Assembly: GCA_000092065.1 (NCBI GenBank)
Contig: CP000594.1
Strand: one strand, 5' to 3'
DNA: 64,000 nt
Origin: Ostreococcus lucimarinus
Lineage: Eukaryota
How positions within the stretch are numbered: the stretch's first letter is position 1; every line of letters begins with the position of its first letter. Shown here one piece after another: positions 1-64,000 of this stretch. The notes beneath the pieces are model-generated. The model ran no database searches. It saw nothing but the letters and a program-made list of their open reading frames with translations, and was not told the DNA's origin. The translations under genes were made by a program, and so were the position numbers.

Positions 1-1
1 G

Positions 2-400
2 TTGGCGCTGAGAAATCCAAACGCGTACGCGAGCGCGAGCGCGTTCGCTCCGATTGCTAATCCGACGGCGTCGGATTGCCCGTGGGGACAAAAGGCGCTC
101 AAGGCCTACCTTGGGAGCGCGGATTGCGATGAGGCGAAATCGCACGACGCGACGGAGCTCGTGAAGAGCGTCGAGGCGGGCACGTTTAAGATGCCGATTT
201 TAATTGATCAAGGCGCGGCGGACTCCTTTTATAAGACGCAGTTGCACCCTGAGCGTTTCGTGGACGCGGCGAAAGAGCGTGGATGTGATGTCACGTATCG
301 TCTGCACGATGGTTACGATCATAGCTACTTTTTTGTTTCCACGTTCATGCGCGAGCACATCGAGTTCCACGCCGCGGCGCTGGGAAGTCTTAAAATTTAA
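2..400 (+). CDS. S-formylglutathione hydrolase / esterase D, C-terminal fragment (gene begins upstream of the window)
   Basis: ORF track 2..400. Motifs ILIDQGxxDxFY and LHDGYDHSYFF...HIEFHA are typical of esterase D / SFGH. TAA stop at 398-400. The TTG start in the track is an artefact. Confidence 0.8.
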   Translation: MALRNPNAYASASAFAPIANPTASDCPWGQKALKAYLGSADCDEAKSHDATELVKSVEAGTFKMPILIDQGAADSFYKTQLHPERFVDAAKERGCDVTYRLHDGYDHSYFFVSTFMREHIEFHAAALGSLKI

Positions 401-454
401 TGACATTGATAATCGGTTGTGAAAGTAATTATACGGTTGAGAAGGACCGCTTGA

Positions 455-1730
<1,276 letters not shown>

Positions 1731-2191
1731 TCAGTGGCGACGCGCGAACGCGAAGGGGACGTTTTTCGCGACGACGATTCGACGACGACGGCGCGGGAAA
1801 CGACGAGGCGTCGCGACGGACGGCGCGCGGAGTTACAAGCGAGCGTCCGCTACGGCTTGGCGCTCGCGAGGGGGGCGACGTACTGCGTGGACTGCTGAAA
1901 CGCCTCGATCTCGCGGTGAATCGCGTCGACGGCGTCGGGCTGGACGAGGACGCGACGCGCGTCGAGGTCGACGACGACGAACTTGCGCTCCGCGGGCGCG
2001 ACGTCGTTGAGGTGGAGGATGTACTGCTTGATGGGGACGTCGGCGGTGATCATGACGCCGTGGACGGCGGAGACCATGGCGCGCGCGAGGCGCGGTCTGC
2101 GGGTCGCGGCGACGACGCGCGCGGCGAAGGGAGAAATGGGCTAAAACGAGGGCTAAAACGAAGACCGATGGCGAGGTCGGTGATGGCTAAA

Positions 2192-3148
2192 TCATGGCGC
2201 GCCGTAGAGCCGCGCCCACGGTGGACGCGGGGCGTGGACGTCGACGCGGAGGTTGGATTTGGGGTGGCGAAACGCGACGCGCTCGGCGTGGAGCAACGCG
2301 CCGGCGACGCGACGCGCGGAGAAAGGCGCGTCGATCGGTCCGTCGCGAGTCGCGGCGATCGGTCCGCCGTATCTCACGTCGCCGACGAGCGGAAGTCCGA
2401 GCGACGCGCAGTGAAGTCTGATCTGGTGCGTGCGACCGGTGAGCGGGGAGCAACGCGCCAACGCGACGCGGTGTCGTCGGCGGTCGGCGTCGTCGGCGGT
2501 CGGCGGTTCGCAAAATCGCAGCGCCACGCCGTCGGTGATCACGCGCTCGACGATGATCGTGGTTTCGGCGTGCTTGACCTTGACCTTTTTGTTCCCGGGA
2601 AGCGCGCGGCCGATGTCCGCGGCGTCGTAGAGACGGAAGAGGCCGTATTTCGCGCGGCCCCAACCCGTGAATACTCTGCGATGATCTTCAACGCCGTCGT
2701 AATCCGCCGTCGCCGCGCACAGCGCGACGTACGTCTTCTGCACCGTGCCGTCGGCGAATTGCGCCGACAAGCTGCGAATGGCGTCTCGATTTCGCGCGAC
2801 GACGAGACATCCGGAGGTGTCGCGGTCGAGTCTGTGAACGACGCGCGCCGACTCCGAGGCGTTGAACGGCACGTCCCGCGTCGTCGCGCGGTTATCGACC
2901 GTGGTCGCATCATCGCATTTCACCATGCCTCGCTCGACGAGGCGTTCTATATCGTGCACGTACGTCTGCGCAGGCTTGTTCAGGACGTAGACGTCGTCGT
3001 CGACGTACACCGCGAGCAACGGGACGCCGGCGGCTGCGTCCGCTCTCGCCGCGCGTTCGCACGACTCCGCGCGCTCGCCCTCGATCGCGCGCGCTGCATC
3101 ACTCGGCGGCCCAGGACGGAGCGTCGGTTTGGGATATTCGGTCGACAT
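2192..3148 (-). CDS. RluA-family pseudouridine synthase
   Basis: Motifs HRLDRDTSGCLVVA, KTYVALC and PLTGRTHQIRLHCASLGLPLVGDVRYGG. The track start at 3235 is GTG; the first ATG (MSTEYPKPTL) is at ~3146-3148. Confidence 0.8.
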   Translation of the reverse strand: MSTEYPKPTLRPGPPSDAARAIEGERAESCERAARADAAAGVPLLAVYVDDDVYVLNKPAQTYVHDIERLVERGMVKCDDATTVDNRATTRDVPFNASESARVVHRLDRDTSGCLVVARNRDAIRSLSAQFADGTVQKTYVALCAATADYDGVEDHRRVFTGWGRAKYGLFRLYDAADIGRALPGNKKVKVKHAETTIIVERVITDGVALRFCEPPTADDADRRRHRVALARCSPLTGRTHQIRLHCASLGLPLVGDVRYGGPIAATRDGPIDAPFSARRVAGALLHAERVAFRHPKSNLRVDVHAPRPPWARLYGAP

Positions 3149-3245
3149 CTCGCCGCGAGGCGATAAATGATGAGACGCAGGGCGAAACCTCGAGCGTCCA
3201 GCGTCGCAAACTTTTGCGACGCGAATGACGCTCACCCCATTTTAC

Positions 3246-4223
3246 CTACGGTACAGCACAGTGACGACCGCCGATATACGCATACGTCGGTCTTTCATAA
3301 CGTGGAATCCGCGTCGCACTCTTGAGGTAGCGATCGATCGGCGGTTCGCGAGCGACGGCGGTTAAGAATTCACCACACCGCGGCAAATTCAGACGCGTCG
3401 CGAAATCGGGCACTAAATCCTCCTCCGCGAGCTCGAACAGCGTTTCGAATAAAGCTAAATCGACATACGTCAACGACTCGCCGACGAGCCGCGAATTTCC
3501 GTTACGCTCTAGGATTTCCTCGAACACGCGCAGCGCCTGCCGCGAACGCGCCGGCACCGATAAATTATTCACGCGATGCGTCTCTTGAAACCTCGCGCAC
3601 TCAGCGTCTTCGCGTCTTTCAATGCTCTCTTTCAATGCCCTCGCGCTGTACAGCTGTCCATCGTGCGTCAATCCGCCGTTGCGAATAGTGTGCCAATATT
3701 GCATAAAGAGTTCGTCGACGCGCGCGCGCTCATACTCGTTCGCGCCGTCCAAACTCAACTCTCGCCCCAGGTATCTGATTATCGCCGTTTCGTGGGAAAC
3801 GTCGTTCGCACACCCATCGATGTCTACCAAACTCGGCGTCTTCCCGAACGGCGTCTTCGGTTTCACTTTCGGCCACGCGAGGTAGCCGACGACTTCGACC
3901 GCGTGCGGCGCTCGCGCGAGTTCGAGCATCATCCGAATTACCTCGGCGCGATTCCGCATCGGCATGTACTGCAGCCAATATTTCGCAGCCTTCGCGCCGT
4001 CGCCGTCGCAGTGGCGGTACATCACCGCGTGGACGTCCGTGCTCCATAAATCTTTCGACGCGAAGAGTTGCTTTTTCAACGCCTCGGGCGTGATTTCCGC
4101 GAGCGTTTCGTCGCGTTTCGCGCGCGCGGCGACGCGTCGCGCGCGCGCGCGCGTCACAGTCGCGCGCGGTCTCGTCGCGCGCCGCGCCGCGCGCGGCGTC
4201 GGCGCGGGTCGCGCCGCGAGCAT
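3246..4223 (-). CDS. Glutathione S-transferase-like protein with Arg-rich N-terminal presequence (possible organellar targeting)
   Basis: GST N-domain motif KTPFGKTPSLVDIDG..SHETAIIRYL and C-domain LVGESLTYVDLALFETL. ATG at 4221-4223. Confidence 0.7.
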   Translation of the reverse strand: MLAARPAPTPRAARRATRPRATVTRARARRVAARAKRDETLAEITPEALKKQLFASKDLWSTDVHAVMYRHCDGDGAKAAKYWLQYMPMRNRAEVIRMMLELARAPHAVEVVGYLAWPKVKPKTPFGKTPSLVDIDGCANDVSHETAIIRYLGRELSLDGANEYERARVDELFMQYWHTIRNGGLTHDGQLYSARALKESIERREDAECARFQETHRVNNLSVPARSRQALRVFEEILERNGNSRLVGESLTYVDLALFETLFELAEEDLVPDFATRLNLPRCGEFLTAVAREPPIDRYLKSATRIPRYERPTYAYIGGRHCAVP

Positions 4224-4281
4224 CGTTTTAAAGATGATTTCAGGAGAAACAGGATGATAAAGTGATATTACAGCGCGCGCG

Positions 4282-5991
4282 CTACGAGGACGCGAGACGC
4301 TTGGGAGAGACGTCGACCGCCACGGCGTCGACGAACGCCACGCGATCGTCGTCGATGACCTCTAAGTCGGGTGCGAGTAACTGCACGTAACGGTCAAAGT
4401 AAATCAGTTGTTTGATCAAGATGCCGAACGCTTTGGGGAGTTTGATTTTGTTCTCCTCGGCGGCGACGATCAAGTCGGAGGCCAACTGCGTCACTTGCTG
4501 TTGGTCGACGGTCACGGCGGCGCGAGGGGTGCCGTCGAAGGTGTCTTCATCGACAAGAACAGTCGGTTCGATGGAATCTAAGGTTTCGTAGACTTTGCGT
4601 AAATCATTAGCGAATTTCTTGACGTCGACTTCGCCGTCGGTGGCCCCCATCGTCACCAGCGCGAGCGCCATGCGCTCGTAATCGCGCGCGGCGGTGGATT
4701 GGAAAAAAGCTTGCACCGCGCCCCAAATTGACGGGGAAATTTTGCCGACGATGCCGAAGTCGATGAAACCAACGCGCCCGTCCGGACAAACGATCAGATT
4801 ACCCGCGTGCACGTCGGCGTGAAAACTCTCGCACGCCAGCACGCTGCCAAACCAAACGTTGAGCGCGTTGATGAGCGTCGCCTCGGGATCGCGCGTGCTC
4901 ACCGAACGAATCGCCTCCAAGTCCGTGAGCGGGACGCCAGAGAAGTACTCCATCACCATCACTCGTTTACCACTAAATTGTTTGTACACTTGCGGCGCCT
5001 TGGCGATGTTCGTCAGTTCCGCGTCTTCAAGGTATCGTCGAAAAGCGTCGACGTTTTGCGCCTCCTTTCTAAAATCCGTCTCCTCCAACATCGACTCTCG
5101 AATGTCTCCGACGATGTCCACCAACGATGTTCGCGAGAGTTCAGGATTCAAAAACTGTAACACCTTGCTCACGATTAACACAAAGCTCAAATCCGCCTTG
5201 AGCGTGTCCTCGACGTTCGGTTTCAGCACCTTGACGACGACGTCTCGCCCGCTTCCGAGCAGCGTCGCTCGATGCACCTGCGCCACGCTCGCGCTCGCCA
5301 AAGGCACCGGATCGATCGTCGCGAACACATCATCTATAGAACGTCCCAAGTCTTTCTCGATCGTCCGCTTAATGATGGAAAAATCCGTCACCTCGGTCGC
5401 GTCCAGGCACTTTTGAAACTCCTCCACGTACTCCTTCGGAAACACGCTCGGCGCGCTCGCGATGAACTGTCCCAATTTCACGTACGTCGCCCCCAGCGCC
5501 TCAAACGTCCGTCGCACGATCACCGGCGCCGTCGGCGGGTTCTCCATCGACAACTCCCCGAAAGATCTCACCGCCAGCGCCGCGAGCGACTCCACCGCGT
5601 TCAGCGTCCTCGCCACGCCCGGCGTCCCCGCGCCCGCCGCGATGCCCGCGATTTCGCTCATCAGCACCCTCGCCTCATCCGCCCTTCGCAACGCCTCCCG
5701 CGCGTCGAACGTCGCGCTCGCGCTCGCGAACGGGTTCGCCTCGAACGCGTTCCCGTCGTCGCGCGCGCCGGTCTCCCCCGGGATCGACCGCGAGCGCGCG
5801 CGGCGCGTCACGATGCGTTTCGACGTCATCGCGTTCGCGCGCGTTTTCGACGTCATCGCGTTCGCGCCTCGTCGCCGCGCATCGCGCGACGCCGACGCGT
5901 CCGCAACGCGCGCGATGTGCGCGCGCATGCTCGCGCGCGGGTTCGATCGTCGCACGCGCCGCGCGTCGCCGAGTGCGGCGCGCGTCTTCAT
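4282..5991 (-). CDS. ABC1/ADCK (UbiB-family) atypical kinase
   Basis: ASVAQVHRATL, VVVKVLKPNV and FHADVHAGNLIVCPDGRVGFIDFGIVG match ABC1-domain signatures. ATG at 5989-5991. Confidence 0.85.
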   Translation of the reverse strand: MKTRAALGDARRVRRSNPRASMRAHIARVADASASRDARRRGANAMTSKTRANAMTSKRIVTRRARSRSIPGETGARDDGNAFEANPFASASATFDAREALRRADEARVLMSEIAGIAAGAGTPGVARTLNAVESLAALAVRSFGELSMENPPTAPVIVRRTFEALGATYVKLGQFIASAPSVFPKEYVEEFQKCLDATEVTDFSIIKRTIEKDLGRSIDDVFATIDPVPLASASVAQVHRATLLGSGRDVVVKVLKPNVEDTLKADLSFVLIVSKVLQFLNPELSRTSLVDIVGDIRESMLEETDFRKEAQNVDAFRRYLEDAELTNIAKAPQVYKQFSGKRVMVMEYFSGVPLTDLEAIRSVSTRDPEATLINALNVWFGSVLACESFHADVHAGNLIVCPDGRVGFIDFGIVGKISPSIWGAVQAFFQSTAARDYERMALALVTMGATDGEVDVKKFANDLRKVYETLDSIEPTVLVDEDTFDGTPRAAVTVDQQQVTQLASDLIVAAEENKIKLPKAFGILIKQLIYFDRYVQLLAPDLEVIDDDRVAFVDAVAVDVSPKRLASS

Positions 5992-6062
5992 CGCGTCAAA
6001 ACGCAGCGCGACGAGCGACCTCGTCGCACGCGCGCGCGCACGCCGCGTCGGAAGCGACTCGA

Positions 6063-6299
6063 ATGGCGTGGACGAACTTCATCATCACCGCCACGGGCCT
6101 GATCGCCGTCGCGTCGCTGATGCGCACGGACGTGCGACAATCGTCACGAATGTTGAGACAGAATTTAAAAACCATTCGACGCTGGGTCGAGGACGGCGCC
6201 GAGGCGACGGCGAAGACGAGCGAAAAAACCCTCGGGGACACCGCGGTCGGGAAAGCGATGAAAGAGATGCGCGACGAGGCGATGAAGAAGAAGGATTGA
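6063..6299 (+). CDS. Small (78 aa) single-pass membrane protein candidate, divergent from the ABC1 kinase gene
   Basis: ATG-initiated ORF MAWTNFIITATGLIAVASLMR... with one N-terminal hydrophobic helix and a charged tail. No family recognised; could be non-coding. Confidence 0.25.
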   Translation: MAWTNFIITATGLIAVASLMRTDVRQSSRMLRQNLKTIRRWVEDGAEATAKTSEKTLGDTAVGKAMKEMRDEAMKKKD

Positions 6300-6453
6300 G
6301 GACGAGGTTGAAAGGCTTTTTGAGATTGGCGCAGACGCGGCGAGGTCGACGTCGAACGAGGGAGAGGTTTGCGTCGATCGATACGCTAGGCGGAAGTGCG
6401 GTCGAACTGCGTTCGGTTGGAGGGCGACGCGCGGAGGGGCGATCGAGGACGAG

Positions 6454-7668
6454 ATGAGTTCGCCGTTCGGGGCGAGGATCGAGACGCCGGCGTTGAGCGG
6501 GAAGTCGGCCAAAGCGATGCGGAACGCGAGCGCGGCGTGGGGTTGGACGTGTGTGCTCGTGTTGATGTACGAGGCGCTGGTGCGAGGGATCGATGAACGG
6601 CGCGTGCACATGCTGAACGTGTATTATCAAGCGCCGACGGTGGCGACGCTGGCGTGTTTGATGTGGGCGCACAACTTGCGAGTGTGGCACCGGTTGCGAT
6701 TGACGCCTTCACCGTTGATTTGTTTTGGGGTTGAGCAAAACGAGTCGGTGACGTTTGAGCACGTGTATCGATTGGCGCACGCGAGCGCGTTAGCTCTCTT
6801 GACCTCGGCGGTTTTGTTTCTATACGCGTACGACGTGGACGAACCGTTCGCCGCGACGACGATTTTGTTGGCGACGTATTTCGTTCCAATACTCGTCGCC
6901 ATGTGGCCAAATAGAACGAAAGGGCTTGGAGAATTACGGTCGTATACGCGACGGTTGCTTTATAACTGCTTCACTCCCTTGGTGCGGCCGGTCGGGTTCG
7001 CTGATTTCTTCTTCGCCGACATCTTGTGTTCGTTGGCGAAATCTTTGAGCGATTTAGAACGCGTTGTTTGCAGCGTGCGACACCGCGTGATGCTCATACA
7101 CACCGCCGCGGGTAAGTGCGGTGATAGAAGTATCATGATTCCCGTCGTGCTCATCATACCGTCCGCGATTCGACTGCTGCAGTGTCTGAGGCAGTTTGCC
7201 GACACGCGCGAGCCAAAGTGTCTGTACAACGCATTCAAGTACACGAGCGCGTTCCCGGTCATCATCATCTCCGGATTCCGGCACTTCATCGATCACGACG
7301 ATTGGGTCTTCTTTTGGCGTCCGCTTTGGATCGGGTTTTGCGTGTTCAACACGTGTTTTAGCTTTTACTGGGACATCAAGCACGACTGGGGGCTGTCGTT
7401 GCTCGGCGGCGGCGCGCCTCGGCGACCCGGCGAGAAATTTCCGTTTGGATTGCGCGAGCGTCGCATTTACGGCGCACCCAAGGTGTATTATCGGGCAATT
7501 TGGTTGAATTTCTTCTTGCGGATAAGTTGGACCTACAAGCTCGCGTCGCACTTGCGACATCATAGCGCCGTGCTCTGGCTCGTTACCGCCGCTGAAATCA
7601 CGCGACGATTTCAATGGTCGTTGTTCCGCGTCGAGGTGGAATATTTGAGACGATTGCAGCACGCGTAA
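6454..7668 (+). CDS. EXS-domain (ERD1/XPR1/SYG1 C-terminal) family membrane protein
   Basis: FFFADILCS, YWDIKHDWGL and RFQWSLFRVEVEY match EXS domain motifs. Multiple TM helices. Confidence 0.8.
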   Translation: MSSPFGARIETPALSGKSAKAMRNASAAWGWTCVLVLMYEALVRGIDERRVHMLNVYYQAPTVATLACLMWAHNLRVWHRLRLTPSPLICFGVEQNESVTFEHVYRLAHASALALLTSAVLFLYAYDVDEPFAATTILLATYFVPILVAMWPNRTKGLGELRSYTRRLLYNCFTPLVRPVGFADFFFADILCSLAKSLSDLERVVCSVRHRVMLIHTAAGKCGDRSIMIPVVLIIPSAIRLLQCLRQFADTREPKCLYNAFKYTSAFPVIIISGFRHFIDHDDWVFFWRPLWIGFCVFNTCFSFYWDIKHDWGLSLLGGGAPRRPGEKFPFGLRERRIYGAPKVYYRAIWLNFFLRISWTYKLASHLRHHSAVLWLVTAAEITRRFQWSLFRVEVEYLRRLQHA

Positions 7669-7737
7669 ATAGCATTCTAGTACCGATATAGGTTATTATC
7701 ACAACATCACGACTCTCTATCGATCCGTAAACACCCG

Positions 7738-8328
7738 CTATTTCGCGTGCGCGGTGAGCCATTTCAGGCACACGTCGATGTTTGTGGAATTCTTGCAACT
7801 CACGTTGTAGCAGCACACCTCCCTCCCGGTCGCGCGTTTCAGCTCCATCGCCTCCACCACGTCCTGCACGCGCACCGCGCTCTCTAAATCGCTCTTATTC
7901 CCGAGCACCAACAACGGAATCTCCCGCAGCGTCTCCCTCTTGAGCAACCCGTGCAGCTCGTTCCTCGCCGTCTCAAACAATTCCTTCGCCGCCGCATCCA
8001 CGACGTACACCACGCAATCCACGCCTCGACAGTACCGTTCCCACGTTCCCCGAAACCGTTCCTGTCCACCGAGATCCCACGTCTTCACGCTCACCCCATC
8101 CCTACGCAGTCTCCGCACGTTGAATCCCACCGTCGGAATCATATCCTCCTCAAACGTCCCGCCGCTCAGCGCGTCGATGAACGACGTCTTCCCGGCGTTC
8201 TGCAGCCCTGCGCGCGCGCGTTCGCGAAACGTCTTCGTCAGTCCCCGCGCGCGCGTCCCCGCGCCGTCCTCGCGCGCGATCGAATTCGTTTCGTCGCGAT
8301 TCAAATCAAAGTCCGACGCAACCGCCAT
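7738..8328 (-). CDS. ARL8: ARF-like small GTPase ARL8
   Basis: GLQNAGKTS, DMIPTVGFNVRRL, WDLGGQERFRGTWERYCRGV, LVLGNKSDL and CCYNVSCKNSTNIDVCLKWL align closely to ARL8. The N-terminal ~40 residues (MAVASDFDLN...) diverge from the family, so the start may be wrong or an intron may be unresolved. Confidence 0.85.
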   Translation of the reverse strand: MAVASDFDLNRDETNSIAREDGAGTRARGLTKTFRERARAGLQNAGKTSFIDALSGGTFEEDMIPTVGFNVRRLRRDGVSVKTWDLGGQERFRGTWERYCRGVDCVVYVVDAAAKELFETARNELHGLLKRETLREIPLLVLGNKSDLESAVRVQDVVEAMELKRATGREVCCYNVSCKNSTNIDVCLKWLTAHAK

Positions 8329-9075
8329 CTTAAATCGCTCTCGCGCGCGCCGCGTCTCGCGCGCCGCGTCTCGCGCGTCGCCTCGCGTCGTCGTCGGCGT
8401 CGCTCGACGCACCGATCACGACGATCTCCATCTCGCGTCCGAAGAACAGCGCGCGCAACCACGCGACGAAGGCGTCCCAGTACGAGCGCGCGTCGTCGCC
8501 CATCGCGCGTCGAGGTGTGAGGGGGACGACCGCGCGGCATCGCGAGACATTACGCGCCGCGCCGACGCGCGTGCATGGATCCCGCGAGACCGTTTTCGAC
8601 GTGCGTGAGAGAAACTCGCGCGACGCGCGCGATGCGACGTCGCGCGCGACGCGGCGGCGCGGGCGCGCGACGCGGCGGCGCGATGGATGACGATCGATTT
8701 GAGATTTCGCGAGCTGTCGAGTGATTAAAAATAAAACGACGACGCGAAGACGCGGACGCGCGACTGACGAGGGCGAGGGCGAGGCGAACAGGACGGTGGT
8801 CGTGCCGCTCGAGGACGAGAGACGCGCGAGGGCCGTGGGAGGGGCGCTCGGGGTGGATAAGGAGTTGCAACCGAGGGTGGTGCGAAAGACGGTGACGACG
8901 CGCGAGAGGGAGAACGGGGACGGTTGGGAGGTCGTCGCGACGTTCGAGGCGAGCGAGTTGAAGGCGCTGAGGAGTGCGGTGAGTGGGTATTACGATTTGT
9001 TGACGGTGAGCGTGCGGACGGTGGAGGCGTTCGAGGAGGAGATTTGAATCGGCGGTACGGGCGAGAACGGGCGAG

Positions 9076-12000
9076 ATGCCGACGCGCGAGTATCAGATGA
9101 GCGATTATCACACGTACGAGGCGATCGGGAAAGGGAAGCACAGTACGGTGTATAAGGGGCGACGGAAGAAGTCGATTCAGTACTTTGCGATGAAGAGCGT
9201 GGAGAAAGGACAGAGAAATCGAGTGATGCACGAGGTGCAAGTGATGAAGGCGTTTTCCCACGAAAACGTGTTGAAATTCATCGCGTGTTACGAGACGCAA
9301 AATCATCTGTGGTTGATTCTGGAATACTGCGTCGGAGGTGATTTGTTGACGCTGCTGTCGCAAGATCTCAAGCTTCCCGAACCTTCCATCATGACGTTCG
9401 CGCGCGATATGTTCGTCGCCGCGCGAGAGTTGCACAGTAAAGGACTGGTGCACTGCGATTTAAAGCCAAGTAACATGTTGCTCGACGAAGAAGGGCGGAT
9501 TAAGATTTGCGGATTCGGACTCAGTCGCAAGGTTTCCACTGTCGTGGCGTCTTCGGGTACGCCCACGCAGCTGTCGCGTCGAGGGACACCGTGTTATATG
9601 GCTCCGGAGATGTTTACACAAGAGGGCGTGCACTCGTACGCGACGGACTTGTGGGCGTTGGGGTGCGTGCTGTATGAGTGCGCCACCGGACGACCCCCGT
9701 TCACGAGTACGTCGTTGACATCATTGATCGAACAGATTTTAGAGCACGAGCCCGCACCGTTGCCCGCGGCGTATGGTACGACGTTTAAGAATTTGGTCTC
9801 TGGGTTGCTCATCAAGCGCCCGCACGCTCGTTTGACGTGGGACCAAGTCATTAACCATGAATTTTGGACCGAGCGCGGAGGGCAATACTTGGACGATCTT
9901 GGTGACTTAGTGACGCTTAGACTCCCACCGCAGCCTTCATTCGACGCGCTCGCGGCTAAACTGAAGAGCGAGGATTTGGCGGCGAGACTGCGAATGCTTG
10001 GAAACGCAAGAGCGTCGGGGGCGGTGGACGTGCGCGATTCTTTCATGCCCGTCTTGACGCAAAGTTTACGAGATAGCGTAAACGTCTCGCGACTGTCGAG
10101 GATTGCGCGTTCAAATTTGGAGCGAGAAGAAGTCGGTTCGTACGCGCCTAGCGGTGCTGCAGCTATCGAAGGCGACCCCTTGCAAGTCGCTGCCATTCAC
10201 GAAGACGTGGAGTTGGAGAATCCAGACGCTGAGCTCAACTTCACCGCTCCGAGCGGGAACGACGATTTGGACGTGGACATGGAAACCGAAGACGTTATCA
10301 TACCTTCAGCTCCCAAAACGCCTCCTAGGGGAGGTCGTCGTGGTGACGATGATTACGCAGATGAAAACAGAGCAGAGAACTTTGCCGATCCCGCTGAGTC
10401 GTTTGGTGACGAGATGCAGTCGGACAGCGATGACGCAACTCGCATCGTGCTCACACCTCCGACCGCGGACGCTATGTTAGTAGACACGCGTTCGCCGGCT
10501 TCGACGAGTCGCTCGTTACAGACGGCAGATGATGAGTTCGAAGAAACGTCGTCTTCGATGCGTCGCTTGGCGCCGCTTCCGGCGGAGACGCCGGCGGTGA
10601 TCGGGAGGACAGAAAGTAGGATGCCTTCGCTGGCGGCAAGGAATGATGTGCTGGCAAAAAGTGTCGATTACGACAAGTTCAAGAAGCTGTGCACGCATTC
10701 GACCGATTTGACCGTGCGACCCATCGTGTCCAATCACAGAATTGAAGTGGTGAAAGACGCGCCTCACGATCCAGAAAAGTTGCCCTTCAAAGAATTGAGC
10801 GTGGACAAAATGTTGGCGACTTCTCAGAGCGAGCTCGAAGCGTTTCTGACTCGTATTTACCGCTCCGTGGCGCACCCTTCAAACGTTCAAGAAAAAGTTA
10901 ACACTTTGGCTTATTTCGAGACGTTGTGCACCGAGGCGTCGAGCGCGAACGTCTTGGCGAATTCATCCTTGATGTCAATGTTCGTCCGAGTGCTCGGTAG
11001 CAGCAAATCTCCACCGTTGAAGATCAAGCTTTGCAGCATCATGGGCTTGTTGATGCGACATGCGACGCATATTAGCGATGAGTTCGCGAAGAGTGAGGCT
11101 GCAAAAGTACTGGCGGGCACTATGAGCGACGAAAACTCTCGCGTGAGACGCCGAGCTATGGCGGCGCTCGGGGAACTGTCGTTTTACGTCGCGACGCAGC
11201 AGAGGCCAGACGCATCACAAGTATGGGGTATCACCGACAGTGTGATTGAGGTCTTCATCAAGACGTTAGAAGAGGAAGAAGATGAAATTACTAAGCACTA
11301 CGCGTGCAAGAGCATCGAGAACATAGTCTCTCACGAGGGCTCAACGTGGATACAAGACGCATTCGCGGAGTGTCGCGTCGTAAGTGTTTTGTTTTCAATC
11401 GCGACGAATGACGCCGTAGACGACCAGCTTCGTGGTACTTCGGCAAGTGCGCTCGCAAGAATCGTTCGGCTCAAGTCGGAAACGCTTCACCCACTGGTCG
11501 GCGAAGAGGATTGCGATGGTTCAAATGCACGCGATGGCCTGGTGAAAATGCTTAGAGATCGTGAGAGAAAAGTACAACAGGCGGCACTCAACGTGTTGTG
11601 TAGAGCGCTGGTGGATGAAAAGTCGCGCTTGATTGCCACTATCATGGAAGTTCAAACGCTTTTGCCCATTCTTGCTGGATTGTACGAGCGAAGTCAAACG
11701 CCCATCATCAAAGCCAAGTCGTTGCTCGCGATGGCGCTTTTGATTCGCGCGCATCCAAAATGGTTGCAATCGCTTTGCAAGGCGCGCGTTTTGCCGATGT
11801 TGGATCGTCAACCGACGCAAATGGACCCTTATTTACAAGAATGTTTCGATACGTTCGTCACCACCGTTGTGGCCCTCGTGCCGGTCGTGAACACTGGTAT
11901 CTTGCAGTACGTCGAGCGATCGCTCTCCACGGGATTGTCATCGGAAAACGCCATGCGACCGCAAGCGTTTGAGTTATTTCCTGTGCTCATTCATTTGCTG

Positions 12001-12888
12001 CAATCGACTGTCATGCGACCAAAAGTATTGACCAGTGCGTTTGTGATCGACATTGCGAAGTACATTCGCGCCGCTGAGGCTGAAGAGGATTACCCTGGTC
12101 GCGACGAGCTTCGCGTGGGAGTTATGGCGTTGCTCGAGACGTGCGCACAGTGTACGAATGAGTTGATTCATAAGGTTGATGCGTTGACGCGTCACTTATT
12201 ACCGGCGCTGTGCGACTTACTCGAAGGAAGTGCGCACGTTGAAACTCGTTTCTTGGCGCTGAAGCTCATCTACGAACTCTTGCTGCCATTGCGTTTGGAT
12301 TTGGATATCGCCACGCAAAGCGGTCTCGATCGAAAAGTCGTTGCGCACCACTTGGACCAGCTCTTGATGCAAGACTTGTTCCCGATGTGCCCTGCGTTGA
12401 TCGATAGTGAAGACCCAATCCCATTGTACGCTTTGAAACTTCTCAGCGGCACGCTGGAGATTGAGCCCGCGCTTTGTCGCGAAATCATCGCCTTGGGTTT
12501 GGCGCCAAGATTCTTTGAGTTTCTCTCGCTCGAGCACACGAACAACAACGAGCACAACATACATCTGTGTCTCGCCCTCGCTCGATGCAAAGCGCTCAGC
12601 ACGCAATCATTGTGGGACTTCGACGCCCCTGCGAAAGTCGCGCAAGTATGTGCGTATAGCTACGAGCGAAACGTCACGCAGTTTGTCGAGCCCGCGCTCG
12701 GCATCGCCGCCACCCTCCTTCGCCGCGCCGCCGCCGACGCGCCTCGCGCCGCCGGAGACGCCGTCCCATCCGAAATCACCCCTCTCCTCGAGGTCGCGCC
12801 GACGCTTCGTCGGCTTGCAGCGACCATACCCGACGGTGCGCTCGCGCGCGATATCACTCATTCCCTCGACACCTTCAACGCGCATTAA
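9076..12888 (+). CDS. RUNKEL/ULK4-like Ser/Thr protein kinase with C-terminal HEAT/ARM repeats (1270 aa, single exon)
   Basis: N-terminal kinase domain YEAIGKGKHSTVYKGRRKKSIQYFAMKSV...HCDLKPSNMLLDEEGRIKICGFGLSR closely resembles plant RUNKEL and animal ULK4. A long helical-repeat region follows. ATG at 9076. Confidence 0.85.
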   Translation: MPTREYQMSDYHTYEAIGKGKHSTVYKGRRKKSIQYFAMKSVEKGQRNRVMHEVQVMKAFSHENVLKFIACYETQNHLWLILEYCVGGDLLTLLSQDLKLPEPSIMTFARDMFVAARELHSKGLVHCDLKPSNMLLDEEGRIKICGFGLSRKVSTVVASSGTPTQLSRRGTPCYMAPEMFTQEGVHSYATDLWALGCVLYECATGRPPFTSTSLTSLIEQILEHEPAPLPAAYGTTFKNLVSGLLIKRPHARLTWDQVINHEFWTERGGQYLDDLGDLVTLRLPPQPSFDALAAKLKSEDLAARLRMLGNARASGAVDVRDSFMPVLTQSLRDSVNVSRLSRIARSNLEREEVGSYAPSGAAAIEGDPLQVAAIHEDVELENPDAELNFTAPSGNDDLDVDMETEDVIIPSAPKTPPRGGRRGDDDYADENRAENFADPAESFGDEMQSDSDDATRIVLTPPTADAMLVDTRSPASTSRSLQTADDEFEETSSSMRRLAPLPAETPAVIGRTESRMPSLAARNDVLAKSVDYDKFKKLCTHSTDLTVRPIVSNHRIEVVKDAPHDPEKLPFKELSVDKMLATSQSELEAFLTRIYRSVAHPSNVQEKVNTLAYFETLCTEASSANVLANSSLMSMFVRVLGSSKSPPLKIKLCSIMGLLMRHATHISDEFAKSEAAKVLAGTMSDENSRVRRRAMAALGELSFYVATQQRPDASQVWGITDSVIEVFIKTLEEEEDEITKHYACKSIENIVSHEGSTWIQDAFAECRVVSVLFSIATNDAVDDQLRGTSASALARIVRLKSETLHPLVGEEDCDGSNARDGLVKMLRDRERKVQQAALNVLCRALVDEKSRLIATIMEVQTLLPILAGLYERSQTPIIKAKSLLAMALLIRAHPKWLQSLCKARVLPMLDRQPTQMDPYLQECFDTFVTTVVALVPVVNTGILQYVERSLSTGLSSENAMRPQAFELFPVLIHLLQSTVMRPKVLTSAFVIDIAKYIRAAEAEEDYPGRDELRVGVMALLETCAQCTNELIHKVDALTRHLLPALCDLLEGSAHVETRFLALKLIYELLLPLRLDLDIATQSGLDRKVVAHHLDQLLMQDLFPMCPALIDSEDPIPLYALKLLSGTLEIEPALCREIIALGLAPRFFEFLSLEHTNNNEHNIHLCLALARCKALSTQSLWDFDAPAKVAQVCAYSYERNVTQFVEPALGIAATLLRRAAADAPRAAGDAVPSEITPLLEVAPTLRRLAATIPDGALARDITHSLDTFNAH

Positions 12889-13147
12889 TTGTAACACAGA
12901 ACTCGCACGCGAGTCAACAGCACGCTGTCAACTCACACACAGATGCTCATTCGGTCAACAATCGACCGCACACCACGCGCGCGTCGCCGCACGACGTCGA
13001 GCGACACAGGGAGCCGTAACGGAACCGCACGGAACGTCACCTTCCGCCGCGCGCGAACGCTCGCGATAGACAACCGACGCGCGCGTTGTCGCAACGTCGA
13101 CCGGGACACGAAGCGTTTTTTCAACCGTCGCGCGCCTTCGCGTCATC

Positions 13148-14446
13148 ATGCCTCGAGATCACACCCGCGACGCCAAGCCGTGGACCGCGGAGGAAGATGC
13201 AGCGTTGTTGACGCTACAAGGCGCGCATGGGAACAGATGGAGCGAGATCGCGCGCGCGATGGGCACTCGGAGTGGACAACAGTGCGCACAGCGGTGGCGA
13301 CACAAGGTCAACCCAGGGATCCGACGGGAGCGGTGGAGCGAGGAGGAGGATGAAAAGGTGCGAATGCGGTCGATAACGTGAGCAAATGATATTGGTTACA
13401 TGCGTTGTGTGCGCAGAACACAATTTTGGTCGCGTGGCGGGAGAGATATCGTCGAGTGGTCCCGCGCGGTCCCGCGTCGTCTCAAACGATTTGACTGACG
13501 AAGAGAGCGATTTGATTTGACGTGACAGTTGAAGACACTGAAAGAGCGCTACGGGTCGAGATGGGCAACGATCGCGCGTGAAATGGGTGGTCGCACGGAT
13601 CAGCAATGTATGGGACGGTGGAGACGACATCTCGATCCGACAGTGACTCGCGGCGCGTGGGCTCGGGACGAAGACGAGCTCTTGTGCGGGTTGTACGACG
13701 AGTACGGTCCGCGATGGTCATTCATCTGTCAGAGCGTTCCGGGTCGCACCGCGCAACAATGTCGCGCGCGATGGTTTCAAGTCGACGGTAAGCCCAGGGA
13801 AGAGCGCGATCATCGCCCGTCCAGGCGGCAATCGCCCGTCGAGACTTCATCTCATGGACCCGCGGAGGATCATCCAGCGCGGCGATTTTCCGATCATGAA
13901 GGGTTGGTGACGCGTACTTCGATCGATTCGATGCCCATGGCGAGTCTGTCGCCAACACCAGTCGCTGAAAAACGACCATTCAGTCACATTCTGGCCGAAG
14001 TCAGCGCGCGCACGACGCAAAAGACTGGATCGTTAATAGAATCCGCCTCCATAGCGACTGCGCTCGGGCGCGCTTCGCCGGCGACTCTCTCAAAGCGCAA
14101 ACAAGTATCGACAGCGCTGGATCCGATGTCGCTTTGGCGCGACGTCGGCGGTACGAAAGCCGTCGGTAGCTTGGCGCCGACACTCGTGGAAGATGGTAAG
14201 CGCAAACGCGGACGCCCGTCGAAGACGGTGGACGCGCCGCGGTCGCCGATGGCGAGGCTTTCGGTACAATCTCCTCGCGCATCATCGGTGTATGCACCGC
14301 GAACGCGCGCGCGAGCGTCGACGGCATCTGCATCATCCAAATCTACGCCTCATTCGTCAGTGATTGGTCGATCGACAGAAGAGGATAAACTCTCCGTTTT
14401 GCTCGGCGTCGCGCTCGGTCGAAGCGACGGCGCGGCGCCGCGTTGA
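13148..14446 (+). CDS. R1R2R3-type (three-repeat) MYB DNA-binding protein; exons 13148..~13357 and 13529..14446
   Basis: Three SANT/Myb repeats. R1 is WTAEEDAALL..RWSEIARAMGTRSGQQCAQRWRHKVNP in exon 1. R2 is LKERYGSRWATIAREMGGRTDQQCMGRWRRHLDP and R3 is WSFICQSVPGRTAQQCRARWFQ, both in exon 2. The exon join EEEDEK|LKTLKERYG restores the Myb repeat spacing. Confidence 0.8.
13358..13528 (+). other. Spliceosomal intron (~171 nt) in the MYB gene; donor GTGCGAAT, acceptor ..GACAG
   Basis: The frame-0 junction leaves an in-frame TGA inside the intron. Homology-guided placement. Confidence 0.6.
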
Positions 14447-14497
14447 ATCGGCTAGGGAAAAATAATGTTGGTTTGCTGCTCGTGTTGTAACGACAAA

Positions 14498-15277
14498 CTA
14501 CGAAGAGAAAAACGTTTTTATGAGCGCTGGATTCGGGAGTCGATAGCTACGCCGCGACGCACTCGAGGAGCGCTTGAAAGTCCGCCTCCTCGTTCGCGTC
14601 GGGGAGGGCGTCAAAGCGCGCGTCGTCGAGCCACGCGAAATCGTCGATGTCAATCCCATCGAGGTCATCTTGACTTTCTGAATGAATCCCCGATTCTGAT
14701 TCCGCGCCGCGGGCGAGGTCGCCGTCCAGGCTCCCGAGCGCGCCCTCGACGTCGTCCGAGTTCGCGCTCGGCGAGTTCGCCCGTCGTCGTCGTTTGCGGT
14801 TGGCATATTCATCGCGCTTTTCTCGCCGGCGCGTGGCTCGTCCCCGCGCGTCGCTCCAAACGGGCCCTCTCCGACGCGTCGACGAGACGAATCCCTTCGT
14901 CTCCTCTTCGCGTCTTCGATAGCCCTCGCGACGCGCGCGAGTTCCGAGCGCGTAGTCCGGCTTCGCGACCGCGTATAATCCGCCCCCGACGACGACGGCG
15001 TCCGCGCCGGCGTCCGCTCCCCATCGCTCGCGCGCGACGACGCCACCCTTCCGTCCCATCCCGCGCGCCGCTCGCGCGTCAGCTCCGACAGCGCGTCCTT
15101 CAGCACCGCGTTCTCCGTCGCGAGCGCGCGCGTCAACCGCTCGAGCGCGTCCACGCGTCGCCGCGCGTCCCGCTCGAGCGCCCGCTTCCGCGCCCGCGAC
15201 GCCGCGCTCGCCGCGCGATTCGCCTCGAGTCGACGCGCGCGTCGCGTCGCGTCGTCCGCGTCGCGCGTCGCCATCGC
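14498..15277 (-). CDS. Candidate bZIP transcription factor (Arg-rich, low complexity)
   Basis: Basic region RRARRLEANRAASAASRARK resembles the bZIP N-x7-R pattern. Leu heptads follow (LERLTRALATENAVLKDALSEL). High-GC low-complexity context, so the call is tentative. Confidence 0.35.
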   Translation of the reverse strand, partial: AMATRDADDATRRARRLEANRAASAASRARKRALERDARRRVDALERLTRALATENAVLKDALSELTRERRAGWDGRVASSRASDGERTPARTPSSSGADYTRSRSRTTRSELARVARAIEDAKRRRRDSSRRRVGEGPFGATRGDEPRAGEKSAMNMPTANDDDGRTRRARTRTTSRARSGAWTATSPAARNQNRGFIQKVKMTSMGLTSTISRGSTTRALTPSPTRTRRRTFKRSSSASRRSYRLPNPALIKTFFSS

Positions 15278-16126
15278 GCGCGCGTCGGCGTGTGCGTCGA
15301 CGCGGTCGGCACCCGCGGCGTCGGACGCGTGGTCGCGCGTTTCGATTGGTCGGCGGCGTGCATCGCGCGTTTCGATTGGTCGGCGCACGTGCGTCGATTC
15401 GCGCGTTTTACACCGCGCGAACGCGATGTGCGCATATATGCGACGCGGGTAAACCCTACACGTGCGCGCGTGTGTCCGTTCCGTGTGTGTGTTACGGTCT
15501 CGCATTTGAACGCGTCGCCGCGGGATCGCGCGCGCGCGCGGTCACACGACGAACGCGCGCGCGGGATCGCGCGCGCGCGCGACGTCCGACGCGACGCATC
15601 GACGGCGACGCGTTTACATCGACGCGCGCGACGCGCGAAATCGGCGCTCGAACGCGACGGACGCGCGGAGCGACGGTATTAACACGCGCGGACGACGGGG
15701 CGACGGCGCGGGCGATCATGGAGGCGACGACGACGACGACGACGACGGGCGCGGGAGAGCGCGACGAAGCGCGGCGATCGCTCGAAGCGCTCGGTGAACG
15801 CGAGTTTCTGGATGATTTGGTGCGCGGCGACGCTCGAACGCGCGAACGGGGACGGAATAGGGGATATTAAGAATGCGGACGCGCGAGGGCGATTGGCGCG
15901 CGGCGCGAGGGGCGGACGCGCGAAGCGCGCGACGAGGACGCGGGCGCGGCGACTGACGACGACGCGATCGACGGTGATTGGTTTTCGCGATAGATATTGA
16001 CGCTGAGGAAGGATCCGGCGCTCGCGCGAGAGGTTCCCGAGGGCGTGGGTGGGTGACGACGCGCGGCGCGAATCTCGTCGGAGCGGCGAATCGTCGCGAT
16101 TTCGGAGGCGCGCGCGGCGCGTTTGA

Positions 16127-16627
16127 TTCGGCGCGGCGCGGACGAGCGATCGAGAGACTGACGACGAGGACGACGACGCTCGATCGCGAATCGCAGACTA
16201 CTCGCAGTTCCCGCAGCGCACGGTGAATGGTTTTAAACTGGATTTGTTTGGGTTGTATCACAACGTGTGCGCGCGGGGAGGTTTTCCCGTGGAGACGAAT
16301 GGGTCGGCGAGCAAGGTGCCGTGGTCGTGGAGCAAGGAAATTTTCAAGGGCATGGCGAACTGGACGGACAACCATCGGTGCACGTCGGTGGGGCACGATT
16401 TAATCTGCAGCTATCGCAAGTACTTGCTCGCGTACGAGCAGGCGCACCCGGAGGACGTCGACACGAGCGGCGCGCCCGTGGACGCGAACGCGGTGCCGCG
16501 CGGCGAGCAGACGATTCGAACGCGCGTGGCGACTGGCGCGCCGCAACGACGACGCGCGGGCGAAGGCGGCGCGGGAGGGAGTGGACGCGGGCGCGGACGG
16601 CCGCGCAATCCCGACGGCGGCGGTGGA

Positions 16628-16665
<38 letters not shown>

Positions 16666-17956
16666 ACCGCCGGGATTGCCCTCGCGAGGCGGGAACAATT
16701 TCAACTTTTCCATCGGCAATCGCGTGCGCGTGTACTGGCCGAGCGATAACGATTGGTACTCGGGGATGGTCGTGATGCAGGAGACGACGCCGGAGGGGGT
16801 GGTTTACAGTAAAATTGATTACGACGATGGTGATGAAGAAGTTTTGAATCTTTCAAACGAGATTTGTGAGTGTTTGGACGACGACGAAGATGGATTAGTG
16901 TATCGCCCGAGACCGAGCTCGAGGCGAGGCGCGAACACGGGCACTCCTGGGCAATTGGCGTTGGAGTACCAAGGTGGACACGAGCACGAGACGATGCGGC
17001 AGCCGATATCTATGGAAGAAGTCCTCGAGGCGATGAATCGTCGGGAAGCAGCGCGAGGTTTGTTTGAGCTATCGGCGGAACCGCACGAGGCGCAGGAAAC
17101 GTTTCGGCTCGGGTACATGATGGGCGTTCGTCGCGCCGCGTTCAAGGCGGTGGATGTCATGCAAACCATGCTGGCGAGGGCGTTTCCCGAGGGTGATCCG
17201 ATGCGGGATTTGGTGACGAAAGAAGATTTGCACAAGGCGGTGGTGGATGGCACGTACGAGGCTGATGCGGAGAGCGAGCTCGAGGAGGAACCGCCGGAGG
17301 ATGAAGCGAACGATCCCATTGAGACGAAGACGTACGATCGCCCTTGGCCGAAAGAAACTAATATCCCCACGGAACAGGAAGTGTCGGACGAATTAGAAGC
17401 CATGCGCGCCGCTGCAAAAGAACGGCAAGCGCAAATGCAGCAACCGCTCGACGCGGATGGGAACCCAAAATTGGTCTTCAAGGTGAAGCGATCGCGCGAG
17501 TCGACGGACGATTTAGTCGCTTCGGCGGATGGCAAAGACGTCGCGATGGACAATGCTGACAAGCAAACGGAAGGAACGAAACCAGCGGTGGAGATGACGA
17601 CTGGTACTGATCCCACCGGCGGAGAAGATGAAGAACCCGACGCGAAACGCCCTGCGCCCGAAGACGCCGCCGCGAGCGCCACGCCGCTCGGCGACCAACG
17701 CCGCATCGCCCTTAATAAAGTCGTCAATGTCGAATACGGCGGCGACAAGACCGTCCTTCGCTGGCTCGACACCCACGGCTGGGGTCATTACGCCGGTTCG
17801 TTCGCCGTCTACGGCGTCTCCCGCCGGACCCTGAACTACCTCTCGATGACAGATTTGGAAAACATTCAAGTCGACGCGCCGGCGCGCGCGCAAATGTTCA
17901 GAGCGCTCGATCGCCGTCGCAAGCGCAACGAAAAGTACCGCTTGAACGGCACATGA
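16127..17956 (+). CDS. ARID - RG/RGG-rich - Tudor/Agenet-like - SAM domain protein (main exon; N-terminal exon likely upstream at ~15718..15819)
   Basis: ARID core KLDLFGLYHNVCARGGF...KYLLAYE. (RGRG)n box. Tudor-like segment GNRVRVYWPSDNDWYSGMVVM...YSKIDYDDGDEEVLNL. C-terminal SAM-like segment VLRWLDTHGWGHYAGSFAVYGVSRRTLNYLSMTDLENIQV. The frame is open from 16127 with no ATG before the GTG called at 16223, so an upstream exon is required. A candidate first exon MEATTTTTTTGAGERDEARRSLEALGEREFLDDL at 15718.. contains the ARID N-terminal FLDDL motif. Confidence 0.75.
16629..16665. repeat. (GCGGGC)n hexanucleotide repeat encoding an (RG)n / RGG box in the ARID protein
   Basis: gggcgcgggcgcgggcgcgggcgcgggcgcgggcg. 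Confidence 0.9.
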
Positions 17957-18091
17957 CTTTTCATCGCAATTTGCATAGCACTTTTTAGCGTTTCATAAAA
18001 ACTTTCCACGCGTTCGCGACGAAGTCCATCCGCGTCTCGTCGCGCGGCGCCGCACACCGCGACGCGACATCCATCGCGAGATCGCGTCACC

Positions 18092-20953
18092 ATGTCCACC
18101 GGATGGCTCCGAGGCGTCGTCAAAGCCGTCCCCAGCGGTGATCAAGTCATCATCGCCGCACCGTGCGCGCCAGGGGTGCGTTCGCGCGCCGTACCGACCG
18201 ATTTCGTCGCGCGATGTCGACGCGACGGTTGCCCGATCGCGCGAAACTGACCACTCTCGCGACGATTCTCGCGCTCGCAGGCCCCGCCCGGCGTCGAAAA
18301 AACGCTCACGCTCGCCGGTATCGTCGCGCCGCGTCTCGGTCGCCGCGACGGGTCGAGCGCGGACGAGGCGTTCGCGCGCGAGTCGAGGGCGTCGCTGCGG
18401 CGCGCGCTCGCGGGACGACGCGTGTCGTTTCGCGTCGAGTACGCGGTGGAGTCGATAAATCGCGAGTTCGGCGTCGTGTTCACGGAGAGCGGGGAAAACG
18501 TGAGCGTGATGCAAGTGTCTAAGGGGCTGGCCAAGGTGAAGGCGCCCGGGGGGAACGATCGAGCGGTGGCGAACGCGGAGGAGTTGGAACGACGCGAACT
18601 CGAGGCGCGAGAAGCCGAGGCGGGGATGTGGAGTAAGGATCCCGCGGTGCTCGCGGCGGCGAGTCAGCGAACGGTCGTGCAGGCGATGAAAGCGGAGGAC
18701 GTGCTGGGTGCGTTGCGGATGAAACCGACGCCCGCGGTGGTGGATTACGTGCTGAACGGTGGGACGGTGAAGCTTGTGCTGACGGGGGACGGCGCGACGC
18801 GCGATCAGAATATCACGTTGTCTATCGGTGGGATTTCAGTGCCGTCCGTCGGGCGCAAGGGGGCGAAGAACGAAGATGGGACAGATCAAGGTCCAGAGCC
18901 GTTCGCGCTCGCGGCGAAGCATTTCACGGAGATGGCGCTCCTGCATCGAGACGTGCGGGTGATTTTGGAAGGTCTCGATCGTCGTAATAATTTCATCGGT
19001 TCAATCTTGCCCGCGGACGTGAACGATACGTCGTTCGTGAACGTCGGCGAAGAGTTGTGTCGGCTAGGTCTCGCGCAAGTGCACGAGGCGAGTGCGGCGG
19101 CGTTGATCGGTGGCGCGGCGACGCTTCGCGCGGCGGAGAAGATGGCCAAGGATCAGCAGTTGCGACTTTGGCATGGATACGTCCCGCCAATATCTTCCTT
19201 GAACGCGATGACGACGAAAGTCTTCGATGCCAGAGTAGTAGAAGTCATCAGCGGTGATTGCATTTCCGTGGTGCCGACGTCAGGGCCGGATACGTCTGAG
19301 AGACGAATCAATCTGTCGTCGATTCGGGCGCCTAGAATTTCCAACTCACGAGATGACAAGTCCAATCACGAACCTTGGGCGATAGAGGCAAAAGAGTTTT
19401 TGATCTCGCGTCTGATCGGGCGCACCGTATCGATTAATATGGATTACGCACGCAAGATTGGAGAAGGTGCGAACGAACGAACGTTGCACTTCGCCACGGT
19501 GAAGCTGCCAAACAACAAGACGGGCGGTGACCCGCTCAACGTTTCAGAGATGCTTCTCATGCGCGGTTTCGCGTCGTGCATTCGTCACCGTTCTGAGGAA
19601 GAACGTGCGGCAGACTACGATGAGCTCATCGCGGCGGAAAAGAAGGGCGTGGAGAGCAAAAAGGGAATGCACAACAAGAATCGCGAGGCGCCTGTACACA
19701 GGACGAATGATTTTAGCATCAACGCGCATAAGGCGAAGACGTTTTTGCCGTTTTTGCAACGCGCGGGTAAGTGCGTCGCTATGGTAGACTACGTCGCCGC
19801 TGGACACAAAATTCGAGTTTCAATTCCCAAAGAAGGCGCGGTGATCGCCTTTTGCTTGGCGGGCGTTCGCTGTCCCCAGCGCGACGAGCCGTACGCCGCC
19901 GAGGCGTTGGCGTACACGCGTTCTCGAATTCTTCAGCGAGAGGTGGAAATCGTGGTAGACTCCGTGGATAGAACTGGAATTTTCCTTGGCACCTTATTTG
20001 CGGACAACGGGCGATTAAATCTCGGTGAAGAACTCCTTCGAGCCGGATTAGGAAGCTTGCACCCGGCGTTCCCGGTGGATCGCGTTCACTACGGTCGCGC
20101 GCTCGCGGACATTGAAGCCGCGGCACGGGAAGTCAAGGCTGGTTTATGGAAAGACTGGACCCCTCCGATCGTCGAAGTAGACGGGCCTGAGGATAGTTCG
20201 ACCGGCGAACTCGTGCGAGTCGGCGTCACCGAGTGCGTCGCCGGGGGCCGATTCTTCGTGCAGAAGTTAGATGGGAGTAAGATTCAAGAGGTCACGGACA
20301 AACTCGCCGAGCTTTACGACGGCGTGGACACGAGCAAGCCGCACGATGGCGTGTTCGAACCAAAGCCTGGCGATGCCGTCGCCGCCAAGTTCACCGGAGA
20401 TGACAAGTGGGCGAGAGCCATCGTCACCGCGAAGCGCGTCGGTGATAAGCCCGTCAGCGTCTTCTACTGCGACTTTGGCAACGTCGAGGACATCGGTTTC
20501 AATCGTCTTCGACCTTTGAAGGATCCAACGGTCACCACAGTTGCTATCCCACCCATGGCCAACTTCTGCGCGCTTTCCTTCCTCAAGATTCCTCGCATCG
20601 ATTCCGATTACGGCTACGCCGCCGCTTCGCACGTCGGCAAACTCATCTCTGGCCAGGCTTTCCACGCCCGAATCGACGCCCGCGATCGTTTCCCCACCAC
20701 AAAACCATGGGAAATCGACGCACAGCCCGCGTTCTCGCTCACATTATTCCCCGACGCCAACGCTCGCGCCGCTGAATCCGTCGCCCTCGACCTCCTTCGC
20801 GCCGGCTTTGCGCGCGTCCACCGCCGCGCCGCCGCCCGTCGTCTCGATCGCGACGTCTTCGACGCCATGGTCGACGCCCAGGAGTCCGCGCGTCGCGCGA
20901 GGGTCGGTCAGTGGGAGTACGGCGACGTCGATTCCGACGACGACGCGTCTTAG
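18092..20953 (+). CDS. SND1: Tudor-SN / SND1 (staphylococcal nuclease domain-containing protein); exons 18092..~18175 and ~18281..20953
   Basis: Exon 1 reads MSTGWLRGVVKAVPSGDQVIIAAPCAPG. Exon 2 reads APPGVEKTLTLAGIVAPRLGRRDGS..., reproducing the SND1 N-terminus. It is followed by four SN-like domains and a Tudor domain (GDAVAAKFTGDDKWARAIVTAKRVGDKPVSVFYCDFGNVEDIGFNRLRPL). ~918 aa. Confidence 0.9.
18176..18280 (+). other. Spliceosomal intron (~105 nt) in the Tudor-SN gene; donor GTGCGTTC, acceptor ..CGCAG
   Basis: Phase-0 junction. The exon 1 frame otherwise runs into non-homologous Arg-rich sequence. Homology-guided placement. Confidence 0.65.
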
Positions 20954-21104
20954 CCTTGTAATCGCGTTCGCGTCTCCCGTCGCGTTTGAACGCGCCGCGC
21001 AGGCCGCGCCAAAACCCTGTTCTGGATAAGAAAAGCGAACAACGACGCGCGCGCGCCGCACACCGCGTCGCGCGACGCCGCCCGTCGGCGCGCACACGAC
21101 GACG

Positions 21105-22565
21105 ATGCACTCGCACGCGATGCGCGCGCGCGCGCCGCGCCCGCGCGCGAGCTCGCGCGCGTCGACGCTCGAAAGCGCGCGCCGAGGCCGATGCGACGGG
21201 ACGGGACGACGCGCGCTCGGACGCGTCGCGCGAAGCGCGAAGCGCGGCGACGGCGTCGCGACGCGCGCGCAGGGCGACGTCGACCTGCTGAATCACCTGG
21301 GAAAGAAGCGCGTGGTGATCACGGGGATGGGGGCGGTGACGGCGCACGGGGACGACGTGGATGAGATGTACGAAAAGCTGTGCCGAGGGGAGAGCGCGAT
21401 CGCGACGATCGATAAATGGGACACCGGAGAGATCGGAACGAAGTTCGCGGGGGAGATAAAAGCGTTCGATTGTGGGGATTATATGAATAAAAAGATGGCG
21501 CGCAGGGTGGATCCGTACATTGCGTACATGATCGTCGCGGCGAAGCGAGCGCTGGAGTCGGCAAAGGTGAACTGGAACGACGAGTCGGGGGAACATTACG
21601 TCGATAAAGCGTTGAGTGGATGTCTGATTGGTAGTGCGATGGGGGGGATGCAAACATTCGCGACGGCCACGGAGAATCTCGTGACGCAGGGACACAGAAA
21701 GATGAACCCGTTTTGCATTCCGTTTGCGATTACGAATATGGGAAGCGCGCTGACGGCGATGGATATTGGATTCATGGGGCCGAATTATTCGATCGCGTCC
21801 GCGTGTGCGACGGGCAACTTTTGCATCTTGAATAGCATCATGCACATTCAAAACGGAGAGGCGAACTTGATGCTCGCCGGGGCGAGCGACGCGGCTGTCA
21901 TTCCCATCGGTATGGCGGGTTTCTCCGCGGCGAAGGCGTTGAGCACGCGCAACGATGACCCCGCGGCGGCTTCGAGACCGTGGGACGCGAACCGAGACGG
22001 ATTCGTTATGGGTGAAGGTGCGGGCGTTCTCGTACTCGAATCTTTGGAAAGCGCATTGGCGCGCGGTGCGCCCATCGTAGCTGAAGTTTTGGGCGGGTTT
22101 GCGACGTGTGACGCTCACCACATGACTGAGCCTCGACCGGATGGCGTGGGCGTCAACTTTGCCATCGACAAGGCGCTCGAGATGACTGGCGTGAAGGCGG
22201 AAGATGTCAACTACATCAACGCTCACGCCACGTCCACGCCGGCCGGCGATATGGCGGAACTCCGTGTGTTGCAAAAGAAGTTCAAGGCGTCGGGGGCGAA
22301 GATTAATAGCACCAAGAGCTTGATCGGGCACTTGCTCGGCGCAGCTTCCGCCGTCGAAGCCGTCGTATGCATCAAAGCCATCACTAGCGGCGAAGTTCAC
22401 CCCAACAAGAACCTCGAAACCCCAGATGAAGGCGTTGACACCTCGATGTTGGTTGGCACAACGAGAGAAAAGCTCGACGTGAAGGTTGCTTTGTCCAATT
22501 CTTTTGGCTTTGGCGGGCATAACTCGGCGGTCCTGTTCGCTCCGTACAAGCCTAAACGCTCGTAA
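21105..22565 (+). CDS. 3-oxoacyl-[acyl-carrier-protein] synthase (KAS I/II, FabB/FabF type) with N-terminal Arg/Ala-rich presequence (plastid-type)
   Basis: KRVVITGMGAVTAHGDDVDEMYEKL...; an active-site Cys-containing segment; C-terminal NSFGFGGHN. ATG at 21105. Confidence 0.9.
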   Translation: MHSHAMRARAPRPRASSRASTLESARRGRCDGTGRRALGRVARSAKRGDGVATRAQGDVDLLNHLGKKRVVITGMGAVTAHGDDVDEMYEKLCRGESAIATIDKWDTGEIGTKFAGEIKAFDCGDYMNKKMARRVDPYIAYMIVAAKRALESAKVNWNDESGEHYVDKALSGCLIGSAMGGMQTFATATENLVTQGHRKMNPFCIPFAITNMGSALTAMDIGFMGPNYSIASACATGNFCILNSIMHIQNGEANLMLAGASDAAVIPIGMAGFSAAKALSTRNDDPAAASRPWDANRDGFVMGEGAGVLVLESLESALARGAPIVAEVLGGFATCDAHHMTEPRPDGVGVNFAIDKALEMTGVKAEDVNYINAHATSTPAGDMAELRVLQKKFKASGAKINSTKSLIGHLLGAASAVEAVVCIKAITSGEVHPNKNLETPDEGVDTSMLVGTTREKLDVKVALSNSFGFGGHNSAVLFAPYKPKRS

Positions 22566-22662
22566 ACGACGCTTGATAATGTTATAAGAACTAGTCACCT
22601 GAATCACCGAACGTTCCTTCGTGCGTGCGCTTATATTTGATTGCCTAACGTATTGCAAATTG

Positions 22663-25600
22663 CTAAAAAATCAAATCAAGACCAAATACGGCGCTGATGA
22701 CAAATAATACACCGAAGGCGAGCGCGACGGCGCTCGATCCACGAGCGATATAGCTCACAAACTTGGGATTATTCTTCTCCAACGCTGCCGTACCCGCACC
22801 AATGCAGTACGTGTACGTCCCCATGGCGATAATGGTTCCGATGAAGAACGTCGCCAAAAAAGAAATCGCCTCGACGCGAGGGAGCGCCAGGGCAGGTAAA
22901 AGCAGAAACAATGAATCCGGTTGTAATCCATGGATGGTGCCAGTAATATACGTCCATGAGATGAAGCTGCTATCGCGCTTCGCGGGCACATCGCTCCCAT
23001 GCGAGTGCGAATGCGAGTGTGAGTGTGAGTGTGAATGTGAGTGCGAGTGACCGCCCATGCTTTCCCAAAAGCCAATAGCGCCAATAATAATGAGCGTCAA
23101 ACCGACGATTCCTTGTCCAAACTGACCGATAACTTCCAAGTTGAGCGGTAATTTATCCCTCAAAGCGATGAAAATACATCCAAATAAAATTTGACCCGTG
23201 TTATGCCCGAGCCCCCAAAGCGCGCCCATCAACGCGTTTTGCGCTCTGCTCGGTCCCACTGTCAGTGGCGTGAGTGCCGCTAAGTGGTCTGGCCCCGTGA
23301 GCGTGTGCAAGCAACCGGCTAATAGACCAGCCCATGCAGACTTAAACGCCGTGATTACGCTCATCCAGTGTGCGACGTGCAAATGTTTGACCCAAATGGC
23401 AATCGCTTCGCTGCACACCGAGTACGCTGCGCCCAAGCAACAAAACACGGTGAACGTCGTGAGGGCCACGGTAGTACTCTTGGACAACGGCTGTCGCCCG
23501 AACGTGACAAGCAAACGCACTGAGTTCATCGCCACCATGAGGGTCGCGCCTTCGTGCAGCAATACCGCCAACCATAGCGGAAACGCGCCGAAGAGAGCGG
23601 GAATAGCTGACCCCAAGATTGATACCACGGCGAGTGCGATGTTTTGTCGTAAAGTGCGTCGCGTGCGCTCGGCGATGGAAAACAGCTCTGGTAATTGAGA
23701 GATGCCTCCTTCGTCTTTAGTGAGCAACAGTACATCCGCCGCACTCGCGGCGGCATCGCTCGGCGTCGACGCGATGGCGACGCCGACATCCGCGGCGGCG
23801 AGCGCTGGGGCATCGTTGATACCATCGCCAACCATGGCCACGCGAGGATATTGCTTGGATTTCACGCGCTCTCGCATTGATTCAACCAGTGCAAGCTTTT
23901 GAGACGGAGTCAATCCGGCGTGTACGTCTTCCGGTTTCAACTTGATCTCCTCAGCCATGGCTATGGCGCTCGTCTTGTTGTCGCCCGTGAGCATGGCCAA
24001 CTCCATACCCGTCGAGTCGCTCGCCACCTCCCACCATCTCCGTCGGCACTTGCCAGTACGCAGGGACTCGATGGCATCGGGCGCCTGCAAATTAAGCGTA
24101 TCACTAAACCTAAACAGCGCCGGGCTTTCGCCCTCAATCGCGAGCACAGAGAGCACTTCGCCCTCTTGCGCGATGACCTCGGCGGAGCATTCCGCAGCGC
24201 CAGTGTTACACAGCTCGAGCGCAAACTCGGAGCTACCGAATCGCGCACGCTTGCCGTCGATCGTGCCTTCCACACCACTCCCCGCGATGACTTTGTAATC
24301 CGTCACGGGACCGACGTCTGGCAAAATGATCCCCCGCGCCGCTTGCGTCACCGCGGCGGCAATCGGGTGGGACGAACCGCGTTCGAGGCTCAGCGCGTAC
24401 GCCAGAGCCTTGACTGACGCGCTCGGAGCAGTGTCGTGTTGCGCACCGTCTTCAAATTGTGTGATATTCGTGCAGCTCATTTGCCCCGTCGTGATGGTTC
24501 CCGTCTTATCGAGCGCCACCGCGCCGACTTCGGCCAAAGCGTCGAGAGTCAAGCCGCCTCGAATGAGCACACCTCGCCGAGCCATGGCCCCGATGGCCGC
24601 CACGTACACGAGCGGCGACATCAACAATGCACACGGCGCTGCGGAGGATAAAAACGCAAAGCTGCGATACATGGCACCGCCGCGACCCAAAAATGGAATC
24701 CCGAGCACCATCGGCGCCGCGGCCATGGTAATAAAGGTGATGGCCAATATCGCCTTACTGTAGCGGTCTCCTATGCTATCGATCAATCGTGAGACTTTCG
24801 GACGACGCCGCTGCGCAGCCTCGGTGAGTCGCGCGATTCGCGCCGGTGTGCTCTCCTCGCTCGATCTCAAGCTCTTCACCACGAGCACGCCGTCGGTGTT
24901 CATCGCGCCGGCGGGAATCTCATCGCCGTATCTCTTCATCACCGGCAAAGCCTCACCGGTGATGTGTTGAATGCTCACTAACGCGCTGCCGTGGACAACC
25001 ATACCATCCAACGGCACTTGCTGTCCAGCCTTGACGAAAATCATCGTCCCAACGTCGACGTCCGCCGCGGGCATCTCTCGGAGCGTCGTCAAATCCGGCG
25101 TCCCATCGGCGAGCAACTGCACGACGTCCGCCGTCGTGGGCACCGTGCCCCACAACGCCTTCAAATCCCCCCGAGCGTGCAGCGTCAATCGATCCTCCAC
25201 GAAGTGCGCCAGGGCGAAGAGCACCAAGAGCAGCGCGCCCTCCATCGCGCACCCCAAGAGCACGGTGCCGAACACGGCCAACGTCGTGAGCACGTGAATG
25301 TTCACGTTCCCCACCGCGAGCTCGTACGTCACGTCCACAAACTCGGGCGTCCCCGCCAACACGTAAACCAGAATCGTGCACACCCGACTGACGTTCGCCG
25401 CCATCGTCGTCTCCACCAATCCGCCGCCGCCGACGTGCGTCGCCACGTGCGCCGCCCCCGCGACGAGAAACAGCGCCCACGACACCACCGCCACCGCCGC
25501 GTTCCCGCGCAGGAAATCCGCCACCGCGTGCAAACCAGTGGCGTTAAACATCGCATCCAGCGCCCTCTCCGTGCGTCCGCGCGGTGCAAACTCCCCGGAG

Positions 25601-26055
25601 CTCGTCGCCGCCATCATCCCCGCCTGCGACACGAACTCGTCCTCGTCCGCGCTCATCGCGCCGTCCATCGCCCGCGCGCCCCGCGCCTTACCGCACGAGT
25701 GCCCACAACACGAGTGAAATTCCCCACCGTGCGCCCGCGCGCGCTCGAAACCGCGTCGACCGCCTTCCCCGCGCGTCCGCGTCCCGCGTCCCGCGTCCAC
25801 CCTCGCGAACCTCCCCCCCCGCGCCCCCACGACGCGCGCGCGCTCGCGATTCGACGCCGCGCGCGCGCTCGACGCGTCCATCCGCGCGCTCGCGCGCGTC
25901 CGGTCGCATCTGTCTCGCGCGCGCGTCCCCGTCGCCGCCCCCGTCGCCGTCGCCGCGCGCGCGACAACGATGCGCGTCGCCGTCGTCGCGCGTCCGCGCG
26001 CGCGCGGCGCGCCCGCGAGCGCGCGCGGCGAGGGCGCGATCGCGTGCGCGCGCAT
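22663..26055 (-). CDS. HMA1-like P1B-type heavy-metal ATPase fused in frame to a C-terminal ~330-aa 6-7 TM permease-like module via an (HS)8 linker (1130 aa)
   Basis: P-type motifs DKTGTITTG, GDGINDAPALAAADVGVAIAS and an APC transmembrane metal-site motif; HSCCGHSCG near the N-terminus. After the last ATPase helix (LMVAMNSVRLL) come extra TM helices carrying two H-x3-G-x-D-(H/S)-L motifs (LHTLTGPDHLAAL; IHGLQPDSLFLL), separated by GGHSHSHSHSHSHSHSHG. Confidence 0.85.
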   Translation of the reverse strand: MRAHAIAPSPRALAGAPRARGRATTATRIVVARAATATGAATGTRARDRCDRTRASARMDASSARAASNRERARVVGARGGRFARVDAGRGTRTRGEGGRRGFERARAHGGEFHSCCGHSCGKARGARAMDGAMSADEDEFVSQAGMMAATSSGEFAPRGRTERALDAMFNATGLHAVADFLRGNAAVAVVSWALFLVAGAAHVATHVGGGGLVETTMAANVSRVCTILVYVLAGTPEFVDVTYELAVGNVNIHVLTTLAVFGTVLLGCAMEGALLLVLFALAHFVEDRLTLHARGDLKALWGTVPTTADVVQLLADGTPDLTTLREMPAADVDVGTMIFVKAGQQVPLDGMVVHGSALVSIQHITGEALPVMKRYGDEIPAGAMNTDGVLVVKSLRSSEESTPARIARLTEAAQRRRPKVSRLIDSIGDRYSKAILAITFITMAAAPMVLGIPFLGRGGAMYRSFAFLSSAAPCALLMSPLVYVAAIGAMARRGVLIRGGLTLDALAEVGAVALDKTGTITTGQMSCTNITQFEDGAQHDTAPSASVKALAYALSLERGSSHPIAAAVTQAARGIILPDVGPVTDYKVIAGSGVEGTIDGKRARFGSSEFALELCNTGAAECSAEVIAQEGEVLSVLAIEGESPALFRFSDTLNLQAPDAIESLRTGKCRRRWWEVASDSTGMELAMLTGDNKTSAIAMAEEIKLKPEDVHAGLTPSQKLALVESMRERVKSKQYPRVAMVGDGINDAPALAAADVGVAIASTPSDAAASAADVLLLTKDEGGISQLPELFSIAERTRRTLRQNIALAVVSILGSAIPALFGAFPLWLAVLLHEGATLMVAMNSVRLLVTFGRQPLSKSTTVALTTFTVFCCLGAAYSVCSEAIAIWVKHLHVAHWMSVITAFKSAWAGLLAGCLHTLTGPDHLAALTPLTVGPSRAQNALMGALWGLGHNTGQILFGCIFIALRDKLPLNLEVIGQFGQGIVGLTLIIIGAIGFWESMGGHSHSHSHSHSHSHSHSHGSDVPAKRDSSFISWTYITGTIHGLQPDSLFLLLPALALPRVEAISFLATFFIGTIIAMGTYTYCIGAGTAALEKNNPKFVSYIARGSSAVALAFGVLFVISAVFGLDLIF
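23001..23050. repeat. (GAGTGY)n hexanucleotide microsatellite inside the CDS, encoding the (His-Ser)8 linker
   Basis: gcgagtgcgaatgcgagtgtgagtgtgagtgtgaatgtgagtgcgagtg on the plus strand. Confidence 0.9.
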
Positions 26056-26477
26056 CGTTCGACGCGCGCGTCCCGGACGCGGCGCGCGCGGGCGTGTGAC
26101 GCGCGTCGCGACGCGATCGGACGCGCGCTAGGGAAGCCGCGCGTTCGCGGCCGACGATCGCGCCCGTAATCGCCATTTCGCGACGCCCGACATGGATTTA
26201 TTTCGGGACGCGCGCGTGGAGATGATAGGTTTAAAACGTCCTCGAACGCGCGTCGGAGGCGCACTTTTCGCGCGCGCGGGCGATGGATGCGCGCGCGTCG
26301 ACGACGCGGGGGGCGCGCGCGGCAGAGCGCGGCGGGTCGCGACGGCGACGGCGACGGCGCGGACGGTCGCGGCGAAGCCCGGACGAAGGCGCGTCGACGC
26401 GCGCGCGGCGCGCGGACGCGAGCGACGCGACGCGCGGTCGACGAGAGGCGTGAGTTCGAGTTGGGTGTTGACGGTGG

Positions 26478-27860
26478 ATGTTGACGACGGCGATGGCGTC
26501 GTTTTCGAGCGAGGCGCTTCGCGCGTGGCGCGCGGGGGACGAGGAAGACGCGCGCGAACGCGCGGCGTTGATCGCGGCGAGCTCGGGGGCGGAGTGCGGC
26601 GCGAATGGGGCGCGGGGGGGGGGCGACGACGGCGGCGCGAGGGCGAGCGCGCGAGGACGACGCGCGCTCGCGGCGGCGGCGTGCGTCGCGGCGCTGGTGG
26701 GCTTGGGGGCGTGCGCGCGCGCGCACGGTGCGGAGATGAGCGGGCGCGAGCGTGGGGTGCGCGCGGCGGCGCTCGGTGGGGAGGCGCGTTCGGGCGGGAC
26801 GCGGCGGCGCGGCGCGCCGAGACGCGCCGCGCCGAGACGCGCCGCGGCCGCCGCGGCCGCCGTCGGGCAGAGCGAAGCCGAGAGCGGTCTAGTGGTGTTT
26901 AATGAAGCGCCGGAGTATACGTGCGCGAAACGGAATAAAGCTTTGAGAGAGGCTGCTTACGCCGCGAGGATGGGGTCGCCGTGGACGCCGGGGTGTCACT
27001 CAAAGCTAGGCGAGGAGGGGTGCACGAAGATTTCAGACGCCGGCGCGCGACTGGCGGCGTTGAGCGATCACGTGTACGTCATCTGCATGAAGTGCGATAA
27101 AATAGTGCTCCCATTGCAGTGGGCGGGGAAGGTGACGACGGTGCACGGCGCCGACATCGATCCGTGCTACGGGCGCGCGGCCGCGGATCACTGGCACAAG
27201 GCGTCGATGTCGCACGTGCACGCGCTCCTCGACGCCGTCAAGTACCAGTACAAGACGGTGACCATCGTCGAAGAAGATGCGATAACGGTTTCACCCGATC
27301 GCGTGGACGCCAACGCGGGGTTCGACATCGACGGCTTAGAGCACGCGATCAAGAATGACTCGAGTTGGAACACCGTTCGCGTGGGTTACAGACCATTCTT
27401 TTTCGAGCAACAGTCTGCAAACGTCCCAGTCGGTTCGACACCGCATTACGCCTGCCCGCTGGCGTGTAAGTGCCACGAAACGACGGCGAAAAACGCGTGC
27501 ATCGTGCGCGAGAATGGATGTGACATGCGAAGCAGCGACTTTTACATGATTCGCATGTCGCAGTCGCGCGCCATCAGAAAAACCGTCGGCGCGGGGAGCA
27601 CGATCGACATGGAAGCTTTACGCAACGTGCATCATCAAATGTACGTGTTGCCGCAGCTCAGCTACCAAGCGAACCTCGATCGCACGCGCGAGCAGCAAGT
27701 GAATATGGCTCGACGATTCAGAGACTTGTGCTTTGTGCCGAAAACTCCGTCCGACGAAGTCGTGCAAGACGCGGCGACGGCGGAGCGCGAGTACGAAGAG
27801 CGAGTGAGCACCATCGAGTCCGCGGACTCGACGCGATATATCACCAAACCACAACGATAA
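26478..27860 (+). CDS. Hypothetical protein with GT25-like (GT-A fold) glycosyltransferase signature; low-complexity Ala/Arg-rich N-terminus
   Basis: ...ASMSHVHALLDAVKYQYKTVTIVEEDAI resembles the GT25 family S-H ... hydrophobic-LEDD pattern. Start uncertain. Confidence 0.45.
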   Translation: MLTTAMASFSSEALRAWRAGDEEDARERAALIAASSGAECGANGARGGGDDGGARASARGRRALAAAACVAALVGLGACARAHGAEMSGRERGVRAAALGGEARSGGTRRRGAPRRAAPRRAAAAAAAVGQSEAESGLVVFNEAPEYTCAKRNKALREAAYAARMGSPWTPGCHSKLGEEGCTKISDAGARLAALSDHVYVICMKCDKIVLPLQWAGKVTTVHGADIDPCYGRAAADHWHKASMSHVHALLDAVKYQYKTVTIVEEDAITVSPDRVDANAGFDIDGLEHAIKNDSSWNTVRVGYRPFFFEQQSANVPVGSTPHYACPLACKCHETTAKNACIVRENGCDMRSSDFYMIRMSQSRAIRKTVGAGSTIDMEALRNVHHQMYVLPQLSYQANLDRTREQQVNMARRFRDLCFVPKTPSDEVVQDAATAEREYEERVSTIESADSTRYITKPQR

Positions 27861-27978
27861 CCACTCAGCTCGCGTCCATCGATTGTAGTCTCACGAGAGC
27901 CACTTAGCGAACGTCGCGCCGCCGCTCGACCTCGCCGCGCGCCGCGCGCCCGACCCTCCCCACTCCGCGGCGCGCGTC

Positions 27979-28221
27979 ATGGTCTTCGCCACCGCCGCCG
28001 CCCTCGCCCGTCGCGCCCGTCGCGTCGGTTTCAACGCCCTCACGACGAAGCTCGCCAAGAAGGGTTTCTACAAGGGCAAGGGCGCCGTCTCTCCCGGCGT
28101 CCGCACGCGCACCGGCCGGTTCAAGGTCGTCCCGTGGAAGCGTCCCGAGTACGTCGTCCCCGCCAGCGCGCACGGCGTCAGCGCGTTCGCGCCCTACGTC
28201 GAGCGCGCGAGCGTCAAGTGA
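27979..28221 (+). CDS. Mitochondrial ribosomal protein mL41 (MRPL41 / yeast MRPL27 family)
   Basis: KKGFYKGKGAVSPGVRTRTGRFKVVPWKRPEYVVPASAHGVSAFAPYV aligns to MRPL41 (..KG.G..T..G.F......VPEFVVPDL..F.LKPYV). ATG at 27979. Confidence 0.75.
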   Translation: MVFATAAALARRARRVGFNALTTKLAKKGFYKGKGAVSPGVRTRTGRFKVVPWKRPEYVVPASAHGVSAFAPYVERASVK

Positions 28222-28313
28222 TCGCGCGCGCGCGTCGATCGATCGCGCGCGCGCGCGCGTTCGCGCGCGCGCGGTTTGTAATTCATTCGTAGCGTCCTAG
28301 TCGTCGTCACACG

Positions 28314-28320
<7 letters not shown>

Positions 28321-28346
<26 letters not shown>

Positions 28347-28375
28347 ACGCGACGCGACGCGACGCGACGCGACGC
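28321..28375. repeat. (GACGC)11 pentanucleotide tandem repeat abutting the ATG of the downstream gene
   Basis: 11 perfect units ending one base before the ATG at 28376. Confidence 0.95.
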
Positions 28376-29095
28376 ATGCGCGCGGTGCCGTGCACGTGCA
28401 AGCGCGGCGCGGCGTCCGCGCAGCGGCGCAAGCTGGAGAAGCGCCGGGACGCGCGCGAGGTCGAGCTCGAGCGCGCGCGAAGGCTCGAGGCTCGAGCGCG
28501 CGCCGAGGCGTTTCGACCGCCCGCGCCGGCGCCGGCGGCGACGAGCGAGCGAGAGGCGACGGCGCGCGTCGAGGAGGCGCGCGATGACGCGCGCGCGAGC
28601 GGAGAGGCGCTGCGACGGGCGAAGGAGGAGGCGAGGGCGAGCGAGGCGTGGGACCCGAACCGAGGGTATAAAAAGTTTCCAAACGTGACGGCGCTCTTCG
28701 CGGAGTACGACGCGAAACGCGCGCGATGGGTGGAGACGAAGCTCGAACGCGCGCTGACGATTTGGGGTGAGGTGACGGGGGGGGAGTTTAAGACGCTGGA
28801 GGCGTTTAATTGGTACTACGGGGAGGATTTGGACGCGCGCGACGGCGCGAACGCGAAATCCGTGACGTACATGCTGCCCGCGGTGATGAAAGCGTCGGCA
28901 CCGCGCGCGGTGGCGGAGATATGCGAAGTCGCGTGTCGCATCGGTGCGCCGAGAAGCGGTGCGATCGATTTAGGGGACAAGCTGCGCGCGCAGGCGGTGG
29001 CGAAGCTTGAAGAGGCGGCGGAGTTTGATTTGCTCGAAGACGACGAGTTGGAGACGCTCGAGGCGTTGAGGAGTTGGGTCGTGGAGGAAAAGTAG
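28376..29095 (+). CDS. Hypothetical protein (charged coiled-coil N-terminus; conserved-looking C-terminal part)
   Basis: ATG-initiated 239-aa ORF. Less biased composition in the C-terminal half (WDPNRGYKKFPNVTALFAEYD...). No family recognised. Confidence 0.35.
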   Translation: MRAVPCTCKRGAASAQRRKLEKRRDAREVELERARRLEARARAEAFRPPAPAPAATSEREATARVEEARDDARASGEALRRAKEEARASEAWDPNRGYKKFPNVTALFAEYDAKRARWVETKLERALTIWGEVTGGEFKTLEAFNWYYGEDLDARDGANAKSVTYMLPAVMKASAPRAVAEICEVACRIGAPRSGAIDLGDKLRAQAVAKLEEAAEFDLLEDDELETLEALRSWVVEEK

Positions 29096-29210
29096 GTGGG
29101 AAGAAAACTTCTGTGTTGATGTATTTATTGTAATGTAAGAACTCGGTTGCGTTGAAGAATTCATTACGCGGGCTTTTCGGTGCAAAAAAGTACGCTCGCG
29201 CGGGTGCGTT

Positions 29211-30103
29211 TTAAAGCGCCGTCGGGCGCCCACCGTCGACGCCGTCGCTCGACGCCTCGGCGGAGGCGCTCAAAAACCCTTGCGCCCACGCCTCGTCGCG
29301 ACTCCATCCGTCCTTTCCAGATGAAATCGAATTCACCGCCGTGGGCTTGGGTTCAGACGTGTACGACGGTCTAGCGCTCTCGACGCGCGAACCGACGGCG
29401 TCGAGAAGATCGTTCGCCCACGGCGCGCCCGGCATCACTCCCGACAGATTGGGATCGGCGAAGTGGGTCTCATCTTTCGGAGCCACCACGTACTCTCCCA
29501 ATCGACGCTTGATCGCGTTCAGAGCCATCTCCGCTCGAAGCGTGCGCTTTTCAAGTCTTCTGTTCTCCGCGTTCAAGCTGAGCACTTCGCGCTCGAGCGA
29601 AAAGTCGTCCACGAGCATCTTCGCGCGCTCTAAGTGCATTTGCTCCACCTTCGCCCGCAACCGCTTGCGGTCGGCGCGCGCGGGCCAACCGAGAACCAAA
29701 TTCCCAAAAAAAGCGCCGAAAAACCCACCCTTCATCACCCGTCGCGTCTCCGGCTTGAGATTCATCCACTCCTTTCTAATCGGCTCCGTCACCGGCTTCA
29801 ACAAATTATTAATCTGCCTCGCCGTCGGCCCAAAGTGATCGACCGCCACGTTCATCGACGGCTGTATCAACTTCGCCTTCTCATTCATCTCCTTCGTCAC
29901 CACGTTCTGCGTCGACTGCGCCCACGTCGCCGTCGTCGCCGTCGCTCGTCTCGTCAGCTCGCTCGCCTTGTCGAACCACTTCCCCCACCCCCCGCCCTTG
30001 CCGTCGCCACCGCTCGCGCTCGTCGAGGCCCCACCGCTCGCGCTCTGCGCGCCGCTCGCGCCGTTCGGTTCCTTGATCGACCGCACCGCGCGTCCGCGCG
30101 CGC

Positions 30104-30140
<37 letters not shown>

Positions 30141-30317
30141 GCGTCGTCCCGTCCCTCGTCGTCGCGCGCCGTCGTCGCGCGTCGTCGCGCGTCCGCGAAA
30201 CGCGCCGGGTGCGCCGCGATCGAGTCCGCGCGCGCCGAGTCCGCGCGGCGGCGGCAGCATGGCGCCGCCGTCGTCGCGCGTCGGCGTGCGCGGACGCGCG
30301 ACGACGCGTCGCGTCAA
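29211..30317 (-). CDS. Hypothetical coiled-coil protein with poly-Thr (T12) tract
   Basis: 368-aa ORF. The (CGT/ACG)n run at ~30105-30141 encodes the poly-Thr tract. Central region of ordinary composition (NEKAKLIQPSMNVAVDHFGPTARQINNLLKPVTEPIRKEWMNLKPE). Divergent from the VPS13 gene. Confidence 0.35.
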
Positions 30318-30596
30318 CGGCTCGGTCGGACGAGGACCGCTACACAGCGCAATTGGAGGTACTTTATGACCTCAGCGTTCATATTAGGACGGTGCGTGTA
30401 CCTATTTACCGGACGAGGACTGCGTCGTATCGGTAAACAGTGCGAGCGACTGACGCTTCAGTCGCGGTCGCGCGACGGACCCGTCGTCGCGCCGCGGCGC
30501 GCGCGACGGACCGCGAGCGAGGCGTCGTCCGTCGCTCGACGTCCGCGCGGCGTTCGCGCGCGCGATCGAGGCGCGCGCGCGTCGCGACGGACGACG

Positions 30597-33500
30597 ATGG
30601 TGTTCGAGCGGTTGTTGGCGGACCAACTGAACGCGAGGCTCGGGCGCGTGCTCGAGGGCGTCGATCGCGACGACGTGCGCGTGGGCGTGCTGAACGGAGA
30701 CGTGCGGATACGGCGGGTGCGGGTGCGGGCGTCGGCGCTGACGAAGATATTGGACGAGCCGAGCGCGCGGGTGCGGTGCGGATTCGTGGACGAGCTGCGC
30801 GTGCGCGTGCCGTGGAGGAACTTGGGGAAGGAGGCGGTGCGAGTGACGTTTCACGGGGTGTACGTCGTGGGGGAGATCGATGTGAACGGAGACGACGAGG
30901 CGCGGGAGAGCGAGGAGGAGCGGAGGGAGAGACAGCGGGTGAAGGCGTTGAGGACGGCGCGCAGGGCGGCGGACGCGGCGGAGCGGGCGTGGTTGAAGTG
31001 GAATCCGGCGGTGAACGCGGAGGCTTTGGAGGCGGAGGACGGCAGGGAGAGCGCGCAGGATGGGGTGAGGAAGAGGAGCGCGATCGCTGGGCTCATCGAC
31101 GTCGCCCTGGCGAACGTTCTGATTGAAATTTCAAACGTGCACGTCAGAATCGAGGGCGAGTACGGAGCGGGCGTTCCGTGGGGAATGGGACTCGTGCTCG
31201 AACGCGTGTCGCTGACGACCGTTGGAGAAGATTTCGAAAATGACTTCAAAGTCGGCGGTTTCGCCGACAGTTTACGAAAGATGATTGCGTTAGAGCGCGT
31301 CGGCGTGTACGCCGATTTCAATTCGCCGTCAGTCGCGTCAGAGACGCCGGACGGTTGGCGAGGCATCCGCGAAGACCAATTCGTGCGGCAAATGTCCGCG
31401 GTCTTCAATACCGAGGTTGGCGAGCGCATGAAAGAAGGCACCAGCGGCGATGTCGTGATACCGCAATCGTACGTATTCGGACCGTTACGAGGAACGGCGA
31501 CGTACGCGAGAAGAGGTCACGCCGAGGACACCAACACGCCGCTGCATCAATTACGGATGGATATAAATTCTATTCAAATCAGCATCAAGTCAACGCAGCT
31601 TAAGGTGTTTTACAACATGTACTCCAATTTACGCACCAGTCGCGTGCGGTACACGTATGCGCATATACGCCCAAGGGTCGGCGTCAAAGGAAATGCGCGT
31701 TTATGGTGGCGTTTCGCGGGCGCCGGCGTTCAGATGCACGTCGACGAAATACGTAAACGGCGTGGATTGGACTTTAAATCTAGTGTTAGCGCTATGGTGC
31801 GCATAACTGAGGCTCGCCAGCGTTATATTCCTTTATACGTCAAGCATTTGCGCTCTGCACCGCCACCTCCAGAGTGTCTAATCGCCGAACGCGCCGAGCG
31901 ACGCAATAAGCTTTGGCCACCTAAACTGAAGATTGGGATGTCGACAGAAATTGATGAAATCGAAGAAGGTATTCCCCTGCAGAGTATTATTACTTTCCGA
32001 ACGCTGGCGCACGTAGAATACCGGGAGTCTGGCGGGGTGAAAGCGGCGGTAGCGAGAGAACGAGCGGCTCGCTTTGGCAAACGTCGCGTCGTCAGAGCAG
32101 TCGTCGGTCTCGCGGGCGGTGGTGCGAAGAACACGGCAAAGGTATTGAAAGGGCTGTCGGCGCCGATTCGTGGTCTTGCTCGAGCAGTTAACAAACGCGA
32201 CTCGACAGCATTATTAGTCGAGAGGCAAAAGCGTTTGCGAAAGTCGCAACCGGAAGAAGATGATGATTCAAACTGGCGAGAAAGTCTAGAGAATACGGTG
32301 CAATTGAGCCAGCGAATGGTGGCTCTAGAAGAAGAAGCCGTGCACTCTTCGGTTGAGCTATCCGGAGTGGTGAATGTTGAAAAAGTATTAGTTTGCATGG
32401 TTGATGACGAGGTTGACAATCCAATCGGTGAGCAGGAGATTTTTAGAATAGGTGTCCATGAAGTCAGTTTGGGAACGCTGCGAGGTTCTGGACGACGAGA
32501 ACAACGCGTTTCTATCCGCCGATTGGCGATCGTAAGCCCGGAAGGGACACTACTCGATTCCAGTAAGACCACTGATAATGAAGAGAGAGCGACCTCTCTC
32601 GATCGTTCACAAGTTGCGTTATGGGACAAGGCGTCCGAGTGTAACGCGGTGCAATTGCAAATAGTCAAAGGCGATGTCGAGACAGAAGAAGATATCTTCA
32701 TAAAGTTTCAGATGAGGCAGTCGATCGTGCACTTATTGCGAGAGCCTTTAGATAGAGTGGCGCGAGTGGCTGTGCGACACAAAGTGACGACGGCATATCT
32801 CGAATCTTTCATTTACGACGATGAAGCGAAACAGCGCAATCACACACACTCCATCGAAAAGCAGGCAGATGAGTTCAAAATCAGACCAAGAGTGCGATTA
32901 GACGCGCGAGTTCACGGTCCCGTGATTATTTTGGATGGCGACGGCGTAAACTTACGCATAGACCTTGGTACAACGGTAATTGAGTCTATGACGCCAGTTT
33001 CAGCTGGCATCGAGAGCTCACTAGCAAAAGAACACAATGTTTTCTCATTTCAATGCACAGGATTCCAAGTCGGATTTATCGACGATGAATGGGATACGAA
33101 TTCGAACCGACCTGTGGAAGATGAACAGATAATACTTCCGCTGTTGAGTGCACCGTCGTCAAACACCGTCGTGATTCAAAATTTGAATGCCGCATCCGAT
33201 GCGCCGAATCTCAAGGTGCACTCAAAGTTCAGCGCCATTGATATTTCGGTTTCTCCTGTGCGAGTGTTTAAGATCCGTTCTTTGGTCAAGGCATTGAAGC
33301 CAACAACGTCCATAAGTGAGGAACACGTCGCCGCGGTTGTCACCGAAAACGAGGTCCGAGTGCTGCTGCTGCAATTGGATGAAAGCGGCGAAGTGTGTTG
33401 GATACCGGCGACGATATCGTTGCAAAACAATAGTTCTATGGATATTAGAACGATTAATGGGCTCAAAAGTCGAACAATTCACATCAACCTCATGGAAAGC

Positions 33501-36500
33501 AACGGGGCGAGCAAATTGCGAAGTGACATTTGCGCGAAACTCTCCTTGCACAAGGACGTACTCACTATCGGTGAAACTGTGCATTCTTTGGACGAGTTAA
33601 TGATTTCAGCTATGTCGGATGATAGTCTCAGCGTGATGTTTGATATTGACGATGATGATGCGAGATCTCGCGACACGGTCCTGTTCGATGCATGGTACGC
33701 ACGGATTAACGGCGTCGCTCGCGAAAATATCACTAGGCTGACAAATGCTGCAAAGAACGGCAAGCTGTCGAAGACTCAAGTGATTTTAAGTGTCGGCGCC
33801 GAAAAGCTGTCTGTTCATGTTTTTGCACCTCTCAAAGCACATCCATCCGAAGATGATTCCGCTGTGATAAATGACGAATCAGATTCTGAACGAGCGCTCG
33901 CAAGCCTTTGTTTCGACGAGCTCAACTACGACTCGTCGTTGGCTCGTACCGTGAAAGTCCATCATATAAAAGCAAACTCACTCGTTTTGTACGACAGATA
34001 TGCAAGTGAAGGTCTTGGACGCGAGTGCATCGCCGGAATTGGAGGACAGGGCTCCGGTCAACCCCTACTTACAGTCACGGTCGCCGTTCGCCATCAGAGC
34101 GATCCCCAATATTGCGGATTGGACAAGCTGATCGAAGTCGACATTCACAAAGAGTTAGTGATGAATATTCGTCGGCCCACGCTCCTTGCATTGATCTCGT
34201 TGAGATTCAGACTGCGTCCACCCGGTTTCAAGATTATTAAGATCATGCCTGATGTATCGTCGCGCATCATGATTTCTGGCAAGCTCGTAAAACGGATCAA
34301 ACGCGAGATACGCGTGAACGTTGCGGCAGTGACTGCGAATGGCTTTTATGATCACGACAAAGAGATGGATGTTCCTGTGCTAGTGTTGCGTGCCGAAGAT
34401 TCGTATTGGAGCACCATTATCAGTCCTCCAACACGTGAAACAAGCGTAAGCGTTGGCACCATAAAACTTGCGACGGGACAGATGCAAGCTCGGGGCGCTT
34501 GGAATCTACAACCTTCACCCGAGTCGAGCTCAAACATCATACTTTTACGTAATGACGTGTACGACAGAGGAGAAGAATTAGACGGGGCCGATGTGTCGTG
34601 GGAGATCGAGCTCGGAAATTTGGACATAGTTATGACTCCTGAGATGAAGGAAATTGGATCGTGGTTCGCATTCTTTCGTCAAATAAGACCTGATCATATT
34701 GAAAAGTACGTCCACCCATGTGCACGACCTCGAGCTGGATTTCAAGTGCTCAAATCCCGTCTCTTGATCAAGATGGACGATCAAAGGATCACCTTGCCCG
34801 TCGCCCTCAGCGAGGGCGAGTCAAATCACGACGTCGTCATCAACTCAGGATGTGTAGAAATCACCAGATCATTTTCTTCGAAAGCAATCAATGAAGCGCA
34901 TTCAATATTTTGGCAAACAACGGCATTGAGCGTGTCAGAGTTTGAAGTAAGTGTCATCTCATTTGCGGAGAAGCGGAGAGAAAGCGTTTCTAAAATTACG
35001 CAGAAGCCGTTTGGTGTGAAATTGTCTTTGCGGAAGAGAATTGACAGTGGCCCCGCAATCGTGAATGAACTCGATGATAAGAACAAAATCAGAGTGCAGC
35101 CTATTTTCCTCGACTTATCCGGTAGCGAATTTCGATGTATCCACGATTCCATCAAGAACATTCAGTTGAGTAAAGTTCGGCCGAACGTCAAAGTGGAAAA
35201 TCCTATCAGATGGGGTAGCGTCGGACCGCTCCCTGTTTCAGACGTGCTCGCGCCGGCATCGTTGAAGTCGATGGAATTGAGCGTTATTCTGAGCAGCGCA
35301 AAACTCCGCGTCTTCCGGCTACCGATGCAAAGTCGTCCCCTCTCAACGATAAAGGTAGTTGGCGTCGACGTGTTTGTCGTAAAAAACTTGAATCGCAAGT
35401 CTGGAATCAATCTCGACGCTACCGTGGATATGATTGGCGTCGACGATAATTCTCGACAATCCCAGAACCTTAAAGTCAAGCACGTTCTCTATGCGGGTTC
35501 TCCGAAATTACCATTGCTTCATTTGACGCTCGGTGTGAATGATGACAGCACGCGCCTGCGAATTTCGCTACAGCATGTAGAAGTATTGCTGCGTGTGGGA
35601 ATCATTTTGGATACCATACGGACTTTCGCACCTCGAAAATTTGGAGGGGTCTTTTTAGCCAGTACGATTCTTCCTCAAGACATTAAGTGCGTGCACGGCA
35701 GTGACTTCCATCTCGATAAGGATGTCACTCTGACGAAAAGTACGAGACTGCTGGCCGACGATCCCAAAATTGTTGCTGGCAAATATGTGCTGCGCGGAGG
35801 TGGACATACCATAAAATTCGCCGATGGCAAAGGAGCGATCATTCGTCATTATTCCCATGGCTCTCGACGCAAGACGATGCCACGCATTATTATCGGTCAT
35901 GGCGCAACGCTGAAGATTGAAAACGTCACCTTCAATTGTACACGCTCAACATTGTCAAGGTTTATCAAAATGATGCCCGGCGGTAGTTACTCCCTCGGTA
36001 AGAGTGTTTCCTTTGACGAGACCGAAGAAGAGTTGATACCGGTTCACGATGGTCTTGTTGAAAGCACACCAGTTATTGATGCCGCAACAAAGCGTGCAGA
36101 AGAAGGACCAGGGCGAAGAATGAAGGAAATTAAAAAGAAACCGCTGTTGGTCGAGGTGGATGTGTCATGCGTACATATAGTCATCGGTGAAGAATTGAGA
36201 GCTGATCAGATCAACTTGATGTTTGGAGTCGATGTGGCAATAATTCGGGACGAAGAATTGAACACGACGGGAACTTATCAGCTACTTCGTCTTCGTACGA
36301 AGGACACTATGAAACCACCGCTTCTGGAACCAGCAAGCGTGACAATGCACGTTGTATCGCGTGATGGCGGCACCACAACTTGCACGGGGTGTGTGACACC
36401 TATCAAGATGCAGTTGAGTCCCAACAGGATTTGTATCTTGAAGAATTTCACGGAACGTATTGAGCGATCATTTGCAATTGCGCCCATCTTGCAAACCGGC

Positions 36501-39500
36501 GTGTATTCGTGTGTCTGGGCAGGACATGCAACCACTTTAACAAAAAAAGTAACTGAGGCGGGTGTGCTCCGACAAAATCAAGCCGGTAGCAATACTTCCT
36601 ACTCTATCTGGAGACCCGTTGCTCCACCTGGTTACGCCATACTATCTGATGTCGTGAAGTCTGAAGGAGGAGCTCCTGAAACGCAAGTTTTGATCGTTCG
36701 GGATGCGCCCGCTCTGTGCACGTTGCCAGAGAGATTTGAGAAAGTCAAAGGCACCGCAAATCCTTGCCTGTGGCGCCCGATCGCACCGACGGGTTTCGTG
36801 AGCTTAGGCGATATTGCGTCAGTATCGGATGCGGATGAACCGTCGCTGGACGTCGTCCGGTGTATTCGAGAAGAGCTCGTGACGAACATCGGTCAAGCGT
36901 CTACACTCGCAAACTTTCGCTTGTACGGAGATTTCAGTCAATCGAATACAACGTTGTGGCAAATGAATAACAGAGTCCGCGGATTCGTGGTGGTCTCGAA
37001 GTCGAATATTCGGCCTTACGCGTACGACATTCGCTCCCCTCCTGGATTTCAACGCAAAGTTTCGACGGGAACCAAGGAGAAGATAAAGCTGCAGGAAAAG
37101 GAGTGCGAGTGTGCCACCGCGGTGAATTTCAAAAAGATTGGCATGGCACAAAACGCGAAGTCAACTGTTGGGTTTTGGGAAGTCATTCCGCCTACGGGTT
37201 ATGTATCCACCGGACACTGCATGAGTGTGGGCAAACTTCCGCCTTTAAGCAGTAGAGTGTTCGCGGACGATAAACGTACTTTTCGACAACCAGAGTCATA
37301 TGAAAAAGTTGCTTCAGCGCGTACGTACGGCACCACACAGCGTTTGACAATTTGGAAACCAGTGCCATGCGCCGGGTTTGTGAGCGTCGGGTTTGTTGTC
37401 ACCACTGAAGATAACGAGCCTTCTGTGAATGACTCGATCGTCTGCGTCCGAGCAGAATTGGTATCTTACATGCATCAAAGGAACTGGACTACAGACAACT
37501 CTGTTTGGACAGTTGACGAAAATGCTACAGACACCACGCACTTCTGGATCACAAATGATCACACGAAAAATTTCGTTATGAGTGTTTTGACGACTGGCAT
37601 GACGCCCGATTTCGGCTTTGATATCGGCTTCCTAGAAAGCTCTTCGTTAAGGGGGCAAGTACAAATGCCAAATTTCATTATGAAATTCGACGTGCCTCTT
37701 GTGAGCGTCGGACTCTCATTTGAAAGATTGTTTCGCAACCAGATGCTCTTCTTGCTTCGATTGGAAAAAACGAAGTTGAGTTGTACGAAAACGTCGAAAT
37801 TGAATCTGTCGTTAGATTCTTCGCTGTCTCTCCTGCATAGAAATACGCGACTGGGATACAGTCTAGAACCCATTGTGGCGCCGTGGAAGTTTTCGGTTCT
37901 GTTGGATGACTCAAAAAATGATGTTTCGGGCGTGAATCCCGCGGGGTTGGACATGTTCATTGAAAGTAAAAAGAAGATTGAGATAATCGTCAATCAAGCC
38001 TCCATAGTTGACGCAGTGGATGCCGTGATGCAGTTTAAGAAACCACGCGACAAAAACTCAAAAATTGCACATTTGTTGGCTTACGAAGCCGTGCAAAACA
38101 ACGTCATTGTGAATTCCACGGGACGCGACTTATGGGTTCGCGAACTGAATGGCAATATACAAGAAGTACCGCCTGGAAATAGCATTTCGCATTTGGTACA
38201 TGCCGCTGAAACCGAAGCAAATTCTGGATTCGAGAGTGCATCAAATGAGCAGACGATGCGCGGTATGACTGACGTCGTTGATGACATGAATCATCACGGT
38301 GACGAACAGCTCATTATCGCATACCTGATGATGGATATCGTGGCAATTGACTCGTTGGATGACTGGCTTTACCCCCGCATAACTTTCAAGATTTGGGATG
38401 AGGCTTTGCAGGGTCATCGTACCGATCCATTACCCATCGGCGTTACGCGCGGCTCAGCAAAGTTACCGATCCCTCATCCTTTTTTCCATCGCGATAGTGA
38501 TAGCGAGTTCATCAACAATGACGATATCACCATTATCGTCGAAATTTCTCATATTGGGCCAAATGGCGAAACATTGAGCTTCAGTGGTGACTTTGAAGCT
38601 CCAATCGAACAACAACGCGGTGGATGGATTGGCGGTAAAACTGGAAGCTGGATAGACTGTGCTGCAGGCAATGGTGACTCCGTGAGAATTAAGCTGCGCG
38701 CTCGAGTGGTGGAAGGTTTGAATGCGACGCCAGTCACAGAAACGGTAGAGTTGTATCAACTCTTAAAGAGTCCGCAGAAAACGATTATCAAGAGTAAATT
38801 ACAAGTTGAATCACCACCTCTCATCGTGTGTCGTACGAATGACATGGTGAAGCAATGGTGGACAAGAGATCATCAGCAAAGTAAAAGTGCCCTAAGTGCT
38901 TGGAAGCCGCACGTCCCATCGACGTATGAACTCGAGACGAGATATAAGTTTTGTTCGAGTAGAGCTGAAAACGAGTATAAACTCGTACCTTTTGGGACCA
39001 TCCTCTTGCCCGGCCTCATCGCGCCTCGCAGTGCGCTCATGGCAGTTGTCTTAGAACATAATTCAGATCAGCGGGCACCGACTGCTTTTCCCTCGGGGTT
39101 CGAAAATATTTGGACGAGCGATAAAAATGATGTCTCATTTTGGAAGCCCATTGCACCAGACGGTTACGTTGCAGTTGGTAACGTGGTTGCGGCGAGCGCC
39201 GAAATGCCTTCCACCGATTGCGTCGTTTGTGTTCGCGAGGATTTGACAAAACTTGCAGAAGTGCCTCCGGATGTTGCATGGAAATCGAACAGACGATTTC
39301 GCAATAATGATGAAAGAGAATTGGCGCTTATTCAAAACGGCCAACTGAGTACTGGTGGATGGTCGTTCTTGAAGGAGAAAATCAAGCGCACGAGTCCAGG
39401 CGTGATTTCGAACGTCATTCCATCTATGCATAGACTTAATGACAGGATGTGCATTCATTCTTTGGATGACGAAGGTATTCGCGAGTTTTGGATCGATAAC

Positions 39501-42500
39501 CGCACTCATATAGATCATATAAAGCAAGAATTACAAGCTGGAGAGTCAATTCTCGCCATTTCGTTTTCTCCTTCCGGGCCGTTTGAGCAAGTGCGTCTTA
39601 ATCTAGGCGCTTCACACGTTGTTCGTCACAAGACTCACGATTTAGTCTTTGACAGTCAAAAGGGGCATCTTTTGAGCTATGTTTCGTGCGAAAACGAAAC
39701 AGATTCTGATATATTCGTTGATGTTCATCCAGCTATGAAGAGAGAACTCACGACTTCTAATTTGGACATATCTCTGAGTGAGAAGTATGAGTCGCCGAGC
39801 GATGTCGCGGATATAGAAGTATTTGAATCGGAACGATATTACCCGTTGAGAGGATGGCGTGCTCCAAAAGACGCTATCGTAAAAGCTCGTTATAGCAGGC
39901 ATAAAAGTGGACGAGGTTCGCAAAAACGGTTTCCAGACGTCAAAGCTCCAAAAGGTTTCAGATTTGAAGGACCGTGGGAGCTCGACAAACCACCAAATCT
40001 GGTGAATGACGACGGTTGGGCGTACGGTGCTATTTGGCTAAGGAAGTGGCCACCGCCTCGTGGATCAGACAAAAGTAAAGGTCGTGCAACCCGTCGCCGA
40101 CGATGGTTTCGTCGTGTCGTTCGATTGAAATCAGCTGAAGAAATTGAATCGCGCGTTTCCCTTCATAACATGAAGCGAGATTTCATCGAAGATTGGCACG
40201 GCACGTTGGCGGTACACGGACGTCTTACGCTACCTTCTTGTTCACGAACCGAGTCCTACATGTTGGCGTTACGCACGGGGGCTGACGTCGCATCAATTAC
40301 CGCTCCGTCGTTTACCGAGAGAGATGACGCGCTGGATATTCGTGACGTGTTATCAGAGCAAGGCAACTGTGCGCTTGCTTACAACAACCTGCACGATCAC
40401 TTTCTTTTGGTCAAAGAAGAATTGTCGAATGATGTGCAAAGTAGCGCGATAGGTGCTATTCCAGGCGTCAAGATTCGTGTCGTTGCCCCTGTTCACGTTG
40501 TCTCATTGATGGATTGTCCGTCGCAAGTTGTTTTGTACGCCAATGGCGAAGAAAGAATTGCCATGCATCTTGCCGCGAACGAAACGAAACGTATCACGGC
40601 GATCGATGCAAACTGTGATACAATAGAGGTGCTCGTGTCTTTGTTCGAAGATTATCTCAGCCTTAGTAACGACAGGCCGCTGCGTCTAGATGTCACCCCG
40701 GCTGGAAGTCCACCGGCGCCACAGGTAAACTGGTTGAACATCAAAGGCTATCCGTATGTGGTTTCTATGCTGTTGATGGAGACGTGTAGAACTAGAATGG
40801 CGGGTGATAAATTCAACGATGATCCTTCGCAGCATCTCTTGAGTCTGACGTATCGCAATGTGCTGATGGTTACAAATGCATCACCGATCGACATTAAGTG
40901 TTTGGCGTGGGTCGCTGGCACAAGTACGACAAACGCGCACATAGATGCATACGTTGGGGTACCCAAAGGCGAGTCGCAACCTGCCATGTTTCTGAAATCG
41001 AGTGCGAAAACCCTCGCCAAAGTTTCGAGCAAAGAATTTGTGCTCGGTTTTTGTATCGATTCGTCTCCAGTACTAGTGAAAATTTCACCAAGTTCTGAGC
41101 CCGTGATGTTTACGCTTATGACAGCAAGTGGGGACGAACTTGCCTTTCAATGTTCCGTAGTATTATGGGAGGGTCAAAACACCAACGCCGCGACATGGCC
41201 AACGCTTGAAGTTGTTTTACAACCCGTGCTCGTGGCGATCAACTTGACTCGAATTCCTCTCGCGATTCGCTCAAACACTATGGAACACAAGATACTCGAG
41301 CCAGGTTCATATCCCACGCCGTTTTCTTTGGATATTAAGTCTTCGAAAAGCGTAGACGAAGTTGAAGCCGTGCTTAATCAAGCCGCGATTCAAATAGCGG
41401 ATATGTCGTGTCATTCGGAAGGAAAAGATATACTTTGGAGTTCGCCGCTGCAGAATTTGGTGCGCTATTCTGGAGCGATGTGGAGCATCCCACAAGGTGC
41501 CTCCCCCTTGGCGGATGAAATTAATGCATTTAGAAGACTTGGAGGTATCGACGAGTCTGGCGAAAACGTAAATTTCAAGGCACCTATCATCGTTCAGTTT
41601 CTTGTCGAGCGCGGTGAGCACGGTTGCTTCAGGGTCTTTTTTAGGGGGGGCGACGGAGCATCTCTGCAGAAGGCGCCAATCATGATCAAAAACCATTTGC
41701 ACGAACCTTTACTCATTCGACAAGTGAAAGCGAACGACTTTGAGGACGTAGAAAAGAAGTCGGTGCAAAAGTCCACCGTGCGACTACTGCAAGGTATTAA
41801 GAAAGCCTCACACGGCGTAGGACAGTCTTTTGCAATTCGCCCGTTCTCAGCGATATCTTGGGCGTGGAGCGTCCCAGGTATTCCTATGAGATTGGACAAC
41901 TTGAAAAAACAGGAGCTCGAGGCAAACGCCGCGGAGCTCGCATTTCGAAAGCGGAAATTTTTGGAGATATCGAACAATACAGGGGATCACGTCATCATAG
42001 AGATAAACGCGTTCAGCTCGCGATTCAAGGGTTTCATGCACCTCGGCGACATGCAATTTGGAGAACTAGGCAAGCGCACGTTACAGGCAACGATTATTGG
42101 TGAATGGCGTGACGCATCGTTCGTGATCTTCGTGGTTGATAAAACGATAACGTTTGACAACTTTTCTTTCACGACTGAAATGACGAATCAAGCGAAAGCA
42201 TTGACGTTGTACGCGCGGCAGCAAGAAACGCACATCTCTGTCAATTTGGCTGGCTTCTCCGTAACAATCATCGATCGCCTCCGCGACTCATTCGTCGAGT
42301 TATTCCATCTCACGATCGACGACGTGATGATCAGGCACGGAATCAACTTAATCAACAGCAGTTCTGTCTATAGTTATCTCAGAATTGGTGCACTGCAGAT
42401 AGATTTTAGCACGCATGACGCAAGCTATCCAGTCTTCGTTTGGCACGACCCGGCGGACGGGCACTTGCTTGAAGCGTACGCTACTTTGAGTATGAATTCT

Positions 42501-43901
42501 CATATCGGTGGTGACTCGATCGATGTTTATCACGTCCAACTAACGACAACGAAGAAAGGCCTCGTGATTCGCGCCGGTGAAGATCTCGTCTGGACAATCT
42601 TGAACTTTTGCAGACTCCTCCAAACGCAACTTCCACAACGCAACGCTTCAGCAGGTTCCGCCATCGCGCCACGCGAAACGTTTGTTGGAAAGCAAACCTC
42701 ACAAGATAGTTTGCTGAATATCGCCACTTTATACGTGGAACCGACATCTTTTGTTGTCACGTTTGCTCCAAATTCCGATATCCGACCTGCAGACGCCGAC
42801 GCTCGGATGATCGCCGCGTTGACGTTTGCAAGTTTACAGCGCCTGCATTTGGTGCTCAACAAATTTGATAAATTCGATGAGAGCATACTTCGTTCGAATT
42901 TGATTCGCGAATTCCGAAACTATTTCAAGTCACAAATGATAGCGCAAACGCTCAGTGTCATGACATCGATGCACACGCTGACAAACGTTTCCACGGGTCT
43001 AGATGCAGTGAGCAAGGCGGTCGAAACCGGCTTCGGCGTACTCGCGCCTTCTCGTACGGCGCCTTTGGCTCGTTTGCCATCTTCTGTCGTCGGCCGAGGA
43101 AGCAGAAGCGACGGTCAGGGCAACTTTGCGAAAAGTGTATTCGTTGGTCTGAAACGACTGGGGGGTGGTATTTCTAAGGGAATTATCGGCCTTTTCGTCA
43201 GCCCTGTAAAAGGTTGCATGGAAGGCGGCGTCGTGGGCGGGTGTAAAGGATGCGCTCGAGGCGTCGCCGACTTGGTAGCTAAACCGACCGCTGGCGCGTT
43301 AGCTCTCGCCTCAAAGACGGTCGAAGGCGTAGCCAATGCCGCTAAAGGCGTACAGACTGCCGCGTGGGACATCATCACCACGAATAATGTCTCAAAAGCG
43401 TGCATTAAACGCCTCCCCATCGCCGTGCGATCGGATGGCATCATTCGAAGATGGGATGCGCACGACGCGTTGGGTGTTTATTGCATGCGCACATGCGTCG
43501 TGTCCAGTCGAACACTGGGCATTTCTTACTGTCCGGGCGTGAAAGACTCATTCTCCTCGATGCATGACATTTTCGGTGAATATTTGTTGCTTGTCACCGA
43601 CAAGCGCGCGTTGTGCGTTCGGACGCCGGAGATGGACGGGGCCATGCCGGCGCGCGCGCCGACTTGCGCGTGGTACATCTCTTGGAGTGATGTGAGCTCG
43701 ATATGGATCGAAAACTCTGTGATCATAAAGTTGCAGATGAACGTCACGAGTGAGGGCGACACTTCCAACCTGGGTGCGCAGAAGCGTGAAACCGAATCTT
43801 GTTTTTCGATTCGCGCTAGAGCCCAAGACGAGGCGGCGAACATCGAAGCCGCGATGCGTCAAAGCTGGAACGCCTACCTGGATACAACAGAAGAAGAATA
43901 G
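30597..43901 (+). CDS. VPS13: VPS13-family bulk lipid-transfer protein, ~4434 aa, intronless, with an internal series of Vps62/DUF946-like W-x-P-x-x-P-x-G-[YF] repeats
   Basis: N-terminal chorein-N domain MVFERLLADQLNARLGRVLEGVDRDDVRVGVLNGDVRIRRVRV..VRVPWRNLGKEAVRVTFHGVYVV. One continuous 13.3-kb ORF. The track ORF starts at 29634, but the first ATG matching the VPS13 N-terminus is at ~30597. Five repeats (WRPVAPPGYAILSDVV, WRPIAPTGFVSLGDIA, WEVIPPTGYVSTGHCM, WKPVPCAGFVSVGFVV, WKPIAPDGYVAVGNVV) lie at ~36.6-39.2 kb. Confidence 0.9.
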   Translation: MVFERLLADQLNARLGRVLEGVDRDDVRVGVLNGDVRIRRVRVRASALTKILDEPSARVRCGFVDELRVRVPWRNLGKEAVRVTFHGVYVVGEIDVNGDDEARESEEERRERQRVKALRTARRAADAAERAWLKWNPAVNAEALEAEDGRESAQDGVRKRSAIAGLIDVALANVLIEISNVHVRIEGEYGAGVPWGMGLVLERVSLTTVGEDFENDFKVGGFADSLRKMIALERVGVYADFNSPSVASETPDGWRGIREDQFVRQMSAVFNTEVGERMKEGTSGDVVIPQSYVFGPLRGTATYARRGHAEDTNTPLHQLRMDINSIQISIKSTQLKVFYNMYSNLRTSRVRYTYAHIRPRVGVKGNARLWWRFAGAGVQMHVDEIRKRRGLDFKSSVSAMVRITEARQRYIPLYVKHLRSAPPPPECLIAERAERRNKLWPPKLKIGMSTEIDEIEEGIPLQSIITFRTLAHVEYRESGGVKAAVARERAARFGKRRVVRAVVGLAGGGAKNTAKVLKGLSAPIRGLARAVNKRDSTALLVERQKRLRKSQPEEDDDSNWRESLENTVQLSQRMVALEEEAVHSSVELSGVVNVEKVLVCMVDDEVDNPIGEQEIFRIGVHEVSLGTLRGSGRREQRVSIRRLAIVSPEGTLLDSSKTTDNEERATSLDRSQVALWDKASECNAVQLQIVKGDVETEEDIFIKFQMRQSIVHLLREPLDRVARVAVRHKVTTAYLESFIYDDEAKQRNHTHSIEKQADEFKIRPRVRLDARVHGPVIILDGDGVNLRIDLGTTVIESMTPVSAGIESSLAKEHNVFSFQCTGFQVGFIDDEWDTNSNRPVEDEQIILPLLSAPSSNTVVIQNLNAASDAPNLKVHSKFSAIDISVSPVRVFKIRSLVKALKPTTSISEEHVAAVVTENEVRVLLLQLDESGEVCWIPATISLQNNSSMDIRTINGLKSRTIHINLMESNGASKLRSDICAKLSLHKDVLTIGETVHSLDELMISAMSDDSLSVMFDIDDDDARSRDTVLFDAWYARINGVARENITRLTNAAKNGKLSKTQVILSVGAEKLSVHVFAPLKAHPSEDDSAVINDESDSERALASLCFDELNYDSSLARTVKVHHIKANSLVLYDRYASEGLGRECIAGIGGQGSGQPLLTVTVAVRHQSDPQYCGLDKLIEVDIHKELVMNIRRPTLLALISLRFRLRPPGFKIIKIMPDVSSRIMISGKLVKRIKREIRVNVAAVTANGFYDHDKEMDVPVLVLRAEDSYWSTIISPPTRETSVSVGTIKLATGQMQARGAWNLQPSPESSSNIILLRNDVYDRGEELDGADVSWEIELGNLDIVMTPEMKEIGSWFAFFRQIRPDHIEKYVHPCARPRAGFQVLKSRLLIKMDDQRITLPVALSEGESNHDVVINSGCVEITRSFSSKAINEAHSIFWQTTALSVSEFEVSVISFAEKRRESVSKITQKPFGVKLSLRKRIDSGPAIVNELDDKNKIRVQPIFLDLSGSEFRCIHDSIKNIQLSKVRPNVKVENPIRWGSVGPLPVSDVLAPASLKSMELSVILSSAKLRVFRLPMQSRPLSTIKVVGVDVFVVKNLNRKSGINLDATVDMIGVDDNSRQSQNLKVKHVLYAGSPKLPLLHLTLGVNDDSTRLRISLQHVEVLLRVGIILDTIRTFAPRKFGGVFLASTILPQDIKCVHGSDFHLDKDVTLTKSTRLLADDPKIVAGKYVLRGGGHTIKFADGKGAIIRHYSHGSRRKTMPRIIIGHGATLKIENVTFNCTRSTLSRFIKMMPGGSYSLGKSVSFDETEEELIPVHDGLVESTPVIDAATKRAEEGPGRRMKEIKKKPLLVEVDVSCVHIVIGEELRADQINLMFGVDVAIIRDEELNTTGTYQLLRLRTKDTMKPPLLEPASVTMHVVSRDGGTTTCTGCVTPIKMQLSPNRICILKNFTERIERSFAIAPILQTGVYSCVWAGHATTLTKKVTEAGVLRQNQAGSNTSYSIWRPVAPPGYAILSDVVKSEGGAPETQVLIVRDAPALCTLPERFEKVKGTANPCLWRPIAPTGFVSLGDIASVSDADEPSLDVVRCIREELVTNIGQASTLANFRLYGDFSQSNTTLWQMNNRVRGFVVVSKSNIRPYAYDIRSPPGFQRKVSTGTKEKIKLQEKECECATAVNFKKIGMAQNAKSTVGFWEVIPPTGYVSTGHCMSVGKLPPLSSRVFADDKRTFRQPESYEKVASARTYGTTQRLTIWKPVPCAGFVSVGFVVTTEDNEPSVNDSIVCVRAELVSYMHQRNWTTDNSVWTVDENATDTTHFWITNDHTKNFVMSVLTTGMTPDFGFDIGFLESSSLRGQVQMPNFIMKFDVPLVSVGLSFERLFRNQMLFLLRLEKTKLSCTKTSKLNLSLDSSLSLLHRNTRLGYSLEPIVAPWKFSVLLDDSKNDVSGVNPAGLDMFIESKKKIEIIVNQASIVDAVDAVMQFKKPRDKNSKIAHLLAYEAVQNNVIVNSTGRDLWVRELNGNIQEVPPGNSISHLVHAAETEANSGFESASNEQTMRGMTDVVDDMNHHGDEQLIIAYLMMDIVAIDSLDDWLYPRITFKIWDEALQGHRTDPLPIGVTRGSAKLPIPHPFFHRDSDSEFINNDDITIIVEISHIGPNGETLSFSGDFEAPIEQQRGGWIGGKTGSWIDCAAGNGDSVRIKLRARVVEGLNATPVTETVELYQLLKSPQKTIIKSKLQVESPPLIVCRTNDMVKQWWTRDHQQSKSALSAWKPHVPSTYELETRYKFCSSRAENEYKLVPFGTILLPGLIAPRSALMAVVLEHNSDQRAPTAFPSGFENIWTSDKNDVSFWKPIAPDGYVAVGNVVAASAEMPSTDCVVCVREDLTKLAEVPPDVAWKSNRRFRNNDERELALIQNGQLSTGGWSFLKEKIKRTSPGVISNVIPSMHRLNDRMCIHSLDDEGIREFWIDNRTHIDHIKQELQAGESILAISFSPSGPFEQVRLNLGASHVVRHKTHDLVFDSQKGHLLSYVSCENETDSDIFVDVHPAMKRELTTSNLDISLSEKYESPSDVADIEVFESERYYPLRGWRAPKDAIVKARYSRHKSGRGSQKRFPDVKAPKGFRFEGPWELDKPPNLVNDDGWAYGAIWLRKWPPPRGSDKSKGRATRRRRWFRRVVRLKSAEEIESRVSLHNMKRDFIEDWHGTLAVHGRLTLPSCSRTESYMLALRTGADVASITAPSFTERDDALDIRDVLSEQGNCALAYNNLHDHFLLVKEELSNDVQSSAIGAIPGVKIRVVAPVHVVSLMDCPSQVVLYANGEERIAMHLAANETKRITAIDANCDTIEVLVSLFEDYLSLSNDRPLRLDVTPAGSPPAPQVNWLNIKGYPYVVSMLLMETCRTRMAGDKFNDDPSQHLLSLTYRNVLMVTNASPIDIKCLAWVAGTSTTNAHIDAYVGVPKGESQPAMFLKSSAKTLAKVSSKEFVLGFCIDSSPVLVKISPSSEPVMFTLMTASGDELAFQCSVVLWEGQNTNAATWPTLEVVLQPVLVAINLTRIPLAIRSNTMEHKILEPGSYPTPFSLDIKSSKSVDEVEAVLNQAAIQIADMSCHSEGKDILWSSPLQNLVRYSGAMWSIPQGASPLADEINAFRRLGGIDESGENVNFKAPIIVQFLVERGEHGCFRVFFRGGDGASLQKAPIMIKNHLHEPLLIRQVKANDFEDVEKKSVQKSTVRLLQGIKKASHGVGQSFAIRPFSAISWAWSVPGIPMRLDNLKKQELEANAAELAFRKRKFLEISNNTGDHVIIEINAFSSRFKGFMHLGDMQFGELGKRTLQATIIGEWRDASFVIFVVDKTITFDNFSFTTEMTNQAKALTLYARQQETHISVNLAGFSVTIIDRLRDSFVELFHLTIDDVMIRHGINLINSSSVYSYLRIGALQIDFSTHDASYPVFVWHDPADGHLLEAYATLSMNSHIGGDSIDVYHVQLTTTKKGLVIRAGEDLVWTILNFCRLLQTQLPQRNASAGSAIAPRETFVGKQTSQDSLLNIATLYVEPTSFVVTFAPNSDIRPADADARMIAALTFASLQRLHLVLNKFDKFDESILRSNLIREFRNYFKSQMIAQTLSVMTSMHTLTNVSTGLDAVSKAVETGFGVLAPSRTAPLARLPSSVVGRGSRSDGQGNFAKSVFVGLKRLGGGISKGIIGLFVSPVKGCMEGGVVGGCKGCARGVADLVAKPTAGALALASKTVEGVANAAKGVQTAAWDIITTNNVSKACIKRLPIAVRSDGIIRRWDAHDALGVYCMRTCVVSSRTLGISYCPGVKDSFSSMHDIFGEYLLLVTDKRALCVRTPEMDGAMPARAPTCAWYISWSDVSSIWIENSVIIKLQMNVTSEGDTSNLGAQKRETESCFSIRARAQDEAANIEAAMRQSWNAYLDTTEEE

Positions 43902-43951
43902 AATCACAATTAATGATAGTACTAGCAGTAATTCGCAGTGCGCGCGCCGCG

Positions 43952-44653
43952 TCAACGCCCTAACCCAATCTTTTTCAACAGCGATTTTGATTCGCTCGCG
44001 AGCGCCAACCTCTCCGTGAGCTCGTCAATCTCCTCCTCCGTGAGCTCCGTCTTCACCTGATCGCCGTCCGGCGATTTCCCTTGTATCTTACGCACGAGAT
44101 AAATGATGGAATCCCGCTCGTCGTTCGCCTTACGCAGTCGCTCTTGAAGACTTTCCAACAGTTGCGTCTCCCGTTCGTCCGTCGGCGCTCGCGCCTCCCT
44201 CGACCCATCTCCCCGCTCATCCCGCGCCTTCGTCTCGCGCGTCGCCACCATCTCCATCGCATCGTTCGCGCCTCCGCGCCTCGCGCTCCCTCCGTCGTCC
44301 GCGCGCGCCGCCGCGCCTCGCGCGCCGCCGAACCATCCGAATCCGCGTCTCCCCCTCGCCTCCATCGCCGCCGCCCGCGCCGCCTCCCGCGCCGCCTCCC
44401 GCGCCCGTATCCTCGCCTCGATCCGATCCCCGATCGACTGCCCCCCCCGCTCGCCGAACACGTCGATGTACGACGCGTACCACGCCCGCGGCGCCGCGCA
44501 CAGCGTCATCAACCCGAGCGTCATCCACGCGATGCACGCCCTCGCCCGTCGCGTCCCGCGCTCGTGCGTCGCCCGCGCGTGTTGCGGCGTCACCTGCGCG
44601 TGTCTCGTCGGCGCCCGCGCGTCGCGCTCGCGTCGCTCGACGCGCGCGCGCAT
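43952..44653 (-). CDS. Hypothetical protein (N-terminal hydrophobic segment, charged coiled-coil C-terminus)
   Basis: ORF with the less biased C-terminal segment DERDSIIYLVRKIQGKSPDGDQVKTELTEEEIDELTERL. No family recognised. Confidence 0.3.
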   Translation of the reverse strand: MRARVERRERDARAPTRHAQVTPQHARATHERGTRRARACIAWMTLGLMTLCAAPRAWYASYIDVFGERGGQSIGDRIEARIRAREAAREAARAAAMEARGRRGFGWFGGARGAAARADDGGSARRGGANDAMEMVATRETKARDERGDGSREARAPTDERETQLLESLQERLRKANDERDSIIYLVRKIQGKSPDGDQVKTELTEEEIDELTERLALASESKSLLKKIGLGR

Positions 44654-45060
44654 GTTTTCTTCGATTCGGCGCGACGTCGAGTGGCGCGCGTCGCGTCACT
44701 TCGCGCCATGTCGCTTCGACTCCGCTTCGCCGGCCGCGGCGTCGGCGGCGCGGACGACGCGCGCGAGCGCGCGAGCGACGATCGCGTCTCCTTCGGCGTT
44801 TTGCGGCTGTGCGTCGGTCGAGGGACGTTCGCGCGGTGGAAGAGCGTGCTCTTGCACTTTAATCCGGAATCCGCGAGCGTCGTCGCGCGCGGACGCGCGA
44901 ACGCGCAGAAGCGCGCGGTCGAGGTGCGACGAGCGAGCGCGCGACGCGCGACGAACGAACGCGCGACGCGACGAGCGAACGCGCGACGGCGCGCTGACGA
45001 TGCGGGCGAAAACTTTAAATCGATGCACTTCATTCGCAGGAACGGTTATCGCCGTTTTCG

Positions 45061-45915
45061 ATGTCGATGACGTTTGAGACGCGAGAGGCGTGCGATGCGG
45101 ATCGAATCGTCGAGGCGCTGGCGCGCGTGGTGGTGGACGACGGCGCGCTGGGCGCGGAGGGGGAGACGCCGAGCGATTTTGAGGCGCGCGTGACGACGAT
45201 GAAGGCGGACGTGGCGGCGCAACTGGACGAGGCGAAGAAAATGTACGAAGAGAGGGCGAGGACGGGAGGCGCGCCGCGACGATTGACGCTGCGAGAGATG
45301 GATAGGAAGATGAGCTTCAGGGACGTCGCGAACGCGGTACGCGCGGACGCGGGAGCGTTCAATTGGTACCTGGTTCGCGGAGACGCGAACGGCGCTTCGG
45401 AGGTGTTTAACGCCGGCGGCGGGAGCTTGGACGAGATGAAGAAATCGTTGGCGTCCGACGAGGTGTTTTTCGGGCTTCTGCGCATGGGTTTCGGGCGCGG
45501 CGCGTTTCGGCGCGTGAAGCACATATTCATTCACTGGTCCGGCGCCGACGTCAATCCTTTGAAACGCGGCCAACACAACGCGAATGAGGAGGCGATTCGC
45601 AAACTCGTCGGACCGGTGAATCTGAGCCACTTCGCGACTGAGATGGATGAGATGAATCTAAACGATTTACTCGACAAGGTGAAAACTAAGGTGGTGCTGG
45701 ACGGCGAGGCAATCGACGATGTGGAAGATCTGTTCAGTTTGGAATCGTACATGGTTTCGTGCGAAGACGACGCCGAGGCGATGAAGCGTGAATTTCCCGA
45801 CGCGATACGTGAAGGCGACGGCGAGGAAGACGAGCAAGAACCAACGTTTGAAGAGGCTTTGGAGTCCGTGCGGGATAAGTCTCAGCCGTACAATTGGATG
45901 TTGTGCACGCTTTAA
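45061..45915 (+). CDS. ADF-H (actin-depolymerising factor homology) domain protein, coactosin/ABP1-like
   Basis: FNWYLVRGDANGASEVFNAGGGSLDEMKKSLASDEVFFGLLRMGF...RVKHIFIHWSGADVNPLKRGQHNANEEAIRKL matches the ADF-H fold pattern (NW.lf.....i.....G.G...e.......vyf...r......r.K.vfI.W.g..v....k.......). Confidence 0.65.
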   Translation: MSMTFETREACDADRIVEALARVVVDDGALGAEGETPSDFEARVTTMKADVAAQLDEAKKMYEERARTGGAPRRLTLREMDRKMSFRDVANAVRADAGAFNWYLVRGDANGASEVFNAGGGSLDEMKKSLASDEVFFGLLRMGFGRGAFRRVKHIFIHWSGADVNPLKRGQHNANEEAIRKLVGPVNLSHFATEMDEMNLNDLLDKVKTKVVLDGEAIDDVEDLFSLESYMVSCEDDAEAMKREFPDAIREGDGEEDEQEPTFEEALESVRDKSQPYNWMLCTL

Positions 45916-46002
45916 AGCCGGCGTTCTCTCCATAGCGACGCAAGGTACCGTAGTTTGTAAAACAATTGAATAAAAGTTAAAGTTAAAGTTGTTGTCACAT
46001 TT

Positions 46003-49000
46003 CTAAACTTCGCGCTTCGACTTCTTGCCGCGTAAGATTCCCGCCGCCTTTGCTGATTTCACGACGCCACCAAGCTGCGCGCGAGCGGCAACTTTTTTGC
46101 TATTGCGTCGATTCAAAAGTTTTGGATCAAGCGGCCAATACGCGTACGGCTCGAGCTTGGTTTGCTTCGAGTAGACGTCACCAGTCGTCTTACCCTTCGC
46201 CTTGTACAAATCAGCGCTGTGGCGCTCGTGCGTCGTGCGCTGCCGTTTGACACCGTTGGAATTGTGCGTACCAACCGTACGCGAAGACTTGCCGGTAGCA
46301 TTCGTCCGCGCGGTGGCGGCGCCTCGCGATTTACCAGTTTTGGACGTGTAACGTGAGCGACCGCCTTCAGACGCGTTGTCTTCCTCTTCTTCGCGTCGAC
46401 GCTTCGCGCCTTCGCTCTCTTCAACAATCATGAGCTTGCCATCAGCGCCCGTACGGTAGCCACTGTCATCGTCATCGTCTTCGAACTTCACACGACGACG
46501 TTCTCCTTGCGGTAGCATCGATCGGCGCATGGCGCTATCGTCCAACAAATCAAGCGGGGCGTCGCCGGAAGCAGGAAGTCGTGCACCGCCCGTCGCGCGC
46601 TTCGCAGCCGCGGCTGCGGCGGAACGAGGACCCTCGCCACCACCTCGTCTAGAGGCTGGGGCAAAAGATCCTCCATCACGACCTCCGCGTCCACTTCTGC
46701 GCGATCGGCCGTCGTCGCTGTCGTCGCCCTCGTCGTCGCTGAAAATGTCGCCGTCGCGCCATTCTGAACGTCTCGCCGTTCGCGTGGACTTGGCGCCGTG
46801 TTCACTACCTGCAACGGACGATTTCTTCTTCTTTTCTAATCGTGTCTCCTCGCGCTTGATGTGCGCGATAAGTGCCATGTGTTCTTTTGGCATGCTCGCT
46901 TCGACGACTTCGTAACCACAACGTTTGCACATGCGTTCCAACACGACACGCACCTTGAGCTTGAAGCGATTCTTCGAATCTTCCGACCAATGCAACAGCG
47001 CTGGGACAAGTCGCGGAAGTTCGGCGGCGAGATCTTGTTGAGGTAGACGCACGACGACAACCTTCACGAAGCCGAGGCACGACTTGACCACTTCGCGAGA
47101 TTTTCCTTCGAGCAACGCGCACACTGCCGGTAAGAGTTCAGGAACGGTGGACACGAGCGCAGAGGAAAATTCGTAGAGCAAACGAGCGAGAGCCATGATG
47201 GTGGCCGATTGCATCTGAGGTGACGAGCCGACGATGCCAGCGAGCACGGTGAGGAAAAATCGTCGAACGCCCACACCCATTTGCTCAGTCTCCATCGCCT
47301 CGTCGTCCTCCTCCTCTGTAGCCGCGCCGAGCCAGGCGGCGACGCCTGCGTTACCAGAGCGCGCAACTCCGCGTGCCGCTTCTGCATTCTTGCGCTCGAT
47401 TGATCGTGGAATGCTTATCAAGAGCTGATACGCCAGCGTGCGCGTGCGCGCGTTGGTTTCTTTTGTGGCGAGAATGAGTTCGGAGAGAAGCACAGTGAGC
47501 GATCCAGTTTCGGCGATGCTCCCGGCACCGTCGCCGCCTTCCTCAGCGTCCGCCGCAGCGTCGCGTTCTTGAAGCGCTGGTAAAATCTTACCGATAACTT
47601 TCAATCGATACCGTCGCGCCGATGGTAAGCAACAATCAACGCCAGAAACGAGGAGCTCTTCGATTTCCGCCGCGCGCGGTTCAAGCCACTTCCCGTCTTG
47701 TGCCTCGCACAGCTCGTTGAGCAACTTGTATGCGCGCTTTTGAATCACACTTTCCTTCTCCAGACACGCGGGTTTGGCAATTTTGTAAACCATTTCCAAG
47801 CCCTGATCGTCCAAGCCGGAAACGAGCGCGAAGACGAGATCCATGAAGGTGCACCTTCGTGCGGTCTTGTCGTCTCCGCCCTCCACCAAAGCGTCCGGCG
47901 CGCCCGGATCGTCCGCGGTCACTTTGACGAGTTTGCGCAGTACAGTCCTGAAGAAGCCGCCCAACTGCGCTTGATCGGTCACTTTTGCAAATGCACCGAT
48001 TGTATGCGACAGCTCACCACGTCGTGACGTCGGTGACGAAACGAAGAGATTAAAAAGAATGGGCAAAAAGTTCCGAGCGTACTTGCTCACCGCCGCGAGC
48101 TGCGCTTCGGCGATATCAACCGTGAAAGTCGCGGGCATTTGATCATCGTTGGGCTCACCCGCGGCGATTGTGGACGCACCGTCACCGGCTTCGTCGTCAT
48201 CGTCGACTTCGTACACACCAGCGCCGATTCTTCCTTGACGAATCAAGCGCTTCAAGCCTTCGCAAATGGGCCCTTGCAAATCGATTCTCGAACTCAACGC
48301 ATTGCCTAAATCCTTGGCAATCAACGGAAACGCGTCCGAGGCGTCGCTCGGCCAATTAGCAAACGCTGGAAACAGGCTCCAAAGTGCGTGCTCGGCGGCA
48401 CCGCAGCGCTGCGCTTCGTACGAACTTTGAGAGTTTCGCGCGTGCTCGGCGCGAGCGCCCAACGCGCGCGCTTGCGGCAAAATGGCGTCAGCAAAAAATC
48501 CCATATTCGCTCCAACCAAACCAGAGCGCAACAACGGCACGAGCCAAAGTCGTCCAGTCTCTTGACTCGCTGCATTCATGACGTCTTGCTCGTCCACTTC
48601 CATGCCGTCTCCGTCGCCTTGACGGTTAGCGAGCTCGGCGTCGATGGCTTCTTCGAGTTTTAACGGAAGCGACGCGAGCACCTGCTCAGGACCTATGGCT
48701 TGAATCGCCGCCGTGATGCAGTCTTGCAGCTGTTGTTTGCACATCAACTCGCTCGCGTGCTCGCCCATCTCGCCGAGCGCGTTCAAAGTACCAGCCAAGA
48801 TTGGCCCGGACGCGGGACCAAGGCGCATGAACGCGCATGTGGCGACGGGAATGGAAACAGCCCACGCGCCGCGATAGCGGAACCCGATCGCGGACTCAAT
48901 GCTCGACGCCACGGACATCAACGTCGTCGGTTTGGACGGCGCGGACTTCCCCGCCGCTCGCGCAGATGCAATAGCCTTGATCCCTTCTTGCACCATACCG

Positions 49001-50439
49001 GAATCGATGCATGAGCGCACGAGCGAAATCAACGCTTCGGCGACCTCGGTCGCAACGCCCTCATGAGGCGACGCGAAGAGCTTCACGAGGGAATGAAACG
49101 TCGTCGGCAACGCTTTTGCAGAGGCTTGCGCGTCGATGGCGTGGAGCTTACACTGCGCGCGAGAGAGCAAGCGCGCCAAAGAAATCACCATCGTCGGCGC
49201 CGTGTTCAAGTTCGCATTCGCCACGGCGGCGATGGGCGCCATCAGCCCTACGATCGTGTCCGCGCTCACGCCTTCGCTGCCGTCATCGGCATCCATCGTG
49301 GGCGAATTTGCGAGCGCCAGAAGCGCTTCCGTGGCGTGTTGCGTGAGCAAAGGCTCATCCAAATCCAATAATCCCGCGCACGCATCCGCGCACGCCCCGC
49401 ACGCGGGTTCGGCGAGTTCGGGCAACAAAACCTTCATCGCGCCGAGCATGTACAGCGCCTCCGTCGCCGCCGCCGTCGCGCGCGCGCGAGCATCTTTCGC
49501 ACCCGCCGCACCTCGCGCCTTTTGCATCTCCGCCGCCGCGCGTTCGGGCGCCTCGCCAATCTTTCTCGCGAACGCCGCCGTCATCTCCCCGTACGCCGCC
49601 GCGCGCGCCGCGTCCCCACGCACCCTTCGCACGACGTCTCCCAGCGCGTGCACCGCCGCCTTCCGCACCTTTGGCCTTCCATCGATCGACAGATTCAACG
49701 TCGCCTGAAACGCGCGCTTCCCGTGTTTCTCGCTCGTCTCTCCTCCCGACTCGCCCTTCGTCGTCGCCGCCGCCGCCGCGCACGACGCCAACAATCTCGC
49801 CACGTGTCGCATGCTCTTCGGCGACCTCTCGCTCACCACTCGTCCGCATCCCATCACCACCTCGATCGTCCGCTCCATCTTCGCCCGTATCACGCGTCCA
49901 TCGACGTCCGCCGCCGCCTCGGCCGCGCACGCGCACACCGCCTCGAGCGCCTCCAGCGCGTCCTCGCTCCCGTCCGTCCCCGCCCGCGCGCTCGCCCGCT
50001 CCAGCGCCCCGAACGCCGCCGCGAACACCGACGTCGCGTTCACTCGCATGTCTCCCTCCGCGATCGCGCGCTCGACCGCGTCGCACGCGCGCACGACGCG
50101 CGCCGAGCTCGCGCTCGCGCTTCGTCCGTGCGCGCGCCGCAACCGCTCGAGCGCGCCCTCGGGCGTCGCGCGCGCGTCGCGCGCGTCCGCGGTCGGGCGC
50201 GCGTCGTCGTCATCGCTCGACGCCATCGCGTCGAGCGCGTCGAGCGCGTCGAGCGTCGGCGCGCGCGCGAATGGCGTCGCGCGCGCGTGGCGGCGGATGG
50301 CGGCGATCGACGTCGCGCGCTCGATCCGACGCCGTTCGCGCGGCGCGCGCGGAGGGGCGCGCGCGAGCGTTTTTATCGGCGAGTCCGTCCGCGCGACGAC
50401 GCGCGATGACTCGCGTCGCGTCCACGCGCGACGATTCAT
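46003..50439 (-). CDS. RRP12: RRP12-like HEAT-repeat pre-ribosome export/maturation factor (true ATG probably ~50226, MASSDDDD...)
   Basis: KYARNFLPILFNLFVSS...TIGAFAKVTDQAQLGGFFRTVLRKLVKV and C-terminal RFKLKVRVVLERMCKRCGYEVVEASMPKEHMALIAHIKREETRLEKKKK align to conserved RRP12 blocks (FAKNFLPILFNLY... ; [22 protein letters not shown]...). Confidence 0.85.
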   Translation of the reverse strand: MNRRAWTRRESSRVVARTDSPIKTLARAPPRAPRERRRIERATSIAAIRRHARATPFARAPTLDALDALDAMASSDDDDARPTADARDARATPEGALERLRRAHGRSASASSARVVRACDAVERAIAEGDMRVNATSVFAAAFGALERASARAGTDGSEDALEALEAVCACAAEAAADVDGRVIRAKMERTIEVVMGCGRVVSERSPKSMRHVARLLASCAAAAATTKGESGGETSEKHGKRAFQATLNLSIDGRPKVRKAAVHALGDVVRRVRGDAARAAAYGEMTAAFARKIGEAPERAAAEMQKARGAAGAKDARARATAAATEALYMLGAMKVLLPELAEPACGACADACAGLLDLDEPLLTQHATEALLALANSPTMDADDGSEGVSADTIVGLMAPIAAVANANLNTAPTMVISLARLLSRAQCKLHAIDAQASAKALPTTFHSLVKLFASPHEGVATEVAEALISLVRSCIDSGMVQEGIKAIASARAAGKSAPSKPTTLMSVASSIESAIGFRYRGAWAVSIPVATCAFMRLGPASGPILAGTLNALGEMGEHASELMCKQQLQDCITAAIQAIGPEQVLASLPLKLEEAIDAELANRQGDGDGMEVDEQDVMNAASQETGRLWLVPLLRSGLVGANMGFFADAILPQARALGARAEHARNSQSSYEAQRCGAAEHALWSLFPAFANWPSDASDAFPLIAKDLGNALSSRIDLQGPICEGLKRLIRQGRIGAGVYEVDDDDEAGDGASTIAAGEPNDDQMPATFTVDIAEAQLAAVSKYARNFLPILFNLFVSSPTSRRGELSHTIGAFAKVTDQAQLGGFFRTVLRKLVKVTADDPGAPDALVEGGDDKTARRCTFMDLVFALVSGLDDQGLEMVYKIAKPACLEKESVIQKRAYKLLNELCEAQDGKWLEPRAAEIEELLVSGVDCCLPSARRYRLKVIGKILPALQERDAAADAEEGGDGAGSIAETGSLTVLLSELILATKETNARTRTLAYQLLISIPRSIERKNAEAARGVARSGNAGVAAWLGAATEEEDDEAMETEQMGVGVRRFFLTVLAGIVGSSPQMQSATIMALARLLYEFSSALVSTVPELLPAVCALLEGKSREVVKSCLGFVKVVVVRLPQQDLAAELPRLVPALLHWSEDSKNRFKLKVRVVLERMCKRCGYEVVEASMPKEHMALIAHIKREETRLEKKKKSSVAGSEHGAKSTRTARRSEWRDGDIFSDDEGDDSDDGRSRRSGRGGRDGGSFAPASRRGGGEGPRSAAAAAAKRATGGARLPASGDAPLDLLDDSAMRRSMLPQGERRRVKFEDDDDDSGYRTGADGKLMIVEESEGAKRRREEEEDNASEGGRSRYTSKTGKSRGAATARTNATGKSSRTVGTHNSNGVKRQRTTHERHSADLYKAKGKTTGDVYSKQTKLEPYAYWPLDPKLLNRRNSKKVAARAQLGGVVKSAKAAGILRGKKSKREV

Positions 50440-50805
50440 TCATTCGTGCATTCATTCACGGTTCGCTGGCTACCGCTAACGCGCGCGCCGGCGCTGGCTA
50501 TCGCCGATGCGCGCGACGACGCGCGCGCGATCACGCGCCCTCGAGCGTCGCCGCGCGCGCCTCGCGCACGGCGCCCGCGAAGGCGTAGAACTGCGCGACG
50601 CTCATCTCCATCTGCTCGAACCAACGCCCGTCTCGCGCGTCGTCGTCGCTTCGCGCGTCGTCGTCCTCGAGCGTCAGCCTGACGACGACGCGCGAGACGC
50701 CGCTGGCGTTCGTCTCGCTCGTGCTCGCGGTCACGGCGAGGCGCCAGGCGAGATCGACGCACCGCGGCGGCATGGAGTGCGGCGCGCGCGGGACACCGCG
50801 ACGCG

Positions 50806-51816
50806 ATGGCGAACCCGTTCGCGACGCTCGACGGCGACGCGCGCGGCGACGACGGGCGAGACGACGGCGAGAGTGGCGACGCGGCGCGCGGCGCGCGCGC
50901 GGCGACGGCGGCGACGCGCGCGAGACGGACGACGACGACGACGACGAGGGCGGCGAAGAAGCGCGAGACGGCGGCGCGGCGAGCCGAGGCGGAGGCGATG
51001 CGCGCGCGCGCGCACGCGGCGATGGCGATGGAAAAACGAGAGGACGATCGTTGGGGGAAGGTGGCGAAGGGATCGGGAATCGCGAGGAAGGCGGCGAAGG
51101 AGATGGCGAAGACGATGACGACGACGGCGGCGAGGGACGACGACGACGCGACTGGAGAGACGACGACGGAGACGACGGAGACGACGGAGACGACGACGAC
51201 GACGAGTGATGCGATGGCGAAGGTGAGTGAGGTGTTCTGGCACACGTTCGAGGACACGGGGGCGTCGTGTTGGTGCGTGCGAGTGGAGGACGAGGACGGC
51301 GAGTCGACGACGATGTCGATTACGAAATCCGTGCCTCGCGCGAGAAAAATTCCGAGCGATGGGGGCGAACGACCGGTGTTGGTGAGCGGCGAGATTCGAC
51401 TATTACTCGCTGAGTGGGACGATCGCACGCGCATCGATCGAGCGAGGCGCGCGAAGGCGAAATTGAAGGCGGCCAAGGCGGCGGCCAAGGCGGCCGCGGA
51501 GGCGGCCGAGGCGCCGGCCGAGGCGCCGGCCGAGGCGCCGGCGGTCGAGACATCGCCCGCGCCGGTGGCGGAGACGCTGTCCGCGGCACCGCCTGATTTC
51601 GGCGCGACGCGTAGAGCGCCGCCGCCCGGGTTCGAAAAACCTGCGTTTCGAGTCGTGCACGTGCCGGTTGTCGATCCTGCTGTCGAGGCGAGGCAACGCG
51701 AGCTCGAGGCGCAAGTCGCGGCGTTGCAAGCGCAACTCGCCGCACAGCAGATGATGCAACAGACGACGTACGCGCCACCGCCGCCAAGCTTTTCGGGAGG
51801 ATCATCGATCTGGTAA
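50806..51816 (+). CDS. Hypothetical protein with (ETT)n and (APAE)n low-complexity tracts
   Basis: ORF with the ordinary-composition core VFWHTFEDTGASCWCVRVEDEDGESTTMSITKSVPRARKIPSDGGERPVLVSGEIRLLLAEWDD. Divergent from RRP12. No family recognised. Confidence 0.3.
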   Translation: MANPFATLDGDARGDDGRDDGESGDAARGARAATAATRARRTTTTTTRAAKKRETAARRAEAEAMRARAHAAMAMEKREDDRWGKVAKGSGIARKAAKEMAKTMTTTAARDDDDATGETTTETTETTETTTTTSDAMAKVSEVFWHTFEDTGASCWCVRVEDEDGESTTMSITKSVPRARKIPSDGGERPVLVSGEIRLLLAEWDDRTRIDRARRAKAKLKAAKAAAKAAAEAAEAPAEAPAEAPAVETSPAPVAETLSAAPPDFGATRRAPPPGFEKPAFRVVHVPVVDPAVEARQRELEAQVAALQAQLAAQQMMQQTTYAPPPPSFSGGSSIW

Positions 51817-51891
51817 CTCGTTATTTGTTCGTTGTAATTGTCACATTGACAAATCTAGCAAACGCGAGCGCAAAATAATCTACAAATAATC

Positions 51892-52344
51892 TCAAGACGA
51901 TTCTTCGTCGTCGCAACGCTGGAACTCGAGCTTCATCTTTCGAGGCGCGGGCCACGTAGAGATAGCCGCCATAACGACGTCGAACGACTCTCCACGAGTG
52001 GAAAATCTGATTTGCTCTTCGCCTTTTTTAACGCTCACTCCGCCGTAGTCCATTTCGCTGTTGAACACGATCGCCGACGTAGCGATTAATCTATCACCCA
52101 CGCTAATCAGGCCGCTCTGCTCGGCCGCACCGCCGGGCACGAGTTCTTCGACAAAAATATTTCCATTTTTATCGTTCGCCAGAAACATGCCGAGCGGTTT
52201 CTTCAGTTCCACCGCGTATCTCGCGCATCCCGGGGGAACCGGTTCGTCGTCCGCCGCCGCCGCGCGGCGGCGGGTGAGCCGACGCCGAGACGGTCCCGCG
52301 CGCGGCGTCGCGACGGCGCAACGAATGGCAGCACTCGTTGTCAT
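51892..52344 (-). CDS. Small PDZ-domain protein with organellar-type N-terminal presequence
   Basis: ATG at 52342-52344. The presequence is rich in A, R and T. The PDZ-like core is LKKPLGMFLANDKNGNIFVEELVPGGAAEQSGLISVGDRLIATS. Confidence 0.55.
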   Translation of the reverse strand: MTTSAAIRCAVATPRAGPSRRRLTRRRAAAADDEPVPPGCARYAVELKKPLGMFLANDKNGNIFVEELVPGGAAEQSGLISVGDRLIATSAIVFNSEMDYGGVSVKKGEEQIRFSTRGESFDVVMAAISTWPAPRKMKLEFQRCDDEESS

Positions 52345-53545
52345 CTGCGTTCGAAAATAAGAAGCGAAAAAGTGAAAATGTCAGTCTTCGTCCGCTCGCT
52401 CGTTCATCGTCTCAGAGAGTATGGTCACAAAATATCCACATTGGGTATTCGGTAAAGTTTTTGGGTTAAGGTTTTCATCTTCCTTGACGACGGCGCGATT
52501 GAAGTCGAAGAAAAACGAACGTCGAGAACGACGACGACGACGACGGATGTAGCAGGGGTTCTAGAGGCCGTTAGTCATGGACAGACACGAAGCCCGCTTT
52601 ACCCAAGCGTCACTCTACGGGCGTCTTCTGACGCGTCCGCGAATCTTTGAATCGCGGCGCGCACGTTCGAGATAAATCTCGCACCCAACATCGATCGAAA
52701 AGTAAAATGAATCCATTCAGCGGCGTGTCAGTGTTTCGTGAATCTTTTCACCGCGCCGAAACGCTCTAAAGGTGTCCTAAGATATATTGACGAAGTCATC
52801 ACCCACACCGCCGAAACGGCGAGAAAAACCAAACAAACAAACCAACGATCGCGTCAGGAATCAAAAATGATTTCGTTTCAAAGGAAGCCACTGAACACGG
52901 AGTCCTCAATTGAACTATGCCTTGATTCGAGCATCACCCGCGTCGTCGTCCGTCGTCTTCGTCGTCTTCGTCGTCGCTCGACGAGAGAAAAATCCACCCG
53001 CCGCTCGCGCGCGTTTCCAAGCCTCAGCTTAACGAGATTCACAAGTTTGATCGTCACCGAAATCAGATGGTACGGACAAGTGTGTCTCATCATCGGCTTC
53101 GCGCGCGCGACGGGCGGTCGCGCGTTTTCGTTTATCCGGCTAGCGTTCCGGCGTCGCGGGACCGGCCCGCGCGCCTCGCTCACGGTTCGCCGCGTCTCGC
53201 GCGTCGCTCGCGCTCTCGCGCCCGTCCCGAGAGACGCGCGCTCGATCGCGTGCGTCATCGCTCGACGGTGGTTTATCTCGGCGCGACCGAGCGCTGCGCG
53301 CGTCATGAGCGGGACGCGGCAGTGACTCTAGAGTGGATCGGCCTCTCGCGTTCTCGCGCGTCGCGTCGTCGTCGTCGTCGTCGTCGTCCTCGTCGCGTCG
53401 CGTCGCGTCGTCGCGCACCTCGTCGCGCGTCTCTCGCGCGCGCGTCTCGCGTTCGCGCGCGCTCGCGTCGCGCGGTGCGGTCGGGTCCGATTCGCCGCCG
53501 CCGCCGCACACCGCGACGCCGCGTCGACGCGCCGCGACGACGCGC

Positions 53546-54580
53546 ATGGAGACGGACGCCGACACCGGACGGGTGCGCGTGAAACCTGCGCTCGAGGCCG
53601 TGCGCGCGCACGACGGCCCGCTCGAGATCGATCTCGGGACGCTGCGCGTCGTCGACGCCGCGCCGCTCGATGTCACCGCCGCCGACTCGGGCGAGGCGGA
53701 GGCGCACGCGCGCGAGCGCGCGCGAGACGTCCTCCAGCGCCTGGTCGCGGAGTTGTTCGCGCTGCCGAGCGAAACGGACGCGCACGGACGGTTCGCGCAG
53801 TTGCCCGAACCGACGACGACGTTCCCGAGGCTGCGCGCGTTGCCCCCGAGCGAGGCGCCGCTGACGAAGTGGGAAAAGTTCGCGAAGGAGAAGGGGATCA
53901 AGAAACGGAAGCGAAGCAAGGAGGTGTTCGATGAGAAGACGGATGAATGGAAACGGCGGTATGGGTATCAACGCGCGAGGGACGGGAACGATGTCATCAT
54001 CGCGCCGGGGAAGATGACGGACGTGCCGGGGAAGACGGAGGACCCGTTTACGCGCGAGGAGCGAGAGAAACGGGAACGGACGTTGAAGAATCGAGAGAAA
54101 CAAGATAAGAATTTGATGAACGCGGTGGCGGAGAAGGGTGCGAAGGCGTTACCGCCGACGCTGCGATTGGCGGTGACTGGTAAGAAGGACTCCGTGGGGA
54201 GCGGGAAGCTAGGGAAACGGGAGATGAAGGACGTGGCGGCGCGCGTCTCGCACTCCACGGCGTCGGTCGGCAAATTCAACGCCCCAGTGCCGGGAGACGA
54301 TAAGGTCAAGGTTCGCGGCAAGCGACGTCAGTTTGCGAGCGTGACGGATATGGATTCTGAGCGTAAGAAGAGCTCGGAAATCATCGATAAGTTGCTCGCG
54401 AAGGAGAAGCGCGGCGGCGTCGTCGACGTCAACGCGGCGGCGCGGAAGATTCAGCAAGAGAAGGAAAAGGCGAACCGCGTGAGCAAGCGCAAGAAGGCTG
54501 ACGGCGAGAGTAAGGAGCGGGCGTCCGGTAAGCGAGGGAAACCATCCGCAGCCGGAGGCGCTCGCGCGAAGAAGAAGTGA
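53546..54580 (+). CDS. RRS1: RRS1 (regulator of ribosome synthesis / ribosome biogenesis regulatory protein)
   Basis: LEIDLGTLRVVDAAPLD...LQRLVAELFALPSE...PLTKWEKFAKEKGIKKRKRSKEVFDEKTDEWKRRYGY matches the RRS1 family core. The in-frame ATG at ~53546 gives ~345 aa. The track ORF from 53333 is probably 5' leader. Confidence 0.8.
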   Translation: METDADTGRVRVKPALEAVRAHDGPLEIDLGTLRVVDAAPLDVTAADSGEAEAHARERARDVLQRLVAELFALPSETDAHGRFAQLPEPTTTFPRLRALPPSEAPLTKWEKFAKEKGIKKRKRSKEVFDEKTDEWKRRYGYQRARDGNDVIIAPGKMTDVPGKTEDPFTREEREKRERTLKNREKQDKNLMNAVAEKGAKALPPTLRLAVTGKKDSVGSGKLGKREMKDVAARVSHSTASVGKFNAPVPGDDKVKVRGKRRQFASVTDMDSERKKSSEIIDKLLAKEKRGGVVDVNAAARKIQQEKEKANRVSKRKKADGESKERASGKRGKPSAAGGARAKKK

Positions 54581-54739
54581 TTAGATTGTGATATAACCAA
54601 ACGACGACACGACGTTAAAGAACCGTAACAAACATCGCGAGTACATGTCGCGACCCGGGGCGACCACGACTTATGTTCCCTCGTATAGTTGCGTCTTCTC
54701 ATAGTGATTTGAAGTCGTAAAGTATGAAAAAAGTTGGTG

Positions 54740-54837
54740 ATCAACAGGTCCGGAGTTCGATTCTCCGAGGCCCCTACGACAGACCCATACCTAGGGCACT
54801 CGGGGTCTTAGCTCAGTGGTAGAGCGGTTGACTGCAG
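54740..54837 (+). tRNA. Circularly permuted tRNA-Cys(GCA) gene: 3' half (nt 38-73, ~54740..54775) - 26-nt linker - 5' half (nt 1-37, ~54802..54837)
   Basis: 5' half GGGGTCTTAGCTCAGTGGTAGAGCGGTTGACTGCAG gives the acceptor 5' strand, D arm, anticodon stem 5' strand and loop C-U-G-C-A-G. Upstream, ATCAACAGGTCCGGAGTTCGATTCTCCGAGGCCCCT gives A38, the anticodon stem 3' strand (TCAAC pairs GTTGA), variable loop, T arm GGAGTTCGATTCTCC, the acceptor 3' strand AGGCCCC (pairs GGGGTCT with one G-U) and discriminator U73, which is typical of tRNA-Cys. Neither half is a complete tRNA in linear order. Confidence 0.8.
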
Positions 54838-54851
54838 TTAAAAACCATTTC

Positions 54852-54857
54852 TTTTTT
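54852..54857 (+). terminator. RNA polymerase III T-run terminator (T6) 14 nt downstream of the tRNA 5' half; identical copy at ~54942..54947
   Basis: ccatttcTTTTTTgg immediately follows each 5'-half copy. Confidence 0.6.
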
Positions 54858-54891
54858 GGACGTTTCTCGTCTCGACGCGTTTAGGGCACTC

Positions 54892-54927
54892 GGGGTCTTA
54901 GCTCAGTGGTAGAGCGGTTGACTGCAG
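54892..54927 (+). pseudogene. Tandem duplicate of the tRNA-Cys 5' half plus trailer (90-bp unit repeated), with no partner 3' half
   Basis: The unit tagggcactcGGGGTCT...ACTGCAGttaaaaaccatttcttttttggacgtttctcgtctcgacgcgt occurs twice in direct tandem (~54791..54880 and ~54881..54970). Only the first copy is preceded by a 3' half. Confidence 0.6.
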
Positions 54928-55067
54928 TTAAAAACCATTTCTTTTTTGGACGTTTCTCGTCTCGACGCGTAACGCGATAGACGTGCGCGCGCCGACGTGT
55001 CTTCGTGATGTCTTCGTCTAAATCAGCACTTCACTTTTTATCACAATAGTTGACGACGACGACGCGT

Positions 55068-56864
55068 CTATTTCTTCGCGACGACTTGCGCGAAGCTCAC
55101 TTTGACCTTCTTCGCCGCCGCGGTCTCCGTCCCCGCGTGTAAATCATCGTTGAGCGAGTCCAATTGCGTGATTGAATCGTCTTCTTGCATTTCTTTGCGT
55201 TTGCGAGCCGCCTTCGTATCGTCTCCCAGGGGCAAAGGTTTCTCTTCGGAGATTTTCTTTTCCTCGTCCTCCGCGCTCGCCGCTTTCTTCTCCTTCTCCG
55301 GCGCGTAGATGTCCTTGACGTAGCCGTCGATTTCTTCTTTCACGAAGCTCGGTAAATCCTTGCGCTTCAAATATTTGACGTTCGCCTGCATCCCGGGTAC
55401 CCAGTTCGATTCCCCAGTCGCGCGATCCATCCACGACGTCACAGTCATTTGGAACTGCTCCACCGCGGGATTCAAGTTGAGCGAAACCTTCTCCTCCTTC
55501 TTCTTCAGGCTCGAAGGAAATAACCCCAAGAACAGCGTGACGTGCGAGTTTTCGTCCTTCTCCGGATCTTTGTACCTCGACGTGCCGGGATGCGCAAGCA
55601 TTTGCCCTCCCGTGGCGTTTTCGATGCCTTGGATTAAAAGCTTGATTCGCGAGCCGACCCAACCTTCCCACTTCTTAAAGTCATCTTCGTTCTTGGCCGA
55701 GATGGTAACCATCAAATAATGCTTGTATTTTTCTAAAAAGTTCAACGAACACCACAGCTGCTCCCACTTCGCGGTGTTTAAAAGAATCATCTTGGTCACT
55801 TCCTTGCCGCGCTTGAACTCGGCTTTGAGCACCTCGAGCGTGCTGACGCTCACGTTGAACGTAGAGTTTTGCGCCGGATACGCCGGAGTTAAGATTTTCA
55901 TCAACTGATATCGCTCTGCCTTGTTCACACGCTCGTCCCACACTCGCATCCCGGGTAAGCCTTCGTCGACGATGGGTACGAGCATCACCGGCGTCGTCCA
56001 TTGCCACGCCGACCATAGTTGGAAAAAGCTGTACACGAGCATGGAAGGTGCGGCGTTGGGGTACAACTGACACACGCGCGCTACTAAAATCGCCAGGTTT
56101 ACGCCACCGAAAAACCCGACGACGTTGCTATACACCCCGCGCCGCTGCGCCCACAGACGCAACGTGCGAAGCGCCACTCGAAACGCGTCGTGGTTTGGCA
56201 CGACGCGCAACAACTGATCCGCCACGCGACAACCATTCAGGGATTTCACCCCTGGGTCGTCCAAATTCATCATCACCGACGTCTGACACACGTCTAAGTC
56301 CTCTGGCACGTGCGTGTACGACGGTAAGCTCGTGTACGCCATATCTATTTCAAAACCTCTAAACACGAGTTTGATTTCTGGCACGATGGCGTCGCGCACG
56401 GGCACGATGCTCTCCGTTCCAGGGTGTTTCCGCATCACGTCATAAAACGACCCTTCGTAATCATTCTCATCCCATCCAAAGAAATCCTCCTCTCGGCTCA
56501 GATGTCTCGGCCCGAGGCACAGCGTATCGATATCCGCAGCCGGTCCGTGCACGCCCAATCTATAGCTCCCAAACGTGTACAAGTTACACGACGGCCGCAT
56601 ATCCTCTGTGATCCCCTTTCGCTCGCTCGCCGCCAGCACCCAGTCTTGCAACAACGCGTTTATCTCCCCCAGCACCTCCTCGCGTCGCACGCACTCGTCC
56701 GCGTCTTCGTACACGTCCTCTTCCCGCAGTTTGTCATCGAGCGCCTTGCTCAACTTTTCGTCGAACGCCGTCGGCATCTCGTTCGACATCACGCGATTCA
56801 GCGCCTCCGCGGACGCCGACTGGGTCATGACCGACGGTGCGGAGGGCGTCTGCGCGCCGATCAT
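55068..56864 (-). CDS. PAP: Canonical nuclear poly(A) polymerase
   Basis: Nucleotidyltransferase core LYTFGSYRLGVHGPAADIDTLCLGP. Central domain RLWAQRRGVYSNVVGFFGGVNLAILVARVCQLYPNAAPSMLVYSFFQLWSAWQW. Ser/Lys-rich C-terminus. Confidence 0.9.
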   Translation of the reverse strand: MIGAQTPSAPSVMTQSASAEALNRVMSNEMPTAFDEKLSKALDDKLREEDVYEDADECVRREEVLGEINALLQDWVLAASERKGITEDMRPSCNLYTFGSYRLGVHGPAADIDTLCLGPRHLSREEDFFGWDENDYEGSFYDVMRKHPGTESIVPVRDAIVPEIKLVFRGFEIDMAYTSLPSYTHVPEDLDVCQTSVMMNLDDPGVKSLNGCRVADQLLRVVPNHDAFRVALRTLRLWAQRRGVYSNVVGFFGGVNLAILVARVCQLYPNAAPSMLVYSFFQLWSAWQWTTPVMLVPIVDEGLPGMRVWDERVNKAERYQLMKILTPAYPAQNSTFNVSVSTLEVLKAEFKRGKEVTKMILLNTAKWEQLWCSLNFLEKYKHYLMVTISAKNEDDFKKWEGWVGSRIKLLIQGIENATGGQMLAHPGTSRYKDPEKDENSHVTLFLGLFPSSLKKKEEKVSLNLNPAVEQFQMTVTSWMDRATGESNWVPGMQANVKYLKRKDLPSFVKEEIDGYVKDIYAPEKEKKAASAEDEEKKISEEKPLPLGDDTKAARKRKEMQEDDSITQLDSLNDDLHAGTETAAAKKVKVSFAQVVAKK

Positions 56865-56991
56865 GATCGCGGGCGACGACGCGCGCGCGTCGATCGCGTC
56901 GGAGTGTGAAGTCGGGCGCGATTAATTTCGACGGCGCGACCGTATTTCGCGGCGCGCGCGCGCGCGTTCGTTCGCGCGCGATTCGGTTTCG

Positions 56992-57883
56992 ATGCTCGGG
57001 ACTCAATCTCGCGGTCACGCCGCGGGCGATCGCAAGAGCGCGCTCGTGCGCTACGGACTCGTGGCGATCGCGTTGATGAATGTCGGTGTCGAATTGATTA
57101 AGATGTACTTTGGAACGAGCGCGCGCGGCGTGGAGGGGCGATACGGACGCGTGCGCGCGGAGGTGGCGTCGGTAAATCATCGCACGTCGTCGCTCGAGCG
57201 GACGATGCCGCGCGCGGATGCGCTGGCGCCCGAGGTGGAGGAGACGCGGGCCGAAACGGCGGCGGCGACGGCGCTGGCGCCCGAGGTGGAGGAGACGACG
57301 ACGCCGGCGAACGTTCGGCGGCGAGAGAGAGAGTGCGGTTCGCCCGCCGTCGATGGCTACGCGCACGTAAATTTGACGTGCTTGGCGATGAGTGCGACGG
57401 CGAGAGAATTCGCTCACGCGTCGGCGAGCGGGCGCGAGAAGTTGCGAGCGCACATCGAAGAACACGCGTCGTACGACGGCGTGGCGGTTCGTTGGGGAAT
57501 CCATCACACGACGGAAACCGCGGAGGAGTGCGGTGAGCGGTGCAAAGAACACGTGGTAAAGCCGGACGGAATCGGTGCAGAAGTTTTGCCGTGCAACGTG
57601 TTCGTTTGGCCGTCCCAAAGACGTCGGTGAGGGCGGTTGCTTTGAACCAGACGCGCACCAGCACTTCGCGGGCGACTGTTGGCTCAAGTTTAGCGAGACT
57701 CCGGAGAACGTCGAGGTGAACCAGCGAGGGGCCAACGACGCACCTGGGTTCGTGAATAAGGATGGAAAGACGTTCGCCGAGCGACACGCGAACGCGCCGA
57801 AATTAGTCCATTGGTCGAGCGGCGTGCTGCTTCCGGAATCGATGACAGCTTCGAGCACGCTCGGGCCGCGCGCAACGTGGTAG
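56992..57883 (+). CDS. Hypothetical membrane-anchored Cys-containing protein; reading frame shifts near ~57600-57640 (frameshift, pseudogene or unresolved splice)
   Basis: Track ORFs 56992..57630 (..LPCNVFVWPSQRRR*) and 57575..57883 (..GGCFEPDAHQHFAGDCWLKFSE..) overlap in different frames and together look like one conserved C-rich domain. No family assigned. Confidence 0.3.
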
Positions 57884-57927
57884 ACATGTAGAAAATTTGT
57901 TGTTATACATATACTTGTACACTTTGA

Positions 57928-58548
57928 TTACTGTACGCGGGCCATCCAGTTTGCAGGCGGTGACCAGGTTGTCACCGCCGCATGGTGATCTCTCTGGTCT
58001 TTAGGTGGGCAAGGCCCCATAGCCAAAAACTTCAAAGAACTACTATATTCCAGCGTGTCCAGTGCTTCCACATTGCGAAGCTTTTCGTCATCTCTTTTTT
58101 CCACCAACACGCAGAATTCATTTACTTCCACTGCCCAGGCCTGGCCGGTGTTTCTTTCTATTTTGTACATGCCGGCTCTGCATTGGAGGCCCATATTGAA
58201 AAGCTTAGCCTCGTTGACTTGCTAACAAACTTTCTCAAATGCCTCTACCATTTTCGGCGGTGTGCAACCCACCGGGAAGCGTATAGCAGACCAGCATCGG
58301 ATCGTTTCACAAATGGGCCACCCCCCCATGTCCTTCAGTGCGCCGTTCAAGATATCTACAAGCTCGATCGCCACGGGTGAGTTTCTCGACCAATCTGGGT
58401 CACGGGCACGCATGTAGAGAGGCGACGGCGCATGGGTTTTCAGCAGGGGGGCGATGCGCCAGGACGTGAAGTCGTGTTTCCCCTGAACTTGAAGAACTGC
58501 GAGCAGGTCGGGGTGATAGAATGCTGGGGTGCTCAGGCAACAACCCAT
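57928..58548 (-). CDS. Hypothetical protein beginning MGCC (possible N-myristoylation/palmitoylation); two adjacent ORFs 58222..58548 and 57928..58194
   Basis: Two co-linear minus-strand ORFs separated by a stop. They may be one gene with an intron or two small genes. Lower-GC context. Confidence 0.25.
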
Positions 58549-58889
58549 GATGCGCTGTGTTTCTTTTCTCGGCCACGCGCGCGTTTTCTTTTGTCCGCCT
58601 CTCTCTCGCGCGCGCGTCGTCGAGTGATGCTGGTGCCGCTCGTGACGGATTTAAGGGCGTGAACACCCGCGTGTAAAAGCAGACACTTTATATAGCACTT
58701 TGGGAGGTTAAAAGGTGTCCCAAAGTCTCATACATTGGCCTATACTTTGGCAACATCCCGCGCTTTGATTACTGTACAGTAATCAAAGCGCGGGATACCG
58801 TGGAATGGACTCGGAAAAACCTCTAGAAGTTCGGCGGCGCCATTCCGCGCGCGATCTCAGCGGGCGAGCGTGATCACCAACGTGGACCG

Positions 58890-60959
58890 ATGAGGCACCG
58901 ATCGTACCGTGTATGCAATGGACGCACGCTCGCACTCATCGCGCTCGTCGTGCTTGTCGCACGCACGCAGCGCGTCTTCGCTTCGCCGACCGACGAGCGA
59001 AGATTCTGGACGCCCACTGTCGTCGCCGTGGACGACGGCGTCGGTTCGAAGATCCGACGCATGGGAAACGATGTGGAGAAATCGAAGTCTTTCGTGTTTG
59101 AGAACACGGTAGCGGAATCGCTGACAAGAGATGGCGTCGTCGCGGTGCGAGTGCGAGGCTTGAACGAAGCAAAGACACAGAGCGCAAAACTCTTCATGGA
59201 TTGCGCGCGGGTTACGGATAATGTTGCAGTAGAAGAGTACGACGATGGATCCAGGCGCGTGACGCTCGCCACGACGACGAAGCAGAGGGGGAGTGGTTTC
59301 GGGGAACCCACGTCCAAAGCATGTAAGAAGTTCGAGGTCACGACGAAAATGCTTCGCGCGAAAGTTTCTGTGGCCGAACAAGCAATCACGGACGTGTTTC
59401 AGAGCAAGTTTTCAGATCTGAGTGAATTTGCGAACGGGGTACTGATGCAGGGAGAGAACGGCGAGACCTATAAAACTTTCTCGGAAGTATTGAAAGACTG
59501 CGAGCACCTTGAACATTTTCACGGCTACACGATTTCACCACAACAAAAATTGAAGAATAGTAAAGTGCGGACGATCGAAGAGCACACGGATCAAGGTCTA
59601 CTCATCGCATTCGTCCCGGCCATAATTGTCGATGCAGTGACGGGAAGGCGCGATAAGTTTTCCTCAACCGGCGATTTTTATATGACGCTTCCTGGGCATC
59701 GCAAGGTGCTTCTCCATTTTGACACGCTTCCAGACGATGTCGTTATTTTTATGCTGGGTCAAGCAATCGAGCAACAAATCACTCCCAAACTTGCAAACGG
59801 CCTTGAGCTTCACGCTGTACCACACGCAATGGATATGCCCAATCTTAAATCTAATCAGTTCAGATTTTGGTATGGGCGAATGTTCCTCCCACCTGAGAAT
59901 GCCTTGGACGAAAGCCATGGTCTCTCTTTTGGGACAGTGCGCGCTAACATCATCGAAGATTTCGCACGTGGGCTGAAGACATCCGTGGGATGTGGTCGTG
60001 AGCTCCTCTCCGTGGCAGGGAGCGGTTCATGCGCTAGCAACCAGATATGGTGCTGGATGCGATGCATGAATCACTCAGCGCCGGCGAGCAATCCACTCAC
60101 ATGCAGGACGGGTCATAGTGTCCAATGTTTGAGCCAAAGACTGGAAGTCTGGACGGATGCCGACAGTCATGGTGATTATAATCCTGGATGCACCGACGAG
60201 ACCAACGAGACAAAGCCCGTCACCGATCCACCGACCATCCCAGCTCGAGCAGCCTCTTGTACAGATGGAAACGCCTGGGAAACTTTTTTGAACCACTCCG
60301 AATATGAAAACAGCTTGGAGCTGTTACAAGATAAGTTATATTTACTCTGGACTGTTCAAAATGGTAAGTTAAAAGCCCGAGTTGCCTTCAATGGCAAGAT
60401 TGGTTGGTTTGCTCTCGGCATCAAAAACCTAGGAGGGAAACACAACGGGATGAACGGGGCGAACATCGTCATGGGCGTCCACGACCCTCATCCAATGGGT
60501 CACGACAGCAATTTCGGTTCTCCTTATGTTGGAAAGAGCAGTGCGAAACAATACAAAATCCACGATCATTCTTCTGCTTTTCGACATTGGAATGACACTG
60601 CTGACGTTGCCTCACCCTTCGTGAGTTCGACGACGTTCAATTCATGTTTCAGTTGTATGCGTTTCGAGACGGCCTCGATACGGGGCGAGGCTCTGAATCT
60701 CACCTCTGGTATTAATGAACTCATCTGGGCTGCTCATGATGGCACTTACCTCAAAGGCTACCATGAAGTACAAGGATTCGATCGGAGAGATGCACGCGGG
60801 CATCTCACGCTTGACCTGACGCGAAATTACGGTCGTGTAACGTGCGGCTTCTCAAGAGGCTGGGCTGCGGCGAGTCAAACATGTGCTTTTTCGGCAGCAA
60901 GCACTCCTTCAGCGATAGTTTCTATATCCATTGCTGTCATTGCAATCCTCGTTATGTGA
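58890..60959 (+). CDS. Secretory-pathway 2-oxoglutarate/Fe(II) dioxygenase-like domain fused to a DOMON-like domain, with N-terminal signal peptide and C-terminal hydrophobic anchor
   Basis: Signal peptide LALIALVVLVARTQRVFA. 2OG-oxygenase-like block EHTDQGLLIAFVP...VVIFMLGQAIEQ...NGLELHAVPHAM...RFWYGRMFLPP (HxD...H...R spacing). DOMON-like block LYLLWTVQNGKLKARVAFNGKIGWFALGIKNLGG...NIVMGV...IWAAHDG. C-terminal anchor SAIVSISIAVIAILVM. Confidence 0.55.
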   Translation: MRHRSYRVCNGRTLALIALVVLVARTQRVFASPTDERRFWTPTVVAVDDGVGSKIRRMGNDVEKSKSFVFENTVAESLTRDGVVAVRVRGLNEAKTQSAKLFMDCARVTDNVAVEEYDDGSRRVTLATTTKQRGSGFGEPTSKACKKFEVTTKMLRAKVSVAEQAITDVFQSKFSDLSEFANGVLMQGENGETYKTFSEVLKDCEHLEHFHGYTISPQQKLKNSKVRTIEEHTDQGLLIAFVPAIIVDAVTGRRDKFSSTGDFYMTLPGHRKVLLHFDTLPDDVVIFMLGQAIEQQITPKLANGLELHAVPHAMDMPNLKSNQFRFWYGRMFLPPENALDESHGLSFGTVRANIIEDFARGLKTSVGCGRELLSVAGSGSCASNQIWCWMRCMNHSAPASNPLTCRTGHSVQCLSQRLEVWTDADSHGDYNPGCTDETNETKPVTDPPTIPARAASCTDGNAWETFLNHSEYENSLELLQDKLYLLWTVQNGKLKARVAFNGKIGWFALGIKNLGGKHNGMNGANIVMGVHDPHPMGHDSNFGSPYVGKSSAKQYKIHDHSSAFRHWNDTADVASPFVSSTTFNSCFSCMRFETASIRGEALNLTSGINELIWAAHDGTYLKGYHEVQGFDRRDARGHLTLDLTRNYGRVTCGFSRGWAAASQTCAFSAASTPSAIVSISIAVIAILVM

Positions 60960-61210
60960 CGCGGAAGTTTGCATTCTTCACGATCTTTCAATCGACACCC
61001 GAAACAGTCTGAGCACGCACCGACAGTCACGCCGTTGTAGGTCCCGGCGTGATAACAGAACTCTTCGCTTGATGCGAGTGCGTTCGTGCTCGCGTACGCA
61101 CTCGAAACGGTGCAGTCGGCGTGAGAGAAACACACGTCGCCCGGGTCCGCGCGCGCGGTGTGCGCGACGGCGAGAGCGAAAACGAACGGCACGAGGAGGT
61201 TCTGAAACAT
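60875..61210 (-). CDS. Small secreted Cys-rich protein (111 aa from ATG; signal peptide MFQNLLVPFVFALAVAHTARA)
   Basis: ATG at ~61208-61210; 10 Cys. Its 3' end overlaps the convergent upstream gene by ~85 bp, so the call is tentative. Confidence 0.3.
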   Translation of the reverse strand: MFQNLLVPFVFALAVAHTARADPGDVCFSHADCTVSSAYASTNALASSEEFCYHAGTYNGVTVGACSDCFGCRLKDREECKLPRHITRIAMTAMDIETIAEGVLAAEKAHV

Positions 61211-61302
61211 TTTTGGTGTGGGTTTAGCTCGCGAAAAAGTTTCAGCGAGGCTTGACGTGCGCCGCAAAGTGAGGTTCGGAGATCCGGAGATCCGCCGGTT
61301 GA

Positions 61303-61464
61303 CGCCCCGCGGGGCGTGTGTGCCAGCCCGTAGGGTTTAGGGGATCGGACATATGGAGCCTCACTATTAAGACACACTGTCATATATATTAATGGATTTA
61401 TGACAGTGTGTCTTAATAGTGAGGCTCCATATGTCCGACCGCGGGCACACATCCCCGCGGGGCG
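61303..61464. repeat. Long hairpin-forming inverted repeat: perfect 40-bp arms (61345..61384 / 61399..61438) around a 14-nt AT loop, nested in imperfect GC-rich outer arms (cgccccgcgggg..gtgtgtgcc)
   Basis: TCGGACATATGGAGCCTCACTATTAAGACACACTGTCATA and its exact reverse complement, separated by tatattaatggatt. Confidence 0.85.
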
Positions 61465-61706
61465 CCAGCAGGGTCAGGTCGCAATTTTGCGTTTTCCCGC
61501 TCAGCCTTCACTAGAAACGTGTCTAAACCGGCCACTTTTTAAATCTTGTTTTTTGCTAGGTTTTTACTGTCTCCGGGTCTCGGAGGAATCGCGTGGAGTG
61601 ACCGGTTATGGGTTTAGTGGTTGGAGGTCCTGTGAGGAACTTTCTCTCCGTCACTTTTTTTCCATTTTTGAAAAAAAAAACGTCACATGTAAACTTTATA
61701 AATAAA

Positions 61707-61730
61707 CCTATAACCTATAACCTATAACCT
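61707..61730. repeat. (CCTATAA)4 heptanucleotide microsatellite
   Basis: cctataacctataacctataacc, downstream of an A10 run. Confidence 0.8.
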
Positions 61731-61863
61731 TGAAGGTTGAAATTTCTTAAGACCCGGGGTCCGCTGTTAAGGGGGGTCGGAACGCACAGAGAAATCGGGC
61801 TCGTCGTCCTGTGTATCAGCAGTCCTGTAGTAGGAAGTCATTTTTTGCTGTTTTGGGCATCCC

Positions 61864-62172
61864 TTGCGTTCAGAGATTCCATTCTGAAGAAATCTTAAGC
61901 GAGGGCACCAAAAACTCAAGGTCTCAACGGTCGCACGCTTCAGACTAGTTACATCTTCTGTACCTCCAAGCAGCGAAGTGCTCCTGTGTGTCAGGTTTGT
62001 CTCACCAAACACCGAGATCTTCGAGAAGACGAACACGTTCCGCTGAGAGTTTGCACGTGCACCTGTCTTCCTTTGCCTGATTTGTGAGCCATCACCCCAG
62101 ATTTGAATGTGGCGTATCTTATCGCGACACTCTCGCTTAAGATCTCTTCAGAATGGAATCTCTGAACGCAAG
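61864..62172. mobile_element. MITE-like non-coding element, ~309 bp, bounded by 40-bp terminal inverted repeats (37/38 identity in the core)
   Basis: Left arm cttgcgttcagagattccattctgaagaaatcttaagcgag (~61864..61903). Right arm ctcgcttaagatctcttcagaatggaatctctgaacgcaag (~62132..62172), which is its reverse complement with one mismatch. No ORF inside. No clear target-site duplication seen. Confidence 0.45.
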
Positions 62173-62996
62173 CCGTGGATGTATTAAACTGTGAACGAGG
62201 CTAGTCATGGTTCGATTTTTTGGATTACAAGTGTAGGTCTACTTTTACGTTTCGTGGACTCCGCTTGAGTCGGCCGATGTCACCACGTCAGGTGTTTCGA
62301 GTGCACTAGAGACGTGACCGCCGATACACAGGACGTCGAGCTCGGCGTGCCTGATTTCACGACTCGGTGACCATGGTTTGAAACCGAAATGACCATCGGC
62401 TTCAGGCCCAGGCGCGGCCGCAATGCTACTTTAAACTTAATATATTTTTTTTGAAAAAAGAGTAGTAAGAGTAATAAAAATAAACTTTTTTTTTGAGTTG
62501 GGGCACCCCAACATGATAAAACCGCACATCGCGGCGAGCCATGCGCGACCATCAATTTGATGTCATGTCTAGTCAGGCTCTCGTGGTAAAAACGTAAGAT
62601 GTGCTTATTACAGCATATGCCAATTGCGCAGTAAATCTCGAAGGACGACATCAAACATATCACAGAGCGCGCGCTTCACACCGTACAACACCATCTAAGG
62701 TACTTTCGACCGACGTTTTAGGCAATTTTGACTCGCCGACTGGTCTTTTCCAGTTGTGACGTCAGATTCGATACGATACTGGGTTACGATGCGTTGAGTT
62801 GGACTGTAGAGGCCTGTACCCTTACATGCACATCTTCCATGGAGCGCTGGAGAAAAGGCATTGTTGCATAATTATTGTCAAAATATAGATATTTTAATTT
62901 GACGCCACCATTATTAACTTTAAAATCAAGCCAGATCGCGACGACACTGAACATTTGAATGTGTATTCACACTTGAGAGACACTGGTTTCGGCAAC

Positions 62997-63980
62997 TCAC
63001 GATCGAGTACCGAAGACAAAATTAGCGCACTTTTTTCTATCATCTGCAGAATGCGAGTTTGGCGCATTTTTTACTGCGTCGCAGTGTTTCTTAGCCGCTT
63101 TGCACTGTTTGGAGCAGACATGCGGACATGCTGCCACCCAGGTTGGGTTGGAACATAGATGGCGCCTGCCTTCCGGCTTGCCGCAGCCCCGCGGAATCGA
63201 TTCACAGGGAGCCATGTTGGGTAGATCAGGCGTTTCCCAGACGGTACCAGAGATACCATCGAAACCTGGGCACGTGTAATCGTCACTCAGAGTACAGCCA
63301 GTCGCCGCCGAGCCTTGACAAGATCTTTTCCAACCACCCAAACGCCTATGGCCCTTTGTACGCTTTTGGCAAGTACCCGTCGACACGTTGTACGCTTGTT
63401 TAGCTTCCTTAGTATCAAACGAGTGACACACGCATGAATCAATCAGTGGCAAAGCGCGGACCTGTACGGCCGGCTCATGCTCGCACGCCCAACACGAGTG
63501 TCCTCCAATACTGATCCCGAACCGCTGGCGCATCTCTGACGCGCAGACTTTCGCGCGTTCCTCCTCGTTGAGCTCCATTCCCGCGCAGGCACAAGCGCAC
63601 TGTGCACGCGACCACTCCACTCCATCTGTCGCACCAACATAACCTCTCATATCATTCTCCAGTTGGGCGTGTTGGTCGTGGCATATTCTCGCACACGCCG
63701 CGAATGTCTTCATAGATTCTGGTAGTCCGTAGTGCACCGCGGCCTGGGACACCGCGTCGTCATCCATGAGTTTCCACCCCGTGACCCCCGAGCTCACTGG
63801 CCGCCGCCGCCGCCCGAGCTCACTTGACGGTGCATCCAAATCACCGCCCGCATCGCCTGGGTCCGTCGCCACCGCCGTGAACGGCGCATCCGCGTCAACG
63901 CCCGCGGCGACGTTCAGCGCCGCGGCCCCCACGAACAGCGCCAACGTCAAAGGTGACACACATTGCCTTCGAAACCCCAT
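62997..63980 (-). CDS. Secreted Cys-rich protein (signal peptide; >25 Cys) of unknown family
   Basis: N-terminal LTLALFVGAAALNVAAG signal-like segment. Numerous CxxC/CxC spacings (CACACAG, CWACEHE, CVCHSFD, CPHVCSKQCKAAKKHC). Confidence 0.35.
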   Translation of the reverse strand: MGFRRQCVSPLTLALFVGAAALNVAAGVDADAPFTAVATDPGDAGGDLDAPSSELGRRRRPVSSGVTGWKLMDDDAVSQAAVHYGLPESMKTFAACARICHDQHAQLENDMRGYVGATDGVEWSRAQCACACAGMELNEEERAKVCASEMRQRFGISIGGHSCWACEHEPAVQVRALPLIDSCVCHSFDTKEAKQAYNVSTGTCQKRTKGHRRLGGWKRSCQGSAATGCTLSDDYTCPGFDGISGTVWETPDLPNMAPCESIPRGCGKPEGRRHLCSNPTWVAACPHVCSKQCKAAKKHCDAVKNAPNSHSADDRKKCANFVFGTRS

Positions 63981-64000
63981 CCCGCGCGCGCGATCTGCTT

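What the first reader, a model, noticed from the sequence alone, without database searches (positions are those of the whole stretch)
30597..43901. Intronless 13.3-kb VPS13-family gene with an embedded Vps62-like repeat series and a sharp compositional shift
The gene is a single ORF of ~4434 codons with a clear chorein-N start. Its GC content is ~50% against >65% in the flanks. Between ~36.6 and 39.2 kb it carries at least five spaced W-[RK]-P-[IV]-x-P-x-G-[YF]-V-S-x-G-D motifs, which are characteristic of Vps62/DUF946-type proteins and are not part of the canonical VPS13 domain set. The atypical base composition and codon usage of such a long gene is unexplained. It could reflect expression-linked codon bias, a different replication or recombination environment, or a foreign origin.
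Basis: partly seen in the sequence, partly recalled or inferred. Interest (0 to 1): 0.55.

Follow-up and report, generated by a model that had tools for sequence, protein, structure and literature searches.

The report
Green-algal VPS13M gene, ordinary composition gradient
This is the already annotated VPS13M lipid-transfer gene of the marine picoalga Ostreococcus lucimarinus; its 'Vps62' repeats are the beta-tripod domains typical of green-plant VPS13M, and its low GC content is what a very long gene looks like in a genome where only gene starts are GC-rich.

Summary
A single 4434-codon ORF at 30597-43901 is identical to O. lucimarinus XP_001421248.1. It has a chorein N-terminus, three independent PF06101 (Vps62) hits and about 50% GC.

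The repeats are already described. They are the beta-tripod domains that define Viridiplantae VPS13M (Levine 2022; Leterme 2023). An AlphaFold model of the third copy matches the beta-tripod of GNIP1Aa (6FBM). C2 and DysF domains are present as well.

One small difference is the position of the third tripod. It sits between C2 and DysF, not at the C-terminus. Four other picoalgal proteins share this order.

The compositional shift is not sharp and does not follow the gene's boundaries. GC decays over 1-1.5 kb inside the ORF.

- Every long gene in the window shows the same 5'-to-3' fall in GC3 (rho = -0.63, 110 bins).
- After fitting that gradient, VPS13M sits 1.4 SD below its neighbours, and three other genes sit lower.
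- Syntenic orthologues from three other species (40-51% identity) have the same profile.
- 4-fold sites in the gene body are near-uniform, so there is no codon bias there.

Foreign origin is not supported. The finding is ordinary and largely known.

The parts
30597..43901 (+). Intronless CDS of the VPS13M orthologue (4434 aa plus stop), identical to XP_001421248.1
30600..32033 (+). Chorein / VPS13_N region (aa 2-479)
   Evidence: PF12624, E = 1.5e-38, 132.8 bits against a cut-off of 80.
36588..37163 (+). Beta-tripod 1 (aa 1998-2189); motifs at aa 2005 and 2059, with a degenerate third strand at about aa 2121
   Evidence: PF06101, 36.3 bits; motif scan; local tripod HMM.
37155..37796 (+). Beta-tripod 2 (aa 2187-2400); motifs at aa 2194 and 2253, with a third strand at about aa 2317
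   Evidence: PF06101, 42.2 bits.
38289..38732 (+). C2-like beta-sandwich (aa about 2565-2712)
   Evidence: No Pfam or PDB sequence hit. AlphaFold model has pLDDT 81 and pTM 0.75. Its top Foldseek PDB matches are almost all C2 domains, with probability 1.00 and TM 0.45-0.52.
38880..39494 (+). Beta-tripod 3 (aa 2762-2966), internal. Its first hairpin carries a 19-aa insertion. Motifs at aa 2769 (degenerate) and 2849.
   Evidence: PF06101, 46.4 bits. AlphaFold model has pLDDT 77.5. The only significant PDB fold match is 6FBM GNIP1Aa, E = 7.8e-6, probability 1.0. 6FBM is also the best sequence hit.
39804..40130 (+). DysF (dysferlin/Pex24-type) domain (aa 3070-3178)
   Evidence: PF06398, E = 2.2e-5, 24.1 bits, below the 26.8 cut-off. 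A profile of five orthologues hits the dysferlin inner DysF 4CAH at E = 6.7e-6 and myoferlin 2K2O at 5.7e-5.
41463..43355 (+). Distal VAB / last RBG / ATG2_C-type region (aa 3623-4253), colinear with canonical VPS13M
   Evidence: A local HMM built from the DysF-to-PH interval of seven canonical VPS13M proteins matches at E = 1e-33, HMM positions 449-1015. There is no Pfam VAB hit.
43398..43898 (+). C-terminal PH-like domain (VPS13_C). The protein ends here, with no C-terminal tripod.
   Evidence: PF25037, E = 3.8e-8, 33.7 bits against a cut-off of 21; domain map.
30318..31500 (+). GC-rich (0.59-0.72), G-skewed (+0.3 to +0.45) zone covering the divergent promoter and the 5' end of the CDS
   Evidence: The same zone is seen at 22 of 23 genes in the window.
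32100..43000 (+). Low-GC plateau of the gene body (GC 0.46-0.50, GC3 about 0.50, 4-fold sites near-uniform)

Best explanation
The gene is the single VPS13M orthologue of Ostreococcus lucimarinus. VPS13M is a bridge-like lipid-transfer protein.

By analogy with characterised VPS13 proteins (inference from the family, not tested here), the chorein N-terminus docks at a donor membrane. Lipids then slide along the hydrophobic groove formed by the repeating beta-groove body. The accessory domains act as targeting and adaptor modules that decide which membranes are bridged. These domains are two tandem beta-tripods, a C2, a third beta-tripod, DysF, VAB and a C-terminal PH. The 'Vps62-like repeats' are the strands of three beta-tripod domains, with two canonical W-x-P-x-x-P-x-G-Y hairpins and one degenerate hairpin in each.

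The low GC content is not a property of this gene's origin. In this genome, GC and coding-strand G excess are concentrated in a zone of about 0.7 kb decay length around each gene start. Beyond that zone, genes relax towards lower GC3. This gene is 13.3 kb long, so about 90% of it lies outside that zone. Its body also shows no codon preference, as expected for a long and probably weakly expressed gene. It therefore sits at GC3 of about 0.50.

The process that enriches GC at gene starts is inferred, not shown. Candidates are biased gene conversion at promoters and a transcription-coupled process.
For: Identity:
- The protein is an exact match to XP_001421248.1.
- Pfam finds VPS13_N, three PF06101 hits and VPS13_C.
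- DysF is supported by a profile hit to dysferlin, C2 by fold and the tripod by fold to 6FBM.
- The published VPS13M ancestor architecture is Chorein-PH-beta-helix-tripod-tripod-C2-DysF-VAB-ATG2_C-PH-tripod, is Viridiplantae-specific, and O. tauri falls in the VPS13M clade (PMC10683392; PMC7613979).
- The distal region is colinear with canonical VPS13M.

Composition:
- In the other 22 genes, GC3 falls with distance from the start codon (rho = -0.63, p = 2e-13, 110 bins). The fit gives a plateau of 0.61, an amplitude of 0.26 and a decay length of about 670 nt.
- The first 200 codons of VPS13M are as GC3-rich as those of any neighbour (0.85-0.90).
- Its mean residual after the fit is -0.10, or z = -1.4, and 3 of 22 genes are lower.
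- Non-coding DNA has the same polarity. Spacers next to a gene start (5'-side, divergent or tandem) are 0.62-0.74 GC in 10 of 12 cases; two long tandem or divergent spacers are 0.55 and 0.59. Convergent 3' spacers are 0.38-0.56 (six of seven 0.38-0.49).
- GC1, GC2 and the share of G/A/R/P residues are also raised at 5' ends.
- Syntenic orthologues with 40-51% amino-acid identity have VPS13M GC3 of 0.49-0.53 against neighbours at 0.63-0.81, with the same profile. A 66%-GC relative shows a milder U-shaped dip.
- 4-fold sites in the body are A .22-.26, C .24, G .28, T .22-.25. Distal parts of other genes are A .14, C .34, G .31, T .21.
- Polymorphisms polarised by an outgroup give 43 GC-to-AT changes against 18 AT-to-GC. 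This implies an equilibrium GC3 of about 0.36 for the body. That is close to the mutational equilibrium of 36.8% measured in O. tauri (PMC5455958).
- Codon bias rises with expression in O. tauri, and the codon usage of its genes is GC-rich (PMC3673656).
Against: - At equal distance from the start (1.2-3.6 kb), VPS13M GC3 is 0.48-0.53 against 0.61-0.66 in other genes. The gradient alone therefore leaves about 0.10 unexplained. I attribute this to weak codon bias, but I have no expression data.
- The comparison rests on 23 genes in one window and four related loci, not on the genome-wide distribution.
- The 5' zone is strand-asymmetric: coding-strand GC skew is +0.22 in the first 450 nt against +0.08 later. 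Strand-symmetric biased gene conversion cannot produce that by itself.
- Pfam does not detect the VAB repeats, the N-terminal PH or the beta-helix expected of VPS13M.
- The third tripod is not where the published scheme puts it.
Confidence: 0.8

Rival explanations
1. Foreign origin. The gene, or its low-GC body, was acquired horizontally and keeps the donor's composition.
For: The raw contrast of about 0.48 GC against 0.71 in the adjacent 1-kb bins. 4-fold codon usage in the body is unlike that of the neighbours.
Against: - The transition lies inside the ORF and is gradual.
- The 5' end has typical host composition.
- The gene is a colinear member of a Viridiplantae-wide family.
- It sits in conserved synteny (KAS, P-type ATPase, VPS13M, cofilin, RRP12) in three other species, which show the same GC profile although they share only 40-51% amino-acid identity.
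Confidence: 0.02
2. Expression-linked codon bias alone. The gene is weakly expressed, so translational selection for GC-ending codons is relaxed along the whole gene.
For: Near-uniform 4-fold usage in the body, with loss of the C3 preference seen in the distal parts of other genes. Codon bias correlates with expression in O. tauri (rho = -0.22; PMC3673656).
Against: - The first 600 nt of the same gene have GC3 of 0.88, as high as any neighbour.
- Intergenic DNA and codon positions 1 and 2 follow the same polarity.
- The published expression effect is weak compared with the positional effect found here (rho = -0.63 to -0.79).
Confidence: 0.12
3. Local recombination-poor or outlier-chromosome-type domain. 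The gene lies in a low-GC, low-recombination block like the big outlier chromosome of Mamiellales.
For: In Ostreococcus, low GC marks the non-recombining part of chromosome 2 and the small outlier chromosome (PMC5498103).
Against: - The low-GC block is confined to one ORF.
- Flanking genes have normal GC3 of 0.69-0.83.
- The window mean of 0.58 is close to the 59% genome GC reported for O. tauri (PMC5455958); I did not retrieve a genome figure for O. lucimarinus.
- There are no introns or repeats in the block.
- The pattern recurs at the orthologous gene in other species.
Confidence: 0.03
4. Methylation-driven decay. Gene-body CG methylation, absent near starts, drives C-to-T loss far from promoters.
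For: CpG observed/expected is lower in the body (1.37) than elsewhere (1.61). TpG/CpA is higher (1.10 against 0.85). Dense linker CG methylation in O. lucimarinus gene bodies is something I recall from Huff and Zilberman 2014; I did not retrieve that paper here.
Against: CpG is still over-represented (above 1.2) throughout the body. The fall affects G3 and C3 at all 4-fold sites, not only CpG contexts.
Confidence: 0.1

Closest known systems
Viridiplantae VPS13M (Arabidopsis AtVPS13M1/M2; Levine 2022, PMC7613979; Leterme et al. 2023, PMC10683392)
   Same: Shared features are the chorein N-terminus, a tandem pair of beta-tripod ('Vps62') domains in the middle, a C2 upstream of the VAB, DysF, a colinear distal region and a C-terminal PH. 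Length is about 4100-5400 aa.
   Different: The third beta-tripod lies between C2 and DysF, not after or inside the C-terminal PH, and the protein ends with the PH. This order is shared by P0077-P0080. The N-terminal PH, the beta-helix and the first VAB modules were not detectable with Pfam or HMMER here.
Beta-tripod domain of GNIP1Aa (PDB 6FBM; Zaitseva et al. 2019, as cited in PMC7613979)
   Same: It is the best and only significant fold match for the modelled third repeat unit (E = 7.8e-6). It shares the W-[RK]-x-I-x-P-x-G-Y-x-x-L-G-D hairpin motif.
   Different: GNIP1Aa is a bacterial pore-forming toxin in which the tripod binds a cell-surface receptor. Here the fold is an accessory module of a cytosolic lipid-transfer protein. 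TM-score is only 0.37 and sequence identity 18%.
5'-to-3' GC3 gradients in plant genes (grasses and other angiosperms), usually attributed to recombination and biased gene conversion near gene starts
   Same: GC3 is highest at the start codon and declines over about 1 kb, so long genes have lower mean GC3. That this is well described for angiosperms is from my own knowledge.
   Different: I found no description of this pattern for Ostreococcus in the searchable library. Here the gradient comes with a strong coding-strand G excess and CpG over-representation.
Yeast Vps13 / human VPS13A-D
   Same: Chorein N-terminus, bridge-like architecture and a C-terminal PH-like domain.
   Different: According to PMC10683392, beta-tripod-bearing VPS13 proteins are so far known only in Viridiplantae.

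Membership tests
VPS13 (bridge-like lipid-transfer protein) | N-terminal chorein / VPS13_N region | tested here: met
   PF12624, E = 1.5e-38, residues 2-479.
VPS13 (bridge-like lipid-transfer protein) | C-terminal PH-like domain (VPS13_C) | tested here: met
   PF25037, 33.7 bits against a cut-off of 21, aa 4272-4382.
VPS13 (bridge-like lipid-transfer protein) | VAB (adaptor-binding) repeats, which distinguish VPS13 from ATG2 | tested here: inconclusive
   No Pfam VAB hit in this protein or in four orthologues at E <= 1. The interval aa 3623-4253 is colinear with the DysF-to-PH interval of canonical VPS13M (E = 1e-33). The first half of that interval is not detected.
VPS13 (bridge-like lipid-transfer protein) | Continuous repeating-beta-groove body forming a hydrophobic channel | not tested
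   The full-length structure was not modelled because of the 1200-aa limit. This feature is inferred from family membership.
VPS13M (Viridiplantae paralogue) | Tandem pair of beta-tripod ('Vps62', PF06101) domains in the middle of the protein | tested here: met
   PF06101 at aa 2051-2130 and 2225-2301. The local HMM places them at aa 1998-2189 and 2187-2400.
VPS13M (Viridiplantae paralogue) | [quoted passage not shown] | tested here: met
   AlphaFold model of aa 2560-2720 has pLDDT 81. Its top PDB fold matches are C2 domains with probability 1.00. There is no sequence-level hit.
VPS13M (Viridiplantae paralogue) | DysF domain within the VAB region | tested here: met
   PF06398, E = 2.2e-5, below the gathering score. 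An orthologue profile hits dysferlin and myoferlin DysF structures at E = 6.7e-6 and 5.7e-5.
VPS13M (Viridiplantae paralogue) | Third beta-tripod at the C-terminal end, after or inside the PH | tested here: not met
   The protein ends with the PH at aa 4434. The third tripod is at aa 2762-2966, between C2 and DysF. Loss of the C-terminal tripod is already accepted within the family, for example in angiosperm VPS13M2. This is therefore a variant, not an exclusion.
VPS13M (Viridiplantae paralogue) | Additional N-terminal PH domain and a beta-helix | tested here: inconclusive
   No Pfam hit in aa 480-1999 at E <= 0.1. The literature found these domains only with HHpred, which I could not run against Pfam or PDB profiles.
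Beta-tripod fold | Three-fold pseudo-symmetric beta structure matching GNIP1Aa | tested here: met
   Foldseek top hit 6FBM, E = 7.8e-6, probability 1.0, with pleurotolysin B next. Model pLDDT is 77.5. TM-score is modest at 0.37.
Horizontally acquired / compositionally foreign gene | Composition break at the gene borders, no vertical orthologues, no conserved synteny | tested here: not met
   The break lies inside the ORF. Orthologues are present in synteny in other species.

The most novel reading that the evidence does not exclude
Two modest readings remain open.

(a) Every gene start here carries a GC-rich, G-skewed, CpG-rich zone of about 0.7 kb, which fades to an unbiased baseline. This may be a genome-wide feature of Mamiellales that has not been described. 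It could be anchored on promoters and coupled to transcription or recombination. The 13-kb VPS13M gene would then be the longest natural ruler for measuring the process and the neutral baseline (GC3 about 0.5, against a mutational equilibrium of about 0.36).

(b) Mamiellales-type picoalgae carry a rearranged VPS13M in which the third beta-tripod sits next to the C2/DysF/VAB adaptor cluster and not at the C-terminus.
Probability: 0.3. Interest if true: 0.4.

Novelty: already known. Interest (0 to 1): 0.18.

Why it matters
It matters little as a discovery. The gene is annotated, its family and its 'Vps62' (beta-tripod) domains are published, and the composition follows a local rule shared with the neighbouring genes.

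It is useful in two practical ways:
- It shows that in Ostreococcus-type genomes a long low-GC block inside one ORF should not be read as foreign DNA.
- It offers a clean example for measuring the promoter-proximal GC and G-skew gradient and the unbiased baseline of these compact genomes.

The shifted third beta-tripod is a small addition to the catalogue of VPS13M architectures.

Tried and rejected
- A homology search with the full 4434-aa protein timed out. With aa 1901-3200 it gave one distant hit. With tripod 3 alone it gave none. The word-indexed search was not informative for this family.
- The exact-sequence contig look-up of the window's VPS13M found nothing.
- The metagenome locus scan returned only relatives with 93% or more identity. 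These were useful for polymorphism but not for cross-species comparison. Cross-species loci came instead from the representatives search plus contig look-ups.
- Pfam did not detect the VAB, the N-terminal PH, the beta-helix or the C2.
- hhalign of the VAB-region alignment against the full-length Closterium protein gave no usable match.
- I tested whether the internal tripod derives from the canonical C-terminal tripod. It scores best against the C-terminal tripod HMM in all five proteins, but by small margins (window: 62.8 against 62.4 and 45.0). The result is inconclusive.
- I considered CpG depletion as the cause of the low GC. CpG remains over-represented in the body, so this is at most a contributor.
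- Beyond 1.5 kb from any gene start, GC3 within VPS13M shows no further trend (rho = -0.13, p = 0.43). It is a plateau, not a continuing decline.
- Literature searches for an Ostreococcus GC3 gradient or GC skew at gene starts found nothing relevant.
Full report
**Source and observation**

The window comes from Ostreococcus lucimarinus CCE9901. The translation of 30597-43898 is identical to XP_001421248.1 / ABO99541.1 / UniProt A4S7C3 ('Vacuolar protein sorting-associated protein'), which lies on a 708,927-bp chromosome record. Two other window proteins (the ULK4-like kinase and poly(A) polymerase) also carry O. lucimarinus accessions; the KAS protein is recorded under NCBI but without an accession or organism name, and the Tudor-SN sequence only in Logan assemblies. 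The same proteins are abundant in marine metagenome assemblies, including Tara Oceans.

The ORF is real. It has 4434 codons with no interruption. The published gene model has no intron, because the uninterrupted translation equals the model.

The frame stays open upstream to 29634. Metagenome gene callers use an ATG 76 codons upstream (P0018). The VPS13_N profile begins at residue 2 of the 30597 model, so 30597 is the true start.

**What the protein is**

Pfam on the whole protein gives four relevant hits:

| Family | E-value | Residues |
|---|---|---|
| VPS13_N | 1.5e-38 | 2-479 |
| Vps62 (PF06101) | 4.9e-31 | three stretches |
| VPS13_C | 3.9e-7 | C-terminus |
| Pex24p | weak | 3053-3172 |

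Scanned in pieces, the three PF06101 stretches each pass the gathering score independently. They lie at aa 2051-2130, 2225-2301 and 2825-2900.

The six copies form three pairs, at aa 2005/2059, 2194/2253 and 2769/2849. About 0.005 matches are expected by chance. A third, degenerate W-containing strand follows the first two pairs; for the third pair I only read a comparable strand ('EFWIDN', about aa 2965) by eye in the translation.

This is the anatomy of a beta-tripod. An AlphaFold model of aa 2755-2970, built on a 23-sequence alignment, reached pLDDT 77.5 and pTM 0.75. Its only significant PDB match is the beta-tripod protein GNIP1Aa (6FBM, E = 7.8e-6, probability 1.0). Pleurotolysin B comes next. 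6FBM is also the best sequence hit for tripods 1/2 and for tripod 3.

Other domains:
- DysF. A five-orthologue profile of aa 3045-3185 hits the DysF domains of dysferlin (4CAH, E = 6.7e-6) and myoferlin (2K2O, 5.7e-5).
- C2. The region aa 2560-2720 has no sequence-level hit. It models with pLDDT 81 as a beta-sandwich whose best PDB matches are almost all C2 domains.
- Distal region. Residues 3623-4253 are colinear with the DysF-to-PH interval of canonical VPS13M proteins (E = 1e-33).
- VAB. Pfam's VAB model does not fire.

**Comparison with what is known**

Levine (2022, PMC7613979) reported that Pfam's 'Vps62 domains' in Arabidopsis VPS13M1/M2 are beta-tripods, and that the Vps62 name stems from a spurious alignment.

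Leterme et al. (2023, PMC10683392) made three relevant points:
- The ancestral VPS13M architecture is Chorein-PH-beta-helix-tripod-tripod-C2-DysF-VAB-ATG2_C-PH-tripod.
- The association of tripods with VPS13 is specific to Viridiplantae.
- O. tauri sequences fall in the VPS13M clade.

**A small architectural variant**

An exhaustive HMMER search with aa 2431-3260 found 471 relatives. The three best are 4396-4429 aa long, share 40-51% identity with the window protein over its full length, and are colinear with it.

I mapped domains with local HMMs. Two arrangements appear:

| Group | Members | Domain order |
|---|---|---|
| Picoalgal | window protein, P0077-P0079, P0080 (5103 aa, GC-rich) | tripod-tripod-C2-tripod-DysF-...-PH(end) (C2 detected in the window protein and P0077-P0079, not in P0080) |
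| Canonical | Closterium P0102, Coffea P0167 and several others | tripod-tripod-DysF-...-PH-tripod |

P0102 and P0167 were identified.

The internal tripod carries a conserved 19-aa insertion in its first hairpin. It scores marginally better against the canonical C-terminal tripod profile than against the T1 or T2 profiles. The margin is too small to decide between relocation and duplication plus loss. The text of PMC10683392 does not mention this arrangement. Its Figure 3 may show it, but I could not see that figure.

**Composition**

The raw contrast is real. The gene is 0.50 GC with GC3 0.53, and the adjacent 1-kb bins are 0.71-0.72.

The change is neither sharp nor at the gene borders. GC declines from 0.71 at the ATG to about 0.5 over 1-1.5 kb inside the ORF. 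It recovers slightly in the last 600-900 nt.

The same polarity is seen in the neighbouring genes.
- The first 600 nt have GC3 of 0.88-0.90 in the three genes above 1000 aa whose GC3 clearly declines (VPS13M, the P-type ATPase and RRP12) and 0.66-0.89 in the other genes; by 3-4 kb the ATPase and RRP12 reach 0.56-0.62.
- Across 110 bins of 100 codons from 22 other genes, GC3 falls with distance from the start (rho = -0.63, p = 2e-13). An exponential fit gives a plateau of 0.61 and a decay length of about 670 nt.
- Non-coding DNA follows the same rule. Spacers next to a gene start (5'-side, divergent or tandem) are mostly 0.62-0.74 GC (10 of 12; two are 0.55 and 0.59). Convergent 3' spacers are 0.38-0.56, with six of seven at 0.38-0.49.
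- Codon positions 1 and 2 follow it too.

Relative to that fit, VPS13M averages -0.10. This is 1.4 SD below the other genes, and three of the 22 are lower still. It is at the low end but not an outlier. Beyond 1.5 kb from any start its GC3 is flat.

The residual has a recognisable signature. In the VPS13M body the four bases are used almost equally at 4-fold sites. The distal parts of other genes keep a C3 preference and avoid A. That is what absence of translational selection looks like. It fits the expression-dependent codon bias, in genes whose codon usage is GC-rich, reported for O. tauri (PMC3673656).

**Cross-species test**

I fetched the loci that encode the three closest orthologues. 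They are syntenic: KAS, P-type ATPase, VPS13M, cofilin and RRP12.

| Locus set | VPS13M first 600 nt GC3 | VPS13M plateau / overall GC3 | Neighbours GC3 |
|---|---|---|---|
| Three syntenic orthologues | 0.65-0.72 | plateau about 0.5; overall 0.49-0.53 | 0.63-0.81, with their own 5'-to-3' declines |
| 66%-GC relative (P0080 locus) | 0.84 | dips to 0.63-0.69, recovers to 0.82 | 0.83-0.87 (one overlapping short ORF call at 0.57 set aside) |

These proteins share only 40-51% amino-acid identity with the window protein, so I infer that their synonymous sites are saturated. A shared profile therefore reflects a process acting continuously in each lineage, not inheritance of foreign composition.

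**Direction of change**

Eight near-identical haplotypes were polarised by a 94%-identical relative. They show 43 GC-to-AT against 18 AT-to-GC polymorphisms. Third positions in the body imply an equilibrium GC3 of about 0.36, but this rests on only 16 against 9 events.

That value matches the mutational equilibrium of 36.8% measured in O. tauri mutation-accumulation lines, against an observed genome GC of 59% (PMC5455958). Population data for O. tauri are compatible with GC-biased gene conversion (PMC5498103).

The gene body is thus the part of the locus closest to the mutational baseline, though it is still above it.

**Mechanism: shown and inferred**

Shown here:
- The positional gradient.
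- Its presence in non-coding DNA.
- Its conservation across species.
- The lack of codon bias in the gene body.
- The AT-biased polymorphism spectrum.

Inferred: the force that raises GC near gene starts. Biased gene conversion at promoter-associated recombination sites is the conventional candidate. However, the 5' zone is also strand-asymmetric:
- Coding-strand GC skew is +0.22 in the first 450 nt against +0.08 later.
- The skew is positive in 22 of 23 genes (p = 0.002).
- 4-fold sites there are 60-70% G.

A transcription-linked or selective component must therefore contribute as well. Methylation-driven CpG decay is at most a minor contributor, because CpG stays over-represented throughout.

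**Verdict**

The finding is a correct description of an annotated, vertically inherited VPS13M gene. Its 'Vps62' repeats are known beta-tripod domains. Its low GC content follows from its length in a genome with promoter-proximal GC enrichment, plus weak codon bias. Foreign origin is rejected.

What is possibly new is minor: the internal position of the third tripod in Mamiellales-type algae, and the apparently undocumented 5' GC and G-skew gradient of these genomes.

Noticed in passing
window, all genes (for example 30597-31050, 29870-30317 minus strand, 44200-44653 minus strand): Gene 5' ends carry a strand-asymmetric signature. Coding-strand GC skew averages +0.22 in the first 450 nt against +0.08 later and is positive in 22 of 23 genes. 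4-fold sites there are 60-70% G. Pure biased gene conversion would not produce this skew.
   Followed up: partly
window, whole: CpG is over-represented everywhere (observed/expected 1.0-2.0). It is highest in the GC-rich 5' zones and correlates with GC (rho = 0.77).
   Followed up: no
window intergenic spacers, for example 22566-22662, 29096-29210, 45916-46002 against 26056-26477, 50440-50805: Short convergent 3' spacers are AT-rich (GC 0.38-0.44). Spacers next to a gene start (5'-side) are mostly GC-rich (0.62-0.74).
   Followed up: partly
window 58000-64000: There is a second GC-poor stretch (0.46-0.58). It holds two ORFs without Pfam hits (58890-60959 plus strand, 62997-63980 minus strand) with GC3 of 0.54 and 0.59 and the lowest CpG observed/expected in the window. 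Their residuals are more negative than that of VPS13M.
   Followed up: no
window 43952-44653 (minus strand): A small convergent gene of 233 aa (GC3 0.82) starts only 50 bp after the VPS13M stop. It is conserved in the syntenic loci. The overlapping plus-strand ORF 44081-45070 is probably not a gene.
   Followed up: partly
window 38901-39030 (aa 2769-2810): The first hairpin of the third beta-tripod carries a 19-residue insertion (ELETRYKFCSSRAENEYKL). It is conserved in the three closest orthologues and absent from all other tripods in the alignment.
   Followed up: no
L018:760-16071: A 5103-aa VPS13M relative from a 66%-GC picoalga, possibly Micromonas-like (not identified), has the same internal third tripod. 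Its GC3 profile is U-shaped (0.84, down to 0.63, back to 0.85).
   Followed up: partly
window 30369-30596: The reading frame is open upstream of the true start. Prokaryote-style gene callers in metagenomes therefore extend the protein by 76 Arg/Ala-rich residues, giving 4510-aa versions such as P0018.
   Followed up: yes

Follow-up and report, generated by a model that had tools for sequence, protein, structure and literature searches.

Between two convergent protein-coding genes of the window, that is, the whole 64-kb stretch of DNA analysed here, lies a tRNA-Cys(GCA) gene whose two halves stand in reversed order (Table 1). The upstream neighbour, RRS1, turns its 3' end towards the tRNA locus and was identified by an exact match to a protein named "regulator of ribosome biosynthesis", with Pfam PF04939 found on the same gene in related contigs. 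The downstream neighbour is a poly(A) polymerase (PAP) with Pfam PAP domains, an exact match to XP_001421431.1 of Ostreococcus lucimarinus CCE9901, and the PDZ protein of the window likewise matches XP_001421430.1 of this strain exactly. In three Ostreococcus lineages that are more divergent, with PAP 71-80% identical, the permuted gene is again flanked by RRS1 and PAP.

Table 1. Features of the RRS1-PAP interval, in window coordinates.
Feature	Position	Strand	Sequence or content
RRS1 (regulator of ribosome biosynthesis), 344 aa	53546..54580	+	Upstream flank
AT-rich upstream region	54680..54733	+	TATA-like TATAG 54684-54688, plus AAAGTATGAAAAAAG
Leader, predicted to be removed in maturation	54720..54739	+	A-run 54727-54732; G 54737 = position -3
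tRNA-Cys(GCA) 3' half, nt 38-73	54740..54775	+	ATCAACAGGTCCGGAGTTCGATTCTCCGAGGCCCCT; anticodon-stem 3' strand, variable loop, T arm with B box, acceptor 3' strand, U73
Intervening linker, U73 to G1, 26 nt	54776..54801	+	ACGACAGACCCAUACCUAGGGCACUC
tRNA-Cys(GCA) 5' half copy 1, nt 1-37	54802..54837	+	GGGGTCTTAGCTCAGTGGTAGAGCGGTTGACTGCAG; acceptor 5' strand, D arm with A box, anticodon-stem 5' strand, anticodon GCA, G37
Trailer and T6 Pol III terminator	54838..54857	+	UUAAAAACCAUUUC, then T6 (54852-54857)
Duplication unit 1, 90 bp	54791..54880	+	Last 11 nt of linker, 5' half, trailer, T6, 23 nt of downstream spacer
Duplication unit 2, 90 bp	54881..54970	+	Orphan 5' half 54892-54927, trailer, T6 54942-54947
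Poly(A) polymerase (PAP), 598 aa	55068..56864	-	Downstream flank, convergent with RRS1

A tRNA-Cys gene in permuted order

Read directly from the sequence, the plus strand carries first the 3' half, then a 26-nt spacer, and then the 5' half. The break falls in the anticodon loop between nt 37 and 38, the 5' half ending in ...CUGCAG(37) and the 3' half beginning with A38 UCAAC; no CCA is encoded after the discriminator U73. When the 5' half is joined to the 3' half, ARAGORN calls a 72-nt tRNA-Cys(GCA) that folds as a normal cloverleaf, its acceptor stem 7 bp long and its discriminator U73, and the minimum free energy structure of the joined halves is this same cloverleaf (-26.9 kcal/mol). The initial annotation of this DNA, made from the letters without database searches, had proposed a circularly permuted tRNA-Cys(GCA) with U73, broken at 37/38. 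Both points hold, since the assembled tRNA matches the published description of the O. lucimarinus gene and the same junction is given by Soma 2014 (PMC3978253). The annotation had also expected a conventional search to overlook the gene, and so it proved: ARAGORN found no tRNA in the 64 kb of the unrearranged window, and the Rfam tRNA family (RF00005) gave no match at the gathering score, nor at E<=10 over 54600-55000. Such blanks on the raw window are what is expected of a permuted gene. A further tRNA-Cys gene may lie outside the 64 kb, and one of the large D-loop intron type described below would escape standard tRNA finders.

As to transcription, the 26-nt linker is free of any T4 run and the first T6 stands downstream of the 5' half; the two halves are predicted to form a single transcription unit. 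We infer that the AT-rich region is the upstream Pol III promoter region. In the other lineages the 3' half is preceded by TATA-like elements at 10-35 nt, a distance that differs from that in the window, and an "ambiguous AT-rich region" has been described upstream of green-algal permuted tRNAs (Soma 2014, PMC3978253). A scan of the intergenic region for bacterial sigma-70 promoters and intrinsic terminators was uninformative for a Pol III gene.

Public metagenomes scanned with the 5' half yielded 25 loci, all 25 of them permuted. About eight lineages share the permuted layout, all with only one 5' half to the gene; the layout is therefore old. Among the virtual mature tRNAs, which comprise five distinct sequence types, 100% of the stem cells are paired, and five pairs have been altered on both sides, two in the acceptor stem and three in the T stem, with no one-sided or disruptive stem change among the five types. 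The two compensatory acceptor-stem pairs are those that join the separated halves. These covariation counts are greater than those of all, or nearly all, 500 shuffles, and no slid register reaches them. In each lineage the 5' half has a T4-T8 run 6-30 nt behind it. Because it recurs in about eight lineages with compensatory changes, the arrangement lies far beyond chance.

The additional 5' half

Downstream of the gene, as the initial annotation had correctly noticed, a 90-bp unit containing the 5' half and its T6 is duplicated in tandem (period 90, 2.0 copies, 100% matches over 54792-54970), so that the 5'-half sequence occurs both at 54802-54837 and at 54892-54927. The second unit has neither a 3' half nor an upstream AT-rich element of its own. 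With the unit limits set by comparison with single-copy alleles (54791-54880 and 54881-54970), the two units differ only at their first base (C versus T, of which T is the ancestral single-copy base), and the 54 nt of non-tRNA flank within the duplicated unit are, this base apart, identical in both copies. The second unit is absent from every one of the 50 gene-bearing environmental contigs, including three that are 99.95-99.97% identical to the window; one of the near-identical contigs comes from a k=119 assembly, in which an array of 180 nt could not have been collapsed. Since these near-identical wild genomes are without it, the second unit must be either a very recent, strain-private duplication or a feature of the reference assembly.

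That the second unit arose in assembling the reference and does not represent real CCE9901 DNA, we regard as unlikely. Its complete absence from the 50 environmental contigs, near-identical ones included, would fit such an artefact, as would the identity of the two copies bar one base. The first-base difference, with T ancestral, is nevertheless what would be expected if a real duplication had been followed by a polymorphism or had spanned one, and a 180-nt array is well within one Sanger read, the kind of read from which this genome was presumably assembled. The extra half has moreover been reported in the literature, though from the same reference assembly. Far less probable still is that the second 5' half survives as a relic of the tandem duplication that made the permuted gene, even though Soma 2014 (PMC3978253) pointed to its structural likeness to a proposed "intermediate stage". 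Against an origin of this age stand the single 5' half in each of about eight lineages that share the old permuted layout, the sameness of the copies into their non-tRNA flank, the want of the extra unit in wild genomes almost identical to the window, and the start of the duplicated unit inside the linker rather than at a tRNA boundary.

We thus favour a duplication that arose very recently and is confined to the reference strain or assembly. The second unit is most likely neutral, and we infer that it is not expressed on its own, since it lies beyond the first terminator and has no partner 3' half. The suggestion that it may be a decaying duplicate does not agree with two copies identical except for the first base of the unit, nor with its absence from the genomes closest to the window, and nothing was found in support of the other suggestion, that it serves as an independent source of half-molecules.

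The splice junction and the proposed maturation

The initial annotation had further supposed that complementarity between leader and trailer holds the two ends together as a bulge-helix-bulge (BHB)-type substrate. This can be upheld only in part. In the window allele the AAAAAAG.UGGU leader is indeed complementary to the ACCA...CUUUUUU trailer, and the pairing is predicted in folds. In wild alleles of the same species, however, the leader A-run reads AACCAAG or AAATACG and the helix is no longer predicted, and in the other lineages leaders and trailers are unrelated; the long leader-trailer helix is therefore not a defining feature. A strict archaeal-type 3-4-3 BHB was likewise not formed at the junction, whether in explicit register or under constrained folding: in the strict register the central helix would consist of C32:G, U33.G, G34.U and C35xU, with no h' helix after it. 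What recurs instead is a leader G at position -3, able to pair with C32 in eight of eight lineages despite otherwise unrelated leaders, and a partner for U33 at leader position -4 in seven of the eight. In its relaxed form, the junction would be made of the anticodon stem, a 3-nt bulge (U,G/A38) and the G(-3):C32 pair. Judged by sequence, then, what is conserved at the junction appears to be an hBH motif of relaxed form that includes the anticodon-intron pair of eukaryotes, a pair whose requirement was established from Xenopus and yeast endonuclease studies. In keeping with this, green-algal junctions have been described as hBH at 37/38 (Soma 2014, PMC3978253).

The resemblance to an ordinary eukaryotic intron-containing pre-tRNA is close: the cuts are the same (after nt 37 and before nt 38), the mature domain is intact for measuring by the endonuclease, and nt 32 can pair with the residue three before the 3' cut, closing a 3-nt bulge. 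Here, in contrast, the "intron" is a free 5' leader plus a 3' trailer with no closed loop, and ligation would therefore circularise the RNA rather than join linear exons. Permuted tRNA genes have been documented, as the annotation stated, in Cyanidioschyzon merolae and in a few algal lineages, prasinophytes among them. In C. merolae (Soma et al. 2007, Science 318:450) the 3' half likewise precedes the 5' half in one transcript, with a TATA-like or AT-rich element upstream and a T-stretch downstream, as here, and in maturation the splicing machinery first produces a circular intermediate, after which come RNase P, tRNase Z and CCA addition (Soma 2014, PMC3978253). The C. merolae junctions fall at 20/21, 37/38, 50/51 and 59/60 with various BHB forms, whereas the present gene, like those of other green algae, is broken at 37/38 with a relaxed hBH. 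The archaeal split and permuted tRNAs (Nanoarchaeum; Thermofilum pendens, Chan et al. 2011) also keep their halves out of order and have them reassembled through endonuclease recognition of paired flanks. Those archaeal cases, unlike the present one, depend on strict BHB motifs; the T. pendens junctions are at 59/60; and in Nanoarchaeum each half is transcribed by itself before the two are joined in trans, whereas the halves here are 26 nt apart in one transcript.

From these comparisons the following course of maturation may be proposed. Pol III would start in the AT-rich region upstream of 54740 and produce one RNA, comprising leader, 3' half, 26-nt linker, 5' half and trailer, that stops at the T6 of 54852-54857. 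The halves would fold into a normal cloverleaf in which the linker closes the acceptor stem, and the open anticodon loop with its leader and trailer would mimic an intron-containing pre-tRNA. The tRNA splicing endonuclease, presumably the enzyme at work, would then cut on the 3' side of G37 and just ahead of A38; the mature domain would direct it to these sites together with the anticodon-intron pair C32:G(-3), which closes the 3-nt bulge of the relaxed hBH. A tRNA ligase would join G37 to A38 to give a circular intermediate, from which RNase P and tRNase Z would take out the linker before CCA is added. For green-algal permuted tRNAs, circular intermediates (by RT-PCR) and expression have been detected according to Maruyama 2010, as that work is reported in Soma 2014 (PMC3978253), and both elements of the present model are taken from there.

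The gene and its extra 5' half are already known and were published in 2010. Table 1 of Soma 2014 (PMC3978253) lists an O. lucimarinus Cys(GCA) of type II 37/38, with a 26-nt intervening sequence and no intron, and its text mentions "an additional 5'-half" downstream; it attributes the original description to Maruyama, Sugahara, Kanai and Nozaki (2010, Mol Biol Evol 27:1070). Organism, anticodon, junction, linker length, want of an intron and extra 5' half all agree, the window differs in nothing from the published gene, and the two are the same gene. We therefore hold, with a probability of roughly 0.93, that the locus represents the functional nuclear gene for tRNA-Cys(GCA) of O. lucimarinus CCE9901, circularly permuted and of type II 37/38, already contained in Maruyama et al. 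2010.

It is very improbable that the locus is instead a rearranged pseudogene, the debris of a broken tRNA-Cys gene from which no functional tRNA is made. One might be led to it by the failure of standard tools to see a tRNA at the locus, by the orphan 5' half, and by wild alleles in which the locus is visibly disrupted or replaced. Debris, however, would hardly keep its permuted arrangement at the same site in several Ostreococcus lineages, and in about eight lineages overall, with every stem substitution compensated (two of them in the acceptor stem that pairs the separated halves) and with terminator and G(-3) conserved. The literature, for its part, treats the locus as the tRNA-Cys gene and could complete the Ostreococcus tRNA sets only with the permuted genes. 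A Y RNA-like non-coding RNA with a tRNA-like domain (YrlA-type, Rfam RF02553), the only Rfam match at a permissive threshold (54723-54857, 32.8 bits, E=1.9e-5; 29.2 bits for a similar match on the wild allele in L049), can be dismissed with near certainty, for the score is less than half of the gathering score of 69, the aligned part consists of a T-arm-like hairpin followed by a second hairpin and then by one that resembles a D arm, the order of any permuted tRNA, the joined halves make a perfect tRNA-Cys with anticodon and discriminator, and YrlA is a bacterial RNA family whereas the host is a eukaryotic alga.

Alleles of the locus in wild populations

Wild metagenome contigs of O. lucimarinus type, with a backbone about 99% identical or more, display several tRNA-Cys architectures between RRS1 and PAP. 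Some carry the plain permuted gene, in three T-stem variants linked by compensatory swaps; others carry the permuted gene with a putative D-loop intron of 111-122 nt at 21/22, previously unlisted, whose ends pair in BHB-like fashion and covary, or with a variable loop into which 53 nt that include telomere repeats have been inserted. In yet another allele (allele E) a conventional, contiguous tRNA-Cys with both a canonical intron and the D-loop intron stands in place of the permuted 3' half, and the old 5' half is orphaned downstream. The resulting 5'-3'-5' layout resembles the intermediate through which permutation has been proposed to arise. A viral origin of the conventional tRNA-Cys in this allele was sought by an exact scan of viral contigs, in which nothing was found. 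The D-loop insertions, with their GT..AG ends, CTGAC motif and pyrimidine tract, were also considered as spliceosomal or introner elements. This reading was down-weighted because the copy in L015 starts with GA and has a compensating change at -7, because the boundaries fit the BHB-like register in all four variants, and because the supposed repeat copies proved to be further tRNA-Cys 5' halves. That the locus holds several gene architectures, from plain permuted to conventional replacement, as alleles in wild populations is a tentative proposal, to which we give somewhat less than even odds.

Permuted tRNA genes demonstrate that the ordinary tRNA splicing machinery can reconstruct essential RNA genes whose parts are kept in the wrong order, and they are relevant to the evolution of tRNA genes and their introns. 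Since this gene has been known since 2010, finding it brings no new biology in itself, but a reading of the raw sequence without tools recovered a real and non-obvious feature that standard tRNA finders miss. New support comes from synteny across Ostreococcus lineages, from the compensatory stem changes, and from the G three bases before nt 38. Three further points are new, if modest: the extra 5' half, which the literature has compared with an evolutionary intermediate, arose by recent duplication and is confined to the reference; the C32:G(-3) pair, and not the long helix, is what is conserved at the junction; and the locus is structurally polymorphic in the sea. If the alleles are real and expressed, they would offer a natural system for watching the interconversion of conventional and permuted tRNA genes, and the genomes of this group could hide large D-loop-intron tRNA genes that standard tools miss.

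Anatomy and published record of the permuted gene

When the two 36-nt halves lying in reversed order between the convergent genes RRS1 and poly(A) polymerase (PAP), in a gap of 487 bp, are joined 5' half first, they give a 72-nt sequence that ARAGORN calls as tRNA-Cys(GCA), with U73, no CCA in the DNA and a 7-bp acceptor stem in which one pair is G.U; the cloverleaf is the minimum-free-energy structure of the joined halves. On the unrearranged sequence ARAGORN reported zero tRNA across the whole 64 kb, and Rfam gave zero tRNA matches at the gathering score and none at E<=10 across the locus. The halves, the cloverleaf and the tandem repeat described in the initial annotation were all recovered, right in every detail, and its interpretation is essentially right as well: the feature is a permuted tRNA-Cys(GCA) gene, and a published one. 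Table 1 of Soma 2014 (PMC3978253) lists the O. lucimarinus Cys(GCA) as type II (37/38) with an intervening sequence of 26 nt and no intron, and where that paper turns to this gene, its extra 5' half is credited to a description of 2010. The spacer in the window is exactly 26 nt, so the gene and its extra 5' half alike are those already known from the literature; Ostreococcus tRNA annotation in later papers routinely includes permuted tRNAs. The PAP protein and that of a nearby PDZ gene match XP_001421431.1 and XP_001421430.1 exactly, both being 'predicted protein [Ostreococcus lucimarinus CCE9901]'. The gap separating the PDZ gene from RRS1 also holds a match to snoR117, a plant C/D-box snoRNA family (53019-53098, minus strand), barely over the Rfam gathering score (43.4 vs 42 bits).

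Features of the locus in the window, and variant loci on environmental (metagenome) contigs, designated L
Feature	Location	Strand	Basis or remark
RRS1	53546-54580	+	upstream flank
3' half, 36 nt (ATCAAC AGGTC CGGAG TTCGATT CTCCG AGGCCCC T)	54740-54775	+	sequence 54500-55200
Spacer between halves, 26 nt	54776-54801	+	sequence
5' half, 36 nt (GGGGTCT TA GCTC AGTGGTA GAGC G GTTGA CTGCAG)	54802-54837	+	sequence
Second, identical 5' half	54892-54927	+	sequence
Duplication unit 1	54791-54880	+	comparison with single-copy alleles
Duplication unit 2	54881-54970	+	comparison with single-copy alleles
PAP	55068-56864	-	downstream flank
Allele C	L001 (about 7990-8090), L005, L008, L048, L051; variant L042	- (L001)	53-nt insertion, variable loop of 3' half
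D-loop insertion (21/22) in permuted 5' half, 111 nt	L043:3778-3888 (= L052:3776-3886)
D-loop insertion (21/22) in permuted 5' half, 122 nt	L047:3776-3897
Replacement of permuted 3' half and linker, about 356 nt	L045:3680-4040 (= L046)		conventional contiguous tRNA-Cys(GCA) within
Permuted tRNA-Cys, two copies separated by 5.4 kb	L015 (plus-strand coordinates 9947-9726 and 4552-4238)	-	distinct lineage, 37-nt linker

Transcription by Pol III would start from the AT-rich, TATA-like upstream region (54680-54733) and stop at the T6 at 54852-54857. The transcript would fold into the cloverleaf, the 26-nt linker closing the acceptor stem, and endonuclease cleavage after G37 and before A38, followed by ligation, would leave a circular RNA from which RNase P and tRNase Z would excise the linker before CCA is added. 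For green-algal permuted tRNAs as a group, the circular intermediate and expression have been reported (Soma 2014). That the halves instead belong to a split tRNA and are joined in trans is unlikely, as they lie only 26 nt apart with neither terminator nor promoter between them. The rival reading as a YrlA RNA has behind it an Rfam match of 32.8 bits, far below the gathering score of 69; the match depends on three successive hairpins, the first T-arm-like and the third D-arm-like, an order common to any permuted tRNA.

Stem covariation and the junction at 37/38

To retrieve environmental contigs, PAP and RRS1 (as exact proteins) and more distant PAP homologues served as queries; public metagenomes were scanned once, for the 5' half with any base but A directly after it. 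Three more Ostreococcus lineages (PAP 71-80% identical) also carry a permuted tRNA-Cys in the PAP-RRS1 gap; in the one at L012:6185-6298, where PAP is 80% identical and the linker is GC-rich and 42 nt long, its orientation with respect to PAP is reversed. All 25 loci of the metagenome scan are permuted and fall into about eight lineages, among which leaders, trailers and linkers (26-57 nt) are unrelated; because the search pattern preset nt 8-37 in these 25 loci, the informative stems are the acceptor and the T stem alone. The virtual mature tRNAs comprise five distinct sequences; in these, all stem cells (100%) are paired and five pair changes are two-sided, with no one-sided or disruptive stem change among them. 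Two fall in the acceptor stem, which unites both separated halves (3:70 G-C to A-U, 4:69 G-C to U-G), and three in the T stem (49:65, 50:64, 52:62). Any observed measure was reached by at most 3 of 500 shuffles and never in a slid register.

Within the O. lucimarinus type alone, the T stem takes three forms connected by single full compensatory swaps, namely CGGAG/CTCCG (window, L039-L041), CCGAG/CTCGG (L027 group) and CCGCG/CGCGG (allele B). Such a compensatory pattern excludes a pseudogene, a reading contradicted by the stem covariation and rejected here. Compared with L027, L004 and others, the variable sites are window 54753-54754 and 54763-54764; the DNA around the T stem keeps an identity of about 99% or above, so that change within this 17-nt stretch is unusually fast.

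At the junction, a helix of the leader (AAAAAAG.UGGU) with the trailer (ACCA...CUUUUUU) had been proposed to hold the two ends together as a bulge-helix-bulge (BHB)-type substrate. The helix is predicted in the window allele when the cloverleaf is enforced, but it is not conserved: it is not predicted in same-species wild alleles, whose leaders read AACCAAG or AAATACG, and in other lineages the flanks of the halves are unrelated to the window's. It is largely an A-run against the terminator U-run. Nor does a strict 3-4-3 BHB form, the central helix in the canonical register being C32:G, U33.G, G34.U and C35xU, with the outer helix absent. The conserved element is a potential C32:G(-3) pair, consistent with the hBH, a relaxed form of the BHB: leader position -3 is G in 8/8 lineages, and -4 offers a partner for U33 in seven of the eight. 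Nucleotide 32 can thereby pair with the residue three bases ahead of the 3' cut, which closes off a bulge of 3 nt. The eukaryotic splicing endonuclease measures its 5' cut from the mature domain and requires an anticodon-intron pair for 3' cleavage, which we take the nt 32:G(-3) pair to be. The conserved pairing agrees with the published description of green-algal permuted junctions, which 'comprise a hBH motif ... at position 37/38' (Soma 2014).

The second 5' half

The tandem duplication has period 90 and 2.0 copies, with 100% matches over 54792-54970; its two units differ at one base, the first, and each has a T6 terminator after the trailer UUAAAAACCAUUUC. The second 5' half, which indeed has no partner 3' half, is located past the first terminator; it has an A box but lacks a B box and a separate AT-rich element upstream. 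Over 6 kb, contigs L039-L041 show an identity of 99.95-99.97% to the window, with the same T stem and leader, and the one structural difference is the missing second unit; two complete copies at one gene were seen in 0/50 gene-carrying environmental contigs. In the k=119 assembly of L039 no k-mer is repeated, so that the assembly could not have collapsed a 180-nt array with period 90. Absence from these near-identical genomes points to a very recent duplicate, probably private to the reference strain, an assembly artefact being less likely. The second copy is therefore not the decaying duplicate suggested initially, its 5' half being identical, and there is no support for its acting as a source of half-molecules. 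Soma 2014 raises the possibility that the extra 5' half survives from the duplication by which the permuted gene arose; its absence from wild genomes 99.95-99.97% identical rules this out.

The junction of both units (54878-54887, GCGTTTAGGGCAC) contains one TTTAGGG, the complement of the CCCTAAA repeats of allele C; this is probably coincidence, because the single-copy linker already includes TTAGGGC.

Wild alleles of the locus

The backbone on which the wild alleles sit matches the window at about 99% identity or above. The allele C sequence, ATCAAC[AGGTATGTATTTCATACTTGATCACCAAACCCTAAACCCTAAACCCTAAAACT]AGGTCCCGCG (inner brackets, insertion), combines inverted leader copies (13 nt, 11 nt) with (CCCTAAA)3 telomere-type repeats; as no helix spans the insertion ends, it looks like a break-repair scar, not an intron. 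Allele B (L003/L004/L006/L034/L049/L050, e.g., L049:3862-4257) has a 396-bp insertion of GC 0.49 right after the 5'-half unit, with a 65-nt piece 89% identical to window 30346-30410, so that the insertion may be a dispersed repeat or mobile element; L002 has this insertion too, with Zip as neighbour instead of RRS1 and the tRNA halves absent.

The conventional tRNA-Cys of L045/L046 (acceptor GGGTCGT/ACGGCCC) differs from the permuted gene in acceptor stem, D loop and T loop. Its D loop holds a 116-nt insertion, 92% identical to that of L047; with this insertion taken out, ARAGORN calls a canonical 24-nt intron in the gene. The conventional gene is followed by T5, an AT-rich spacer, a 9-nt partial repeat GGGGTCTTA and then the intact, orphaned permuted 5' half, a 5'-3'-5' layout; a scan of viral contigs found no viral source for the conventional gene. 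In L015, one permuted copy has a 113-nt D-loop insertion related to the others; the other copy is intact, and about 190 nt downstream lies an additional 5' half, truncated to the 3' part of the insertion, nt 22-37 and the trailer, so that leftover 5'-half pieces arise repeatedly.

The D-loop inserts start with GT (GA in L015), end with AG and share a CTGAC motif and a pyrimidine tract; those of L043/L052 and L047 lack a T4 run. Placed in a BHB-like register, the ends of the D-loop inserts form 3-4 of the 4 central pairs, with apparent compensation at +2:-7 (U:A in one variant, A:U in another) and by U16 to G16, which mends a UxU mismatch. Judged from these sequence features, they are candidate BHB-type tRNA introns, the more likely reading, and those of L043/L052 and L047 may represent a kind of non-canonical tRNA intron not listed before in Ostreococcus. 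The table of Soma 2014 gives Cys(GCA) without an intron and does not contain the wild alleles seen here. These alleles are the only potentially new material, and the allelic diversity of the locus constitutes a separate lead.

Follow-up and report, generated by a model that had tools for sequence, protein, structure and literature searches.

A predicted membrane-anchored oxygenase-DOMON protein of Ostreococcus lucimarinus and its marine-algal family

Introduction

The IPNS/plant-type oxygenases include rice GA2ox3 (6KU3), N. crassa PDN2'H (9HDL), T7H (5C3P), the ethylene-forming enzyme (5MOF/5LUN) and anthocyanidin synthase (ANS). The members known to us are soluble cytosolic enzymes that use the intracellular pool of 2-oxoglutarate (2OG). 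ACC oxidase and IPNS belong to the same fold group and retain its His/Asp/His and Arg/Tyr residues, yet work without 2OG; in ACC oxidase the two electrons come from ascorbate. In other systems, a cytochrome or DOMON domain is joined to a partner. Cellobiose dehydrogenase (CDH) and PQQ-pyranose dehydrogenase (AA8) combine a cytochrome with a flavo- or quino-dehydrogenase, and the haem of the CDH cytochrome domain is held by Met65 and His163, axial ligands 98 residues apart. In dopamine beta-hydroxylase (DBH), a DOMON domain lies N-terminal to a two-copper monooxygenase core. AIR12 is a cell-surface DOMON protein on a GPI anchor, and in CYBDOM the partner of the DOMON domain is a redox protein of the membrane; both contain haem b, which ascorbate can reduce.

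A gene in a 64,000-nucleotide stretch of contig CP000594.1 (the window) from the picoalga Ostreococcus lucimarinus appears to bring elements of these systems together. Its predicted product has the overall fold of the IPNS/plant-type oxygenases and resembles them in an H-x-D...H triad, in the Arg that the strand after it carries and in a Tyr located on core strand one. It differs from them in sequence (about 13% identity), in having RxW for RxS and in an extra invariant HLEHFH strand, and, unlike them, it is predicted to be secreted, probably disulfide-bonded, membrane-anchored and fused to a DOMON domain. With ACC oxidase and IPNS, which are cytosolic and single-domain, no particular resemblance beyond the fold emerged. 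In comparison with CDH and PQQ-pyranose dehydrogenase, catalysis would fall to a non-haem iron oxygenase, the two domains come in the opposite order, with the putative cytochrome C-terminal, and electrons would probably flow towards the catalytic domain instead of away from it. DBH differs in that its core contains copper and its DOMON is N-terminal, whereas here a non-haem iron DSBH core precedes the DOMON. AIR12 and CYBDOM lack an oxygenase domain and may serve as a model for the electron source.

We propose, with a probability of roughly 0.6, that the product of the gene is a membrane-anchored oxidoreductase of two domains, situated outside the cytoplasm, in which a non-haem iron, a haem and an electron path between them can be outlined. 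The oxygenase-DOMON combination is undescribed and marks a large uncharacterised marine-algal family. Nature is known to pair DOMON with copper monooxygenase (DBH) and cytochrome with dehydrogenase (CDH); the pairing of DOMON and iron oxygenase is a new one, and may help to explain DOMON function. It also makes one ask by what means a non-haem iron is kept reduced, and its co-substrate supplied, outside the cytoplasm. Once the oxygenase domain is recognised, many genes gain an annotation together, and a cell-surface redox chemistry of picoalgae that matter ecologically becomes open to test.

The gene and its family

The coding sequence (58890..60959, plus strand, as are all features of the gene given below) is complete from ATG to TGA and encodes 689 amino acids. 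Its product is identical to O. lucimarinus CCE9901 XP_001421254/XP_001421289. A reading made earlier from the sequence alone had reported this open reading frame together with four oxygenase-like motifs, and all were found in place: HTDQGLLIAF from residue 232, V(V)IFMLGQAIE at 284-295, HAVPHAM at 308-314 and RFWYGRMF at 325-332. An exhaustive profile search returned 1418 clusters at E<=1e-3, 614 of them at E<=1e-30, so the frame is not a chance one. A second copy of the gene inside the window was considered and rejected.

The family comprises 1418 clusters at 50% identity, which occur in marine metagenomes (e.g., Tara) and algal transcriptomes (MMETSP). Pattern scans of IMG/VR viral contigs and of 185,579 prokaryotic genomes revealed no relatives. 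Database names for the members reach at most "DOMON domain-containing" or "hypothetical", and one source labels the O. lucimarinus protein itself as "DOMON domain-containing". The unusual architecture pointed out in the sequence-only reading was borne out: literature searches on this architecture, on the accession numbers and on phytoplankton DOMON proteins yielded no description of the fusion. The DOMON passage of a paper on iron in O. tauri concerns cytochrome b561-DOMON proteins and not this gene.

Predicted signal peptide and membrane anchor

Hydropathy and sequence agree with the earlier claim that the protein carries both a signal peptide and a hydrophobic tail; the only Kyte-Doolittle peaks lie at residues 6-32 and 665-689. 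The predicted signal peptide (residues 1-31, 58890..58982) reads MRHRSYRVCNGR-TLALIALVVLVA-RTQRVFA before SP and has the n/h/c layout expected, with a basic n-region, a hydrophobic core of 12 residues and a cleavage-type site between VFA and S. A Met followed by a hydrophobic segment is found at the start of 67 of the 94 full-length homologues. At the other end, residues 668-689 (60891..60956) form a GPI-signal-like or tail-type membrane anchor, in which the small residues SAAS precede 15 final hydrophobic residues (AIVSISIAVIAILVM). The order SAAS-TPS-AIVSISIAVIAILVM is compatible with a GPI omega-site, spacer and hydrophobic tail. Among the two-domain homologues, 73/94 have a hydrophobic segment within the last 45 residues, and some carry instead a TM segment with a basic cytosolic tail. 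The signal peptide, the terminal anchor, the 11 Cys conserved in the family (one pair of them within the oxygenase domain) and five N-x-S/T sequons suggest that the protein is extracytoplasmic.

A divergent oxygenase domain

In the AF2 model (pLDDT 82 for this domain), residues ~36-362 (58995..59975) form an N-terminal alpha/beta region and a double-stranded beta-helix core of the IPNS/plant-type 2OG fold. Foldseek matched the domain to 9hdl, 6ku3, 5mof, 5c3p and other PDB entries at E values of 1e-12 to 3e-10, over 310-397 alignment columns and with TM scores (target) of 0.48-0.63. The best 50 PDB matches were all IPNS/plant-type Fe(II)/2OG-type oxygenases, and giant-virus IPNS-like dioxygenases were matched in BFVD at E 1e-9. 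The computed comparison thus assigns the modelled N-terminal domain to this fold as a very divergent member.

The earlier proposal of a 2OG oxygenase in the N-terminal half is upheld by this structural similarity (E ~1e-12) and by the invariant H-x-D...H...R arrangement, but the Pfam profile put forward for its recognition failed: 2OG-FeII_Oxy (PF03171) matched neither the protein at E<=1 nor any of 70 members at E<=0.1, and the same holds for DIOX_N (PF14226). The domain was not recognised in NCBIfam either, and phmmer and hmmsearch comparisons with PDB sequences, using the single sequence, family alignments and a core-only alignment, gave matches to it at chance level, apart from a marginal one to PDN2'H (E=0.96). 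A word-index homologue search with the 70-sequence alignment added nothing new. An hhalign comparison of the family alignment with an ANS sequence produced a weak, insignificant local alignment, which serves as a lead. Since no profile recognises the domain, the residue equivalences given below rest on the predicted model, on secondary-structure position and on these two very weak local alignments, which give the strand and helix immediately preceding H312 the same register.

Conservation was assessed in 205 sequences of ~25-40% pairwise identity, the counts referring to the sequences aligned at each position. H209, Y213, H232, D234, H312 and R325 were invariant wherever aligned, and DSSP of the model places the candidate catalytic residues on the strands expected for this fold. 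H232-T-D234 (59583..59591; 185/185) lies at the end of strand 229-232 and would supply the first two Fe(II) ligands, while H312 (59823..59825; 195/195) starts strand 312-315 and is the proposed distal ligand; an H-x-D...H triad of invariant residues is present in the model, as expected for core strands two and seven of this fold. On strand 323-333, the motif R325-F-W327-YGRMF (59862..59885) contains R325 (195/195) and W327 (194/195). R325 would occupy the RxS position of plant 2ODDs, with Trp replacing the Ser, and is a candidate binder of the C5-carboxylate of the co-substrate. The spacing that follows the Arg, R-x-x-x-x-x-x-x-x-P-P, resembles that in RISWAVFCEPP of ANS. On the first core strand, the motif HLEHFHGY (residues 206-213, 59505..59528) includes the invariant H209 and Y213 and an H211 conserved at 96%. 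Y213, as invariant as R325, is a candidate partner of R325 for the carboxylate.

The failure of every profile HMM, and the presence of LGQA in the O. lucimarinus copy where the family conserves LGDG, could be explained by a catalytically inactive surface protein, i.e., a pseudo-enzyme, adhesin or structural protein with an oxygenase-like fold. Such a loss of activity is most improbable, as all the candidate metal and carboxylate ligands are invariant throughout the family, which is unexpected for a dead enzyme.

Cys-rich linker and DOMON domain

The oxygenase domain is followed by a Cys-rich linker module (residues 363-460, 59976..60269) with eight conserved Cys (368, 381, 388, 392, 405, 413, 434 and 457) and an HGDYNP motif, to which no known fold could be assigned. 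Residues ~466-645 (60285..60824) form a beta-sandwich of the DOMON type. The DOMON assignment made from sequence alone for the C-terminal half therefore stands at the level of the fold, but the Pfam family PF03351 remained below its gathering score (15.2 against 32.7 bits, E=0.025, residues 482-533); among 70 family members it was detected at E<=0.1 in ten, with a best value of 4e-4.

Two conserved residues are candidates for the axial ligands of a haem b. M521, in an HNGMNG motif (60450..60452), is kept in 155/156 aligned sequences and lies between strands 506-511 and 525-530 of the model. H625, in a GYH motif (60762..60764), is kept in all 144 and lies in a low-pLDDT loop between strands 609-616 and 636-641. 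Their spacing is ~104 residues, and W567 is kept in 141/145. An hhalign alignment to a CDH sequence lacked significance and was shifted by one residue at the His. The domain probably binds haem, for which M521 and H625 would be the ligands. A different role, which we regard as unlikely, is the binding of a ligand or sugar in place of haem; the DOMON would then attach the oxygenase to a glycan or partner at the cell surface and transfer no electrons; DOMON relatives of the CBM9 type, and DBH, where no haem is known, provide the parallels. Complete family members without a DOMON exist, so a cytochrome cannot be strictly required for catalysis.

Proposed mechanism

In the two-domain oxidoreductase that we favor, the signal peptide would direct the protein into the secretory pathway and the GPI-signal-like tail would hold it at a membrane, facing the lumen or the outside. 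Fe(II) would be bound by H232, D234 and H312, and R325 with Y213 would hold the distal carboxylate of 2OG or, as happens in IPNS and ACC oxidase, of a different acidic co-substrate. Four disulfides may be formed by the eight conserved Cys of the linker. A haem b ligated by M521 and H625 would receive electrons one at a time, from ascorbate or a reductase of the membrane, e.g., cytochrome b561, and pass them on to the non-haem iron, which could thus be kept ferrous in an oxidising compartment; alternatively, these electrons may contribute to the reducing equivalents consumed in activating O2. A small polar substrate is favored over a protein or glycan, because the structural neighbours are all small-molecule enzymes and the charged residues D119, R123 and R156, in the N-terminal part of the oxygenase domain, are conserved. 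A substrate lid would be expected around this region.

The supply of 2OG outside the cell is doubtful and speaks against the mechanism. The secretory lumen contains 2OG and ascorbate, whereas seawater does not, and the protein might accordingly be read as a luminal ER/Golgi 2OG hydroxylase of secreted proteins or of wall or scale precursors, analogous to the prolyl and lysyl hydroxylases, with the anchor serving for endomembrane retention only. This is rather improbable. The structural neighbours are not protein hydroxylases of the P4H/JmjC kind, the tail is GPI-signal-like without a cytosolic retention signal, and O. lucimarinus is a naked alga, not known to have a wall or scales. In its favor, DOMON proteins of diatoms, whose kinship to the present family is only putative, are co-induced with frustule proteins upon silicon addition (PMC5501833).

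The two-domain oxidoreductase could also be carried one step further. The fused DOMON, as a b-type cytochrome that draws on ascorbate or a trans-plasma-membrane reductase, might replace 2OG as the electron source of an IPNS-fold iron, which would define a new class of eukaryotic ecto-oxygenases. ACC oxidase offers a precedent for a cytochrome-fed, 2OG-independent reaction. The idea is speculative and more probably wrong than right by a wide measure; if true, marine algae would be able to oxidise external small molecules where 2OG is absent, e.g., in nutrient scavenging, metal handling or signalling.

Genomic neighbourhood

The gene had been described as part of a low-GC island, possibly devoted to the cell surface or to glycan modification, with two Cys-rich secreted neighbours. 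The lower GC is real: 1-kb windows between 58 and 63 kb have values of 0.46-0.55, compared with a mean of 0.58 for the 64-kb window. The GC3 of the gene is 0.54, and that of the gene and both Cys-rich frames ranges over 0.54-0.60, against 0.73-0.78 in a poly(A) polymerase gene and the frames at 56992-57630 (the next upstream), 22663-26055 and 4282-5991. The VPS13-like frame in the same window (29634-43901, 4755 aa) has an equally low GC3 of 0.54, and a foreign origin deduced from GC alone was therefore rejected.

Both Cys-rich neighbours exist as frames with signal-peptide-like N-termini on the minus strand. The first is a putative gene of 111 aa with 7 Cys (60875..61210), which overlaps the 3' end of the oxygenase-DOMON gene by 85 nt; neither Pfam nor NCBIfam placed it in a family, the single match, DUF2284, scoring 17.2 bits against a cut-off of 25. 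The second encodes a secreted-type protein of 327 aa with 23 Cys (62997..63980), for which no family reached its cut-off and the single Pfam match, HTH_psq (E=0.18), lay far below. Its relatives are found only at 87-100% identity, which marks it as an orphan restricted to Ostreococcus.

These data bear on the possibility that the locus is a horizontally acquired low-GC island whose genes act together in cell-surface or glycan modification. The higher GC3 of the poly(A) polymerase gene and of the frame immediately upstream would fit, as would the 40% identity of the nearest homologue outside Ostreococcus, the giant surface-type genes (G8/CEMIP, DUF285) flanking the gene in related contigs and the variable structure of its upstream region. 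Low GC3 is nevertheless common to the housekeeping-type VPS13-like core gene, a 33%-identical homologue has different, unrelated neighbours (PAP2, Sel1 and pyruvate kinase), neither Cys-rich frame could be placed in a family, the 327-aa one being an orphan, and the scan of five frames at 55-64 kb revealed neither a glycosyltransferase nor a domain related to one. An island acting as a functional unit is thus not supported, and shared acquisition and function are improbable.

Structural variation was observed 94-121 bp upstream of the gene. A perfect palindrome of 42 bp (58755..58796) lies 94 bp upstream of the ATG and is the exact site of an extra segment of 8.7-9.0 kb in metagenome contigs carrying the same gene. 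The giant flanking genes of the related contigs encode a G8/CEMIP beta-helix protein downstream and a DUF285 protein upstream.

Domain architecture

The coding sequence at 58890-60959 (+) runs from ATG to TGA and encodes 689 residues, with an oxygenase domain at about 36-362, a Cys-rich linker at 363-460, a DOMON domain at about 466-645 and a C-terminal tail. A secreted oxygenase-DOMON fusion is the architecture that we favor, with a probability of roughly 90%. Both ends are as the sequence-only reading had described them. In the predicted signal peptide, a basic n-region is followed by a hydrophobic core of 12 residues and by a cleavage-type site between VFA and S, and the hydrophobic tail consists of the final 15 residues, with SAAS just before; the two termini are the only strongly hydrophobic segments. 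The motifs that had been quoted were likewise located, HTDQGLLIAF from residue 232, VIFMLGQAIE at 285-295, HAVPHAM at 308-314 and RFWYGRMF at 325-332. XP_001421254 and XP_001421289 from O. lucimarinus CCE9901 are 100% identical to the protein and are named "DOMON domain-containing protein" in one source; the window is accordingly nuclear DNA of O. lucimarinus.

The 2OG-oxygenase DSBH fold and the DOMON domain are known parts; what appears new is their combination. Literature searches returned no description of a 2OG-oxygenase joined to DOMON, of a secretory IPNS-type oxygenase, or of this family. Silicon-induced DOMON proteins of T. pseudonana, perhaps members of this family, are reported to be co-expressed with cingulins (PMC5501833).

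The N-terminal oxygenase domain

The earlier assignment of the N-terminal half to the 2OG oxygenases stands by fold and not by profile. Pfam gave no match to this domain in the protein or among 70 family members, NCBIfam gave none, and sequence and profile searches of the PDB yielded chance-level matches with one marginal exception. This match (E=0.96), to the N. crassa pyrimidine nucleoside 2'-hydroxylase (PDN2'H), aligned the N-terminal strand-helix motif and the segment ahead of the distal His. An AF2 model built from 70 sequences (mean pLDDT 82) was compared with the PDB by Foldseek, and the best 50 matches were all IPNS/plant-type Fe(II)/2OG-type oxygenases, with E values from 1e-12 to 3e-10 and alignments spanning 310-397 columns (about 13% identity). 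They include PDN2'H, GA2ox3, ethylene-forming enzymes, T7H, deoxypodophyllotoxin synthase, T6ODM, F6'H, DAO1, and TropC. In a viral structure library, the model matched giant-virus IPNS-like dioxygenases. As modeled, the domain is an IPNS/plant-type Fe(II)/2OG-type oxygenase fold, an assignment settled by structure rather than by sequence profiles.

Residue conservation was counted in 205 family sequences aligned to the family HMM, over those covering each position. All sequences that cover the respective position keep H209, Y213, H232, D234, H312, and R325; W327 is kept by 194 of 195. According to DSSP of the model, strand 229-232 ends with H232, strand 312-315 starts with H312, and strand 323-333 holds R325, positions that we take to be the HxD, distal His and RxS Arg sites of the fold. 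Weak local alignments to PDN2'H and to anthocyanidin synthase place the strand-helix segment preceding H312 in the same register. The invariance and the strand positions thus indicate that the residues defining an active Fe(II)/2OG-type center are present and strictly selected. These residues alone do not imply dependence on 2OG, since the Ser of the plant-type RxS motif is replaced by Trp, and IPNS and ACC oxidase have these residues too yet do without 2OG.

The DOMON domain

The predicted DOMON domain is sub-threshold in Pfam (15.2 bits against a cut-off of 32.7), and a weak match appears in 10 of the 70 members. In a structural comparison, the values by entry are human dopamine beta-hydroxylase (11.4), ethylbenzene dehydrogenase gamma (11.1), the cytochrome domain of cellobiose dehydrogenase (CDH; 10.6), the Coprinopsis PDH cytochrome b domain (10.5), two chains of MtCDH (9.9 and 9.6), NxrC (9.7), CBM9-type modules (7.8 or less), and Ig folds (5.9 or less). 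G510, M521, W567, and H625 are strictly conserved, and R565 and R636 are kept at about 91-95%. M521 and H625, 104 residues apart, recall Met65 and His163, which ligate haem b in the cytochrome domain of CDH, and NGMNGA resembles the CDH motif GGAMNN. With hhalign, the family gave no significant alignment to a CDH sequence. By this analogy, haem binding by the DOMON domain is a well-motivated inference.

Family range and topology

A word-index search found only 15 relatives, the top one beyond the cluster of at least 90% identity being 40% identical. An exhaustive profile search retrieved 1418 clusters (50% identity) at E<=1e-3, 614 of them at E<=1e-30. The organism-named members are green algae throughout (Ostreococcus, Pycnococcus/Pseudoscourfieldia, Cymbomonas, Pyramimonas, Tetraselmis); the others come from metagenome assemblies (ENA, JGI/IMG, Logan, Tara) and MMETSP transcriptomes. 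Scanned with the two most conserved peptide patterns, IMG/VR viral contigs and 185,579 prokaryotic species genomes yielded no relatives, and the family searches found no orthologue in O. tauri or other named Mamiellales. A Tara contig of 65% GC, possibly from Micromonas, carries a homologue 33% identical to the protein.

Among 94 non-redundant two-domain members, 67 begin with Met and a hydrophobic segment, and in 73 the final 45 residues include such a segment. Certain members carry a transmembrane segment and a basic cytosolic tail in place of the bare tail, an interchange that fits expectation for ectoproteins. An extracytoplasmic topology is also supported, at the level of sequence, by eleven conserved Cys in the family, including the C105/C145 pair within the oxygenase domain, and by five N-glycosylation sequons in the O. 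lucimarinus protein. About 15 seemingly complete members (e.g., P0151, P0164, P0165, P0170, P0175, P0181, and P0192, all outside the window) lack DOMON, with signal peptide, oxygenase, Cys-rich linker and anchor all in place; DOMON is thus an added module within the family.

In several homologues outside the window (P0002, P0063, P0075, P0158, P0181, P0184, P0196), His/Asp- or Gly/His-rich low-complexity stretches such as DHDHDDDDHDHDHDHDD separate the last folded domain from the anchor. They may be metal-binding spacers; the O. lucimarinus protein has none.

Possible mechanism and substrate

After cleavage of the signal peptide, the protein would lie on a membrane, at its luminal or outer face. 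Fe(II) would be held by H232, D234, and H312, and R325 and Y213 would anchor the carboxylate of 2OG or of an acidic substrate. Ascorbate or a cytochrome b561-type reductase could then feed single electrons through the DOMON haem to the iron center. Such a relay might rescue Fe(III) following uncoupled turnover or, more radically, replace 2OG, much as ascorbate is used in its stead by ACC oxidase. We hold the odds of a haem-mediated relay to be even. The existence of DOMON-less members favors an auxiliary or modular role for DOMON, perhaps performed by a separate DOMON protein acting in trans. By analogy, a small polar substrate is favored, because the structural neighbors of the oxygenase domain are all small-molecule enzymes, and the conserved charged residues D119, R123, and R156 lie in its N-terminal alpha/beta part, presumably the substrate-lid region.

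Genomic surroundings

The two Cys-rich neighbors, at 60875-61210 (-; 111 residues) and 62997-63980 (-; 327 residues), proved to be real ORFs with signal-peptide-like starts. In related metagenome contigs the larger one is called as 355 residues, starting at a GTG that precedes the signal peptide; this call looks prokaryote-style, and translation more likely starts at the ATG at 63980. The 111-residue ORF shares 85 nt (60875-60959) with the 3' end of the oxygenase-DOMON coding sequence, and its C-terminal 28 residues, not Cys-rich, are antisense to the anchor. Either the convergent coding sequences really overlap or the small ORF is not a gene.

The lower GC of this stretch was borne out, with GC3 of 0.54 for the oxygenase-DOMON gene and 0.56 and 0.60 for the Cys-rich ORFs, whereas values in the poly(A) polymerase gene and the next ORF are 0.73-0.76; as the mark of an island it fails. 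A VPS13-like lipid-transfer protein gene 15 kb away, an uninterrupted ORF of 4755 codons at 29634-43901 (+) with VPS13_N, Vps62, and VPS13_C, covers most of the long 47% GC stretch of the window and also has GC3 of 0.54, so low GC3 in O. lucimarinus is not restricted to secreted or foreign genes. RRP12 and RRS1 are also encoded in the window. A foreign island cannot be read from low GC3 here, given this equal value and the value of 0.57 in the next gene downstream in related contigs (L001 15425-22070, beyond the window end). That gene encodes a protein of more than 3800 residues with G8 and a CEMIP beta-helix, seemingly one more giant protein of secreted or surface type. The proposed functional cluster found no evidence: neighbors at the locus of the 33%-identical homologue are unrelated, and relatives of the larger Cys-rich ORF occur solely at 87-100% identity.

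A perfect 42-bp palindrome (58755-58796) lies 94 bp upstream of the oxygenase-DOMON ATG. Three metagenome contigs encoding the identical protein (L001, L002, L006) have an extra segment exactly at its center, of 8.7 kb in L001 (junctions 1110-1170 and 9850-9910) and 9.0 kb in L002 (810-870 and 9850-9910). It joins the palindrome with an 8-bp overlap, TTACTGTA, and its right end, TTTAGGGTTTAGGGTTTTGGGTTT, is telomere-repeat-like. Identity to the window is 97.5-99.6% in the flank upstream of the segment and 99.9-100% downstream. A giant DUF285 protein gene lies upstream in L002, L005, and L006; the large genes in its place in L001 have no recorded family hit. The segment may represent an indel in the population, a mobile or healed-break element, or the second genomic copy that the two accessions for one protein imply.

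Downstream, 418 bp of intergenic sequence (61717-62134) has an 89%-identical copy just within the extra segment (L001 1282-1691), and 41-bp inverted repeats lie within it and at its end (61863-61903 and 62132-62172); it may be a small repeat or MITE-like element. Positions 61345-61438, upstream of the small Cys-rich ORF, form a palindrome (about 94 bp, 94% self-complementary). Alignments to L001 and L004 are interrupted at its center (61367-61416), pointing to a hairpin that is polymorphic or unstable.

Follow-up and report, generated by a model that had tools for sequence, protein, structure and literature searches.

Inverted repeats in a large AT-rich spacer of Ostreococcus lucimarinus, a probable rearrangement scar between gene blocks

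The spacer and its inverted structures

The window analysed here is a 64-kb stretch of Ostreococcus lucimarinus CCE9901 DNA, and the parent chromosome has a length of 708,927 bp. The proteins flanking the spacer matched entries for this strain exactly. The largest and lowest-GC gap in the window is a spacer of 1573 nt when measured from the start of a 111-aa gene (61210) to a 56-aa ORF (62784), or 1786 nt when measured to a 327-aa gene (62997). The second-largest gap was 722 nt and the GC content was 0.47-0.48 in the spacer vs 0.58 in the whole window, which agrees with a preliminary description of the spacer as far larger and more AT-rich than the other gaps. The same description placed it between convergent secreted-protein genes. 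This orientation was wrong, as both flanking genes (60875-61210 and 62997-63980) are on the minus strand and the spacer therefore lies downstream of one and upstream of the other. The features are as follows.

60875-61210, minus strand: left flanking gene, 111 aa, with a signal-peptide-like N-terminus and its 5' end towards the spacer
61295-61472: extended imperfect palindrome made up of the inner part of repeat E, present twice in inverse orientation, from inverted-repeat search and folding
61331-61343, plus strand: telomere-like AGGGTTTAGGGG immediately left of the hairpin, weak by itself
61473-61595: spacer DNA between the palindrome and W, without paralogue in the fetched loci
61596-61862, plus strand: W segment, the non-coding left flank of T, common to other W-type copies and holding (AACCTAT)3.7
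61796-61824 / 62316-62344: outer inverted pair, homologous stretches of the W and Y flanks, diverged versions of one module placed head-to-head
61863-61903, plus strand: T core (left "TIR"), homologous to the last codons, the stop codon and the first ~35 nt of the 3' UTR of an HA-repeat helicase
61904-62131, minus strand: X, pseudogene fragment of an Mrr_cat_2/SF2/HA helicase that covers its C-terminal HA repeat and the tail, with two in-frame stops and one frameshift
62132-62172, minus strand: T' core (right "TIR"), second copy of T in inverse orientation, Y subfamily, with a Y-type outer flank
62173-62576, minus strand: Y and V, which together with T' make up the entire intergenic region separating a D5-like primase-helicase gene from the HA helicase gene, in inverted orientation
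62497-62512: V hairpin GTTGGGGCACCCCAAC, a GC hairpin flanked by A and T runs
62577-62996: spacer DNA right of V, without paralogue in the fetched loci, including the 56-aa ORF
62784-62954, minus strand: 56-aa ORF, called as a gene by metagenome annotators, with no family match
62997-63980, minus strand: right flanking gene, 327 aa (355 aa in metagenome calls), 3' end towards the spacer

The region had been called gene-free. No intact gene was present and the Pfam search of all spacer ORFs gave zero matches, but 61917-62115 on the minus strand, the coding-like part of X, is a helicase pseudogene fragment. The tRNA and Rfam scans produced nothing above threshold in the spacer, and no ORF was common to the window and L009 copies of the repeats (L numbers designate the fetched loci). 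The spacer was ~100% identical across roughly 14 same-species contigs with differences as N-gaps at the hairpin only, and no presence/absence polymorphism of the spacer itself was seen in these contigs. A cross-species comparison via a 689-aa flanking gene was discarded, as no relative exceeded 40% identity and the two contexts fetched were not syntenic.

The inverted-repeat search placed the hairpin arms at 61345-61387 and 61396-61438 (43 nt, one mismatch). The palindrome described earlier as perfect and nested in outer inverted repeats was present with 20-nt outer arms (61295-61314 and 61453-61472, 85% matching) but was perfect only over 40 nt per arm (61345-61384 and 61399-61438), with a loop of 14 nt (61385-61398). 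The left arm had 20 extra nt (61325-61344). Folded as DNA, 61290-61480 reached -80.5 kcal/mol (z = -14) and 0/200 shuffles folded as well. A miRNA-like precursor or other structured non-coding RNA would agree with the Rfam E-value mode, which matched the hairpin to mir-3149 and mir-4818 on both strands. However, the scores were 39-46 bits vs gathering thresholds of 92-100 with no match in gathering mode, both-strand matches are typical for any perfect hairpin, and the arms are part of a dispersed DNA repeat that does not form a hairpin in its other copies, which makes an RNA precursor extremely improbable. Canonical RNAi genes are not known from Mamiellales.

The second structure was a pair of 41-nt arms (61863-61903 and 62132-62172, 40/41 matching) lying 228 nt apart. 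A shorter inverted pair around this 309-bp unit, as previously reported, was located at 61796-61824 and 62316-62344 (29 nt, 86% matching), and a reported (CCTATAA)4 tract was present as (AACCTAT)3.7 at 61705-61730. The sequence from 61790 to 62350 folded with -109 kcal/mol (z = -6.8). The hairpin and the 41-nt pair were the sole high-identity inverted repeats in the 64-kb window, the others being GC-rich low-complexity matches.

Dispersed repeats within the spacer

The hairpin arms were found to be the inner part of a repeat of ~100-200 nt, named E. Single-arm copies of E were present in L009 (9755-9814, 87%), L053 (8665-8722, 78%), L025 (1-53, 79%) and L054 (1154-1214, 81%). Each of these paralogues ran outward to ...CATCCCGC..GGGGGTAAATTACWG|TA, and those with one arm always reached the TTACWGTACWGTAA junction motif. 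Elsewhere E ended at ...ATTACWG|TA|CWGTAAT..., where gene blocks differ between wild haplotypes. The two hairpin arms were 100% identical to each other over 40 nt while independent E copies differed by 13-22%, so mere juxtaposition of old ends is insufficient and conversion or a recent fold-back must be added.

The T core is conserved over ~45 nt and holds a 6-bp stem, TTCAGA..TCTGAA. The helicase stop codon in L055 is the TTA within ...ATCTTAAGCG... of T, and T' carries GAAGAGATCTTAAGCG, as does L055. An exact search with a 23-mer of the "TIR" matched 34 metagenome stretches, which fell into at least 14-16 distinct contexts, a count that is approximate because single-linkage clusters over-merge loci with only one flank available. 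Since T was located by this exact 23-mer, its apparent extra conservation is partly ascertainment. The copies were counted in metagenomes of mixed, related populations and not in the CCE9901 genome, and 0/7 of the neighbouring proteins found in the collection clustered with a CCE9901-named entry. Every paralogue had a single T core with the exception of L043, which had two cores 7.9 kb apart in the opposite arrangement. The copy-number check suggested in the preliminary description gave a divided answer in the metagenomes: T and the hairpin arm were multi-copy, whereas the paired units did not recur.

Three flank subfamilies of T were distinguished (W, Y and Z), with the left arm in the window W-type and the right arm Y-type. 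The stretch 61596-62134 showed 84-92% identity to L028, L045, L050, L037 and L046, with homology beginning at 61596-61603 and different DNA further left, and the L009 sequence was shared from 61717 on. The stretch 62128-62576 showed 93-96% identity to L022, L024, L033, L035, L040, L054 and L055. Both halves of the inverted structure were closer to relatives elsewhere than to each other.

The helicase origin of X was visible only on comparison with the intact gene, and no codon periodicity was found in X. In tblastn of the L055 helicase against the window (54-64% identity), the HA repeats matched with E = 2e-9 and the extreme C-terminus with 3e-4 in a different frame. X matched repeatedly within the helicase genes of L054 and L055, and other X copies were truncated at variable points. 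In the intact two-gene unit, a D5-like primase-helicase (assigned by D5_N/DUF5906) and a bacterial-type Mrr/SF2/HA helicase converge on a V-Y-T region of ~440 nt; on two chromosome-scale contigs, intact helicase copies were located 20-34 kb from an end. The T'-Y-V segment matched this region over ~450 nt with 93-94% identity (L024 2870-3322, L054 7974-8421 and L055 7974-8422) and stopped precisely where the D5-like stop codon falls (62576), running from stop codon to stop codon. A viral origin was rejected, as the TIR and hairpin arm were absent from IMG/VR in exact searches and the D5-like protein had no close relative there.

Convergent ORFs bracketed T in almost every fetched context, with L046 as a possible exception, and T was located 80-450 nt from the stop of the right-hand gene, whichever gene that was. 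The genes beside T in other loci were mutually unrelated, thus simple co-inheritance with a single gene family does not account for the module. The location of T between convergent genes and the stop-to-stop retention of T'-Y-V are also compatible with a 3'-end or terminator role kept by selection, a point counter to the rearrangement reading given below. In such a case T, with its 6-bp stem past the stop, and V, with its GC hairpin, would be selected bidirectional transcript-end signals, and the paired T cores and the hairpin would keep transcription of the 327-aa gene from running on into the 111-aa gene. As these two genes are in tandem, a terminator is needed somewhere in the spacer. However, the left T-X copy faces no gene, decay of the two-gene unit by flanking deletion with its centre left last predicts the same pattern, T is almost invariant, and the sample carries a bias from the exact-match search. 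Selected terminators are therefore an unlikely explanation.

The T cores clustered at several per 15-27 kb (the window, L009, L043, and L021 with L052). This distribution, not one per chromosome, speaks against the spacer being a repeat-marked replication origin or short AT-rich centromere, as do the location of other copies in ordinary short intergenic gaps and the hypervariability of the surrounding island. Although the spacer is the largest gene-free and lowest-GC gap in the window and its repeats occurred at about 15 further sites, such a chromosomal element is highly improbable. No literature on an Ostreococcus centromere sequence was found.

Junctions and haplotype variation in the surrounding island

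The region from about 57.9 kb to beyond the window end is best read as a low-GC hypervariable island on an otherwise ordinary chromosome. A junction neighbouring the spacer lies within it.

58755-58796: junction J1, a perfect 42-nt palindrome ATCCCGCGCTTTGATTACTG-TA-CAGTAATCAAAGCGCGGGAT, the centre of which is the point where wild haplotypes differ

J1 reads ...ATTACTG TA CAGTAAT..., with Tc1/mariner-type TA flanks and 5'-CAGT...ACTG-3' termini. A 9-kb DUF285 block was present or absent at 58776, and J1 showed six variants in all, including this block, a 14-nt CAGTAATTTTACTG unit and a CAGTAATTTTACTG unit carrying (TTTAGGG)3. The (TTTAGGG)3 insertion was clear in haplotype L008-L015 and absent from L021 and L002. 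One TA was present at J1 in the window and three in L021 around two inserted units, and the L025 junction read TA-CTG-TA. Left of the E junction, the chromosome-scale contigs L054 and L055 carried different DNA. A third junction of inverted E copies (J3) was found beyond the G8 gene on the same metagenome contig. Inverted E copies enclosed the block between the hairpin and J3, but in the DUF285 block E was present at one end alone. No transposase, integrase, RT or capsid gene was found among about 70 ORFs near the repeat copies.

Recombination at the spacer, one of the roles proposed earlier, received one piece of support. L051 was a clean recombinant of the window and L009 with the switch between 61733 and 61754, but it may instead be a chimera of the assembly, joined at an exact repeat of 47 nt.

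A wider model is possible, albeit doubtful. In it, Mamiellales would have a family of large mobile blocks (3-20+ kb) flanked by TA, with E at their inverted ends. The blocks would have an ancestral core of D5-like primase-helicase and nuclease-helicase and cargo such as giant surface-protein genes (G8/CEMIP-like, DUF285), and they would insert, excise and recombine at palindromic E-TA-E junctions. If so, wild Ostreococcus populations could exchange cassettes at a locus on a standard chromosome, which might bear on virus resistance, and in the spacer the hairpin would be a dead junction and T-X-T' the gutted core of one block.

Origin of the inverted structures

The preliminary description named miniature transposons as one possibility, on which the 94-bp hairpin and the 309-bp TIR-bounded unit would be two non-autonomous DNA transposons (MITEs) inserted here. 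Like MITEs derived from Stowaway and Tc1/mariner elements, the spacer unit is short, AT-rich and non-coding with inverted repeats of ~40 bp and a multi-copy component, and the junctions near the spacer have TA flanks and 5'-CAGT ends. The inverted repeats do exist and come close to perfection (40/41 over the 41-nt arms), as expected of MITE terminal repeats, and the component sequences are dispersed (34 T stretches, and hairpin-arm paralogues of 78-87% identity). In addition, a genuine MITE-like foldback of 143 nt flanked by TA adjoins the L009 block. An ORF-less spacer of 1,001 bp with 225-bp inverted repeats in O. mediterraneus was read as a non-autonomous transposable element (PMC13390643); it resembles the present spacer by description only, being from the same genus, non-coding, low-copy dispersed and in hypervariable DNA, but it recurs whole (6 copies) and the O. 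lucimarinus unit does not.

Against this origin, no target-site duplication flanked the TIRs, the flanks being ...GGGCATCC|CTTGCG and CGCAAG|CCGTGG (GGGCATCC| vs |CCGTGGAT) without a direct repeat. Neither the 309-bp unit nor the hairpin recurred as a unit among the metagenome loci, where paralogues had one arm only. Homology to the paralogues crossed both element ends, from 146-267 nt to the left (61596 or 61717) to 400 nt to the right (62576). Unlike MITE termini, the arms are separate copies of a gene-end motif with flanks of differing subfamilies (W on the left, Y on the right), and the 228-bp interior is a helicase pseudogene fragment. No insertion polymorphism of the spacer was seen in the ~14 conspecific contigs; the neighbouring 9-kb block varied at 58776. 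Of the MITE-like element, then, the inverted pair itself stood; transposon origin was contradicted for the 309-bp unit and, with the components single-armed elsewhere, is very unlikely for the two structures together.

Overall, the spacer is probably (at about 70%) a rearrangement scar between gene blocks, built from truncated copies of two dispersed repeats. Each piece was identified and is multi-copy, the single-copy state was observed elsewhere and the neighbouring junction is polymorphic. At the hairpin, two E copies would face each other with their outermost ~50-70 nt lost, giving the 40-bp-arm hairpin and the imperfect outer arms. At the second structure, two broken copies of the centre of the two-gene unit would lie head-to-head as W-T-X and, inverted, T'-Y-V. 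The first would run from the flank through the stop codon and 3' UTR of the helicase into 230 nt of pseudogene from its C-terminus, and the second would be the whole intergenic region and nothing further. The T cores (~45 nt) of both copies would then mimic 41-bp TIRs, and the diverged W and Y flanks would give the outer 29-bp pair. The inverted structures would be by-products of juxtaposition and deletion, and the hairpins, for which the analysis turned up no sign of a function, would have no dedicated one. Deletion of the centre of a longer E-TA-E palindrome and fold-back repair or conversion are both plausible routes, as the arms are identical mutually and only 78-87% identical to the paralogues. 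More generally, the repeats may act as substrates for ectopic recombination that reshuffles the blocks.

Two comparable mechanisms are known from yeast and mammalian cells, namely palindrome revision through centre-break deletion and the fold-back inverted duplication that follows a double-strand break. The hairpin resembles their products in being an E-TA-E inverted junction without its centre, with identical arms around a short asymmetric loop. It differs in that the mechanism here is deduced from anatomy, with no intermediate or polymorphic hairpin state seen. Subtelomeric helicase-bearing repeats are represented by the yeast Y' elements and the fungal telomere-linked helicase families. As in those, helicase copies and variably truncated fragments were dispersed in a variable, repeat-rich compartment, the intact copies were near contig ends and a telomere-type repeat was inserted at J1. 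In contrast, the proteins here are a bacterial-type Mrr_cat_2/SF2/HA helicase and a D5-like primase-helicase, not RecQ-like or Y'-type, and a subtelomeric position of the window would be conjecture. No literature on these repeats or on subtelomeric helicases was found.

The spacer is a cautionary case, as near-perfect 40-bp inverted repeats in a compact genome can stem from two broken repeat copies placed head-to-head, with no transposon or designed hairpin involved. Hypervariability in Ostreococcus has been discussed mostly for the outlier chromosomes and virus resistance. Here, a model picoalga has a low-GC island on a standard chromosome with gene blocks varying between wild haplotypes at short palindromic TA junctions, together with a polymorphic telomere-repeat insertion at one junction and remnants of a bacterial-type helicase and D5-like primase-helicase pair. 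With a junction defined at the sequence level, the way in which blocks are exchanged could be put to the test.

Finally, the POT1 protein of O. lucimarinus binds a TTTAGGG-type repeat (PMC2794166). The telomere-like AGGGTTTAGGGG beside the hairpin had 2 mismatches to (TTTAGGG)2 and was matched equally well by 8/100 shuffles. L053 carries the related AGCCCTCAGG at the same place in E, thus AGGGTTTAGGGG may be ancestral E sequence.

Composition and conservation of the spacer

The spacer at about 61250-62960 lies in nuclear DNA of a green alga with a compact genome poor in introns. Genes of the window include those for poly(A) polymerase, RRP12, a ULK4/RUNKEL-type kinase and a P-type ATPase. Of five window proteins compared, four were identical to Ostreococcus lucimarinus CCE9901 entries, among them a poly(A) polymerase and the 689-aa and 327-aa products of genes close to the spacer. 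With 1573-1786 nt and a GC content of 0.47-0.48, the spacer was confirmed as AT-rich and as the largest gap of the window (722 nt for the next largest). The GC content of the window drops from ~0.59 to ~0.52 beyond about 57.9 kb. No tRNA was found in the window, and the snoRNA search gave one match in the second-largest gap:

53019-53098, minus strand, Rfam snoR117 (C/D box), 43.4 bits against a gathering score of 42

A single ORF of 4755 aa was present at 29634-43901, with a GC content of 46-50% in its 32-43 kb portion, well below the window mean. The proteins at 55068-56864, 58890-60959 and 62997-63980 each had two GenBank and two RefSeq CCE9901 accessions with numbers offset by 34-35, which suggests that the deposited assembly contains the region two times, either through segmental duplication or because a record was duplicated.

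The repeats of the preliminary description were recovered as a hairpin with 43-nt arms (one mismatch, 40 nt perfect) plus outer 20-nt arms, a "TIR" pair of 41-nt arms 228 nt apart with an outer 29-nt pair, and a tandem tract, (AACCTAT)3.7. The flanking genes, taken there to be convergent, are both on the minus strand and therefore tandem. The hairpin and the 41-nt pair were the only high-identity inverted repeats within 64 kb, and the spacer inverted repeats folded far better than shuffled sequences. Production of a small RNA from the hairpin is unlikely. A telomere-like 13-mer within the spacer was not significant, and a centromere or origin in this AT-rich gap is also unlikely.

The genes flanking the spacer were present on many marine metagenome contigs. 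Because these contigs were ~100% identical to the window over 58769-64000, spacer included (two differed solely by N-gaps at the hairpin), no presence/absence polymorphism of the spacer structures was found among them. In contrast, haplotypes diverged strongly directly upstream of this stretch. In haplotypes L008-L015, a ~9-kb block had sequence matching window 61717-62134 (88%) close to one end and a copy of the left hairpin arm (87%) close to the other, which pointed to the spacer being built from repeats. Overall, the best-supported reading, with a probability of about 0.7, is that the spacer is a rearrangement scar, composed of fragments of repeats and lying within a hypervariable island. 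Its hairpins are best read as by-products of rearrangement.

Origin of the 309-bp unit

The arms of the "TIR" pair (61863-61903 and, inverted, 62132-62172) are copies of a ~45-nt core, T. An exact-match search with a 23-mer of the left arm collected T from 34 metagenome stretches, among which BLAST and anchored listings defined at least 14-16 distinct contexts. Each context had one core except L043, which had two cores 7.9 kb apart in an arrangement opposite to that of the window. The left flanks of the copies grouped into subfamilies W, Y and Z, which are related to one another. The right flanks consisted of a sequence X that ended at variable points. In the window, W sequence flanks the left arm, where homology begins at 61596, and Y sequence flanks the right arm, where it extends to 62576. 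Since the arms differ in flanks and either half is more closely related to copies elsewhere (84-96%) than to its partner half, the 309-bp "element" is read as W-T-X joined to an inverted T-Y-V (V lying with Y in 62173-62576). The outer 29-nt pair is leftover similarity between W and Y. No target-site duplication was found for the 309-bp unit, which recurred at none of the other loci compared, and the proposed MITE origin of the spacer structures is unlikely.

In nearly all other loci, T lay between convergent ORFs, and the right-hand genes were mutually unrelated (giant membrane-anchored proteins, DUF285, SF2 helicase, S74 tail-fibre-like proteins and a coiled-coil protein). Neighbours in other contexts (L040 555-2951 and L045 348-1970) included a C5 DNA methyltransferase that also has PWWP and Tudor-like domains, as well as a metacaspase whose N-terminal domain is MLKL_N-like.

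In stretch L024, a D5_N/DUF5906 primase-helicase-like gene has its stop codon precisely where the Y/V side begins. Two contigs of chromosome scale, L054 (843 kb) and L055 (838 kb), were reached through a cluster-mate of this gene and share the following feature:

L054 6001-13313 and L055 6001-13143, convergent D5_N/DUF5906 primase-helicase-like gene and helicase pair, 20-34 kb from the contig ends

The helicase (1575 aa, Mrr_cat_2/DEAD-ResIII/Helicase_C/HA-repeat, bacterial-type) was intact in L055 and broken into several ORFs in L054. Its family is mostly bacterial ("Helicase associated domain protein"), and the closest named eukaryotic match was from Bathycoccus prasinos (67%). CCE9901-named cluster-mates were found for 0/7 of the neighbouring proteins that were present in the collection. 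The ~440-nt intergenic region of the pair was 94% identical to window 62134-62576, and X had many DNA-level matches to the helicase HA repeats. At the protein level, X matched the helicase (E = 2e-9) with two in-frame stops, after which the match changes frame and reaches the extreme C-terminus. Within T, the TTA of CTTAAG is the stop codon of the helicase. Because these matches tie the window to the gene pair, T is identified as the helicase stop codon with the first bases of the 3' UTR, X as a C-terminal pseudogene of the helicase, and T'-Y-V (T' being the inverted core) as the complete intergenic region, kept in full between the two stop codons. The spacer had been described as gene-free, which does not hold for X. 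A terminator or 3'-end role of T and V, the main rival to the rearrangement scar, would fit both the position between convergent genes and the stop-to-stop retention, and is considered improbable.

Contig L051 matched the window over 61248-61732 and the L009 paralogue from 61755 on. Its positions 1-1000 joined the window-type hairpin spacer to the L009-type W-T-X copy and the DUF285 gene, and the switch between them, at window 61733-61754, was clean. Unequal crossing-over between the two direct W-T-X copies would be expected to give such a product. L051 may represent a haplotype with a tandem duplication or, alternatively, a chimera assembled at a 47-nt run common to both sequences.

The hairpin, repeat E and junction J1

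The hairpin arms (61345-61384 and 61399-61438) correspond to the inner part of E, a dispersed repeat of ~100-200 nt, and had single-copy paralogues in L009, L025, L052/L053 and L054 (78-87% identity). Every E paralogue ran outward via ...ATTTATGNCTANCAYCCCG..GGGGGTARATTACWG to TA and then to an inverted partner, CWGTAAT..., and the L054 copy also showed an inward continuation, ...CACACACACGCGGGGCGCC, matching the outer arms of the hairpin. On these grounds, 61295-61472 is interpreted as two inverted E copies without the outermost ~50-70 nt. The arms were identical over 40 nt compared to a 13-22% difference among independent E copies, therefore something beyond juxtaposition acted on the hairpin. 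It could have arisen when a longer E-TA-E palindrome lost its centre and its arms underwent conversion, or else when one end was duplicated by fold-back; sequence does not distinguish the two.

The spacer is ordinary in kind, yet it reveals a junction system that lies outside it, explains it and is worth pursuing. At one junction, J1, wild populations are hypervariable at the centre (TA at 58776), with six variants seen.

Junction J1 and its variants
58755-58796, perfect 42-nt palindrome, ATCCCGCGCTTTGATTACTG-TA-CAGTAATCAAAGCGCGGGAT
Window, bare palindrome
L021 and L002, E and TA-CAGTAATTTTACTG-TA (14-nt unit)
L008-L015, E and TA-CAGTAATTTTACTG-TA with (TTTAGGG)3 inside the 14-nt unit
L016 and L017, different E-type end (two variants)
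L001, non-E left neighbour

The ~9-kb block of L008-L015, with its giant DUF285 gene, was placed exactly at the centre of the palindrome, while L001 and L016/L017 had other DNA left of the centre. The TA count rose by one for each inserted unit. The junction in L025 was TA-CTG-TA, L052 had an array of such TA motifs between inverted E copies, and L054 and L055 differed in the DNA left of the E junction. Cut-and-paste of the Tc1/mariner type leaves TA flanks, 5'-CAGT ends and 3-nt footprints. Such cut-and-paste at the E junctions is kept as a hypothesis, since no transposase was found near the repeats among the neighbouring ORFs examined and one block had E at a single end only. O. lucimarinus POT1 binds TTTAGGG-type DNA (PMC2794166), and the insertion at J1 is therefore of telomere-repeat type.

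A degenerate copy of the J1-type junction (CTTTGATTACTGTA|CGCGGGCC) was present at 57921-57945, exactly at the GC drop where the island starts. It bounds a ~840-bp unit (57938-58776) that contains a possibly broken small gene (N-terminus MGCCLS...; ORFs 58222-58548 and 57928-58194, minus strand). Finally, the 143-nt foldback at L009 841-985 (also in L008, L012, L013 and L015) has inverted ends of ~27 nt, TCCGTATGTATTACTTTCCACG... and ...CGTGGAAAGTAATACATACTGA, and TA on either side, which makes it a stronger MITE candidate than any structure of the spacer.
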